Assembly (NCBI RefSeq): GCF_006345805.1
Contig: NC_043011.1
Coordinates: 13,342,464-13,406,463, forward strand
DNA length: 64,000 nt
Reading direction: 5' to 3'
Source of the DNA: Octopus sinensis
Lineage: Eukaryota
The notes beneath the pieces are model-generated. The model searched no databases. It saw only the letters and a list, made by a program, of their open reading frames with translations, and was not told the origin of the DNA. Shown in pieces: positions 1 to 64,000 of this stretch (position 1 is its first letter; the number at the start of each line of letters is the position of its first letter). A program made the translations under genes and the position numbers.

Positions 1-99
1 TGCCGTCGGCATGATATTATTGCCAGGGTTTTCAGGCAGAAGCTGACTAAGCTAATTGATTTAATCAAAAAAGAGCAGGTTTTTGGGCCTGTTAACTGC
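1..99 (+). mobile_element. Helitron Rep/helicase coding fragment
   Basis: Frame +1 reads CRRHDIIARVFRQKLTKLIDLIKKEQVFGPVNC, resembling the Helitron Rep-domain segment 'RHD(L/I)xARVFxxKL...LI....IFG'. It breaks off into (CA)n/(TA)n. Confidence 0.7.
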
Positions 100-172
100 C
101 ACACATACACACACACACATATATATATATATAATATATATACACACACACACATAATATATCTCCTGTTTA

Positions 173-330
173 GGCGCTGGCATGGCTGTGTGGTTAGGGA
201 GCTTGCTTCCTAGCTACATGGTTTCGGGTTCAGTCCCACTGCGTGGCACTTTGGGTAGGTGTCTTCTGCTATAGCCCCGAGCCGACCGAAGCTTTGTGAT
301 TGAATTTGGTAGGCGGGAGTTACTGCGATG
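173..330 (+). mobile_element. tRNA-derived SINE family A (CORE-like central domain), diverged 5' part
   Basis: A-box TGGCTGTGTGG and B-box GGTTCAGTCCC; similar to the full copies at 5230 and 12614. Confidence 0.75.
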
Positions 331-676
331 TGTGTATATGTGCATATAGCTGCTTAGTGCCTCTCCGAAAGAGAGAGAGAGAGAGGGAACCTTCCAAGTG
401 ATATAATTTGTCAATATTGAATGGGTGCTCACTTTTGTGTATCTGTGGTTACAGAGTAAAGATCTGCAAAATGTGGGAACTAAAAAATCATACACCCAAA
501 CTCATTGAAGCTAAGTATATTAAAGATGTTCACTATTTGTCATCATGTACATTGGTACAAAATTTAGAATGGCCTTTATGTTCCTAGAAACGATTTAAAG
601 ATCACAGTGATAATGCAACTAGTTTTTGGTTTAATGTATGTCTTAAGTTCTAATTACAAAGTGAACAGAAGAGAAT

Positions 677-955
677 TCATCATCATCGTTTAACTTCCAT
701 TTTCCATGCTAGCATGGGTTGGACGGTTCGACCGGGGTCTGGGAAGCCAGGAGGCTGCACCAGGCTCCAGTCTGATCTGGCAGTGTTTCTACAGCTGGAT
801 GCCCTTCTTAACGTCAACCACTCCGTGAGTGTAGTGGGTGCTTTTTACATGCCAGGGGAGGCTGGCAGCGGCCACGATCGGATGGTGCTTTTTACGTGCC
901 ACCGGCACAGAAGCCAGTCAAGCCGGCGCTGGCATCAGCCACATTCGGATTGTGC
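677..955 (-). mobile_element. RTE-LINE 3'-tail repeat (family C)
   Basis: (CAT)n-CGTTTAAC...CTGGATGCCCTT...CCACTCC; same sequence as the 3' UTR of the LINE at 19307-21720. Confidence 0.8.
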
Positions 956-1235
956 TTTTTACAGTTGTAAACATAAAAGAGATGTGTATGTGTGTTAGAA
1001 AATTTTTGAAGTTTGATTAAAATTCTTTATTGGACAATGTGAGCTGTAATGAAATCACAAGTCACACAGACATCAATCTCTAATTAAATATATAAATTTT
1101 CAACTGCCATTGAGAGAGCATGAGACTTGTTGAACTTGTAAATTATTTGTGAATAAAATATTTAGTGTTTCAGCTATAGAGGAATGGGTAATAGATACCA
1201 ATTACGTCTTTCAGATGCTGCACAATTCTTGTATA

Positions 1236-1797
1236 CAGTAATCCCTCACTGCATCATGGTTCACCTATCATGGTTTATTTAGGCTTATATCGATTCCTCT
1301 GTGGTAGTGTTTTGTATTTATAATACAATAAATATCATTATCATCATCGTTTAACGTCCGCTTTCCATGCTAGCATGGGTTGGACGATTTTGACTGAGGG
1401 CTTGCGAGCCAGATGGCTGCACCAGGCTCCAATCTTGATCTGGCAGAGTTTCTACAGCTAGATGCCCTTCCTAATGCCAACCACTCCGAGAGTGTAGTGG
1501 GTGGTGCTTTTTACGTGCCACCGGCACGGGGGCCAGTCAGGCGGCACTGGCAACGACCTCGCTCGAATCTTTTTACACGTGCCACCGGCACAGGTGCCAG
1601 TGAAGCGACGTTAGTAACGATCACACTCGAATGGTGCCCTTTTACGTGCCACGGGTACGGAAGCTAGTTGGGTGCTCTGGCAACAATCACGCTCGGATGG
1701 TGCTCATTATAAAAATTAGTTTTAAAAAAAAGTACAGTACTTCGTGGATTTTCACCTATTTTGGAACGTAACACCAGCGATGGATGAGGGATTACTG
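1236..1797. mobile_element. Tc1/pogo (Tigger-like) MITE with a nested family C insertion (about 1336-1710)
   Basis: TIRs CAGTAATCCCTC / GAGGGATTACTG, flanked by TA on both sides. Confidence 0.75.
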
Positions 1798-2023
1798 TAT
1801 TAGAATTTCTATATACTTCAATACATGTAAAACTTCAAGTATTTTTTTCTTCTGTTGACTTTTTCTGCTTTTTTTCTTCTTAGGTTGTCAGTTATTTTTT
1901 TTACAGTTCTGTCAAAAGAATATTGTTTTATTTCAGACTTATGCATCCTTTATCTTTATCTTTATTTATTTTTCTTTGATGGGCTTCACCATCCTATTCC
2001 TGTTGCATGTTATTTCATTGCAG

Positions 2024-2116
2024 CATTACATGGTATTCCCCAAACCCAGGCGGTGGCAAAACCAGCTGTGGCAGCAGTGGCTCAAGTCAGGAGACTGTCT
2101 ACCACTATTCTAATGG
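2024..2116 (+). CDS. ACO1: Candidate ACO1 cassette exon encoding an IRP2-like insertion (ITWYSPNPGGGKTSCGSSGSSQETVYHYSNG)
   Basis: Acceptor TTTCATTGCAG, donor GG|GTAAGA. 93 nt, open in phase 2-2, matching the phase-2 start of exon 10460. GC-richer than its flanks. PNPGGG matches the start of the vertebrate IRP2 insert. Confidence 0.75.
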
Positions 2117-3056
2117 GTAAGACAGTTGGTTCCATAATAGTACCTGTCCAACATAAACATCTTACAGTCTTGCTGCTAGTAATAGTTTGTGCTGTTGTGT
2201 TAGTAACATTGTTAAATCTAGACTTTTGTAGGTTTTTCAATATGGATCTAGAGTTATGTTGTCACGTATTCAAAGTATTTAAACCTATTATTTTATTTTG
2301 TTGCAAATGGCTACAAGTTAAGCAGAGAGTTAATCTAGATGTAAAAGTGTTCTTGGAATAAACCACACACAATGAAACTGTAACTGTTCGTTATCTATGG
2401 CAAGAATGCATGTACCTCTGAGATCAGTGAAGAAGCTCTTTGACTATTGAATACTGAAATCTTGGACTAGATTCAAGTCTGAAATTCTTGATAAAATAGC
2501 ATCATATAAACATTGGGTATTTTTGTTCTTAATTTGTACATTATAACGATAATAAAGTTATAAATTATTGATATTGTTTAATTACATTGATTAGAAGGTT
2601 AAAAAATAACCTTTGCAGTAATATTTTGCTGTTGTTGAGCCTATGAGGGAACCTCTTTACAGCTGGTTTACTTGCTAGAAATAACAGCCAAATTTTCCCT
2701 CAAATCACACCTATTGTTTTAAACAGGAAGGGCACATTGAATAATGTAGTCCTCAGTAACCCTTATAGACAGGATGGTCACAGCTGGAATGCCATTAGTC
2801 GTAGGTCTGCTCAATCAAAGTTGACCTCATGTTTTGTTACACACTGACTTAATATATGCGTTTTTAATTAGTAGTCTTCAAAAATGTTTTTAATTCATTC
2901 CTTTTAATATGTCTTTCTCTACTACTATTTGCTGATATTGTTGCTGCAAGATTTTTGTGCCAAACCTCTCTCCCTCACATAAAATTTTCATATATGATAC
3001 TGTATTTTCATATAAGCTGCTTAGCTGAAACATATTACATTGCGTGTAGAAGAGAT

Positions 3057-3484
3057 TCATCATCATCAACGTCCGTTTTCCGCGCTAGCACGGGTTGGAC
3101 GGTTCGACCGAGGTCTGGGAAGCCAGGGGCTGCACCAGGCTCCAGTCTGATCTGGCAGTGCTTCCACAGCTGGATGCCCTTCCTAATGCCAACCACTCCG
3201 CGAGTGTAGTGGGTGCTGTTTACGTGCCACCTGCACAGGTGCCAGGGGGGTCTGGCATTGGCCACGATCGGTTGGTGCTTTTTATGTGCCACCGGCACAG
3301 AAGCCAGTCGAGGCGGTGCTGGCATCGGCCACATTCAGATGGTGCTTTTTATGTGCCACCGGCACAGAAGCCAGTCGAGGCGGGGCTGGCATCGGCCACG
3401 TTCGGATGGTGCTTTTTATGTGCCACCGGCACAGAAGCCTGTCGAGGCGGCGCTGGCAACGGCCATGTTCGGATGGTGCTTTTG
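3057..3484 (-). mobile_element. Family C RTE tail with an internal ~67-bp tandem expansion
   Basis: GGTGCTTTTTATGTGCCACCGGCACAGAAGCC recurs at about 3274, 3341 and 3407. Confidence 0.85.
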
Positions 3485-3555
3485 AGCTGAACATCATAAT
3501 TTAGCTTCAAGTTTATTTTATTATATTTATTTAAATTTTTTAGATTTTACATTAA

Positions 3556-3776
3556 CCCTTTCATTACCAACCCAGCCGAAACCGCCTCTGGCTCTGTAGT
3601 ACAAATGTCTTGTTTTCTTAAGTTTTGAATTAAAATCTTCCACCAAACCTTAGTCACAATTTATGTTCCTAACACTAGCTGAATGGTAACTAAGTTATTT
3701 TACTAAATTCTTTGTCACATTTAAAATAATTGAAAGAAACACAGAGCATCTCAAAATAAATACGGTAATGAAAGGG
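3556..3776. mobile_element. piggyBac-like MITE
   Basis: TTAA|CCCTTTCATTACC...GGTAATGAAAGGG|TTAA; near-identical copy at 44862-45083. Confidence 0.9.
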
Positions 3777-4233
3777 TTAACTGAATATTTCTTCTATTTA
3801 GACTCCTAAGGATTTTGTGTGTGTATATTATATATACACTTATAGTGTAACATTTGTAAATGTGAACATTTCAGCTAGATTTCTGTTGTTTTTTTTTTGT
3901 CTATAAGAAATCCTGGCTAACTGAGTTTGTGGGATACCTATCTTCTGAGGGTTGGCACTTCATCTCTTATTACCAGCACTGTATATTCTCTTTGGCCAAA
4001 ATATATGGTTCTCACATGATCCTATCCATTCAGCTGAAAGTGGATACTTTAGAGTAAAAAGAACTCACTGTCGTTAGAAGTGGCAGCACTAAAATTGACG
4101 TTACTCATTAGTTTGTAGTGTTGAGTTCGGCTGTTTTTATTGGAGAAGCCAGAAAGCAGTGGATCTTATCTTGAATCTTGAAGTCATTCGAGCTAAAAGT
4201 AGAGTAATTTAGTCAGTCATCTGATAGGCCTAA

Positions 4234-4790
4234 TCAACTAAAAAAAAAAGGAAGTGATTTTTGTTTTTGAATATACAAGTTTAGTTATCACTTCGTATCT
4301 GTTCACTCTGTCATCATTTCTATTTTTATTGTGTTTCTGAGGACACTGACCTGAGTTGAATGGTTATATTACAATAGTAGTGAGCTTTAGCGAAATCAAG
4401 ATTGTCTCCTGAGGTTTTAGGTTGTTGCTTTGTTTTTTGAGAGGACTTTTTTTCTTATCTACAGGCAATAAAAAGAATATATCAATATATTGCATAAAAT
4501 GGCTGATGTTATTTAACTCCAGATTTGTCCTTATTGAGCAGGCCTGTAATCAGAGCATTTCAGCCGTGACCATCCCATCTTATTTTCAAGATAATGTAAT
4601 TAGGATTATACTTCAACTAAAATAAAAAAGGAAGTGTTTTTTGTTTTTGAATATACAAGTTTAGTTATCACTTCGTATCTGTTCACTCTGTCATCATTTC
4701 TATTTTTATTGTTTCTGAGGACCCTGACCTGAGTTGAATAGTTGTATTACAATAGTAATGTAAGATAATGTAATTAGGATTATACTGTCT
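4234..4790 (+). repeat. Local direct duplication (~145 bp at 4234-4380 and 4613-4760)
   Basis: GAATATACAAGTTTAGTTATCACTTCGTATCTGTTCACTCTGTCATCATTTC... occurs twice; AAGATAATGTAATTAGGATTATACT is also repeated. Confidence 0.85.
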
Positions 4791-5229
4791 GTTCTATTCT
4801 TCCCTTAAGATGAGCGTGTGCTATTTGAGAGAGATCTGGTTATTTTCTTAACCTATGTGGTTGCTCAATTTGCAGGAGCAACCACATAGATTTTCTTAAT
4901 TTTTTCTTTCAGTTTTTTGGTAGGTATTGAAATAAGGAGCACTAAAAACTTACCTTGAATATGTTGAGTGTAAGGTAGTCAGCAGTGATTTGATGTCATG
5001 GTTATTTAGTATTTCTAACAAACCCACTAAAAATATATAAAACTGATGAAAAAAAATAATGGTTGGCAGTTTTCTGAGTGTCTGAGAAAGTAGTTCATAT
5101 GATGCCATATGACCATAATTATGGGAGTGATTCCATACAATAGAGCTGGTATAAAGAAAATAATATTTAATCTCAAGGATTGTCACGCTCATTTTTCTTT
5201 CCATATTTCTAAAGTATTAATTGCATATA

Positions 5230-5630
5230 GGTGTAGGAGTGGCTGTGTGGTAAGTATCTTGTTTACCAACCACATGGTTCCGGGTTCAGTCCCACTGCGT
5301 GGCATCTTGGGCAAGTGTCTTCTACTAAAGCCTCGGGCCGACCAATGCCTTGTGAGTGGATTTGGTAGACGGAAACTGAAAGAAGCCTGTCGTATATATG
5401 TATATATATATGTGTGCATGTATATGTTTGTGTGTCTGTGTTTGTCCCCCCAACATCACTTGACAACCGATGCTGGTGTGTTTACGTCACCGTAACTTAG
5501 CAGTTCGGCAAAAGAGACCGATAGAATATGTACTAGGCTTACAAAGAATAAGTCCTGGGGTCGATTTGCTTGACTAAAGGCGGTGCTCCAGCATGGCCAC
5601 AGTCAAATGACTGAAACAAGTAAAAGAGTA
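5230..5630 (+). mobile_element. tRNA-derived SINE family A, full length
   Basis: Pol III A/B boxes, CTTGGGCAAGTG core, central (TA)/(TG) microsatellite, tail ...GACTGAAACAAGTAAAAGAG. Confidence 0.9.
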
Positions 5631-6086
5631 GACTATGTCTGTTCTTTTCTTTTCCCTTTTGAATGCATGTCCAGTGTTTTAAATCAAAATTTTAAAAAGT
5701 CAATTTAATAGTCTAATTATTTGGTCATTTTATCACAATATCAAAAATGTTATACAGATATTATCACAGAACATTTTTGTTATAATTTCTGGTGGAATTT
5801 ATCTTTTGTCAATTCTGTATTCTCTCTTCCTACTTATTTTTAGAGCTTCAGTTTCATTGAAGTTATGTTTCTATTACTTAGGCCGCCAAAACAAATGACT
5901 AATTTAGCTTACATTCTCTGGGTTTGATTTTAATTTCAAGTTTTTTAGATGTTTTTGTTCTAATTTTGGATGGGAGTTAAACTGTTTGGGAAAATATCAA
6001 AGAACATGAGAGAATAGATTCTGTTTAAATTCAGTTTTTGCATCTTACGTTCTTCTTGCAACAGACAGAATTTACAGATTTACACT

Positions 6087-6280
6087 TCATCATCATCATC
6101 ATCATCATCATCGTTTAACGTCCGCTTTCCATGCTAGCATGGATTGGACGGTTCGACCGGGGTCTGGGAAGCCTGGAGGCTACACCAGGCTCCAGTCTGA
6201 TCTGGCAGGGCTTCTACAGCTGGATGCCCTTCCTAACGCCAACCACTCCGTGAGTGTAGTGGATGCTCTTTACGTGCCAC
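6087..6280 (-). mobile_element. Family C RTE tail
   Basis: (CAT)n-CGTTTAACGTCCGCTTTCCATGCTAGCATGG... Confidence 0.85.
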
Positions 6281-6686
6281 ATCAAAATATAAACAAGTAG
6301 CTTAACACAATATTTCAATGTCTGTATGCAATAAGATGTATTACATGATGTGGACACAAGATGTTTTGGCATGACTATTTTGCTGCTGCTGATTCGATGG
6401 TGACTTATCTGACATGTCATTTCAATATATTTGTGAGCATCTAGTTATGAACGTGTAATGTCTGTATCTGTATGTGTGTAATTTCTATGCACATTCATTG
6501 TGTGTGTGTGTTTATCTCCCATACTAAAACAGACTGAATGTCCAAACAGCCACACCCAGTCTTCTCACTCCGACATGATGTGGGTATATTGTAATTTGAA
6601 ATTATCAGTTTAGAATTAATTTTTCTTTCATGATCAGGTATAATTCTACAAGTATCATTTTAAATTATAGTTCTATTCTATAGGAA

Positions 6687-6838
6687 GGGCGTTAGGAAGG
6701 GGATCCAGCTGTAGAAACTCTGCCAAACCAAGATTGGAGCCTGGTGCAGCCATCTGGTTCGCCAGCCCTCAGTTAAAATTGTCCAACCCATGCTAGCATG
6801 GAAAGCGGATATTAAACGATGATGATGATGATGATGAT
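6687..6838 (+). mobile_element. Family C RTE tail
   Basis: GGCGTTAGGAAGGG...AAACGATGATGATG. Confidence 0.85.
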
Positions 6839-7006
6839 TCTAATTATGGCATTTAACTTGGTTTGTAATGTAAACCACTTCTATAACACTTGCCATATTT
6901 TATATACCTGTAAAAATGAATTTAATGGGAATTTTTTTGTTTTTATTTTTTACAATAATTTCTTTTCATTTATCCAAATATTATTGATATGATTATTGCA
7001 TAATTT

Positions 7007-7195
7007 CATCATCATCGTCGTCATTTAACATCCGCTTTCCATGCTGATATGGGTTGGACGATTTTGACTGAGGGATGGCAAGCCAGAAGGCTGCTCCAGG
7101 CTCCAATCTGATCTGGCAAAGTTTCTACAGCTGGATGCCCTTTCTAATGCCAACCACTCTGAGAGTGTAGTGGGTGCTTTTTACGTGCCACCAGC
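7007..7195 (-). mobile_element. Family C RTE tail
   Basis: Same consensus, inverted relative to the copy at 6687. Confidence 0.85.
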
Positions 7196-7857
7196 TTGGG
7201 ATTGCTATTTCTGCTACAACTGTTCTAGTCTGTAATTATAACTTTCATAATCTATTTATTGTTCTTCTCAACTCTTAATTAAAGAAGTTTTTAATTGTAA
7301 TATATTTTAAGAAGTTAAAATACATTTTTAATGATAATAAAAGAATAGGATGTACCACTGACATTCAAAATTGCTGATTATTAATTAATTGGCTTTGCTT
7401 TATTAGCCAATACCAGTAAATTAGAGGCTAATTATTTATAATGTAACTAAGTATTGTCACATGAAAATTCATAGTGTAATTAATTGCACGTGGTATGTTA
7501 TAATATTTCATAATTAATCACTATTGCAGAGTTACTGTTTAAGAGTGTATGAAAGAATTAGGTTAATTTTACCAAGGTTTCTACATTTTATTGCCATTGA
7601 ACCATGAAGTTCACTGATGCAACCCTCAGTATACAATACATTCTACACCTACATGTAGGACTCATACTTGTTCAATCATTGGGTGACCATAAAATCAACA
7701 TATTTAGTCTTAGCCTAAAATAGAAGAGGAAAGGATAAGCACAAAAAGTAACACATAGTGTAGCTATAAGTATATTAGTAATTAGCTTTCTATTCATCCT
7801 CTTGTGCTCACAAGTTATGGAGTTGTGACTCAAGCCAAAGCAGGATGGTATAGTAGT

Positions 7858-8080
7858 GGCAAGCTGGCAGAAACGGTAGCATGCCGGGTGAAATGCGTAG
7901 CCGTATTTCGTTATGTTCTGAGTTCAAATTCCACTGAGGTCGACTTTGCCTTTCATCCTTTCGGGAGTCGATAAATTAAGTACCAGTTACGCACTGGGGT
8001 CGATGTAATCGACTTAATCCATTTGTCTGTCCTTGTTTGTCCCCTCTGTGTTTAGCCCTTTGTGGGTAATAAAGAAATAG
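7858..8080 (+). mobile_element. SINE family B (Nin/Deu-like central domain)
   Basis: GAGTTCAAATTCC B-box; GCCTTTCATCCTTTCGGG..TCGATAAATTAAGTACCAG domain; 13-bp flanking direct repeat GGTATAGTAGTGG (TSD). Confidence 0.85.
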
Positions 8081-8517
8081 GTATAGTAGTGGATCCCTGA
8101 GAGGGGTGGAATTCCTGGCTTGGTTAGAAAGGAATTCATTGATTGGTTGTTCCTCTTTTGAATGGGAGTGGGCAGGTAGCTTCATTTTTCCATCACCTAA
8201 TATACTTATGTAAGCACAGGAAATATATTTTTCTACATAGCACACACAAAATAGACAAATTTGGGATCCAGCTAAAGTGAATCCATTATAGTCTGGCAGC
8301 TAACAAAATAGTAGTGCAGAATAGCTTGTTGAGTGAGGATTTGTGTGTGTGTTGAATTTGCCTCCTTGCATGGTCAAACTTATGTATATTATGCTTTTCT
8401 CTCTTGATATGGAAACATTGCAGAAAGTATCATTTACTTCTCTATTCTTCAAAAAATTTTCCATGAAAATTCACTTTCTGCAATATTATACAGGAGGATA
8501 AAAAGCTAAAACTTTCA

Positions 8518-8923
8518 GGATCTTTTTGGTTTGAATGGTAGTTTTTCTGGTGGTGTCATATGAAATTGTCACCCATAATTATGACCCTAGTATTGATCTA
8601 TTGCATTTCAATCTGTTTTAGGGTTAGGGGTGGGAGGAAGGGTATCTTTTTTTTCTTCAGAAATGTAAATAAACCCAATCTGTTTCTTAAACGAGGGACA
8701 TATTCATATGGCACAGAATGTTTTTCACCTCAATAGATATCAGTGATTGGTTGAAATTGCAGAAATTGAAGAAGAAAAAAACAACAAATATATTACAAAC
8801 TATAGAATTTTCTCAAGAAAGCCAAGAAAAAAAGATGTTTTATAAACACATTCTACGAAGTTTAAAAGTGTTTAGTTATGTGGAAATTATTTTAAAAAAC
8901 TGCTATTCAAACCAAAAAGATCT
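8518..8923 (+). mobile_element. Merlin-like non-autonomous DNA transposon
   Basis: TIR GGATCTTTTTGGTTTGAA / TTCAAACCAAAAAGATCT; perfect 8-bp TSD AACTTTCA. Confidence 0.8.
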
Positions 8924-9249
8924 AACTTTCACAACATCTAATCATCTTAAAAATGTTCTATACTGATGGATTGTCAAAAGAAATTGGTAAAATGAAGAGG
9001 AAAACCACAGATGCTGGATATTCATCAATAACACAAACTACTTTAAACTGAAATACAAGAAAGGAAAAACAGATAAAGGACATCAACAATTGTCAATGAT
9101 ACATTATTTGGTTCAAGAAATTACCACTGTTGACATGCAGTCATATCCTGTTGTGTTTGAGTTGTAATTTTCAAACTTACTTATAAAGATTACTTCCAGC
9201 TACAATATCCCAAACCAAAAATACGATTCTGAGAATGGCATTCTTGATG

Positions 9250-9670
9250 TCGCCTTACTATCGTTACCAACATCGCCTTACTGGCACCTGTGCTGGTGGC
9301 ATGTGTAAAACTGGTGGCACGTAAAAAGCACCCACTACACTCTCAGAGTGGTTGGCATTAGGAAGGGCATCCAGCTGTAGAAACTCTGCCAAATCAAGAC
9401 TGGAGCCTGGTGCAGCCGTCTGGTTCACCAGCCCTCAGTCAAAATCGTCCAACCCATGCTAGCATGGAAAGTGGACGTTAAACAATGATGATGATGATAT
9501 ATATATGTATATATATATTCTTTTACACATTTCAGCCATTTGACTGTGGCCATGCTGGATTTTAGCTGAAGAAATCAACCCCAGGACTTATTCTTTGTAA
9601 ACCTAGTACTTATTTTATTGGCCTCTTTTGCCGAACCACTGAGTTATGAGGACATAAACACACCAACATA
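9250..9670. mobile_element. Family C tail (+, 9250-9498) next to a family A SINE 3' part (-, 9520-9670)
   Basis: Matches to both consensus sequences. Confidence 0.8.
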
Positions 9671-10459
9671 ACAATATTGATCATCTGCTAATTAATTGGT
9701 GTAGCCCTTTTAATAATGTTTAGCATTGGAAATCCTTTTACTTATAACCATAGGCTTTTGATTGTATCTGTTAGTGATGTGTTCTTCTCTGAATCCCCTA
9801 TATTTAACAGGAATCTCATCTCTTGAATCATTGCTTTTAAAATAGAAGCTAGGAGCTATTAGTAAAGTGGGGGGGAATTGTTGTTGCTTGGCATCTCGAT
9901 TGGTCTTAGCGTCAGTTAGTAGCCAAGTAGTTATAAGTAGGTTGAAATTATCCCCCATGTCCAACATCAAGATATAGGATGTTCTTAAACTGGGAAAGTT
10001 ATTATGTTATGCTTATAATTTATTCAGCTTTGTGTAGCACTAATATTTGTTTCAATATACAGAGCTGGAGAATACAAAGGTGACCCATTTCAATGGGAGG
10101 TTGGCATTATCGAGAATTTTTAGTCGTAAAAAGCACCTTTTTTGATTTTTGCAGACCCAGCAAGCCATAACACTGAAACAATGGACATTAAAATAGTTTT
10201 CAAAAGAAAATGTATCTCCAAGAGAACATCCAGATCTAACTCTGCTTATCTTCTGTAGTTTTCTGGTTTATTTATATATTTATTTTTATATATATTTCTG
10301 GTTTATTTATATATTTATTTATCTATTTTGATATTTTTATTGTATTTGTTTTAGAATTTATTCCCAGATACAGATTTTTCATTGATGACAATATTCCTTT
10401 ATTAATTTTATATAATAGATAAGTATTTAATTGACAATTTTATTTTTATTGTATTTTAG

Positions 10460-10529
10460 TTCAGATGCTCTCCAACAAAATGAAATTCGTGAATTTGAAA
10501 GGAATGAAGAAAGATTTCGATTCTTGAAG
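10460..10529 (+). CDS. ACO1: Cytosolic aconitase/IRP1 exon (SDALQQNEIREFERNEERFRFLK)
   Basis: TTTTAG| ... AAG|GTATAC, 70 nt; matches the aconitase A motif EFERNxERFxFLKW. Confidence 0.95.
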
Positions 10530-10970
10530 GTATACATTCCTCTTATTTGCTTTCATTCTCGCAGATATATTTATCATATTTATTCATATTAATGGAACCC
10601 ATGGAAATTCTTTGGAATTAAGAGGACCTATTTAAGAAAGAAAGGATGATTTGCATTTTTATTGCATTCATAGTTTAGCTTTCTTTAAATATTCTTGCTG
10701 TTTGTCTACATCATACCCTCAAAAAGTATCTTTTTTTTTAAACACTTTACTTTTTTTTAATTACATTTTTTACTGTTATGCACAAGATCTGCCATGAAAT
10801 TTTTTTCAATTTGAAAATATTTATTTCAAAATCAGAATCTTAGTTAACTGAAACACAGCATTTTAAATTTTCATGAAGTAAAAAAATTTTAAAACTCCAT
10901 CCAGTGTTCTGTATATTAATTTCACGAAACATATAATGAACATTTAATATAATATATTATCAATACAATA

Positions 10971-11600
10971 GGGCAGCAAGATGGCGGAATTGTTAACACA
11001 CCAGACAAAATGCTTAGTGGCATTTTGAGATCTTTTCGGTTTGAACAGTAGTTTTTTCTAGCGGTGTCATATGAAATTGTCACCCATAATTATGACCCTA
11101 ATATCGATCTATTGCATTTCAATGTTTTAGGGTTAGGGTTAGGGTTGGGTGGAAGGGTATCTTTTTTTCTTCACAAGTGTAAATAAACCCAATCTGTTTC
11201 TTAAACGAGGGACATATTCATACGGCACAGAATGTTTTCACCTCAATAGACGTCATTGATTGGTTGAAATTGCAGAAATTGAAGAGAAAAAAAAACAACA
11301 AATATCTTACAAACTATAGAATCTTCTCAATAAAGCCAAGAGAAAAAGTATGTTTTATAAACACATTCTACCAGTATATGAAGTTTAAAATTTTTTAGTT
11401 ATGTGGAAATTATTTTAAAAAACTGCCGTCCAAACCGAAAAGATCCACATTTTGTCCATCTTTATTTTCTGAGTTCAAATTCCGCCAAGGTCTTCTTTAC
11501 CTTTCATCCTTTTGAGGACAATAAAATAAGTACCAGTTGGGCACTGGGGTTGATGTAATCAACTTCCCTAGCCCCATGAAATTTCTGGCTTTGTACCAAA
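10971..11600 (+). mobile_element. SINE family B interrupted by a Merlin-like element
   Basis: SINE head at 10971-11027 resumes at 11455 (TCCATC...GAGTTCAAATTCCGCC...AAGTACCAG). Confidence 0.8.
11028..11446 (+). mobile_element. Merlin-like non-autonomous DNA transposon
   Basis: TIRs AGATCTTTTCGGTTTG / CAAACCGAAAAGATCC; TSD GCATTTTG/ACATTTTG; internal (TTAGGG)3. Confidence 0.8.
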
Positions 11601-11699
11601 ATGTGAAACCAACATATTATCAATATATTAGTAAAAATGCAACACTATTACCCATCAGTTGACTTCTACAATAGATACAAAAAAAAGTATGTACTATAC

Positions 11700-11870
11700 A
11701 GGAGTGGCTGTGTGGTAAGTAGCTTGCTTACCAACCACATAGTACTGGGTTCAGTCCCACTGCTTGGCACCTTGGGCAAGTGTCTTCTACTATAGCCTTG
11801 GGCCAACCAAAGAGTGGATTTAGTTGATGGAAACTGGAAGAAGCCTGTTGTATGTATGTATGTGTATGTG
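11700..11870 (+). mobile_element. SINE family A, 5' half
   Basis: A/B boxes and core, followed by (TG)n. Confidence 0.8.
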
Positions 11871-11891
11871 TTGGATCTTTCCTTTTCCTAT

Positions 11892-11926
11892 GTTTCTGAC
11901 GAAGAGCTCTGCTCGAAACGTTAAAC
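11892..11926 (+). ncRNA. Minimal type I hammerhead ribozyme motif (Penelope-type)
   Basis: GTTT-CTGACGA-A-GAGC(TCT)GCTC-GAAACGT-T-AAAC: conserved core, stem II, stem I GTTT/AAAC and palindromic ACGT stem III. Confidence 0.65.
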
Positions 11927-12613
11927 CCTCCTTCTTTCCTGAGCGTCCAATAACACTATACTTGTTCCACGTCCTCGCGTTGTTGTGTTTTCTCTTTGTG
12001 TTTTCATGTTTGGATTAACCTTATATATATACAGGTAAATAGTGTAGGTAAATAGTTCAGGTGCGAACATTACAATTCTGAAATTTAGTAACGATTTAAT
12101 AATTGTTATTGACAGCTCCTGTAATTACTTTATAAAATGAGCATTCAACTTCTTTTGATACTGTTAACCTTTACATTCTGTTGACTTGTCTCCATGGGGG
12201 GCATTGTTGATCTGTTTTGATCAGTCATTAGAGAAAATTTTCTTCATCTGATTTTTTTGGTGTAAAATGTGGTAATGTCTTATGGAATAGTGCTGGTACC
12301 TGTACTAAATATCACTTGCTCTCATTCAGTGCACAATATTTTGTTAAATGGTTGACCCAGATAGACAATCACATTTCTATAAGGAATTTACATCAATAAT
12401 TACGGATAATTCTTTTGTGGGGAGAAAAAAATAATTTCAATTTAAAAAAATGTTTGTATACTTTATATACCGTTTTCACAAGTTAAGGCCAAATTAGTAA
12501 CATATTTTTTAAACATTCCATTATTGAAGAGTAGGAAGTATTTCTTGACATACTGCATGTACATGCAAGCAAATATGCTATACTTAAAAAAATAAAAATA
12601 AAATACACACATA

Positions 12614-13013
12614 GGCGCAGGAGTGGCTGTGTGGTAAGTAGCCTGCTTACCAACTGCATGGTTCTGGGTTCAGTCCCACTGCGTGGCACCTTGGGCAAGT
12701 GTCTTCTTCTATAGCCTCAGGCCGACCAAAGCCTTGTGAGTGGATTTGGTAGACGGAAACTGAAAGAAGCCTGTTGTATATATGTATATATATATGTGTG
12801 CGTGTATGTTTGTGTGTCTGTGTTTGTCCCCCTAGCGTTGCTTGACAACCGATGCTGGTGTGTTTATGTCCCCGTCACTTAGTGGTTCGGCAAAAGAGAC
12901 CGATAGAATAAGTACTGCACTTACAAAGAATAAGTTCCGGGGTCGATTTGCTCGACTAAAGGCGTTGCTCCAGCATGGTCACAGTCAAATGACTGAAACA
13001 AGTAAAAGAGTAA
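12614..13013 (+). mobile_element. SINE family A, full length
   Basis: GGCGCAGGAGTGGCTGTGTGG ... AAGTAAAAGAGTAAAA. Confidence 0.9.
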
Positions 13014-13277
13014 AATACTGTACATATGCACACACACACACACACAAATAGATAATCATCATCATCATAATGACCACTTTTCAATCCTGGCTTTTCTCCA
13101 AACATTTTCATTCTGTATCATTCCTTCTGTGAGTCCCAATATTCTAAAATCTCTCGTAACCGTCCCTAAGTCTTCTTCAATCTCTTTTACTGCCTGTAGT
13201 TTCCACCACTAACTTCACCAACTGTACATTATCCATTTATGTTACATCCCTATACCAACCATCACAATCTTATTCAA

Positions 13278-13437
13278 GTGGAAGATGCACGGGTACAATA
13301 AACACTAAAAATGTACAGAAAATAGATTCCATCGACTACCAGTTGGGTAAGCTAGAGGTAGTTGATAGCTTCCTTTATTTAGGCGACCAAGTCAGTAGCG
13401 GAGGTGGATGTTCTGAGAGCATAGCTGCGAGAATAAA
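13278..13437 (+). mobile_element. Internal fragment of the PHD-RTE LINE family
   Basis: Translates GRCTGTINTKNVQKIDS...LEVVDSFLYLGDQVSSGGGCSESIAARIK, homologous to ORF 19552-21762. Confidence 0.8.
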
Positions 13438-13626
13438 AACGGTGGAATTTGAACTCAGAACATAAAGATGGACAAAATGCCTCCAAGTATTTTGCCTGGT
13501 GTGTTAACAATTCCGCCATCTTGCTGCTCTATTGTATTGATAATATATTATATTAAATGTTCGTTATATTTAGAGTCAACATAATTTATGTCCCATGAGA
13601 GACATGATTAGAATTTTTAGGTTGTA

Positions 13627-14002
13627 GGCGTAGATGTGGCTGTGTGGTAAGTAGCTTGCTTACTAACCACATGGTTCCGGGTTCAGTCCCACTGCATGGC
13701 ATCTTGGGCAAGTGTCTTCTACTATAGCCTCGGGCTGACCAACAAAGCCTTGTGACTGGATTTGGTAGACGGAAACTGAAAGAAGCCCGTCTATATATGT
13801 ATATATATATGTATGTGTATGTCTGTGTTTGTCCACCCCCACCCAACCCCAACATCGCTTGACAACCGATGGTGGTGTATTTACATCCCTGTAACCTAGC
13901 GGTTCGGTAAAAGGGACCGATAAAAGTCCTGGGGTCGATTTGCATGACTAAAGGCGGTGCTTCAGCATGGCCACAGTCAAATGACTGAAACAAGTAAAAG
14001 AG
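13627..14002 (+). mobile_element. SINE family A, full length
   Basis: Same consensus as the copy at 12614. Confidence 0.9.
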
Positions 14003-14357
14003 TTGTGTCTTTTTCAGGTTTGCTTGTGGATACAGATGGAATTTGTATGTGATCTAAACCGTATCCACTCCCAATCAGTGTACCATGATATTCATGTCTG
14101 TCAAATGTATTTAAGATCCAGAAATGATCTGTTACTACTCTGCTCTAGACGCAAAATATTTTTATTTTCTTAGTTGCAGGCAGTAAAATAAGATATTGGT
14201 TGAGGACTAACATTATTTTAATTACTAACTACAGAAGACCACCCTTGATACAGTTTTAAAGACTCAAACAAATTCAATTTGTCTATATCTAATTTTTGTT
14301 TGTTTTAAATATTTAAACATTTTTTTCTACCCAACTTTTGAAACTTTTTATTTACAG

Positions 14358-14541
14358 TGGGGCTCAATAGCTTTGAAGAACATGCAGATTATACCCCCAG
14401 GTTCTGGAATTGTACATCAAGTGAATTTAGAATATCTCGCAAGGGTTGTTTTTAGCAGTAATGGTATGCTGTATCCTGATTCCGTAGTTGGGACTGATTC
14501 TCATACCACTATGGTGAACGGCCTTGGTGTAGTAGGCTGGG
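14358..14541 (+). CDS. ACO1: ACO1 exon ([32 protein letters not shown]...[23 protein letters not shown])
   Basis: TTTACAG| ... G|GTAAG, 184 nt; substrate-binding GIVHQVNLE and DSHT motifs. Confidence 0.98.
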
Positions 14542-14738
14542 GTAAGTTTATAACTAAAATTTTATAATTGTTACGCAGTATATTATATGATCTTTGTTGT
14601 TCTTATTCTTTGGATGGTGTTTGATTTTTTTTTCTTTTGTTCAAATGTTTTCTTTTTGCTTTCTTTTTGATCCCTTGCCATAATATTTGTAACAATCTCA
14701 GTTGGTTTGTTGGGAAAAAGTTGACTGACTATTATCTC

Positions 14739-15147
14739 AGATCTTTTCGGTTTCAACGGCAGTTTTTTCTAGCGGTGTCATGAAATTGTCACCCATAATT
14801 ATGACCCTAGAATCGATCTATTGCATTTCAATCTGTTTTAGGGTTAGGGGTGGGGGAAGGGTATCTTTTTTTTCTTCACAAATGTAAATAAACCCAATCT
14901 GTTTCTTAAACGAGGGACATATTCATACGGCACAGAATGCTTTTTAACTCAATAGATGTCACTGATTGGTTGAAATTGCAGAAAGTGAAGAAAAAAAATA
15001 GCAAATATCTTACAAACTATAGAATTTTCTCAATAAAGCCAAGAGAAAAAGATGTTTTATAAACACATTCTACCAGTATACGAAGTTTAAAAGTGTTTAG
15101 TTACCTAGAAATTATGTTAAAAACTGCCGTTCAAACCGAAAATATCC
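14739..15147 (+). mobile_element. Merlin-like non-autonomous DNA transposon
   Basis: Same family as 8518; TTATCTC flanks both ends. Confidence 0.8.
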
Positions 15148-15679
15148 TTATCTCTTCTCTCCAAAGCTGTATCCAGTACCAGTTAGTATTACATCAACTA
15201 CTGGAGGTGTTTCATACAGGTCATACAGATAGCCTTGGGATATTTCTGAGAGTCCATCACACATTCAGTTACATCTACTGGTGGATTGAAGAGCAGAAGT
15301 ATCTGAATTCACTCTTGAATGACTTCCCACAACTGCAAAGGATGTCATGAAATTCTTAGTGTGTTCATTACTTGTGCTGGCTTTTACTTCAGTCGGCAGA
15401 AATTCTCTTGACTATTCTTGACCGCAAATCTATTTCACCTTTGACCTCTCTATAGCAGAAAAGTAGGTGACTGATGCAACCCTCATAGATATGTTGTTTT
15501 ATATCCCCAACCCTGCCAAATTATTCACTCTCAGTTCTACAGAACAACACTGCCTCCAACACTTGGAAACAGTTATAAACCATCCACTAACTAAGAGTTC
15601 TACACATCATTTTGATGCTTACAAAATAACCATAAAGGAAAGTAAAAATTGTCCGATGGCATCACTTTGTCTACAACAA

Positions 15680-16060
15680 TTCAGTGCAACACCAGTGCAG
15701 AATCACCTCCCTCCAACAAGTCATCCTAACAAGACGTCTGTGTTGGCTGGGTCATGCCCTCCATTGTCAGCCAGGAGAATTCATCTATGAAGCAATTGCC
15801 CCAGCTCCCCTTCAGGGTTGGCGAAAGCGATGTGGTGGACAACGAAAAACCTGGCTGATGACAGTCAAGGCTGATCTGGAACCCAACCTAGGCCCCCATA
15901 TCTACAGCGTTCGTTGCTAGAATAAAGAGTGGTTGTAGATCACACGGTCGTTAGCCTCAAATTGCCAGGTCTGGTCGGCGTTTGTGAGAGATGCAGCATT
16001 GAGGATGAATGAAGCCAGCTCAGCCCACCCAGGGTGAATGCTGTAAGAAGAAGAAGAAAG
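15680..16060 (+). mobile_element. RTE-clade LINE 3' end (second family)
   Basis: RRLCWLGHA...GGQRKTWLMTVKADL C-terminal motif with an (AAG)n tail; paralogous copy at 50790-51064. Confidence 0.75.
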
Positions 16061-17432
16061 TAAAAATTGCTCTTAAATCACATGACCTTCAAAACTTTCT
16101 GAGGAATCAATCTTTAAAAGTATCATTTCTATTGATAAAGCCTCTACATTTGCTGTCCATTTTGCTTCCAATTCTACATTGCTTACACATAAAATCTCTC
16201 TTGAAATCCCTTCACCAAACTCAGCTGTTTTATCATGTTCACTTAGACTCCAAGTTAGGAAGCTTTACTGGTCAACAAGGCAACTAGTCGCGACTATGTG
16301 TATTAGTTTGGTGAAAATAACAGCTAGCTCGGCATTTCCCTCTCTACAAACATCTATACTAAACTCTGTAAACATACAACAGTATATGTTACTTTGCTTT
16401 CAACGTTTGAATGGTGGTGGAATCATAAACTGTTACATCATCATTTTTTTTTCTCTTTTGTCGTTGACTGTCACTACAGTTTCCACACAACCATATTTAG
16501 AAAAGTTCTTTCCTACATCATCCTCAAGTCTTTTTTTTTTTAATAACTAACCTAAAAGTATTGTTATTGCTCTTGATATCAGCATGTCTTGTATGAAAAC
16601 CTCCTGGCTAAGTTATTCCCCATCTCTTGAGTCAAAAGTTTACTGTCAGACTATCATAACATTTGTATCAACCTATCTGGGCAGTGTGATCAGTTGTTAA
16701 TGAAGGTTAGAAAGTGATGTGAACAGTAAACTTGGTAAAGCAGGAATTGTATTCCACTGCATGTGCTGCATTTGGACAACAATAAGCATCACTACTGTCA
16801 TGAAAATTCAATAACATACTGCAGGAGTTCTTCCAACGGTTCTATATGTCAGTTAAGGTGGCCATGGTGCTTGATGGTGAACATTTTCAGAGTCATTTAC
16901 TGAAGAAATTCTTACTTATTAGAAATTTTTCTGCAAAGTAAATTTCAGTAAATTGCAAAACATTGTGGTGCTGCAACAGTTGTACCTGACAGGTGACATT
17001 TGGTGCAGCAGATTGTGTCTGTCTCTCAGTGCCAAAGACCTAAGCTTAAGTGTACATCATAGCTGAAATAATTGTTTTTATTTTGTGTGTGTGTGCAGAT
17101 GAGGGGTTAAGTGATGAAATTAACTCCATTACTTGACTGGTAGAAACTTGGTTAAACCGGGAGAGGTGGAAAATAAAGTTGACCTTGGTGGAATCAACCT
17201 GATACTCGACTGGTACTTTATTTTATTGGCTCCAGGTGGTATGTAAAGCACAGGTAAGCTTGGTGGGATTTAAACACAAAACTTAAAGAGCCATAATAAG
17301 TACTGCAAGGCATTTTGTTTAACATTCTAATAATTCTACCAATCCATAATAATTGCATTTCGAAATATTAGAGTAAAATATAAATTAATTCTGCCAAAAT
17401 ATAATTTCATCATAAACTGAAATATAATAGTC

Positions 17433-17834
17433 TCTCTTTTCTCTTTTACTTGTTTCAGTCATTTGACTGCGGCCATGCTGGAGCACCGCCTTTTTTTTTT
17501 AGTCGAGCAAATTGACCCCAGGACTTATTCTTTGTGAGCCTAGTACTTATACTATTGGTCTCTTTTGCTGAACCGCTAAGTTACGGCGACGTAAACACAC
17601 CAGCATCGGTTGTCAAGCGATGTTGGGGGGACAAACACAGACACACATATATGCATACATGTACATATATACGACTGGCTTCTCTCAGTTTCCGTCTACC
17701 AAATCCACTCACAAGGCTTTGGTCGGCCCGAGGTTATAGTAGAAGACACTTGCCCAAGGTGCCACACAGTGGGACTGAACCCAGAACCATGTGGTTGGTA
17801 AACATGCTACATACCACACAGCCACTCCTGCGCC
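17433..17834 (-). mobile_element. SINE family A, full length
   Basis: Reverse complement of the consensus. Confidence 0.9.
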
Positions 17835-18342
17835 TATAATAGCATCACTTTTCATAATCCTCTCTACTTCGTCAGTCATTGAATGGCCATAACCTTGTTA
17901 TTCTCTTTTACAATGTCTTAAAAACCGCTTTAAATCCTCTAAATTTAATATCTTCTTCTGTATCACATTCTCCTTAGAATAGATCCCATTTGTTTTATCT
18001 GATTTCTTTGCAGATGTGGAAACTCTCCAATTCCTATTATTCAGCTTTTAATGGTATATCGGTTTACCTCAAGTACTAAAAGAACTGTTTGTTGGGCCAT
18101 GCTTGTCCATACATCCAGCTATTGTGCTATAAACGGCTGCACTCACTAAGTTTACTGAGCAATTTCCTGGAATTCACAATTTCAGTTCATTGAGATTTCA
18201 GCCTGTAGTGCTTGTGGAATTCAAACACTTAAAAGTGTCAGAGCACAATTAGCTTGTTAAGGCTACTGCTGTATTGCTTTAAGTAGTGTAGAATTTATAC
18301 TTCACATTTGTAGTGTTTATCAGCACACACATAGACACATAA

Positions 18343-18466
18343 TATACAAGAATGTGGTTGACGGTGGCTTCAAACTTTCAGCCAGGTAAACCATCATCGG
18401 GCTGCAATTTGACAATGGCTTAGCTGGCTGAAACTTTGAAGTCACTATCAACAACATTCTTGTATA
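18343..18466. repeat. ~124-nt imperfect fold-back hairpin
   Basis: TATACAAGAATGTGGTTGACGGTGGCTTCAAA..TTTCAGCCAG pairs with CTGGCTGAAA..TTTGAAGTCACTATCAACAACATTCTTGTATA. Confidence 0.85.
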
Positions 18467-19263
18467 CTCTTACTCTTTTACTCTTTTACTTGTTTCAGTC
18501 ATTTGACTGCGGCCATGCTGGAGCACCGCCTTTAGTCGACCAAATCGACCCCAGGACTTATTCTTTGTAAGCCCAGTACTTATTCTATCGGTCTCTTTTG
18601 CCGAACCGCTAAGTGACGGGGATGTAAACACACCAGCATCGGTTGTCAAGCAATGCTAGGGGGACAAACACACAAACACATACACACACATACATATATA
18701 TCTCTCTCTATATAAACGGCAGTTTGTCTGTGTGTGTTTCTGTGTGTCTGTTTGGTTGTACCCTCACCCTGACCACGGCTTTCAACCGATTCTGATGAAA
18801 CTTGACACACACATAGCCCAATGTCATAATTCAAAACTAACGCAGCGAAAAATTTGAAAAGTTCCCCCAGTTCTGAAAAAAAATCGATAAATTCGACATG
18901 GGGTCGAGAATCAGAAACACAAACCACAGACTGTCTAGGGGACGCAACTCGACCTTTTTAACTCTCAAAAAAAAATTTACCATAGTTTTTTTTCCATTTT
19001 TTTTCTATTTTTTGGCTATAACTCTCTAAAAATGCTTTATAGTTATTTCCCTTACAAACCTGAGCAACGCCAGGCGATACTGCTAGTATATACATATATA
19101 TACGACAGGCTTCTTTCAGTTTCCATCTATCAAATCCACTCACAAGGCATTGGTCGGCCCGGGGCTATAGCAGAAGACACTTGCCCAAGATGCCACGCAG
19201 TGGGACTGAACCCGGAACCATGTGGTTGGTTAGCAAGCTACTTACCACACAGCCACTCCTGCG
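18466..19263 (-). mobile_element. SINE family A interrupted by a Helitron
   Basis: SINE halves at 18466-18700 and 19087-19263. Confidence 0.85.
18701..19086 (+). mobile_element. Non-autonomous Helitron
   Basis: A|TC...CTAG|T, no TSD, subterminal GAGCAACGCCAGGCG hairpin; inserted in the SINE microsatellite. Confidence 0.85.
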
Positions 19264-19306
19264 TGTATGAATAATAAATTTGTATCTACAAAATTATAGA
19301 GTGTAT

Positions 19307-21720
19307 TCATCATCATCATCATCATCATCATCATCGTTTAACGTCCGCTTTCCGCGCTAGCACGGGTTGGACGGTTCGACCGGGTCTGGGAAGCCAGGGG
19401 CCGCTCCAGGCTCCAGTCTGAATCTGGCAGAGTTTCTACGGCTGGATGCCCTTCCTAACGCCAACCACTCCGTGAGTGGATTGGGTGCTTTTTACGTGCC
19501 ACCTGCACAGGGGCCGGAGGGTCCGGCATCGTCACGATCGGTTCGAGCATTTTAACGTGTCAGCGGCACGGGGGCAACGAGGTCCGGGGTACTTTGGGGA
19601 TCCAGGGTACTTTGGGGATCCGGGGTACTTAGAATGGGTAGGGGGTATGTGGAATTGCTGCAGAAAGCAGCCCGGGTCTTTGTAGTCACAGCATATCTCC
19701 AGAGATCTCGGTCCTTCGCCATTGCCTCAGTGAGGCCCAATGCTCTGAGGTCATGCTTGACCACCTCATCCCATGTCTTCCTGGGTCTACCTCTCCCCCT
19801 GATACCTTCAACTGTTTGGGAGTGGCACTTCTTCACACATCTCTCTTCATCCATCCGCAGCACATGACCATACCATCGCAAGCGTCGCTCTTGCATACCA
19901 CATCTGATGCTTCTTATATCCAGCATTTCTCTCAGGATACTTACACTCTGTTTTGCGTGCACACTGACACTACACATCCAGCGGATCATGCTAGCTTCCT
20001 TTCTTTCAAGTCTACGCATGTCTTCTGCAGTCACAGCCCATGTTTCATTACCGTGAAGCATGGCAGTTCGCACACATGTATCATACAATCTACCTTTTTC
20101 TCTGAGGGAGAGACCTTTTGTTGCCAGTAGGGATAGGAGCTTTCTGAACTTTGCCCAGGCTATTCGTATTCTAGTGGTGATACTCTCTGTGCATCCACCT
20201 CCGCTACTAACTTGGTCACCCAGGTAGCGGAAACTATCAACGACTTCTAGTTTCTCTCCCTGGAGTGTGATGGAATCTGTTTTCTGAGTGTCTGTTGTGT
20301 CTATTGTCCCTGTGCATCTGCCGCACATGAAAGCTATCTTATCTGTTAATTTCCCTTTAATGTTGCTGCACCTCTTATGTGTCCATAACTTACATTGGGT
20401 GCATCTTATGGAGTTTCTACCTGTACCTTTCCTACAGGTTGAGCAGGGCCACCTACCCGAGGGGATGTGTGCTGAGTACCTCTTGCTGCTTACTAATACT
20501 TTGGTCTTTGCTACATTTATTCTAAGGCCCTTTGATTCCAACCCTTGCTTCCACACCCGAAATTTCTCTTCTAGTTCCGGTAGTGATTCTGCTATGAGAG
20601 CTAGGTCATCAGCATAGAGGAGCTCCCAGGGGCATCCCGTTTTGAATTCCTCTGTTATTGCCTGAAGGTCTATGATGAATAAAAGGGGACTGAGGGCTGA
20701 GCCCTGGTGCACACCTACTTCTACCCGGAATTCTTCACTATATTCGTTGCCAATCCTAACCTTGCTGACAGCCTCTCTGTATAGAGCCTGTACAGCCCTT
20801 ATTAGCCTTTCTTCAATCTCCAGTTTCCGCATCGACCACCAGATAAGGGAACGGGGAACCCTGTCAAAGGCTTTCTCCAAGTCTACAAAAGCTATGTAGA
20901 GGGGTTTATCTTTAGCTAGGTACTTCTCCTGCAGTTGTCGGACCAGGAATATAGCATCAGTGGTGCTTCTACCTGGTACAAAACCGAACTGCATTTCATC
21001 TAAACAAATTCTCTCCCTAATGAGATTGGTTATGACCTTCTCTGAGACCTTCATCACCTGGTCCAACAGTTTGATACCTCTGTAGTTATTTCTATCTAGA
21101 GCATCACCCTTACCCTTGTAGCAGTTGACTATGGTGCTGCTGCACCAGTCATTGGGTATGACTCCATTGTGAACTACCTGGTTTACAATGCGGGTGACTA
21201 TGGCATAGCCCACATAGCCAGCTGTTTTAAGCATCTCAGCAGTGATTCCTGATAGGCCAGGGGCTTTGCCTGGTTTCATATCCTTAATTGCCTTATCTAC
21301 AAGGGAGCTGTCTATTCGGGTAGCTGGTCCCTCTACTGGGTCAACATTTGGCAGGCTCTCCTCCCATTCATTCTCCTCCTTCAGCAGTCTTTCATAATGG
21401 CTTCTCCAAGCCTCTTTCTTTTCACTAGTAGTAAAAGCAAGTGCCCCATCATCCATGCGGACACATTTCTCTCCTATAACATCGCTATTTTCTCTGACAC
21501 ACTGTCTGGCAATCCGAAATACTTCAGCTCTTTGATCCTCGCGACGCTGGACATTGGCAAACTTCTTCTTTTCTGCTACATCTTTGGCAATGTATACCTG
21601 CCGCCCAGCCTCCCTTTTGGCTATCTGGTACAGTTCCCTGCTGCCCCCATCCTTCCAGGCTTTCCAGGCCCGTCTCTTTTCACAGATGGCTTTATCTACT
21701 GCACTATTCCACCACCACGA
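19307..21720 (-). mobile_element. 5'-truncated RTE-clade LINE; intact ~720-codon ORF2 segment (RT + PHD-like finger), 3' UTR and (GAT)n tail
   Basis: RT motifs NYRGIKLL, QFGF, DLEKAFD, GVHQGSALSP, YADD, FRYLG, RRLRWYGH, RGRPRKTW; no endonuclease domain. Confidence 0.95.
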
Positions 21721-21820
21721 TATATATATATATAATAATGATATTAGGGAGTATAACTCCAAACTTACAGGGAAAAATCAGATTTAGTATTAAATCAAAT
21801 TTCACAGTATAAATATATAA

Positions 21821-22197
21821 AATATGAATTAGAGATAAAACCACTATTATGCAACTCAAACAGTGATAGACATAAACCAATACATAAATAACAAATAATA
21901 TAAATATAATTAATATAGTATATAATATATATATATATAATTTTTTTTTCCAAAAAGTATAAAAAGAATGATAAATATAATATAATATAATAAGTAATAA
22001 TATATTAAGTAAAATAATAAGTAAAAACACATTATACTTATATTATATTTATCATTCTTTTTATACTTTTTGGGAAAAAAATTATATGTATATTATATAT
22101 TATATTAATTATATTTATATTATTTGTTATTTATGTATTGGTTTATGTCTATCACTGTTTGAGTTGTCTAATAGTGGTTTTATCTCTAATTCATATT
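21821..22197. repeat. AT-rich fold-back with ~165-bp arms at the LINE 5' junction
   Basis: AATATGAATTAGAGATAAAACCACTATTA..CAACTCAAACAGTGATAGACATAAACCAATAC... is mirrored at about 22035-22197. Confidence 0.9.
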
Positions 22198-22726
22198 ATA
22201 TATATATATATATATGCTGCTGTTTGACATCAACTGAAACTAGAGTATAGTACAAACAGTCAAGTTTTTTGTACATAATTTCGCCATACATAAGTTTTCA
22301 TCCAAGGCATTCCAACCATAATTCTTCCATCTTTTTATTAACATATTCTTACTAGAAATCCATTATCCAGTGTTTTGTTTTAAAAATTTTTTTTACCTTT
22401 TTAGTATGATGAGTTATGACACGAAAGGGATTTGGCTGCTATTTCTAACAGCTGAAGTGATTATGTTGAGGCTTTGTCTTATTGATTAGTGTTTGAAATT
22501 CAAGACAATCTAGGTCAACTTTTGTATTGTAACTTAAATGATAAATATGTTTAACTCCTTTGGATACCCTACAAGGAATTAGTTTCTTATCTTAAAATAA
22601 AAATCACTTGTTTTACATCTTAAAATCAAGATTCTTGCTTTATGATAACTTTATGATTCCATTTTAGTTCCTTTTTTTTTTCTTTGCTTTCAGTTGCATC
22701 AGTTAGTCTTCTTTCCTATTGTAGTA

Positions 22727-23087
22727 CTGTTTTTAGTCATTTGACTGCAGCCATGCTGGAGCACTGCCTTCGTCAAAGAAACTGACCCCAGGACTTATTG
22801 TTTGTAAACTTAGTATTTATTCTATCAGTCGCTTTTGCTAGACTGCTAAGTTACAGAGACATAAACACACCGACATCAGATGACAAGAGATGGAGGGGTG
22901 TAAACAGACACACACACACACATATATTTGTGTGTGGGCTTCTTTCAGTTTCTGTCTACCAAACCCATTCACAAGGCTTTGGTTGGCTCTCAGCTATAGT
23001 AAATGACACTTAAACAAGATGCCATGCAGTGGCACTGAACCTGGAACAATGTGGTTGGCAAGCAAGCATCTTACCACACAGCCACAC
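22727..23087 (-). mobile_element. SINE family A, diverged
   Basis: Reverse-complement consensus with substitutions. Confidence 0.8.
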
Positions 23088-23556
23088 TTTAGAATAGAAA
23101 GTTTGATTTATTATTGCAGGTGCAAATAGCAATGATAATACCTTTTAGAAAGTATTAAAATGAGTTAGTACATAGTAAATGATATTTAACGAGTAATTCA
23201 ACTGACTCATGGAAAATTGGTGAATGTTGACTCTAATGTCATTATTAGAAGAGGACACAATAAAAGAGTTTCCTGTTGCCTTCTCCAGACTTACTGAAGT
23301 ACTTGAGTTTAGTATAGCAAGTAGTGAACTGTAATTCCACATAGTACTAAAAGTGGGAGGATTAGTTCATTCATAAATAAGAATCTTTACAAGGGGTTAC
23401 AGGATATAGTGCTGCCAATGATGGAAGCTTCAACCTTATAACAGGCAAGATTAGAGTCTTATGAACTCCGCTGACTAACACTTGTTTTGTATCAATTATT
23501 TATAAAAGCAATTAAGTTGTCTAATTTTCTCTAGAGTCAAATATGATTTATTTTAG

Positions 23557-23696
23557 GTGTCGGTGGCATTGAAGCAGAGGCTGTCATGCTTGGTCAATCA
23601 ATTAGTATGGTGCTTCCGAAAGTTGTTGGTTACAAATTGATTGGTGAACTTGATCAATACACAACATCCACTGACGTGGTCCTTACAATTACTAAG
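23557..23696 (+). CDS. ACO1: ACO1 exon ([46 protein letters not shown])
   Basis: TTTTAG| ... AAG|GTAAT, 140 nt, phase 1-0. Confidence 0.98.
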
Positions 23697-23859
23697 GTAA
23701 TTCATACATTTCTATTTCTATATATTTTTATTACTTGTTTTTCTAAAAAAAAAAAAAGTCGTTTGTATTGAGTCTGGCTGGCCTGAATAAATACAAATAA
23801 CTTTTGATAGTTTATATAATATATATATATATAATATATATATATAATATAATATATAA

Positions 23860-24330
23860 TGAAATTATTGCATACAGTGCTCAGGTGCACCACAACCTGT
23901 CAAAAAGCGCATATTAAGTATAAGAAGTAATGTACAAATGTCTGGAGAGCGAACAATGTATGAATCAGATACATGCTTGCGTGTGTATGGAGGGGAGAAA
24001 ATCAGGTGTTGTGTTGGCGAATCTCAGAAAGCATGGAAGTTTTGAAGGATGCAGTGCTCCGACAACTAACAACTGATGCCGGCAGTTTGTTCCATACTTC
24101 AGCAACTCTTAGCGTGAAAAAATGTTTCCAAAAGTCATGGGAGCTGTGCTGTTTTCTGACTTTGTTAACATGTCCATGGGTGTTAGACAGATGGAGTTTG
24201 AAAAGGTGCTCAGAGTTATTGTTTGTAAGATGGTTGATAATTTTATGGGTGTCTGCCAAGTCAGCTGCCAGACATTGGAGTTTCAATGTATCCATGCCCA
24301 GGGAAGTAAGGCGTTCAGAATATGGCAAAT
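23860..24330 (-). mobile_element. CR1/L2-type LINE 3' end
   Basis: YSERLTSLGMDTL...DL..THKII...FFTLRVAEVWNKLP, a typical CR1/L2 ORF2 C-terminus. Confidence 0.8.
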
Positions 24331-24723
24331 GCCTGATGGTTTGTATACTTGAAGGTTACTCATTATCATTGTCGTCATTTAACAGCCCACTCTTCATACT
24401 GACATAGGTTGGATGTTTTGACAGGGAACCAGAAGCTGCAAGGCTGCATCATACTCCAGTGTCATCTTTGACTTGGTTTCTCTGGTTTGATGCCCTTCCT
24501 AATGCCAGCCACTTTGCAGAGTGGACTGGGTGCACTTTTTGTGCCACAAGCATTAGTGAGGTGGCTGTGTAACTTATAAGACGGAATAGAACAAGAGGGG
24601 AAAAAAAGAAGAAGGAAAAAATTCCCACTACTAAGGGGAAGTATTTGTGAAGGAAAGTGTAATAGAGAGACATGCTATAGAGAAGATACATGGCTAAAGG
24701 AGATAAAAGGAAGGTAGTGATGG

Positions 24724-24950
24724 GGTGCGAGCTAGCAGAAACGTTAGCATGTTGGGCGAAATGCTTAGCAGTATTTCGTCTGCCACTAGGTTCTGAGTTC
24801 AAATTCCGCTGAGGTTGACTTTGCCTTTCATCCTTTCGGGGTCGATTAAATAAGTACCAGTTATGCACTGGGGTTGATATAATCGACTTGATCCGTTTGT
24901 TTGTCCGTTTGTCTCCTCTGTGTTTAGCCCCTTGTGGGTAGTAAAGAAAT
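24724..24950 (+). mobile_element. SINE family B
   Basis: Consensus match; 16-bp TSD GGTAGTGATGGGGTGC. Confidence 0.85.
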
Positions 24951-25874
24951 CGGTAGTGATGGGGTGCTAGAGCAAACACTTAAGTGAGCATAAGAGAGGA
25001 CACAGACAGTGTGTCACAGAAGGTGATGAGCGTGGATGCTTTCATTAGAGTGGAGTAAGGTAATAAGCTGGTTGAAACAAAGGTTAATGTAGAGGAATGA
25101 TGGACTAAGATGGGGGGTGCAGATGATGAGAGAGGAAATTTGATGTTGAAGGTAACAACATTACTTTCACTAAATTTCTCTGAGAAGGTTTTACAAAAGC
25201 TCTGCTACTGGTTAAGGTGAACGATTCCTGGTTGCTGTTAATGGCTGTCTCTGTTACCATTAAGATCAGGAAATATCTCTATTGAGATAAACCCTGATTG
25301 AGAGATAAGAATTGGGTGAGTTGAAGGTCAAACTCCGAAGTGCAGTATTTAGGGATAATGACAGTATTAGAGCTAATGGCCTTGTTTGCCCACAGAACTG
25401 TCATTGTTGAGGGATGTCAGGAAAGAGAATTTTATCAAGTTGATGAAATTTTTTTTTTTTCTTGGCAAGGGACTAAAAGTTTTAGCTGCAGTTTGGGATA
25501 AGGAAAAGCTTGAGGTTTCTCCTGTATCTATTTTCAATGATGCTGTAACTAGCCTTGCTTTTACCTTTATTTGAAAATTATTGTGATGCCTGTCAAAAAT
25601 GAAGTTTATTTCTTCCTTGTCTTTGCCATTTTCTTCTTGTATTTCATTTTATCTTTTTTCACTTATTTTTACCTCCATTCACTCTTTTTATTCTCACTGA
25701 CCTATTCATATACTTCATTTCTTTTCTCTCTCTCTCTCATATGGATATTTTCTTTCCCACCTCTCTCAGCAACATCATAGAACAAAACCAACAACAACAA
25801 CAAAAAAACTCCGGTGTGTGATTTAAAGTTTTCTATATTTCTATATCAAGATGTTCTCTTTTTGTTCTGTCTAG

Positions 25875-26046
25875 CATCTACGAAGTGTTGGTGTTGTTGG
25901 TAAATTTGTTGAGTTCTACGGCCCAGGAGTTGCCCAACTTTCTATTGCTGATCGATCAACGATATCCAATATGTGTCCTGAATACGGAGCTACTGTTGGT
26001 TATTTTCCAATTGATCAAATGAGTATGGATTATCTTCAACAAACCA
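25875..26046 (+). CDS. ACO1: ACO1 exon ([47 protein letters not shown]...QQT)
   Basis: TCTAG| ... A|GTAAG, 172 nt. Confidence 0.98.
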
Positions 26047-26950
26047 GTAAGACATTTGACATTTAATCAGATGTGTGTGTGTATGTATGTGCAAGTTTAC
26101 TTTCTTCCATCTGTCCATTGCTAATTTTTGTATTTACTTTGGGTTCTTATTTCATCTTTTTTTTTTTTTTTGCATTAACATCTTTTCTTTGTGCTTGTGT
26201 CAGTGTCTAAGAGTTACTGACACAAGAGTAACAATCCAAACAAGACTTGTTGGATTTTCCTTTGGACATGGCATGAAAAATCACCAATGTCTCAAAGGAG
26301 TGAGTGTTGTGGAGTTTAGTTACATCCAACAAACACTGAAGTTTTTCCCAAAATCCAGGGTTTTTATAACTGCTCAACTTGACTTTAAAGAATCGAAATT
26401 ACATACAAATATTCTTTAAGTAACTCTTAGAATTCTTATATGAGCAGTTATATTAACCAATGGAAAAACGACAATAATATTTCTTCAGCAATACGACATT
26501 ACGTCATATTGTCAGCTACCACAAATTGGCGCCTTATTTTAAAATGGCTACTTGCTACATGTCTATTAGACATTTATTAAAGTAAAAATTTTAATGACTG
26601 TATACTGATTTTCTTTTTGATAAATTCTAAAGGATATGTCACTTTATAAAACTTATCTCTTGCAGTATTGTGCTACTTTACATAAATCTAAGATTTGCTG
26701 TTTTATGCAATTATCTTCAGTCTAAACTTTATGCAGTCAAGGTTGAATAATTTTCACAAAGCATTTCTTATCGTAATGAGAAATATTTACCATCTATAAG
26801 TGATTGGTGGTTTGGAACATAATTCTTCAAATCAAAGTTTTGAGGATCAGTTTTCGCTCACATCTGATTCATATACATCATACACTTTTCTGAAACAAGC
26901 ATTTTAATGACATTTGGTTAAGTAAATTTCAGTTATGTCTAAAAATAACA

Positions 26951-27340
26951 GTGGCTGTGTGGTAAGTAGCTTGCTTATGAACCACATGTTTCCGAGTTCA
27001 GTCCCACTGCGTGGCACCTTGGGTAAGTGTCTTCTACTATAGCCTCGGGCCGACCAAAGCCTTGTGAGTGGATTTGGCAGACGGAAACTGAAAGAAGCCC
27101 ATCGTATATATATATATATATATATATGTGCGTGTCTGTGTTTGTCCCCCCAACATCGCTTAACAACCAATGCTGGTGTGTTTACGTCCCCGTAACTTAG
27201 CGGTTCAGCAAAAAAAAAGACCGATAAAATAAGTACTAGGCTTACAAAGAATAAGTCCTGGGGTCGATTTGATCGGCTAAAGGCGGTGCTCCAGCATAGC
27301 CACAGTCACATGACTGAAACAAGTAAAAGAGTAAAAGAGT
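26951..27340 (+). mobile_element. SINE family A, full length
   Basis: Consensus match. Confidence 0.9.
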
Positions 27341-27567
27341 TCGATAATTGAGGCTTAGATATCAGAATATGAGTGTTGTTACTTCGTATTCTAGGTTTAT
27401 ATGAAAATAGGAAAATGGTTGTTGTCGGTCATTATTAGACATGAAAAAACTTTACTTTGAATCTAAACGAGATTCAGTTTGTTATGTTGTTACAGTAAAT
27501 TATATATATTTTATGATGTGGTAATTGCTACATTTCACTTTTTCTGCAAAATTTTCTTCCTTTTTAG

Positions 27568-27668
27568 ATCGCAGTGAAGAAAAACTTTCATATATAGAAA
27601 CATTCCTTAAAGCAAACAAAATGTTTAGAGATTATACCAAATCTGAGGAGGATCCTATATATAGTGAT
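27568..27668 (+). CDS. ACO1: ACO1 exon (RSEEKLSYIETFLKANKMFRDYTKSEEDPIYSD)
   Basis: TTTTTAG| ... GAT|GTAAGT, 101 nt. Confidence 0.96.
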
Positions 27669-27879
27669 GTAAGTCGTAGAATTTCTCTTATCTAGAAATT
27701 TATTTAACATCTAAAGGAAAAAATGTTTTTGATTATTGATAAATTCTGATTGATTATAGTCTCCTCTAGTTAGAATATAAGTATATGGTAAGTCAAAAAT
27801 TGTATGCACTCTTATTTCTGTAATTTATTAAATCAAAAGCAGGGGTTGAACAAATGCATAATTTTTTCAACTGTCTCCT

Positions 27880-28830
27880 GCCTTTCTGATGTACTTTTTC
27901 CAGCTGTCTACTAGTTTGCTTATTCCATCAGAGAAGAAGGTTTTGGCTGGTTTCGCAGCCATTTATGTACCACGTCCTGTGTTTTGTCATTCTTAGCAAA
28001 TTGATGACCTCGTAAAGTATGGTTGAGTGGTCCAAAGTGGTGAAGGTCAAAAGGGGTGAGATCTGGACTCTATGCAGGATGTTCTAGCTGCTTGAGACCC
28101 AAGTTTTCAATGGTTTCAACTGGGTGGTGGGCAGCCATATGTGAGAATGCATTGTCATGCAACAATAATACTTGCTTTGACAATAGACCTCAGCATTGGG
28201 TGTCGTTTGCTGGTTTCACTGTAATCTACACTGGTAACTGTAGACCCCTTTTCCAGTAAAATACGTCAGTATAGGCCTATTTGCACCCCCAAAACAGTCA
28301 GCATAACTTTTCCTGTGGAAAGTCAAGTCTTGAATTTCTTTTTGGCAATTCTAGGTGTTTCCACTCCATACTTTACCTTTTGAATTCTAGCTCAATGTGA
28401 TGGGTCCTAGTCTCATCTAGTGTGACTATTCTTTCCAAAACAGCTTCACCTTCATCGTAGTACTGGTTGAGTAAGCATTGTTGTGGTTATGCACTTTGAT
28501 AAGCTCCCTTGGCTCCTATCTCACACAGACTTTACGCAAGTAAAGCTTGTCTAAGATGATTTCATATTCGGAAGCATGACTAATTTGCAGAGAACATGCC
28601 ACCGCATTGATGTTCATTCATTGGTTTGCCAGAACCGCTCCTTGAACTTGTGGTGGAGGTTGATGGGTGTCCTGCTCCCATTTCATGCTTCACATTTCTC
28701 TGGCCATTTTAAAACTTGTTACTCCACTCATACACACTTTTATGCAGTATAGCGCTGTCCTTATATTGCCTGCAATAAATTTCGAACCTGGGCACACATC
28801 CAAGCCAGAGAAATCAGATCACTAATCTCT
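27880..28830 (-). mobile_element. Degraded mariner transposase relic
   Basis: Minus strand encodes HDNA and HPA*SPDLTPFDLHHFG, a decayed form of the mariner 'HPPYSPDLAPSDF.LF' motif. Confidence 0.65.
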
Positions 28831-28883
28831 GTTCTTCCTTGGTGCACACTGGCAGTGGAGTGGCCATGTTTATTCTGTAACAA

Positions 28884-29090
28884 TCATCATCATCATCGTT
28901 TAACGTCCACTTTCCATGCTAGCATGGGTTGGACGGTTCAACTGGGGTCTGGGGAGCCAGGAGGCTGCACCAGGCCCAGTCTGATCTGGCAGTGTTTCTA
29001 CAGCTGGATGCCCTTCCTAATGCCAACCACTCCGAGAGTGTAGTGGGTGCTTTTTATGTGCCACCGGCACAGGTGCCAGACAAGGCTGGC
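28884..29090 (-). mobile_element. Family C RTE tail
   Basis: Consensus match. Confidence 0.85.
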
Positions 29091-29581
29091 AATAGAGAGA
29101 AAGACGTTTACAGCACCTAGGTTTCCCAAGCGAAATAAAGAATTAAAAAAAAAAAACTGGAACAATAAAGGCCAAACCTTGGTTACATACCCACAAGAGT
29201 GCCACCTTTTAATATGCAAGTACTGAAGGCAGTGCAGCCAACCTAAACAAAGTTTTGCCAAAAGTACAGTTAACCTTTGACTGCCCCTTGTATCTATACA
29301 ACCAGATTGTGTTTCAAAGGTAGTCTGTTCCTTATAATGTAACACTATCTCTTATTACAATTGTAAAGGCAATATCTGGTTCCAATTTAGCTGGCTTGGG
29401 ATTTGGCTTGTACCATCCTGTACAAGCTTCAGCTTTTCTTTATTTATTTATTACTTTACTTATCAGCCAGTTCCCCTTTTTATAATCTTATTACTCATTA
29501 CTAGTAGAACACATTCATCTGTGTTTTTCTCCATTTTAAGAAATGTTTCAAAGATATTTGACTCCAAGAAAAGAACTTTCA

Positions 29582-29947
29582 TCTCTATATATATAAACGG
29601 CAAAATGTCTGTGTGCATGTCCTTTATACAAATCCACAATTTTTCAGTTAGAGAGCTCGCACTTTCTATGGTCATTCAAAACCGTTCAACGGTGGTCGTG
29701 CACATCTTTACATTTCCCCAGTCACCTCGTAAAGCTATTAAAAAGTCAATAGAAGTGACATTTTTGTGAATTTTCTATCCAAAACCCAATCAAAATGCCC
29801 GAAACTTGATACGCCAATTGAATGCCAGCTAGCTGTATGTGGTTGGTCGGAAATTTGGACAGTACTCGTGTGTGTATGTGCACATGCATGCAGCTGTATA
29901 TGCATGCACTAGCACTATGACCCGGCGTTGCCAGGTCATAGTGCTAG
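29582..29947 (+). mobile_element. Non-autonomous Helitron (second family)
   Basis: A|TCTCTATATATATAAACGG...GTGCTAG|T with a terminal palindrome; paralogue at 39460-39804. Confidence 0.85.
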
Positions 29948-30411
29948 TATTATCTAAATGAATTGTAAAGGCAAATGGCTAGTACTTGAAGTACAACATG
30001 TAGTAAAGTGCATGCATGCATATTTCGTACAGTAAGCCTCGAGGTTAACTAAAAGTATAGGACTTCTTCATAACAAAAAAAGACAAAAAGATAGGGGAGA
30101 CCACTCTGATATTTTAATTAAATTCAGTGGAATATAGAATGCAGTGGAGAGTGCACATGATTTTTTGTGGTACAGTAAATGGCTTTTGTCATATTTTTAT
30201 TAGTCATTATCAGCAAAACCTAGTCTAACCATAACTGCAAGATCTTAGAATGATTATCTTGTCTAGATTACATTATGGTGCTTACATAATATTGAGTTCA
30301 AAATTATAGTTTGATAAACATTTGTTGTTACAAAATTAATTTCACATATGTGTATGGGAAAATGTATGTTAGTGATTTTTTTTTTTTGTTTTTATTATTT
30401 TACTTAAACAG

Positions 30412-30540
30412 TATTATGAATTGGATTTGAGCACAGTAAGTTCGTGCTGTTCAGGACCCAAGCGTCCTCATGACAAGGTATTAGTGACAAATATGAAAGA
30501 AGATTTCAAGAACTGTTTGACATCACCAGCTGGTTTCAAG
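30412..30540 (+). CDS. ACO1: ACO1 exon ([23 protein letters not shown]...CLTSPAGFK)
   Basis: AAACAG| ... AAG|GTAAA, 129 nt; SGPKRP motif. Confidence 0.97.
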
Positions 30541-30619
30541 GTAAATCTCATATAAAATTACTTCATACATAAGACTGTTTCTATTTTAACCTTTCATTAT
30601 TTACTTATATGTAAATAGC

Positions 30620-31078
30620 GTGCTAGCGGGGTGCAGTGAGTACCATACGAGTGTGATCATTGACAGAGCGGCTAACTGGCTTCCGTGCCAGTCATAGTTA
30701 AAAGGCACCATTCGAGCATGATCGTTACCAGCGTCGCATTACTGGCACTCGAGCCCCATGTTAGTAGGGTATTAAGAGCACCATCCGAGCATGACCGTTG
30801 CCAGAGCGGCTATCAGGCCCCTGTGCCGGTGGCACGTAAAAAGCACCATTCGAGCGTGATCATTACTAGCATTACCTTACTGGCATCCGTGCCAATGGCA
30901 TGTGTAAAAGATTCGAGCGAGGTCGTTGCCAGTGCCGCCTGACTGGCACGTAAAAGCACCCACTACACTCTCGGAGTGGTTGGCGTTAGGAAGGGCATCC
31001 AGCTGTAGAAACTCTGCTAGATCAAGATTGAAGTCTGGTGCAGCCATTTGGTTTGCCAGCCCTCAGTCATACGTCCAA
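30620..31078 (+). mobile_element. Family C RTE 3' UTR with tandem subrepeats
   Basis: Consensus match. Confidence 0.8.
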
Positions 31079-31404
31079 AATAGCCTATTTGTAAACCACA
31101 TAAGAATTTTGTTGTAGATATTCATTGCTCTCCCTCTTTCTCCTCTCTCTCTCTCTCTCTCCATATATGAGAGAGAGAGAGAGAAAGAGATACACCTATA
31201 CACACATTTTTATCTATGTATCTTTATGCCTATGTGTATGCCTTTCCTTGGTGAAGAAAGAATCCAAATTAATAAATAAATGCTTACAATCTTAAACTTT
31301 ACATGTTTACAATGTTGAATCTCATGATGTAAAACATAAACATTGAGGCACAGCAAGATGCTACCAAAGTTTTGAACAAATCCATTGTCATTTGTACATA
31401 AAAG

Positions 31405-31870
31405 GGATCTTTTCGGTTTGAACGGCAGTTTTCAACACAATTTCTAGTTAACTAAACACTTTTAAACTTCGTATACTGGTAGAATGTGTTAAAATAAAAC
31501 ATTTTTTCTCTTAGCTTTCTTGAGAAAATTGTAATTTGTAAGTTTAATTTTTCGAATTTTAACCAATCGATCGCCTCTATTTAGCTAAAATCATTTGCTG
31601 TGTCTAAAACTGAGACAACATCCTGTCACTGTTATGTTTACGTTCGGAAAGCGTGTGTATAAAATTATAGAATTATTTTGTTTGTTAATTGTTTAAATTA
31701 TTTTCCATTGCTTTCGTTTTAGCCTTTCGTTTTTTTGTTTTTCTTAAGCAATGGAAAATAGTTTAAACAATACACTTGTATCTCAAAACAAAAACAAAAC
31801 GAATAATTTTAGACACGCGTAACAATTAAATTAATTTAACAATTAAGAAAAAAAAAACGAAAGGCTAAAT
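31405..31870. mobile_element. One-ended Merlin-like element followed by rearranged inverted repeats
   Basis: GGATCTTTTCGGTTTGAACGGCAG TIR with no partner TIR; internal inverted segments. Confidence 0.65.
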
Positions 31871-31904
31871 GAAGTTAATGAGTTCTTTCATTTCTGTTCT
31901 GCAG

Positions 31905-32052
31905 GGTTTCCAGATTCCTCCTGATAAATTAGATATAACCATTCCATTTGAGTTTGAAAGTAAAGAAGAAATTTTAAGTCATGGTTCTGTTGTTATGGCA
32001 GCCATAACTAGTTGTACTAACACCAGCAACCCTTCTGTTATGCTAGGAGCAG
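31905..32052 (+). CDS. ACO1: ACO1 exon (GFQIPPDK...[24 protein letters not shown]), first Fe-S cysteine
   Basis: CTGCAG| ... G|GTTAG, 148 nt; [11 protein letters not shown] motif (C437 equivalent). Confidence 0.98.
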
Positions 32053-32263
32053 GTTAGTTTGAAATTTTAATTATATTTGTGTTTTAAGAAATAATTTAAT
32101 TTTTAGCCCTTCATGATGTTAAAATTAATGGTTACTTTACAACTCATTATTTGGTAAATTATTTTGTTTCTTCTCTACATTTTAAATTGATATTATTATT
32201 ATTATTTTTATGTAAAATTTACTGAATGAAACTTTTTTCTTTATCTCTTTTTTTTTTTTAAAG

Positions 32264-32399
32264 GTTTATTGGCTAAAAAGGCAGTGGATGCTGGTTTAAA
32301 AGTACTTCCTTACATCAAAACCAGCTTATCCCCTGGCAGTGGTGTAGTTACCTATTACCTCAAAGAAAGTGGTGTTATACCTTATCTAGAAGAATTAGG
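32264..32399 (+). CDS. ACO1: ACO1 exon ([45 protein letters not shown])
   Basis: TTTAAAG| ... GG|GTAAG, 136 nt. Confidence 0.98.
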
Positions 32400-32535
32400 G
32401 TAAGCTTTATGAACATAAAGAGACTATTTCCAATCTACATTAATTTTCCTCAAATAAAAATTCATCCAGACATAAAAATAGTAACAATGGGAGTATTATT
32501 ATGTTTAAGATATTGTCTTTGTGTTTCATATTCAG

Positions 32536-32620
32536 ATTTAATATTGTTGGCTATGGTTGTATGACTTGTATTGGAAACAGTGGCCCATTGTCTGATGAAG
32601 TATCTACAGCTATTGAAAAG
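32536..32620 (+). CDS. ACO1: ACO1 exon ([28 protein letters not shown]), Fe-S cysteines 2 and 3
   Basis: TTCAG| ... AAG|GTTTG, 85 nt; GYGCxTCIGN motif. Confidence 0.98.
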
Positions 32621-32821
32621 GTTTGTCCTCTTTCCCACTTACTTGTAACTGAGGTTTCTAAGCTTTTGCCTTTCTCCTTTCTAACAAATTTGTCCAGTGT
32701 CAGTTAGGAAATTGTTGTTTTATTCTTAAATGTCATAAAAATGAAAGAAAACATAACTAAAAATATGTTTTGTGAATGTAAAATTATTTCAGTGTTCAAA
32801 ATGTATTGTCTTATTTCACAG

Positions 32822-32978
32822 GGTGATTTGGTGGCTGTCGGTGTGCTATCTGGAAACAGAAACTATGAGGGACGTGTTCACCCACTTACTCGAGCCAACT
32901 TCTTAGCTTCGCCTCTCTTAGTGATTGCCTATGCTTTAGCTGGAACTATCTGCATAGACTTTGAAACAGAACCATTAG
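32822..32978 (+). CDS. ACO1: ACO1 exon ([52 protein letters not shown])
   Basis: TCACAG| ... G|GTAAT, 157 nt. Confidence 0.98.
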
Positions 32979-33188
32979 GTAATTGGAGTTTTCACTTCAT
33001 ATACTTGCTACATTTAAGCCTAAGCTGCTATTTTTATTCATTTAGTTTATTGGTAAACTTACTTAAAAGGTGAATTCAGCATGAATATTTTAGAAATTAT
33101 TGATTTTGAAAGATGGAATTAGTGGTTGCAATAACTTTGTTGAACTGGTGTTTTACTAAGACATAGTTACCTAATGAAATTTATCAAG

Positions 33189-33325
33189 TAACTTATAGAC
33201 TCAGCATACTGGTACTGTTGAGAATTTTTATCATCATCATCATCATCATCGTTTAGCGTCCGTGATGATGATGATGATGATGATAAAAATTCTCAACAGT
33301 ACCAGTATGCTGAGTCTATAAGTTA
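33189..33325. repeat. Perfect palindrome, 62-bp arms, 13-nt spacer
   Basis: 33189-33250 is the exact reverse complement of 33264-33325. Confidence 0.95.
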
Positions 33326-33574
33326 TTTATATTTATTGTAATGCATATTGTATTTGGTGAACCCTGGAGGGTTGAAATGCTAAGTTGATTTGTAGAATTA
33401 TGATGTTTCATTTGTATTGTGAACTTATTTCACAATGTTTGTGAATCAGTTTTATAATAGAATACTAATTTATTTTTGGACTCAGTATTTCAAGTATTTT
33501 CATAACTACTTTACATACTAAAGAATTAAACTATATTTCTAAATGAAGTTTATCTTCTGTAAAATAATTCATAG

Positions 33575-33639
33575 GTTATAATGCTGATGGAAAACCAATA
33601 TACCTCAAAGACATATGGCCTACCCGAAATGAAATCCAG
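33575..33639 (+). CDS. ACO1: ACO1 exon (YNADGKPIYLKDIWPTRNEIQ)
   Basis: CATAG| ... CAG|GTGAT, 65 nt. Confidence 0.96.
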
Positions 33640-34299
33640 GTGATTAAAACCTTTTTTTGTTATTTTATTGATGTAATAGTACCCAACATAGAAGTTGTTT
33701 TATAAAGTAATAACAATTAGTTTTGTTCTGCATCGTTTAATGAAACACACAACAATATACTATGCTGCAAAATACATATCTAATCCAAAAATATTTTATA
33801 GACTTCATTAGATTCTAAAAATGCTCTACTGTTACTCTCCTGCTAATCGTTTATGTAATTATGGCTTCAAATTTTGGTACAAGTCCAGTAATTTTAGGGA
33901 AGGGACTAAGTTGATTACATCAACTGGTACTTAACTTTACTGACCCCAGAAGGATGAAAGACAAGGTCAGTTTTGGTGAAATTTGAACTCAGATTATAAG
34001 GATGGACAAAATGCTGCCAAGCATTTTTCCTGGCGAGCTAACAGTTCTGCCAGCTCACCACCTTAGTGGTTATGTAATTATGAAGTTTACTTCACAATCA
34101 TATGGTTTGGGGTTCTATTCCACTGCATGCTACCTTGTGTGTGTCCTTTATTATAGCTTTGAACTTATCATTAAATTTAATTTACAGTGTCTGGTAAATG
34201 AAATTTAATATGTAAGACTGCTTTTATCTCTGTGTTTTCTCATTGACACTGTTTCAGCAAGTGATGTGTTTTGTGTCTCCTTTAAGCTACACATCCTTG

Positions 34300-34533
34300 A
34301 TGGCGTCTGTGTCGGTGACACGTAAAAGCACCAACCGATCGTGGCCATTTGCCAACCTACCCTGGCACATAAAAATCATCCACTACACTCTCAGAGTGGT
34401 TGGCGTTAGGAAGGGCATCCAGCTGTAGAAACATTGCCAAACCAGACTAGAGCCTGGTGCAGCTTCCCAGACCCCGGTCGAACCATCCAACCCATGCTAG
34501 CATGGAAAACGGACGTTAAATGATGATGATGAT
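34300..34533 (+). mobile_element. Family C RTE tail
   Basis: Consensus match ending in (GAT)n. Confidence 0.85.
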
Positions 34534-35315
34534 CCTGTAGCTCAGCAGTTTATGCTGGTCTCATGTAAAGATGAGTGCAGCAGAAATATCTTATTTGAAA
34601 ATCAAATAAGGATTGATTGCCAGAAGCGCATCTGGCTGTAGAATGGTGCTTCGACCCATACCAGCATAGAAAAAGCAGATGTAAAAAACCACAGTAGTGC
34701 CATTTCTCTAATGGTAGTTGTGAATTGGTTCATTGTATCAAAGTCATTAAGATATTTGGAATTTTAATATTATTTAATTGATAGTTAAGGTGTAATAATT
34801 AAGCATCTCAGTTTAATACATATAAAAAAGTCACTCTGGTACAGATTGTATTAATGATCCCTCCACCCTTTTTAATTTCTTTCTTCACTTTTAAATCAGT
34901 ACCAGGGTAATCTATAAAAGTCGCTTTCTTTTTATAGGCGTTTCAATTTACTTTAGGTAAACTTTCATTATTTTTTAGTGTTCTATTTTTGCCAGTTTTA
35001 TCAAGATATGCCCAACTGTTTTTATTTCACATCTCATTATTTGAAATTTAGGGTATGTATGGATTGCTTCAGTTATAAAAAAGAATTGTAAAATTTTAGA
35101 AATTGACTGATTTTTAGTTGAGCATTTTCTTGAGCATTTGAAATTGATATAAATAGATAATGCAAGTTTGTAGTTATGATGTTGGAAACTGGTTACTAAC
35201 GATAAATGAGACTTTGAAAATTGGTGAGAATCTAATGAAATTTTTACATCTTTGAATTCAAAACACTTTACCTTTGTTCTAAGAATTTTAATCTTGAAAT
35301 ATTTTAAACTTTTAG

Positions 35316-35375
35316 GTTGTTGAAAAGAAGAATGTAATTCCAGCTATGTTCAAAGAAGTCTATTCAAAAATAACA
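35316..35375 (+). CDS. ACO1: ACO1 exon (VVEKKNVIPAMFKEVYSKIT)
   Basis: TTTTAG| ... ACA|GTGAG, 60 nt. Confidence 0.95.
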
Positions 35376-35974
35376 GTGAGTATAGCTGTGATTTTTTTTT
35401 TTTTAATCTACTTCAGTTTTTATGTTAAGAATTTCCATAGTTCCCACATTGCAGGATGTTTAGTTCACCAGTCCCTATAAAAGGGAGGGATCTTGAGCGA
35501 CCAGCAGAGGAGGGAGAGAGTACCTTGTACATAATAAAGATAGAGAGTACTCAATAACCCAATGTATGTACATTTGCTCAGGTGACCAGAGAGGGGAATA
35601 GGAAAGACAGAGTAATAATATCAGAAAAACCAGAATGGATGGGTAAAAGATGCAAGAATATAATGAGAAAAGCAGACTTATTTGGAGGTGGGCAATAGAA
35701 ATGGCTCAGAGTAAAGGGAGTGATGGTTGACAGTACAGAAGCAAAGTTTGAGTGTACTAGCTAGAGAGGATGAGTGTGATTCATTGCAGTCTCTTATATA
35801 TAGGTTTAGGGAGAAGCAAGGGAGTCAGAAGGGTGAGGATGATGCAGTTAAAACAGGTGATGGGGAAATTAATGATGCATGGTTATGAATGATAAAGAGG
35901 AAGATGAAGAGTGGGAAAACAATAGTAGATGGTGGGGGATAAAAATATAAGGTGAGGTAGGGGTAGTAAATATA

Positions 35975-36180
35975 TATTTCTTTATTGCCCACAAGGGGAC
36001 AAACAAGGACAGAAAAAGGGATTAAGTCGATTACATCGACCCCAGTGCAAAACTGGTACTTTATTTATCGACCCCGAAAGGATGAAAGGCAAAGTCGACC
36101 TCGGAGGAATTTGAACTCAGAACGTAACGGCAGACGAAATATGGCTACGCATTTCGCCCGGCGTGCTAACGTTTCTGCCT
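35975..36180 (-). mobile_element. SINE family B
   Basis: Consensus match; 15-bp TSD AGGGGTAGTAAATAT. Confidence 0.85.
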
Positions 36181-37168
36181 TGAGGGGTAGTAAATATCGG
36201 CTTGGTATGGTGCAAAATATCTCAGCCTTTAAACACTACAGTCATGTCAGGGTACATTTGGCCATGGGTCGGCAGGTTTGCTGCACTACCACACACATAC
36301 CACCATCAGTACAGCCCCTAGTCACTTCTGTCAGATACTGCCTCTTCAGGTCAGCCTTTACCACTTCATATGTTTTCTTTAGTTTCCTTCCACAGCTTCA
36401 ACTAACTTAAAGTGCTTGCCACTTCTTTACTTAGTAGTGCATCTCCATATGCATCACATGATCCTACCAGTGCAGCATTCTTTCTAGTGCACTTTTGGAT
36501 TTGGATTCATGCACATTAACATTACACATCCATTGGAGCATGCTTGTCCTATTTCTTTTTAGTCTTTGCAACTCACCTAATTTATTAGCTGTAATTTTCC
36601 TCTCTATAATATTATTGAGCTGAGATTTTTAAAAAATCATGCTATGTAATCTGACTAACTCCGTAGAATTCAAATCACTCCAATAAATGTAATACTTATT
36701 TATTGAAATAATTATGCATTATCTTGTAGATTTTGATGATGTGATTGTATATCTTTAGAATGGCATTGTAGGGTAGGTGTAAGAAGCCAGATCTTGACAT
36801 TTCAAACATAAAATAGAATGTTTGGGTTAGATATGGCTGAGTAACTAATCAGCAACTCATTAAGAAACACTTGACAAAGCCATATTCAAAGATGTTGTAT
36901 TTCTCTGACATTTGCCAAAAATGCAAAATTGTTAGCTATATTTTTGTATAATCTAATAATTTACATTATTTAGTTAGGTAATTTTGTTTTTACAAAGCTG
37001 GAAGTCTTACTGTAAGTTTATATTAAAAAGAATATTTATAAAAAGCCAAGTTTTTTTTACTGAAGTATGTTTTGTGCCTGAATTATTCAAAACCTGCTTT
37101 AATCACATAATGGCAGTGTTTGGGTGCCCTGCTTACCTGCAGTGGAATCATGACTAATCTTTTGCTTA

Positions 37169-37648
37169 CTGTAAATCCTCAAGTAAAGTCCACCCTTGAG
37201 TATAATACGCAGGGGATTTTTAGGGGGCTGTACCTCTGGAAAACCTAAACCTTGTGTATAATATGCATCCCTTCTCTAACTTGAGTCAAGGAGGTCTATA
37301 TAACGTTGTAAAAATGTATACGGTAACGTCCTTTATTATTATTGTATATATATATATATAACATAATGCAAACGTGTAGCTTTTTTGTGCATTTTGTTTG
37401 CAGAAAATAAAGAAATAACAGTAATAACGTTTAATAAATGTTGCTAACTGCAAGTTATGGATGATTTAAGGTATTTTCGCACCCGACATCACAAAATGCG
37501 TCTGAATAAACATTGCCAGACAGCAAATAGAGACTTGGACATTGCTCAGAAAATAATTTCCATTTTTAACCTCGTATATAGTATGCACTAGGGATTTTGA
37601 TCTTTAAATTTTGGGGGGAAAATGCGGATTATCCTCGTGGATTTACGG
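37169..37648. mobile_element. pogo/Tc2-like MITE
   Basis: TA|CTGTAAATCC... / ...GGATTTACGG|TA. Confidence 0.7.
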
Positions 37649-37958
37649 TACTTATAGATTATTTTGTTGATACAAGTCAAAAAACTTTGTTGTGTATTTC
37701 CATATAAGTAAACTTAATAGGCAAACTTCAAATATTTATAATAGAGATATTTAAAAAATACTAACAAAACTACAATAAATTATTTATGTATTATATATAT
37801 ATACATAATTTGTAAAGTTTTCATATCCTTTTTTTTTTCAAGTAATGTATATTACTCTTTGTTCTTTTATTTGCATATACCAATGTTTTCTAAAATCTAG
37901 GTAATATTTTTTAACCTTGTTATATTAAAACCTGTCTTACATTTTGTTTCAATTTTAG

Positions 37959-38063
37959 ACTGGTAATGACCGTTGGAATAAACTTGCTACACCTGATGAT
38001 TTATTGTACCCTTGGAATCCAAGGTCATCATACATTAAATCCCCTCCATTTTTTGATAACATG
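37959..38063 (+). CDS. ACO1: ACO1 exon ([35 protein letters not shown])
   Basis: TTTTAG| ... ATG|GTACG, 105 nt. Confidence 0.97.
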
Positions 38064-38648
38064 GTACGTTATAATTTTATCTATATGCATTGAAATTATA
38101 AAATTACCCTATGATAGATGTGTTCACAATTATCTTCTCAAAATTTATATTATATATTATATATATTTTGAGTTATGTATGTGAAAATCAGTTTTAGATT
38201 TCTCATAATCAGATATATTTTTCGATAGGTGATTAGCCTTGCAAACTTAAATGGATCGGTAAAAGTTGACTAGTAATGTTTTAGTCTCAACATTGTAAAT
38301 GAAAGGAAATAACAACTGGAACTTGGAACCAGATTACTATGGGTTTACCTTCTATTTCACAAAAGTATCAGATGAAAATATTTTGATTGTAGATGTTTAG
38401 TTTTTAAAGGAAAGTTTCTTAAATTCAGATCCCTATCAACTATGCTCTTAAACAGAAAAGAATCGATCTCATTGTCTTCCAGCTTCACTTTATACATACA
38501 GCATAACTTTCTATAAATCAACTGTTCCTTTAATATTAAACAGCTTGGGTATTCTTGAACCACCATTTCCTTTATAATAGTAACAGCCATACTATTGGTG
38601 ATATTGCAAGAAGCAGAAATTAAGAGATTGACTTTGATTATTTTGAAT

Positions 38649-39005
38649 ACTCTTTACTCTTTTACTTGTTTCAGTCATTTGACTGCGGCCATGCTGGAGC
38701 ACCGCCTTTAGTCGTGCAAATCGACCCCAGGATTTATTCTCTGTAAGCCTAGTGCTTATTCTATCGGTCTCTTTTGCCGAACCGCTAAGTTACGGGGACA
38801 TGAACACACCAGTATCGGTTGTCAAGCGATGTTGGGAGGACAAACACAGACACACAAACACACACATATATACGACAGGCTTCTTTCAGTTTCCGTCTAC
38901 CAAATCCACTCACAAGGCTTTGGTCGGCCCGAGGCTATAGTAGAAGACACTTGCCCAAAGTGCCACGCCGTGGGACTGAACCCAGAACCATGTGGTTGGT
39001 AAGCA
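38649..39005 (-). mobile_element. SINE family A
   Basis: Consensus match. Confidence 0.88.
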
Positions 39006-39176
39006 ACATTCAGAATACTGAATGTTGCTTACAGACCGTGTTATGATGTAGGTAATTTTGGATTGGATTCTGTCACTTTAAATCAATGAAAATGTTTTGA
39101 TTGTTTTTTTAAAAATTATTAATTATTAACTTTACACAATTTCAGGATTATATTTTAACAACTTTTTTTTTTCCAG

Positions 39177-39319
39177 ACTAAAGAACTTCCTGTTATTGAT
39201 TCCATTAAAAATGCCTATGTCCTTATGAATTTTGGAGACTCTGTTACTACAGACCATATATCTCCAGCTGGTAGCATTGCTAGAAATTCACCTGCTGCTC
39301 GTTACTTAGCTTCTTTAAA
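39177..39319 (+). CDS. ACO1: ACO1 exon ([47 protein letters not shown])
   Basis: TTCCAG| ... AA|GTAGG, 143 nt; [13 protein letters not shown] motif. Confidence 0.98.
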
Positions 39320-39459
39320 GTAGGTATATTTTGTTTTTGTCTAATTTTTGAAGAAAACATGTTTCCTGTCTTGCTTGTTGTTCACCTCTCTGCTTTTGTA
39401 GTTCTAATATTTTATAACTTTATCGAAGCTTATTCCTCTCTATACAGATCTCCACGTAA

Positions 39460-39804
39460 TCTACATATATAAACGGCAAAATGTCTGTGTGTGTCCTTTA
39501 TACAAATCCACAATTTTTCAATTAGAGGGCTCGCACTTTCTATGGTCATTCAAAACCGTCCAAGGGTAGTTGTGCACATCTTTACATTTCCCCAGTTACC
39601 CTGCAAGGCCATTAAAAAATCAATAGAAGTGACTTTTTTGTGAATTTTCCATCCAAAACCCAATCAAAATGCCCAATTGAATACCAGGTAGCTGTACGTG
39701 ATTGGTCGGAGATTTGGACAGTACTCGCGTGTATGTGTGCATGCACACAGCTCTATATGCATGCACTAACACTATGACCCGGCATTGCTTGGTCATAGTG
39801 CTAG
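39460..39804 (+). mobile_element. Non-autonomous Helitron (second family)
   Basis: A|TC ... GTGCTAG|T; paralogue of 29582. Confidence 0.85.
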
Positions 39805-40260
39805 TTTGATTACTATTTGGTTTGGTAGTCAAGTAGTTAGCAACCTCAGTACTAAATAACATAGCATTTATGACTTAGATATTGCGAAATAGTTGATTTG
39901 TATCACAAGTTAGTAATAAATCTATCAAGTGCTATGATTTTTATGTGGCTTGGATTTATATTGTATGTAACTTTATAGATAATTTTGAGCTAAACATTTG
40001 ATATATAAACCATTTACTCTTCAGTATGTAAAACAAGATAAGATCCTGCACAAAACGTCAGGACTCAGTTTTCTTGTTTTACAAATCTGATATACATATG
40101 ACAGAGTCTAGTGAATCCTGCTGATTAATATCGGACAGGTTCAATATGGTTTTAGTTCAACAGTTTTGAATGAAAATGCTGTTGTAATTGGTGTCCCCTT
40201 TTCACTGTGACAGAGCTTACCGTTGTGAGCTTCTGTTATTCTCCTCCCAGGTATTTCTTA

Positions 40261-40685
40261 AGGCAGCGAGCTGGCAGAAATGTTAGCATGCCAGGCGAAA
40301 TGCGTAGCTGTATTTCGTCTGCCGTTACATTCTGAGTTCAAATTCTGCCGAGGTCGACTTTGCCTTTCATCCTTTCAGGGTCGATAAATTAAGTATCAGT
40401 TACGCACTGGGGTCGTTATAATCGACTTAATCCGTTTGTCTGTCCTTGTTTGTCCTCTCTGTATTTAGCCCCTTGTGGGTAGTAAAGAAATAAGTATTTC
40501 ATCTGCCGTTACATTCTGAGTTCAAATTCTGCCGAGGTCGACTTTGCCTTTCATCCTTTCGGGGTTGATAAATTAAGTACCAGTTATGCACTGGGTTCGA
40601 TGTAATTGACTTAATCCATTTGTCTGTCCTTGTTTGTCCCTTCTGTGTTTAGCCTCTTGTGGGTAGTAAAGAAATAGGTATTTCA
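40261..40685 (+). mobile_element. Head-to-tail dimeric SINE family B
   Basis: A full unit is followed by a 5'-truncated unit joined at GTATTTC. Confidence 0.85.
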
Positions 40686-41339
40686 TTAGAATTAGAGCTA
40701 ATCTTCAGCCAAATTGTTGCTGGTGGTAGTTTACACATCATTTGGGCCTATGAATTTGACAATAGTAAACAAATGAGGTATAATTTGACAACAGTAAAAA
40801 AAAAAAGGAAAATGTAAAGAAATGTGAAATAATAGTTGATTAGAAGAAATGAGAACAGGTTTGAGATTATTTTTGTTAGTATTGTAAACTGAGTTGAAAT
40901 CATTTGGATTGGGTAAAGAAAGAAAAGATGTATTTAATGGGAACTTGATTTACCTTTTAGACGAGAATATTTTCATTCAAAATTTAGTGTAGAAGTTATT
41001 TTGAAGTGGGTGAGATTGTGCTTCAGTTGAATATGTTCTGTCCTCCTATAATCCTCTTTGCAGTAATTTTGTCCCCCAGTGTCAGTGGGGGAGATAGTTT
41101 TCAGATTTTCAAAACAAGAGTATTGTGCTTTTGACGCTTGGAACAATTCAGAATATAGGCGGATGTATCAAGGATGATTATGTCTATTATTTTCTTCTTT
41201 TTTTTTTTTCATTTTTGTATTTTAGACTAGCAGAGATACCCAGCATTGCTCGGTATTAAAATGGCACAGTTTGTGTGTGTGTGTGTGTGTATATATATGT
41301 ATATTACAGTTATGTTGAAACAGGTGATATAGGAAAGAG

Positions 41340-43081
41340 TAGCATTGATAATAAAACATTTGTGGAGAATATTTTAAAGATTTGCTTAAACGACAATTTG
41401 AGTTTAGCACACCAATTTGGACAGAATTATAATTTTTATAAGAATGGGATGGATCATATCTGAAAGCAGCTCCAGGTGTTGTGAAAAAAGAATTTGTACG
41501 TGCTTTGTTTCTGAGAGCTATTTTATTGGACCTCTATGTAATCTGGCATGCTAAACATTGTTTTAATGATTCAGCATCAAGTGGTGCAGCATGCCTTTGC
41601 TGATCTTGGGGAAGTCTCATCTCCCTTCTCTCTTGGGACTCCATCAGACATGCTACAGCATGCCTTTGCTGATCTTTGGAAAGTGTCATGTGCCTTCTGT
41701 ACTGATACTCCATCTGACATGCTGCAGCTTGCCTTTACTGATGTTGAGAAAGTCTCATGTCCCTTATCTCTTGAGACTCATGCCTTTGATTTTCTGCACT
41801 CTTCCTTGCTTTATAGGTGTTTCTGGAGAAATTGTTTTTTTTTGTTTTTTTTTTTGGTGACATATTTTTACAATATTTTAAGCTATGAATTATGAACATT
41901 ATACATTATTTTTGTATGCATGTAGTATGCCTATATTTTTGTAAACAGTGTGAGTTAACTGAATATAAGCAAACTGTAAATACTTTGCAACAGCTGCGAT
42001 GATTATGAATTGTTAATTGAACATACATCTAGTAAGAGAGACATACACACTAATATATGTGACGTTGTTGCCATTGTATAAAATGTCCTTTACTACCTCG
42101 TACATATCAAATGTGCAAACACACAAAAGTAGAAGAATAAAAGTGAAATAATATTATATCACGCAAGAAAGTAAATTTGTAAACAGAAATTACAAACCCC
42201 ATTTCAGCAGATAAAGCTCTAGAAGAAAAGTCGAGTGGAAAAATCTTGAGCCATATTAGGATATCTTTTTCTAACACATCTACACTCAGAGGCATGGTTG
42301 AATTCTCATTGGTTAGTAATGAAGGCTTATTAGCTGTATCACAACGGTTTTCGATAGAGGGAGAAATGTAAATAGTGTATCTAAATAGATAGAGTGCAAA
42401 AAAATTTTAAATAAGTAAGGTAATGTTGTAGGGAGAACATACAAAAAGCGTGAAGACAAAGATATTTATGCATGACAAAATTGAAATTGACTGAAGTCAA
42501 TTTTCAGAGAGAGTGAGTGAATGAAACAGACATAGACTTAGAGAGGAACTTAGAGAAGGTGAGAAAGAATATACGTAAGCAAGAGAATCATTTGAAAACT
42601 GCAGAAATCAAAGGGAGAGAATTAGTTAAAAACTAATTTTTAGAGAAAAACCCATGTGAAACACCTTTTCCCCTGGTTTCTTGCTTTATGCGGGAGCTCT
42701 GGGCAAAATGTTATAGTGCTTGACCATCCTTGGCACATAAGTAATATGTGTAAAATTTGGTGAAAATCAGTTGATTTATCTGCTGAAATGGGGTTTGTAA
42801 TTTCTGTTTATAAATTTGCTTTCTTGTGTGATATAATGTTATTTCACTTTTATTTTTCTACTTTTGTGAGTTTGCACATTTGATATGTACGAGGTAGTAA
42901 AGGACATTTTATACAATGGCAACAACGTCACATATATTAGTGTGTATGTCTTTCTTACTAGATTTATGTCAGAGTGTGTGTGTATTTACGTGCCCATTAC
43001 GTACATTATTAAACACACATATACATATGTGACAAAGACATACATACTACACACACATATCCTTTGTTTTATATATATAGA
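41340..43081 (-). mobile_element. Helitron 5' portion: TC terminus, leader and decayed RepHel N-terminus with 23-aa STPR-like repeats
   Basis: Minus-strand 5' end A|TCTATATATATAAAA at 43081. Decayed frame MSPKKK..NFSRNT..; three 69-bp repeats (e.g. ESQERREMRLPQDQQRHAA); then GAAFRYDP...VQIG...C. Confidence 0.7.
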
Positions 43082-43504
43082 TGACTTTTTCAGTGAAGTC
43101 AGGTGTTAAGTATATTTGCTGTTGTCTGTATCTATGTACATAGAACTGATAAAAATCACAACAATTACTAAATTTGGAAAAAGCAGTAAATTTCAGTTTG
43201 GTGTGTCAGTTTAATTCACTTTTTTGTATGGTTTGCAATGATTAATTTTTTGATGCATAAGTAGTAAAAAAATATTTGTTGTTATGTTGGTATATTATTA
43301 GATGTTATTGCATCTAGTAATATGCCAACATAACAAATATTTATAATGCAGCAGTATTATTGAGTTTTGTTGTGCCTGTTTGTTGTTAAGTACTTTTTTA
43401 ATTAATTTTTTTCTTACATTTATCTTCTTTTTTTTTCTTCTTTTTTTTTTTTAATAAAGAAAATTGCTTGTGGTAATAAAGATTCACATTTTTTTCTTTT
43501 GTAG

Positions 43505-43652
43505 CCTGAAACCTCGAGAATTCAACTCTTATGGTTCTCGCAGAGGTAACGATGCTGTCATGGCTCGTGGCACTTTTGCAAATATAAGACTTGTCAATAA
43601 ATTTATGTCTAAACCAGGACCTAAAACTCTACACATACCAACTGGAGCCACG
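43505..43652 (+). CDS. ACO1: ACO1 exon ([49 protein letters not shown])
   Basis: TTGTAG| ... ACG|GTGAG, 148 nt. Confidence 0.98.
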
Positions 43653-43719
43653 GTGAGTGACTGTTTTTCTTATATAGATTTAATATTTAATAAATTGGAA
43701 TCGAAATTGAACCAATCCT

Positions 43720-44176
43720 ATGACTGGCACCCGGCAGTTGCCAGTGCCGCTGGACTGACTCCTGTGCAGGTGGCAAGTAAAGAAACACCGTTTCGACCCT
43801 GTGCTTGAGGAGATCCACTGAGTCAAGTACACCAATATCAAAAATCAATGGAAACTGCAGTTGTGATCCCTGTGCCGGTGGCACGTAAAAAGCACCATCC
43901 GAACGTGGCTGATGCCAGCACCGCCTTGACTGGCTTCCGTGCTGGTGGCACATAAAAAGCACCAGTCCAATTGTGGCCATTGCCAACCTCACCTGGCACG
44001 TAAAAAGCAGCCACTACACTCACAGTGGTTGGCGTTAGGAAGGGCATCCAGCTGTAGAAACACTGCCAGATCAGACTGGAGCCTAGTGCAGCCTTCTGGC
44101 TTCCCAGACCTCAGTTAAACCGTCCAACCCATGCTAGCATGGAGAACGGATGTTAAATGATGATGATGATGATGAT
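43720..44176 (+). mobile_element. Family C RTE 3' UTR/tail
   Basis: Consensus match. Confidence 0.85.
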
Positions 44177-44294
44177 TTGTGTGGTATAATATTAAAATTA
44201 GCTGTCTGATTATCTGAAATAGAGTATGATTATCTGTTAATGTCAAACAGAAAGGCTCTCTGAGTTATGTGTTCATGAAATGGAAATAAGAATA

Positions 44295-45277
44295 TATGAG
44301 ATGGTATCCAAATTTTACCAGACTAGTTCTGTAATGCACCAACAGGTGGCAGTACATGGATGCATGTGCAGTGAGAGATAGAGGTGACCTCCATGAGGCA
44401 GCGTGCTGCGTGACATCACTGTGTTTACTTTACAGGTTATGAAATTTGTGTTTTTGTGATCACATGTATGATGTAGTTTGCAATTTTTGCCATGGACAGA
44501 AGTTGGAATAAAAGAGCCAATGTGAAATTTTGTATTAAGCTTGGGAAGTCTGCTGCAGGAACATTGAGCATGCTTGGCAAGCTTATGGTGACCAGGAAAT
44601 GGATCAAATGTAATGTTTCAAGTGACACTGGGGCTTCAAAAGTGGAAGAACATCCTTGGAAGACTTGCCACGAGCGTCACACCCCGGAAATGTAGAAAAA
44701 GTCATCAGTTTGTGCATGAGGATCATTGGAGGACAATCAATGATGTTTTGTACCATTTGAGGGAGGACATTTAGTGAAAGCGACTGTATCTGTGGGCCGC
44801 AAAGAACTGGATTCTTTACAACAACGCGACCTGTCACCAAGCTCAAAGGTTGCCGTTTTAACCCTTTCATTACCAACCCGGCCAAAACCGCCTCTGGCTC
44901 TGTAGTACAAATGTCTTGTTTTTCTTAAGTTTTGAATTAAAATCTTCCACCAAACCTTAATCACAATTTATGTTCCTAACACTAGCTTAATGGTAGCAAA
45001 GTTATTTTACTAAATTCTTTGTTATATTTACAATAATTGAAAGAAACACAGAGCATCTCAAAATAAATACAGTAATGAAAGGGTTAACACTGTTGTTGAG
45101 ATCAAGAGCAAATCGCACTCACAAAAAACAATTTCCAGGCCAGATTCCAAAAGTGGCAGGAATGCAGGAACTGGTGCAAGGTGACTATTTTGAAGGAGAT
45201 GATATTAAAACTTAGGTAAATAAGTTATTTTTTTATTAAACACAACTAGTCCAGGAACCTTTTGATACCACCTCGTA
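44295..45277 (+). mobile_element. Internally deleted mariner element with a nested piggyBac-like MITE
   Basis: TIRs TATGAGATGGTATC..GACTAGTT / AACTAGTC..GATACCACCTCGTA; KRANVKFCIKLGKSA resembles the mariner N-terminal HTH. Confidence 0.8.
44862..45083. mobile_element. piggyBac-like MITE
   Basis: TTAA TSD with CCCTTTCATTAC / GTAATGAAAGGG TIRs. Confidence 0.9.
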
Positions 45278-45597
45278 CATTGACACTGACTAAGAGAGAA
45301 GATAAAGGTATTATATACACAAATCTTGCCAGAGTTGACATCACCTTTCACCCCTTCTGTATCAGTAAAATAAGTACCAGTAATATAATCAGGTTGATTC
45401 AATCATGTATACCTCTTTTCTGCAAAAGTTCCTCAGAAATTATTATAAGCAAGATGAATGTGTCTTTTGTTTCTCTTTAGTTCAGTTAGTGTTATTAGTG
45501 CTGGACTTGTCATCATTTTACAGCATTGTTTTATGAATCTTTAAGGCAACAAAAGGATGTTGTGACACTTGAAATCAGTAGAAAATAAAACAAAATA

Positions 45598-45986
45598 CCT
45601 CTGTGCGAAAAGTCTGGCTGCATCCGAAAAAATATATATTATGAAACAAAAATAAACACAAAATTTATTACACAAATCTGTTACCACCACGACAGTCAAC
45701 TATTTGACGCCGAACACGAGTTTGATGTTGAATACATCCACAAATTTTACGCTCAGATAGCTCTTCCCAAGACTGCAAGACGGCTTCGTGCAATTCATGC
45801 CTCGTTGTAGGGTTTTTCAGTTCAACTTTATCGGCCAAAACTTTGAAAATGCCTTCATCTAATGGATTCCACGTGTAAACATGTGTTGATTAAAACTCAC
45901 TGAATAAATCTTAATTAACTGTGTTGTCAATTGTATGCACCTGACATATGCTAACGTGTATGTAGCCAGATTTTTCACACAGAGGA
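45598..45986. mobile_element. Tc1/mariner-like MITE
   Basis: TIRs CCTCTGTGCGAAAAGTCTGGCTGCAT / ATGTAGCCAGATTTTTCACACAGAGG. Confidence 0.7.
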
Positions 45987-47021
45987 TATAATTTAAAAAA
46001 TTTTAAGGATGACTGTAGTTAAACATGTATTTTAAAATCTCAGTATCTCTTCTTTTATCTTATGCCTAGTTTTTTTTTACTTGGAATAAGGTTTAGTGAT
46101 TAAAGCTATATATGTGCAGACAGCTTTTTTTTTTATGGATAACTAAAAAGAATATCAACCTTTGTTAGCTAACAGTAATTTTGTTTGAAATTATATGTTT
46201 ATAATGGCAAATTCTTTAACTTCTATTCTCTGAGTATTTAGCATTAGATATTGTAGTATATAACTGCACATCCTGTCTTCAAGACAAGCAGTTTCTGTAA
46301 CCCTGTGTATTATTCTTAGAGCTAACATCCCTAAATGGTTATTTTTCATATCTGTAATGTATATTTCTCTTGAGTAAGTGCCAACACAAGTTCTGTGTCT
46401 TTCTCTACCTTTCTGTGTGATACAAGTGAGATAGGTTTCAAATGTTTTAAGCATGCCCTAACCAGTGTCTCAGAATGCCATTTTCGTAATCATCGTTTAA
46501 TGTCCATCTTCCATGCTGGTATTGGTTGGACTGTTTGACAGGATCCAATGAACCATAGCACTGCTTTGGGCTCCAATGTCTGCTTTGGCATGGTTTCTAC
46601 AGCTGGCTGTCCTTCTTAATGCCAACCACTTTACAGAGTGTGCTGGGTGCTTGTTTCACGACACTGGCACAAGTGAATGTTGTCAAATAACTTGCAAAAT
46701 AATGGGAGGAAAAAAAGACTCCCTTTAGTAGGAGGTGACTTAAGATTCTTTTAGCTACAATAAAATATACAATACTTGTACATTTTTGTAAAAGTTATAC
46801 ATGTAAGTGTGGCTATTGCTATAAAAGAACTACTGAAGAAATATACCAAAGTTTTACAGTTTACTTAAAAATCTGTTTTATTCTAGATTTCCCAATATGC
46901 AAGTGTTTTTATTATATTAGCAATAAAATTTATCTTAGTTTAAATGGTTACTTTGCATTGAATTCCATTTAATATGGGCATTGTGGTTGGTTTTTGGTAA
47001 CTTTTGAGTCCTGGTATTTAA

Positions 47022-47242
47022 CCTTTTAGCATTTAAACTGGCCAAATCCAGCCAAAATATTCTACCTGTTTTATGTTCAAACTGGCCAGATCTGGTCTCT
47101 CACACCAACCCTACAATATAGTTTTAAAAATTAACAGCTACCTCATCAAAATCTCATAGCTACAAGATTAATGCATGATTAGTTCAAAACAATGTGGATA
47201 AAAAAGGATTAATTTTGGCAGAATAATGCGAACACTAAAGGG
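47022..47242. mobile_element. piggyBac-like MITE (second family)
   Basis: TTAA|CCTTTTAG ... CTAAAGGG|TTAA. Confidence 0.75.
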
Positions 47243-47622
47243 TTAAAGTATTTAAAAAAAGAATTTATTCTTTTAATTTATTCTAAGATTCCAAATTCAA
47301 AACCCTTGCAGGTCTTCAAACTACCATAGATTTTTGAATCAGAAATTACATTACCCAATTCCATGTAATTTGTAGGATGTATATTATGTCAGTATTTTTT
47401 TTTAATCCTTAAATACAAATGATTAAAATCCACTATAATATCACATTCAGGAATTAGATAAGCAACCCTGGTGCACTTTAAACATGTCTTTTCAAACTGA
47501 AATGAGAGTTATCTCTAGAGTTGGATTGCCCCATAAGTTTTTAGGAAAAAATTATTTTCTAATCTTAGCTGTAATTTTAATGAGACCTTATGTATAAAAT
47601 ACGTTTTTTTTATCTTCTTCAG

Positions 47623-47745
47623 ATGGATGTATTTGATGCAGCTGAAAAATATAAGCAAACCAATGATAGTGTTATCATATTAGCAGGAAAAGAATATGGT
47701 TCTGGTTCTTCCAGAGACTGGGCAGCTAAAGGGCCTTCAATGCTG
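47623..47745 (+). CDS. ACO1: ACO1 exon ([41 protein letters not shown])
   Basis: TTCAG| ... CTG|GTAAG, 123 nt; catalytic [12 protein letters not shown] motif. Confidence 0.98.
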
Positions 47746-48445
47746 GTAAGTTGACAAGTTTTGCTTCAATTGCCGTGTTTATTATGAATCCACCTGTTAA
47801 TCTCTGGGGTTTTTTTTTTTGTTTTGTTTTTTGAAAGTATAACAAAAGTATTCAGTCAGTGTCCTCATCATCATCTTCTTCATGATCATTTTTACAGCTG
47901 TTTTTTCCATGCTGGCATGAGTTGGATGAGACTAAATTGAAGCAATATTCTATAGCTGGATGCCCCTCATGTCCCCAACCCTTGCTTGTTTCCAAGTATG
48001 ATACTTATTCCTCTGATCTTTTACACAATGAACTGCACAGCAGACATAACCATTGACAATGTTTAATCCATGACATTATTTTACAATGCTGGCATATGGA
48101 GAATGGCAAGGCATAGGTCACTATTATTGTTGATAAGAATTTCTGAATCTTAACTTATCTATTGTAATCAATAATTCTCTCCTCATCCACTTTGAATTTA
48201 ATAGATTTATTATAAACATTCTCTGTTAGAGATTGAATATGGTGACTGTCCACCTTTTGTAGTTGATGATTTGATTGGCTGTTAGCTTAATGTACACTCC
48301 AACTTTTAATTTATCCTTTCTTTTGAAAGTTGTGAGATCAATGATTTTGATGGATTACTAACTCATACTAACCCTACCATCCCTAAATGAATCAAATTGG
48401 ATATTTATTTATCTTTCATTTGAAAATTTCTTATGCTTTCTTAGG

Positions 48446-48780
48446 CCTTCATCAGGTGTTTTGGGAAAATTTCGAACCTGGGTTCTCATTCCTAAGGTAT
48501 TTTTCGATGTAATTATTATTATTATTATTATCCCGGTCACAGCCTGGAATCAAACCCCAAAATTCCGAGTTCGATTCCAGGCTGAGACCTGAATAATAAT
48601 AATAATAAGTACATTGAAAAATACCTTAGGAATGAGAACCCAGGTTCAAAATTTCCCCCAAGACACCTGATGAAGGAGGGTATATCAGCCGAAACGTTGT
48701 GCTAACAACAAACAAGTTGAGGACAAATATCTGTCAAATGTAAATAATGTACATAATTCATCTCTTAAATATAGAACTGT
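48446..48780 (+). mobile_element. Fold-back element ending in a Penelope-type hammerhead motif
   Basis: Inverted arms span 48446-48676. CAC-CTGATGA...GCC-GAAACGT-T-GTG at 48664-48701. Confidence 0.7.
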
Positions 48781-48960
48781 ACATTGTTTTAGTTAGGTAA
48801 TTGAATTACATGCTCAACCATCTGAATCTTCACATTCTTCTAATCTGTTCAAATATGGAATAATATAAATGTATGTTTCTGCAGCATTTTCCCATGTTAA
48901 CCAACGTAGTTAGTCTGTGTTGAATAATATGTAATGTTCTCCTTTTATCTATACATCTAG

Positions 48961-49146
48961 GGTGTCCGTGCTGTGCTAGCTGAAAGCTTTGAACGAATTC
49001 ATCGCAGTAATCTTATTGGGATGGGTATCATTCCTCTGCAATATTTGCCAGGTGAATCAGCTGAATCCCTTGGCCTGACTGGAAAAGAACAATATACAAT
49101 TACTGTACCATCAGAAATAAAACCTCAACTAACAACAACCGTTGAA
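48961..49146 (+). CDS. ACO1: ACO1 exon ([45 protein letters not shown]...TVE)
   Basis: TCTAG| ... GAA|GTAAG, 186 nt. Confidence 0.98.
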
Positions 49147-49227
49147 GTAAGTATCGTCATGTCTTTTTCACCTAGATTTTCATTTATTCCTTTTGTTACC
49201 ATATTTCTGTTAACATATGCTGCCTTT

Positions 49228-49500
49228 CATCATCATCATCATCGTCGTTTAACGTCCGCTTTCCATGTTAGCATGGGTTGGATGGCACCAGCCTCCAGTC
49301 TTGATCTGGCAGAGTTTCTACAGCTGGATGCCCTTCCTAACGCCAACCACTCTGAGGGTGTAATAGGTGCTTTTACATGCCACCGGCACGGGGGCCAGTC
49401 AGGTGGTACTGGCAACGACCTCGCTCGAATTTTTTACACATGCCAATGGCACAGGTGCCAGTAAGGCGATGCTGGTAACGATCCCGCTTGAATGGTGCCT
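49228..49500 (-). mobile_element. Family C RTE tail
   Basis: Consensus match. Confidence 0.8.
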
Positions 49501-49855
49501 CCTACATGCTGCCTTTGTTTCAATTAATCTTTAAAATAATGAAGTATTTAGTAAAATAACTAATTATTAAGCTGGCATATATTTAGCATAAAATTTTGAT
49601 GGAAGATCATAATTTAGACCACTTTAAAACAGTAGTAAGTTTATCTTAGAACTTGAGGTTGTCTCAGCTGGGTTAATATCAAAAGGGTTAAAGAATTATT
49701 TGTGCTTTTTCTGATGTAAAATTTTTTTTTATGTATTTCATTTCTATACACTTACTTTATCATCATCATCATCGTTTAACGTCCGTTTTCCGTGCTTATG
49801 ATTGCATATTTCCATTGATTGTTTGTTATACTTTTTATTTTTTTCTTATTTGCAG

Positions 49856-49966
49856 CTGAGTACTGGAAAGACATTTGAGGTGCTTTTACGATTCGACACG
49901 GATGTGGAGTGCACATACTTTTTGAACGGTGGCATCTTGAACTACATGATACGTGGTATGCTATGA
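49856..49966 (+). CDS. ACO1: ACO1 last coding exon ([36 protein letters not shown])
   Basis: TTGCAG| acceptor; [18 protein letters not shown] aconitase A C-terminus; TGA at 49964-49966. Confidence 0.98.
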
Positions 49967-50350
49967 TGTTGACTCGAAAGGATAGAGACATTTATTTCTA
50001 CTGGATCTCATTGAGGCGATTACTACTTCGAAAACTGCTTTGTGAGCAGTAATAGATAGTCGAGTGCCTTCTGAGATTTTAAATAAATTAATCCAAACCT
50101 GTCCTTTATTGATGGGGTAACATTAGTAATATGTTTGTTATGCTTAAGTAGACTCACTAACACTGGTTTACAGTTAGGAAGGTTGCCATTATTGATGCTA
50201 CTGTTTAAAATATTATATCTACATACAGTAATCAATACATTGGTCATCTAGAAAAATCCTGTCTAAGGCTGAAAAAAAAAATCCTGTTTTAGCTATCAGA
50301 AGGATCAATGTATGGATAGTGTCCAACATCCCGGTCTCTGACTACTTTTT

Positions 50351-50356
50351 AATAAA
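50351..50356 (+). terminator. Probable ACO1 polyadenylation signal (alternative AATAAA at 50082)
   Basis: AATAAA followed by a T/GT-rich tract, about 385 nt after the stop codon. Confidence 0.5.
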
Positions 50357-50789
50357 ATTTAATATTTCATTTATTTTGTCATTTTGTTTGGTTTTTTTAA
50401 ATCTTTTATTTTTTCCTTTTTTTTTGTATGTAGCATATTTACATGAATGGTTAATACAGATATGTTAAAATGAGTTGGAGAGACCTGCAAATTGAAACAA
50501 GATTTTTCTTTCTTGAAACGGACCCAAAGTTAATGAACTCAAATCATGGTATTGCCATTGTGTTCTGTTTATAAAAAAATCACAGTAATTCATTTTTCTT
50601 AGATTGTTTTAAATTTTCTGGTTTTCTCACCATCTTAATGTAAACACATTAGAAATTGAGTTGGAATTGAGAAAGGAAGCATTATTTGTCAATTGTGATA
50701 TCAGCCACCATAGAGGTATCAAAGTTGCTAAGTATAACATAGATGTCTCTTTTTAGTCCACTCATAAAGAGACAACCTGAGAGGTGTAT

Positions 50790-51064
50790 TTGTCACCAGG
50801 AGAATTCATCTACAAAGCAATTGTCCCAGCTCCCCTTTCAGGGTTGGCGAAAGCGTTGTGGTGGACAACGAAAAACCTGGCTGATGACGGTCAAGGCTGA
50901 TCTGGAACCCAACCATCGACCCCCATATCTACGGCGTTCGCCGCTGGAATAAGGAGTGGTTGGAGATCACGCGGTCGTTAGCCTCAAATCGCCGGGCCTG
51001 GTCGGCGTTTGTGAGAGATGCAGCATTGAGGATAAATGAAGCCAGCTCAACCCAGAAGAAGAAG
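50790..51064 (+). mobile_element. RTE-clade LINE 3' end (same family as 15680)
   Basis: QGWRKRCGGQRKTWLMTVKADLE followed by a (GAA)n tail. Confidence 0.75.
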
Positions 51065-51497
51065 TGTATTATCACCTCTAACAAGAGACACTGTTCTGTC
51101 TACCAATAAGATGAGTGACAAAAGCAATGACAACTGCATGAATGGTAATCACATAGAAAGAATTCTAGCAGCAATAAAATAGCAAAAGGAACATTAAGAA
51201 GCATTAATTTAAAAATATGAACAATAGCAGAAACAAATGAGTCTCTACATATTTACTTGACAGGCCACAAATTGCAATCATATTTTCTCTGAACTTTCAT
51301 CCTATTGTCTGAAAAGGAATGTTACATTGAAAAGTGTAGTCCTAGATACATTGCATCTAAAAATAAAGTCAAAAAATAGAATGGCCATTAGTGAAATACT
51401 TTTGATGATAAACCTGCTGGGTCAGGAGTTGTCCAGAGCTAACAATAATAGAAAGTGACATTGTCTTTTCAAAAATTAAATAAATAGAAACAAACTA

Positions 51498-51807
51498 GCC
51501 GGTGGCACGTGAAAAGCACCATCCGATTGTAGCCAATGCCAGCCTCGTCTGGCCCCCCGTGCCAGTGGCACGTAAAAAGCACCATCCGATCGTGGCCGTT
51601 TGCCAGCCTTGTCTGGCACCTGTGCCAGTGGCATGTAAAAAGCACCCACTAAACTGACGGAGTGGTTGGCGTTAGGAAGGGCATCTAGCTGTAGAAACAC
51701 TGCCAGATCAGACTGGGCCTGGTGCAGCCTTCTGGCTTCCCAGACCCCAGCTGAACCGTTCAACCCGTGCTAGCATGGAAAGCGGACATTAAATGATGAT
51801 GATGATG
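51498..51807 (+). mobile_element. Family C RTE tail
   Basis: Consensus match. Confidence 0.85.
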
Positions 51808-52313
51808 AAACATTTTATCATTGTGATTGTAATTCTATTAGCCATTTTTTTCACATTATGCAAAGTCTTCGAAAATATTGGTTCACTAAGCTATAACTTA
51901 CTGCGGCATGTAATGTAGAAAAGATCAGAAAGTTCCTTTGGGATGACCTACTGTGGGCAACAGACTAAATCTGTGGTTGATGCAAAGTTCCAAACAAACC
52001 AAGGGTAACATTGTGGTGGAACAGTGAAGTAGACAGAACCATAAAAGTAAAGACACAGGCTTGGAAAGACTGGTGAAATAGAAGCAGGAGAGAATTTTAT
52101 CAGATAGCTAGAAGATAAGCTAGGTTTCAGGCTTACATAGTAAAAGAAGAAATAGGAAATTGGTTTGCTAATGTTCTACAGTGTGAGGTGTTCCAGGTTG
52201 AAGACAATGTATCAGAAAAAATTAAGATATGGGTGAGAAGTGTGTGTAGATGGATATCGGTACACTTGTGCTTAGTGATTCTGAAAAAAAAAAGAGGTAT
52301 GGAAGTGCTGCTA

Positions 52314-52620
52314 TCATCATCATCATCATTGTTCGACTGTGGTCAAGACAATGGAATTTACTATGTTACGCCGGACTTCACGGTCCATCATAGCATTATG
52401 GAGGTCCTGTTGCTGGATGCCTGTATCCCTGGAGATTACATCAGAGTAGGAGAGTGTGCGCCCTCTGGTATCGTGAGTAGATGGGTTCCAGAGGAGAATA
52501 GTAGAAATTGCCTCGTTTTCAGCTCTACAACAATGTCCAGCAAACTGGACTCTCCTACTTTTCACAAGAGATGATACAGGTGGTAGTTTCCCATATATTT
52601 GTACTTTGGTTATGAAAGGC
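52314..52620 (-). mobile_element. RTE-like LINE 3' end (third family)
   Basis: RRVQFAGHCCR...GRTLSYSDVISRDTG followed by a (GAT)n tail. Confidence 0.7.
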
Positions 52621-54329
52621 TATTAAATGTGGAGCATGCATGGGAAAAAGAGGGTCTTCCAACATGGCCTTAACAGAAAAATCAGCTATCTTAGTTGGCA
52701 TAAGAATCATCAGATGGAGTGTGCTGGTACGGCCATGTGATACATAAGGATAAGGACAGCTGCCTTATTCATATGTATCTAAACCTGTCACCAAGCTGCA
52801 TAAAGAAGTACCAATCACTAAATGTAGATGGAACCTGTGGAAGAGGAAGATCTGGGGAGATGTAGGACAAAACGGCAACATTTTAACCTCCAGATGTTGA
52901 GCCTCACAGAATGACTGCCAATTTGCTGTGCTTGAGTAGACCCATCTATCTAAGCAAAAGTGGGGCCCTAAAGGTATATCATTCACGTCTGTGCTCCTAC
53001 ACAATCTGTTCTTGATGAATCCCTTGCCCACAACTCATCTTCTTAACATCAGCCCCCTCCACCTGTGTTCAGTACTCACTGCATTCCAGTCCTCTGCACC
53101 ATTTCACTTATACACGCTTCCCTATAAATTAAGAGTACATCATGACACATTTTTACCAACTGAGGCAGCCTTGTATCTCCTCTACAGCAAGACACTTGCT
53201 TCTGTCCCTCCATCATACTCTAATCTCTTATAACCTTGCACAAAGTCACTACCTTCAACAGTATTCCCTGCTCAGTAGAGAGAGAGGGGTCTTGCCTTGC
53301 TAGTTATTTCGTGACCTCACTACTTGCTGCTGATGTCATGTAAAAAGCACTCGATACACTCTATTAAGTTGTTTCTATGGCATCCAGCCATAGAAACCAT
53401 GTCTGAGAATAAGTACAAATCTAAATGACACTACGCTTCAATGTTCAAACATTAATATAGAGATAAAGAACAGTGGGTATATTATGTCCTTTTATAAGAA
53501 AGACACTAACAAATGACTGTAAGTAGCAGAAGACGGTGAATGTCCACATAATTACATGACTGTTCTAAAATATCTATTCAGAAGAATATTTAGATTTTCC
53601 CTTTGCAAAACGATGCACTACGAAATGAAATCTACAGAATAAAATAAACAGTAATTGTTAATAAATAAAACAAACAAGTAGAGCAAGCAACGGAACAATA
53701 GAGGAAGAATTTCAGAATACAGAACACTTAGTAAAAATACATAAGACTCCATATAACTGAAATTACATGAATTAAATTCACCTTGAATATATTATTGATG
53801 GATGCAATTAGCCAGAACCAGAACAAAACACATCAAATGGAACAAATAGGGCATGAAATTTAATCATAAAGTGACATTGATAATAAATACAAATATATCA
53901 TAATTGGAAAAAGTAAGCATCTTCATCACAATGAGAGAATTTCAACATGATCGCTTGAAATGCTAAAGATAGCAGCCAAATCTTCAGATCACACTTACTG
54001 ATTTAAAAATAAAGGACAAATTAGATAATGTAGCCATAAATATCTGTAAAAATATTGAGTGGATGCAGGTGGGATGTCAAATCTATCTTAGGCTCCAATC
54101 TGATCTGGCAAGGTTTCTACAGCTGGATGCCCTTCCTAATGCTAACAACTCCGTGAATGTAGTGGGTGGTTTTTATGTGCCACCAGCATGGGAGCCAGTC
54201 AGGCAGTACCGGCATCGACCATGTTTAGATGGTACTTTTTATGTGCCGCCGGCACAGGAGCCAGTCAGACGGCACTGGCACCGATCATGTTCGGGTGTTG
54301 CTTTTTACTTGCCACCAGCACGTAAATCT

Positions 54330-55530
54330 AGCAAATCAATTCTCTGACCCCTTTTCAATTCCAGCTGTAGCTTATTTCATTTCTGCCAGAATCTCAGACC
54401 CTACACTGCGGAAACGTTTTGCTGTTTCTATCAAGGCTGTTCTTAGTAGCTGCCCATCCTCCTCTGCTGAAAGTAGGTGGAATTGTATCCAGGAAGCTTT
54501 GTATACCACATCAATAGATACTTTCAGCATGAGAGAAAGGCAAAACCCAGATTTTGTTCAGTGCTGGGCTCTCAAAGCTGGAAACAGTTATCGAAGCAAA
54601 GCGTACAGATCTGATGCAATACAAGAGTGATTCTTCTACAAAAACACTCAAGAACTCAGAAAGGCAAGAAGTAAAACCCAACTGACTGCCAGACGCTGTG
54701 CAAATAGGTATTGGCAGGAAATCTGTCAGAGTATCCAGTCAGCTGCTGACAGTGGTGACACCCATGGGATGCATGCTGGTTTGAAGAAGGCCCTCGGTCC
54801 ATCTGCAACCAAGTCAGCCCCTCTGAAATCAACTACTGGAGATTTCATCAATGACCAAAGCAAGCAAATGGATAGATGGGTGGAGTCCTACCAGGATCTC
54901 TACTCATGGGAGACCACAGTCACTGAAGCTGCAATCGAGGATGTCAAGATTTTGCCAGCCATGTGCAAACTTAGTCTGCTGTCCATAGCAGAGCTCACCA
55001 AAGCTATCGACTCCCTAGCCAGTGGCAAGGCTCCGGGAAAAGACGGAATACCCTCAGGGATCATCAAAGCCAGAAAAAACACTGCCCTGCTTCAACACCT
55101 TCATGAGCTTCTCTGTCTGTGCTGGGAAGAGGGTACAGTCCGTCAGGATATGTGGGATGCTAACATCATCACGCTTTACAAAAGCAAAGGTGACCATGGT
55201 GATTGCAACAATTACCGTGGAATATCTCTTCTCAGCACTGTTGGAAAGACTTTTGCCTGTGTAATCCTGTCCAGGCTACAACTGCTTGCTTCTCGAATTT
55301 ATCCAGAATCGCAGTGTGGCTTTAGAAGAAGCAGATCAACTATTGACATGATATTCTCCATACGCCAACTTCAGGAGAAGTCCAGAGAGCAGAAAATACC
55401 ATTATATATGGCCTTCATTGATCTGACAAAGGCCTTTGACTTGGTCAGTAGAAAAGGCCTCTTCATCCTGCTTCAAAAAATCGGATGTCCACCAAAGCTG
55501 CTGAGGATCATCGAATCTTTCCAGGATGAT
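54330..55530 (+). mobile_element. RTE/BovB-like LINE ORF2 fragment
   Basis: KAPGKDGI, NYRGISLLS, PESQCGFR..RSTIDMIFSIRQLQEK, FIDLTKAFD; truncated before YADD. Confidence 0.9.
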
Positions 55531-55618
55531 ATTCAACAACAAATATATATACTTAAATGTGTAACAGTGTCTGTCTGTGTATTTGGGGTTACTCTAACTC
55601 CTCCCACACCATCCAACC

Positions 55619-56466
55619 AAAACATGGGCCATGACTGCTGAAAACATGCGTAGGCTCGAAAGAAATGAAGCTAGCATGATCCACTAGATGTGTAATGTCA
55701 GTGTGCACACACAACAGAGTGTAAGCACCCTGAGAGAAATGTTGGACATAAGAAGCTTTGGATGTGGTATGCAAGAGAGATGTTTGTGTTGGTATGGTCA
55801 TGTACTACAGATAGATGAGGAGAGCTGTGTGAAGAAATGTCACTCCCTAACAGTGGAAAGAATCCGGAGTAGAGGGAGACCTAGGAAGACATGAGATGAG
55901 GTGGTGAACCATGACCTTTGAACATTAGGCCTCACAGAGGCAATGACAAAAGACCAAGACCTCTGCTGTGACTGAGAAAACCCAGCAAATAAAGTGAGTT
56001 CACAGCTGTAACCTATACCAGTGTCACATAACTAGCTTACTTGAAAGTACCTTGGATCATAGGGCAACATGCCATGCTTGAGGAAACCTATTAAGTCAAG
56101 TACATCAACATCAAAATCAAATGGAAATTGTAGTTGTGATCCCCATGCCGGTGACACGTAAAAAGCTCCACCTGAATGTGACCAATGCCAGCGCCACCTT
56201 GACTGGCTTCCATGCTGGTTGCACATAAAAGGCACTATCCGATTGTGGTCGATGCCAGCCTCCTCTGGCCCCTGAGCCAGTGGCACGTAAAAAGCACCCA
56301 CTATACTCTCGGAGTGGTTGGCATTAGGAAGGGCATCCAGCTGTAGAAACACTGCCAGATCAGACTGGAGCCTGGCACAGCCTCCTGGCTTCCCAGACCC
56401 CAGTCGAACCATCCAACCTATGCCAGCATGGAAAACGGATGTTAAACGATGATGATGATGATGATG
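55619..56466 (+). mobile_element. PHD-RTE family 3' end (decayed C-terminus, 3' UTR, (GAT)n)
   Basis: CVKKCHSLTVERIRSRGRPRKT matches the C-terminus of ORF 19552-21762; continues into the family C tail. Confidence 0.85.
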
Positions 56467-57095
56467 AAGGGAAACAAAGCATCAGTGGACATTTTACGAA
56501 CAACCAATAATAGTAGAAAATGAAGAGAAAAAGTTACGACAATAGGAAATTGTTAGTTATTTGAAACCAAATTTTAGAAAACTGACAAAGATTGTAAATC
56601 TAAGGATGTAGAATCCAATGCAATTTTCAAAATTAAAGAAATAATATTGTTGATATATTGTTAACATTTTATTCTGATTGCCTTTCTTTTGGTTTTAAAA
56701 ACTAAAAACTGCTTTTTTAACTGGGACAGAAAGATCAAGGTAATGAATACAAAATACAAAAAAGCAAGAAATAATATTTCCCATTTAGACTTCTGAATTA
56801 ACTAAACTACAGTGACAAGTGAGTGAAACCTTTGGCAATACACCGTGCTTGTGATGACCTGTCAAACCCCAAATGAGATTGTTGTGGCCGATGCCAGTGT
56901 TTTGTAACTGATACCCATTCTAGTAGCATGTAAAAAGCATCCATTACGCTCTTGGAGTGGTTGGTATTAGGAAGGGCATCCAGCTGAAGAAATTCTGCCA
57001 AATCAGACTGAAACCTGGTGCAGCTCCCCAGCTTATCAGTTTTCAGTCAAACCATCATGGTAGCATGGAAAACGGACATTAAATGATGATGATAT

Positions 57096-57147
<52 letters not shown>

Positions 57148-57245
57148 CCATCATCATCATCATTATCATCGTGTGTGTGTGTGTGTGAAGAAAATCCTAC
57201 TAAAGTGGACACAGATAAAAATATCATGATTCGTCAAATAATGTA

Positions 57246-57295
57246 GACACCTCTGATGAGAACACGATAATATCTGAATAGCGATTAAGGCTGTC
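57246..57295 (+). other. Degenerate hammerhead-like motif
   Basis: GACACCT-CTGATGA...GAATAG...AGGCTGTC; stem I is recognisable, but GAAA and stem II have decayed. Confidence 0.35.
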
Positions 57296-57559
57296 CGTTA
57301 ATTTTCAATCTACAGAGAAACAGTTAAATTCACCATGTTCGTATTTCTACTATGTATATTTGCTCACACACGCACAGACATACACTAACATAAGTAGGTA
57401 CTTGCATTTAAAAAAAAATTCAAATATGCTTTATTTATTAATAATTTGAAAATACCGTCTAGGAGATATTTATTTGATCTGCGTAGCGAGTCATATCATG
57501 TACAGTATTTGATATGGGTACTGAATATTCCTGCAAAAGTGCTGTATGAAGTGTTCAGG

Positions 57560-58140
57560 CAAACAATAGGCTTGCATTGGAATTTATGTAACCCCTTACA
57601 AATGCTCTCCGACATCTTTATATATAAAAGAGAAGTTGTGTGTCTGTCTCCTACGATTTAGATTCCTAACTACTCCCACATTTTGCGGTGCAGTTTAACC
57701 AAAACCGGGTATCTTATAGTCGTGATTCATATCGAGCCCTTCTGGGTATTAGCGCGCGTCTACGATTTAAAAAATAATTTACCATCATTTTTTTCCATTT
57801 TAATGCATTTTTTCGCTATTATATAAGGGAAGTAACTCTCTAAAAATGTCTACGATGAGTCAACGATTTAAAAAAAATTTACCATAATTTTTTTTCCATT
57901 TTTAATGCATTCTTTTGCTACTTTTTGGCTATAACTCTCTAAAAATGCTTATCTAGTTATTTCCCTTACAAACCTGAGCAACGCCAGGCGATACTGCTAG
58001 TTGCATATAAAAACACCAGCCTATCACTCTTCATGGTACAGAGTCTGCGGCCTTTAATAAAACCACGAAGGCCTTAGCTGATGCTACCATCTTAGTTTAT
58101 CAGAAGCCTGGTGCACCACTCTGTTAGTCGATGCATCACA
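57560..58140 (+). mobile_element. Ty3/gypsy pol (RT-RNase H junction) relic split by a Helitron
   Basis: PLTNALR | ...ESAAFNKTTKALADATILVYQKPGAPL..DAS. Confidence 0.55.
57615..58000 (+). mobile_element. Non-autonomous Helitron
   Basis: A|TCTTTATATATAAAA ... GAGCAACGCCAGGCGATACTGCTAG|T; 3' end shared with 18701-19086. Confidence 0.85.
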
Positions 58141-59099
58141 GTTTTTCAGTCTAACGAGACGCAAATCAGTGTCATCTCAATCAAGAATAACTATTTTATC
58201 ATCTCCTGTTCCACCCTGATGTCTTCTTTAAGCCTATGCACCACTCGCACTAAGATTTCTTGGGTTTTTGTACAACTAAATTATTGGTTACATGTTATTT
58301 GTACTATTACGGTAGGTATGTAATAAGACAATTAGAATACAAAACCAAAACCTTCATATATTTTCACCGTTTAGAACATGGAATTATAAGTGGAACAATA
58401 CGGTAAAGTTCTTGTAAATGCTGATATGAATTGCCGTGGAAGCCAGCTGTCTGCTGTGTACTTTTGTAAACTAAGAAAAAGATATTTATTAGCTTTCGAA
58501 AAAGGAGGAGAGGAGGCGAGGGTAAGAAGCGGGGAAGACAGGGAAGTATGTTTCCTGTTCTACAGATTAAATCAAGTGTAAAACATACCAATTATTCTTC
58601 ATTTGAATATTCCAGACGAACGATCTATCCATTTATTACCCGTATACACAATGAATACTGACGTGCTGTCATACACGTCATGAGGTGATTCTTGGTTAAG
58701 GTAGAAATTGTCACTAAAATCAACTCAAATTAAGTCAATCGCCTCAGTTCCAATCGAACTTATCCTTGATGGGCATCATAGTTCGATATTTAATAAGTTT
58801 TTCTTCTTTCTTTCTTATGCTACAGTAAAAATTCTAAAAGAAATGAGTCACTGGAAGGTTCAAGAAATTTAAAAATGTGGTCAGACTGCCGTCCAAAATA
58901 TATGCTTTGCCTTGTGACTTCCCCAGTAGCAACCAGTTTGGAAAAGAGACAATGGCAAGAGGGAATAAAGTTAAAGGAGTTATAGATAGAAAGGTAAATA
59001 GAGAGTAGGGGTAAGTGCTAACGTAACTGAAAGTGAAAGGCGAAGGGAAAAAAAGGAGTAAAAAAAAATTGAAATAGAGAAAAAGAAAATATGACATAG

Positions 59100-59667
59100 A
59101 AACAGAGATAAGAAATAGAAAGAGAGAGAGGGGGGGCTAGAAGAGAGAAAGGGAGAAGAGATCAAGGTTAAGAGAGAAAAAGAAGGAAAATTTAGAAAGT
59201 GAGAGAGAAAAGAAATAGAGAAAGGAGACCAAAGTTAAGAGAGAAAGAGAAAGAAAATCTAGAAAGAGAGAGAGAGAGAGAGAGAGAGAAAAGAAATATA
59301 AGGGAGAGACCAAGGTTAAGAGAGAAAGAAAACGAGTAGAGAGAATGAGAGAAACAGGAATAGACAGAGGAGGTTAAAGCAAAAAAAGAGAGAGAGTAAG
59401 AAAACTAGAGAGGGAGAAAGAGGAGTAAAGCAAGGATGAGAGGCAGAGAGAGAGAGAGACAGACAAAGAAGAATAAAAAGAGAGGGGGAAATTGAAGACA
59501 AATGCAAAAAGAAAGAAAGCAAGAGAGAGAGAGAGAGGAGTAAAGCAAGGATGAAAGACAGAGAGAGGGAGAGAGAGAAAAAAGAAGAATAAAAAGAGGG
59601 GGAAATTGAAGACAAATGCAAAAGGAAAGAAAAGAAGAGAGAGAGAGAGGAGTAAAGCAAGGATGAG

Positions 59668-59704
<37 letters not shown>

Positions 59705-59990
59705 TAAAGAAGAATAAAAAGAGAGGGGGGAAATTGAAGACAAATACAAAAAGGAAGGAAAGGAGTGAGAGAGAGAGAGAGAGGAGTAAAGCAAGAATGA
59801 GAACCAGAGAGAGAGAGAGAGGAGTAAAGCAAGGATGAGAGGCAGAGAGAGAGAGAGAGAAAGAAGAATAAAAAGAGAAGGGGAAATTGAAGACAAATGC
59901 AAAAAGAAAGAAAGAAAGAAAGCAAGAGAGAGAGAGAGAGAGAAAGAGTGAGAGGGAAACACTGAGAGAGAGGAAGAAAGAGTGATAGAA
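59100..59990 (+). repeat. Polypurine (GA)n composite minisatellite, ~115-125-bp units
   Basis: GGAGTAAAGCAAGGATGA...(GA)n...AAGAAGAATAAAAAGAG..GGAAATTGAAGACAAATGCAAAA repeated 4-5 times. Confidence 0.9.
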
Positions 59991-59999
59991 AGAGCTATT

Positions 60000-60172
60000 T
60001 GTCGTCTCAACACAATAACGACCTTGAGCTTCTATATAAGGAAAGGACGCGGTGCTTTGAGAGCGAAGGTCGTTTAAAACGGGTGAAGGTTGTTTTGCCA
60101 CTCGCACTGCTGTTTGTCGCACTCTTCATACGACACTCTTCACTCTTAACGTGCTGTATTAATATCTGCAAG
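60000..60172 (+). promoter_or_regulatory. Possible promoter / non-coding first exon of a downstream gene
   Basis: Locally CpG-rich non-repeat sequence, TATATAA at 60033, donor-like CAAG|GTACTT at 60172. Confidence 0.3.
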
Positions 60173-61100
60173 GTACTTATTTATCTTTTCTAATCCCATT
60201 AATCTTTCTTTTATATATTTTGCAGGCAACATATAACTTCATATTAGACATTTCTCTTCCTTTTCTCTTGCCAATCCCTCTTATTTCATATTTTTACCAT
60301 TGATTCTTCCTCCTTTTTGGCCGTTTCAGTTTTTGACGTTCTTTAAAATTCTCCAAGTTTATTTCCTATTGTTCGCCGAATATTTGTTCTATATTTTATT
60401 ATATTTAAAACTGCTGTAATTGTGATGAAGTGTAATTATTATGTCTTTAATATGTCTGTACCGTTTATATTAATTTTAAAATATTTTTTAATGAATTTTT
60501 ACCGATTTTTACAGTCGCCAACGAAGACGCTTTCATATTAAACCCACTTCAGCTGTTTTATTATTTACATTTTCCCGATTATTTCACGGCAAGACAATTA
60601 TACACACACCTATTTTATTAACCATTTAAAGCAATGGTGTACTCTTTCCGCAGTGGTTCAATTAGCTAAAAATAATCAAATCCACCCCAAATACGCCCTT
60701 TCTGTCTTAAAAAAAACCCAACAAAGGACACAATGGACATTAATAGCTCTTGGTGAGGTTTAATTAAGACAAAAGACGTAAATGGCCATCACTGTTCAAT
60801 CAGTCTTGACCTACAGCAAACTGTTATAAGGCAATCAATTATCTTGCAAGTTACCCATATTGTAAATTTCTACATTTCTATGAATGCAGCATTTTATTAA
60901 ATACTCCTCTTTTTTTATCACTTTACTGTTGTCCAAGCGATCGATCATGCAATATATTTTGTATGTCTATTGATCTCTTAAGGTCATCGCTTTCGCTTTT
61001 TTTGTCTTAAGGTGAAACCAACCCTTCTCCGTCCAAGTCTATTTTACTACATGTTACTCGTTTTAATATTATTTTCATTCGTGTTATGGCTGAGACAGAC

Positions 61101-61133
<33 letters not shown>

Positions 61134-62224
61134 CATGCGTGATTCGTCTAAGTGATTCATAAGTCAGGGGAAAAGATGCATTCGTATATCTTTCGGTTAA
61201 TATATATATATTGTGTGTGTGTGTGTAATATTTCACCAAAATAATATATATTCTCATCGTATATTTTTGCAATTTCTGGGACCGATGAGATTAACAGTGT
61301 TTTTTTCCTGTGTTGGCTTAGATAAAAATAATTAATGGGTAAATTTATTTATAAAATGGCAGCCTGTTTAATTGGAAGGTGTGTATTTTTATTTCTTGTA
61401 TCTTGCCGTTCGGAATATGATCTTGTCCACTCACCTAATTACTCTACAATTTAATGAAGTATTTTTTTTTTTTTTATGGGGGTGTGCAAAAAAAGAAACG
61501 TCCCTGATTTAAAAATGCATGTAATTTATAACGATGTTGCGTTATATCTCCCCACATGTCAGCTGGGTAAAAATTTCTGTAATGTTTCGTAACCACAAAT
61601 GTCGATCGGACGGTTGTCAGTTGTAGGATTTTGATCAACCTTGACACTCACCACTAAATCAATAATCTTTGATATTTTAGATCTGGTTAAATTTTACCTT
61701 TATTTTTTTTTTAACATACTATCTTTGGCTAGGGTAGAATTTGGTATGTTATAAGCATTTAGATTAGTAAGCATTTCTTCCAGCTAACATTTGAGCCCGG
61801 TAAAGTTAAATAGTTTATGTAGGATACGTTTAATGGTTACCAGTTGTTGGATTATGTTCTGGTAATGCGTTGAAAGAAGTGCCAATTGAGTGCCACTCAT
61901 CACCATTATTCGCAACAGTATATATTTATCAATTACATCATCACAATAATTATTGTTGCACATTCTTGCATCTGGCTTAGCACAAAATTTTCCTATCCCA
62001 ATACGGGACTACGGAAACGATATCACTCGCCACAACTGTATAGGGTTTTTCTTTTCTTTTTCTGTTATGACGAGGCATTACCGTTTTTCGGAAGGTGGTT
62101 CCCAGAATTCGTGGATCACAATAATTTAACTTAGCATTACTTTCGCAACCAAGCTGTACATAAAATTCGCTGTGGACCTCTGGTGGTTCATGTATTGTCG
62201 GTGGCTGTTATGGGTATTATGTAT

Positions 62225-62382
62225 GTATTTCTTTACTGCCCACAAGGGGCTAAACATAGAGGGGACAAACAAGGACAGACGAAGGGATTGGGTCGATTAT
62301 ATCGCCTCCCCCAGTGCGAAACTGGTACTTTATTCATCGACCCCGAAAGGATGAAAGGCAAAGTTGACCTCGGCGGAATTTG
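62225..62382 (-). mobile_element. SINE family B, 3' part
   Basis: Consensus match. Confidence 0.8.
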
Positions 62383-62695
62383 TGGCGTTCCCATTGCTGT
62401 GGAACCATAACAGTTATTTAAAATTGTCTTTGTTTACATTTCTAGCTGTTATTGGAATATATGGCACTTGTTTTGGAGAATTTGCCTACTTCCTCGTCAG
62501 ACCATTGTGTTTGCTAGTTCATTTCAAGACAGTGACAATATTCTAAAGTTACTGTGTCCTCTCCCCTAATTTAGACATTTTTTTATGACCAAACTGTGGA
62601 TTTACAAACTCATTTTGATAAAACATGACGAATCAAAACTATTAACTCTCAGTTAGTAGTTTTCTTTGGTCTTCTGATACAATAAGACAAGTTAG

Positions 62696-63102
62696 AGATC
62701 TTTTCGGTTTGAACGGCAGTTTTTTAAAATAATTTCCACGTAACTAAACACTTTTAAATTTCGTATACTGGTAGAATGTGTTTATAAAACATACTTTTTC
62801 TCTTGGCTTTATTGAGAAGATTCTATAGTTTGTAAGATATTTGTTGTTTTTTTTCTCTTCAATTTCTGCAATTTCAAACAATCAATGACGTCTATTGAGG
62901 TGAAAACATTCTGTGCCGTATGAATATGTCCCTCGTTTAAGAAACATATTGGGTTTATTTACGTTTCTGGAGAAAAAGAGATACCCTTCCCCCAACCCTA
63001 AAACAGATTGAAATGCAATAGATCGATACTAGAGTCATAATTATGGGTGACAATTTCATATGACACCGCTTGAAAAAACTGCCATTCCAACCGAAAAGAT
63101 CC
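62696..63102 (-). mobile_element. Merlin-like non-autonomous DNA transposon
   Basis: TIRs AGATCTTTTCGGTT / AACCGAAAAGATCC; perfect 8-bp TSD CAAGTTAG. Confidence 0.85.
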
Positions 63103-64000
63103 CAAGTTAGTGATCCGAATTCGACTTGTACAAGCAAACTTGCACGATGATGAACATCGCGAATATTTGTTTTCGAGCAATTATTTTACAACTGAATCTA
63201 TTTTGTACCACTTATGGAATGAATGTGACAAATGAACAATATCTATTTTATAGTGGTACTGGTGGCTCAAATAGTACTTGTTCCTCTGGGCATAATTGCT
63301 ATAACTGTTTGAACTTGTGACAGTTTTTAAAGAATACTTATTGCATTTGCCTTTTACATTTCTTGCTATTTCAGATGAATTTCTAAATATTTTAAAATCC
63401 TTTATATTGTGATAATGTCACTTTAGATGTAGATAGTATGCAAATTTCATAAGTAACATTTTGGAAAGTTACCCATTCTTAGAAAAACCTTGAATGCTGT
63501 AAAGTTGTTGCTGAAGACACTGAACAAGAATTTAGCTAATTTTAGCACTGCTAATATCACCACATTCTCTTGCTGTATAACATGCAATAACTATTTTTGA
63601 TTTTTGTAACAAATACAAATACTTTAAAAGACTAATTCGCATATGATTAGACTGTTAAATATAAGAAAGGAATTCTGTTTGCTTGTCATTTTTTTCCCGG
63701 TATTATTTAGCAAAATTCAACTCTGCTTACCTCAGTTTGCTTAATTCAAATAGACATCAGTCTATGAAAAGCTAACCTTTCATAGACTACTGGCTATTAA
63801 TCTTTAGCTAAATGCTTTGGAAAATTTGAAAGGATTAACTCCCCTATAATTATTACCATGCATTATTATTATTAATTGACATTGTGGTAATATAAACTTA
63901 GCTCTTGTTTGTAGTATTTCTCTCTTTTACTAACTACAATAGTATTTTAAATTCAAAAAAATGCTGATGCAATTTGATTTTAAAATTCTAGCATGAGTAA

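Follow-up and report, generated by a model that had tools for sequence, protein, structure and literature searches.

The cassette exon and its gene

The window, i.e. the whole stretch of 64,000 nucleotides analysed here (G000:C15:13342464-13406463 of the 2.7-Gb Octopus sinensis genome), contains most of a cytosolic aconitase/IRP gene. When the genome was searched with the exon that follows the cassette described below, the four candidates scored were the locus itself, as the one close match, and three matches of 39% that lie on small contigs. The gene has the following features within the window:

2004..2023, + strand: splice acceptor, a T-rich tract followed by CAG; its intron begins at the upstream exon outside the window (G000:C15:13335922)
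2024..2116, + strand: cassette exon of 93 nt, phase 2-2, adding 31 aa to domain 1 of ACO1/IRP1; almost certainly the homologue of the exon for the 73-aa insert of IRP2, without CPFH
2040..2057, + strand: PNPGGG codons, at a distance to the DHS motif equal to that of P143-G148 in human IRP2
2117..2122, + strand: splice donor GTAAGA; TAA follows immediately on read-through
10460..10529, + strand: next exon, encoding (x)SDALQQNEIREFERNEERFRFLK; joins either the cassette or the upstream exon, both in frame
14349..49963, + strand: other coding exons of the ACO1/IRP1 gene, about residues 199-931 of P0011 (edges from tblastn, splice sites approximate); Pfam Aconitase and Aconitase_C

The exon at 2024-2116 encodes ITWYSPNPGGGKTSCGSSGSSQETVYHYSN (frame +3). 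It is preceded by GTTATTTCATTGCAG and followed by GTAAGA, which gives AG and GT borders in phase 2-2. The upstream exon lies 6.5 kb before the window (window-relative position -6541), ends in ...TCCAGAAG followed by GTAAAT and stops after the second base of a codon. Joining the exons in silico yields VDVSR-SITW...YSNG-SDALQQN with the cassette and VDVSR-S-SDALQQN when it is skipped, both in frame. RefSeq lists corresponding isoforms for O. sinensis and O. bimaculoides: X1 and X2 (931 and 928 aa) carry the cassette and X3 (900 aa) does not, the difference between X1 and X3 being exactly the 31 cassette residues. Thus, the sequence, the frame-preserving joins and the RefSeq isoforms confirm the phase 2-2 exon with good splice sites that the preliminary description had proposed, and both the included and the skipped form that it had thought possible for one invertebrate gene are annotated. 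The N-termini of X1 and X2 differ, which implies alternative first coding exons; a candidate about 35 kb upstream on the same contig (G000:C15) has a weak 9-residue match.

Apart from the cassette, the octopus protein is of the IRP1 type. It contains Aconitase and Aconitase_C domains, is nearest to IRP1 and scores higher against human IRP1 than against IRP2 (1433 vs 1211 bits). Its core shares IRP1-type motifs, including ERIHRSNL, at positions where fish IRP2 differs, and the IRP2-type core motifs SCTNNCN and GNSRDW are absent from the protein. The three cluster cysteines and the active-site residues match at 17/17 positions, picked from known motifs; two fish IRP2 pass this test as well, so that it cannot separate IRP1 from IRP2, while the neighbouring motifs can. 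In the tree the octopus protein groups with lophotrochozoan ACO1 (UFBoot 86) and not with IRP2. IRP2 has no aconitase activity and undergoes FBXL5-mediated degradation that depends on iron. In IRP2 the insert is always present, whereas the octopus isoform X3 skips it. In turn, IRP1/ACO1 from human (2b3x) and rabbit (3sn2) lacks the insert, whereas the octopus gene has an insert-bearing form. The insert lies just before the residue that matches human S138, a regulatory site, which is Ala in octopus. For the cassette peptide itself, Pfam gave no match and the protein atlas returned only aconitase-fragment or hypothetical clusters, below 0.9.

The surrounding DNA shows some further features. Tandem units of 64-67 nt within dispersed repeats are found in the introns on both sides of the cassette (3212-3483 and 1513-1632). 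Two open reading frames of 741 and 336 aa (21777-19555, - strand, and 54631-55638, + strand), one of them within an ACO1 intron, resemble LINE reverse transcriptases in their motifs. An open frame at 59966-60190 bridges ACO1 to pyruvate kinase in the O. vulgaris model P0007 (1482 aa). This fusion is probably an annotation artefact; a search of the window plus the following 10 kb gave no pyruvate kinase exon with more than 75% identity.

End motifs shared by the IRP2 insert and its invertebrate counterparts

The octopus cassette and the insert of IRP2 enter domain 1 at the same site. Between the DHS motif and the last residue of PNPGGG (P143-G148) the octopus protein and human IRP2 (6vcd_A) align free of gaps. 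The oyster protein P0020 aligns with human IRP2 at both ends of the insert, and from CPFH (C201-H204 in human) the alignment runs gap-free into the core. The resemblance to human IREB2 that the preliminary description had pointed out held up on alignment, and PNPGGG recurs in relatives. A query made from the octopus region, and thus without CPFH, matched 22 other animal proteins; every one of these carries an insert here, and CP[FM]H is present in 21.

We compared the ends of the insert in a panel of 41 invertebrate genera, 40 of which could be parsed (a millipede, parsed separately, has CPFH). With counts that are biased, because matches were found with motif-bearing queries and clusters were chosen for having the insert, CP[FM]H lies exactly 10 residues before the insert end in 39/40 invertebrate genera, in both cyclostomes and in all five vertebrate IRP2-type proteins. 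At the other end [ND]PGG is present in 34/40 genera and the longer P[ND]PGGG in 29/40, 23 of these at the IRP2 offset. Both motifs occur in 5/5 vertebrate IRP2-type inserts, and the cyclostome inserts have CPFH only (PNPGGG 0/2). Between these ends the insert varies widely: its length ranges about tenfold, from 28 to 296 aa across the genera parsed, and its middle is unalignable across phyla.

A profile built from the inserts of other invertebrates, octopus excluded, gave 23.7 bits for the cassette peptide, and the best of 1000 shuffles reached 10.2. The likeness of the cassette to these inserts exceeds chance. With an invertebrate-only profile, four of the five vertebrate inserts scored above all 1000 shuffles and the fifth was reached by 5/1000; for the hagfish insert 1/1000 shuffles scored as high, and the lamprey match was weak (25/1000). 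One could argue that independent inserts arose in a permissive surface loop and that the similarity to IRP2 reflects convergence of low-complexity Pro/Gly sequence. The unalignable middle, the range of lengths and the low complexity of PNPGGG itself would fit such a scenario. However, two separate motifs stand at fixed distances from the two ends, the site is shared, phase 2 fits all long/short pairs tested, and CPFH was recovered in 21 of the 22 matches to a query that lacks it. We therefore regard convergence as largely refuted and hardly credible. The octopus exon and the 73-aa stretch of IRP2 very probably share a common origin, as judged from site and motifs.

The likeness to vertebrate IRP2 (human 6vcd_A, residues about 137-210) thus comprises the site, the offset of PNPGGG in octopus, the offset of CPFH in its relatives and the use of a separate exon, which a review describes for the IRP2 stretch (PMC3048577). 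In vertebrate IRP2, however, the insert is fixed, whereas in octopus it is annotated as optional, sits on an IRP1-type core and comprises 31 aa with a single retained Cys and no CPFH. Octopus is the sole genus of the 40 without CP[FM]H. The TAA met at once on read-through of the donor leaves no in-frame extension of the exon to such a motif, and neither of the introns flanking the cassette yielded an intermediate exon with CP-x-H in a coding context. A crude pseudo-exon scan missed the true exon and was dropped, its pyrimidine threshold being probably too strict.

The loss of CPFH and of all cysteines but one raises the question of whether the octopus exon is a decaying leftover of an IRP2-type exon, with rare or neutral inclusion and a long form that has no distinct role. 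The sole O. vulgaris model seen is a short form, and the identity of the cassette peptide between O. sinensis and O. bimaculoides (31/31 aa) is little informative because the whole proteins are about 97% identical. Yet frame, phase, both splice sites and the offset of PNPGGG are intact, and long isoforms are annotated in two Octopus species. Decay is therefore an unlikely explanation compared with a retained optional exon.

A probably ancient optional exon

The insert is found at the same site in molluscs, an annelid, arthropods, echinoderms, a hemichordate, Nematostella and cyclostomes. A profile search gave 70 matches among 8000 scored candidates and contributed a chiton, an annelid, crustaceans, a hemichordate, a sea cucumber, rotifers, Nematostella, lamprey, hagfish and fish IRP2; insect, nematode or non-animal names did not occur among these 70 matches, which is weak evidence of absence given the 8000 candidates scored. 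Human and rabbit IRP1 have no insert, and every IRP2 seen has one. The claim of the preliminary description that an IRP2-type insert predates the ACO1/IREB2 duplication is thus upheld, and its distribution over Nematostella, protostomes, ambulacrarians and cyclostomes is wider than was proposed. In decapod crustaceans (P0108, P0114, P0116, P0120, P0171, P0174) the cassette reaches about 280-297 aa, apparently in one exon, and both end motifs are kept.

How often both forms exist was tallied from 21 clusters, using the members listed for the large ones. Among the 55 named species so counted, 35 have both forms, 18 the long form only (three of these being fish IRP2) and two the short form only. 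Taking the cluster members listed together with same-species search matches, both forms are annotated in at least 35 of 52 non-IRP2 species, including three lampreys. Long forms alone were listed for Nematostella, two echinoderms, the hagfish and 11 other non-IRP2 species, and for all three fish IRP2. As Nematostella, the echinoderms and the hagfish are listed with the long form alone, optional status applies to protostomes and lampreys, and the cnidarian ancestor would have shared it.

Several observations bear on whether these pairs reflect splicing. Compared end to end, 15 of 18 long/short pairs differ by the insert alone, two also by substitutions elsewhere, and one turned out to be two long forms. 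A phase 2 junction fits 34/34 tested pairs; nine of them rule out phase 0 and 14 rule out phase 1, and seven (four ticks, three lampreys) are compatible with phase 2 only. Open reading frames that apparently derive from unspliced DNA carry the whole insert as a single block with non-aconitase flanks, even in the case of the approximately 300-aa shrimp insert. The residue after the insert is L, F, C or S in all 15 of these frames that have one, in agreement with a phase 2 GT donor. Eight near-full-length reading frames on contigs of 2.9-4.4 kb, four long and four short, are most simply spliced transcripts.

Alternatively, the long isoforms might be annotation artefacts, or the exon might be constitutive, so that there would be no conserved alternative splicing. 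The isoform pairs are indeed mostly predicted gene models. Against this stand their recurrence in molluscs, chelicerates, crustaceans and lampreys, the way in which their junction residues change, which is that expected of a phase 2 skip, the presence of both forms on short contigs, and Ixodes ricinus, for which the long form is a UniRef entry and the short form a GenBank entry (ACJ70654.1). We consider artefacts or constitutive inclusion very improbable. Annotation and assembled contigs together indicate that splicing of this exon is very probably optional, and conserved as such, in protostomes and lampreys.

The insert occurs with both end motifs in Nematostella and in bilaterians; protostomes and lampreys have it as an option, human and rabbit IRP1 lack it, and every IRP2 seen carries it. 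The simplest reading of this pattern is one ancestral optional exon, most likely older than the cnidarian-bilaterian split and afterwards partitioned between paralogs. The octopus cassette would be the counterpart of the IRP2 insert exon, an exon that was probably optional in early animals, and the paralogs of jawed vertebrates would have split the two forms between them by loss in IRP1 and retention in IRP2. We likewise think it probable that this partition followed the duplication, ACO1 having lost the exon and IREB2 having fixed it. That gene duplicates may divide ancestral splice isoforms between them is a general concept, and the present case resembles it in that the outgroups have one gene with two isoforms and jawed vertebrates two paralogs with one form each. 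It differs in that a lamprey gene still has both forms.

In the trees cyclostomes group with IRP2 (support 100), and vertebrates fall among arthropods with weak to moderate support; as these trees contain no jawed-vertebrate IRP1 and resolve deep branches poorly, they are silent on the order of events and on which paralog the lamprey gene matches. The second tree omitted seven rows, six of them with a long or unstable branch and the other being the second octopus. A preference for IRP1 in phmmer searches with the lamprey, hagfish and Nematostella proteins was rejected as evidence of orthology because IRP2 has the longer branch.

Possible roles of the insert and targets of the octopus protein

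Skipping of the cassette would leave an ordinary aconitase/IRE-binding switch protein. Its inclusion would add a flexible loop 10 residues past the D of the DHS motif, which comprises active-site residues. Since the insert ends lie at fixed distances from the core and the middle is free, the insert may be a disordered linker with a short anchored motif on either side. In most animals this loop ends in CPFH, often as C-x2-C-x11-C-P-F-H, a predicted Cys/His site for heme or metal. CxxC is present in 28 of 47 genus-level inserts and absent from the other 19, and the exact C-x2-C-x11-C-P-F-H occurs in nine of the 47 (molluscs, an annelid, a hemichordate) and in 11 of 16 isolated open reading frames. 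That the CPFH loop binds heme or metal via Cys/His, and so tunes cluster stability, turnover or partners of the long form, is conceivable, at somewhat less than an even chance. C201 of IRP2 has been proposed as a heme-binding residue (PMC2267205), and the insert is reported to be unstructured, with heme bound only by a truncated form (PMC2267205, PMC2854138).

The long form of octopus has PNPGGG and one Cys only; a docking or partner role would remain, ligand sensing would not. Lacking CPFH, an extension past the donor and a second exon, it is not expected to sense heme. The preliminary description had called the included form IRP2-like. An IRP2-like function finds no backing in a protein with IRP1-type motifs throughout and with CPFH and all but one Cys missing, and in IRP2 itself the insert is described as dispensable for iron-dependent degradation (PMC2267205).

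More tentatively, the ancestral animal IRP may have possessed a splice-selectable Cys/His ligand module (C-x2-C-x11-C-P-F-H, providing 3Cys-1His for heme, metal or Fe-S). Jawed vertebrates would then have fixed both forms, hagfish, bdelloid rotifers and another lineage would separately have made insert-bearing copies with altered active sites, and octopus would represent a natural mutant in which the ligand motif is deleted. If the ligand-module reading is true, a single gene produced both a plain aconitase/IRP1 and a form with a sensor long before there were vertebrates.

Two papers present the 73-aa stretch as unique to IRP2 and as having a largely unknown function (PMC2267205, PMC2854138), and these together with a review describe the insert as distinguishing IRP2 (PMC2267205, PMC2854138, PMC3048577). 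Our literature search found no mention of an IRP2-type insert that is optional or belongs to an invertebrate, or of a partition of isoforms between IRP1 and IRP2; it covered few subscription journals, where an earlier remark is possible. The accessible parts of three further papers (PMC4112806, PMC3904948, PMC4693282) contain nothing on invertebrate inserts. RefSeq already contains the isoforms, named simply as aconitases, and what is new is the link to the IRP2 insert, not the sequences. Conservation from Nematostella to humans narrows the 73-aa stretch to PNPGGG and CPFH, both of them short motifs, and indicates selection on them although the insert is dispensable for degradation. It also offers a concrete origin for the IRP1/IRP2 pair. 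Oyster, tick, shrimp, Daphnia and lamprey provide natural test pairs that differ by the insert alone on an aconitase-type core, and octopus provides the version without CPFH.

Some insert-bearing homologues have altered active sites (P0130, P0134, P0135, P0140, P0230, P0234). The hagfish and bdelloid rotifer homologues each miss one of the three cluster cysteines, P0140 and P0230 show other active-site changes, and P0234 ends early. Such proteins may represent separate origins of IRP2-like, non-enzymatic copies.

Candidate targets of the octopus IRP system were found in the same genome. Two ferritin-like first exons (loci L012 and L011) are preceded, at 115 and 303 bases, by hairpins with a CAGTGA loop, on the - strand at about 1500-1530 in each locus; both loci are on contig G000:C22, and the first exons are about 30 kb apart. 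One of the two hairpins folds as a canonical IRE, and one of the exons has a weak Pfam Ferritin match below the cut-off. A search of the octopus genome with Rfam IRE_I was blank, as were its prokaryotic controls, and cmscan of four motif loci gave only sub-cut-off matches to miRNA families and no IRE family, so that the IRE call rests on motif, fold and position. From these we consider the two ferritin-like loci likely targets. The spurious miRNA-family matches drew attention to a long inverted repeat that encloses a TA run at L011 707-909, which is possibly a small mobile element.
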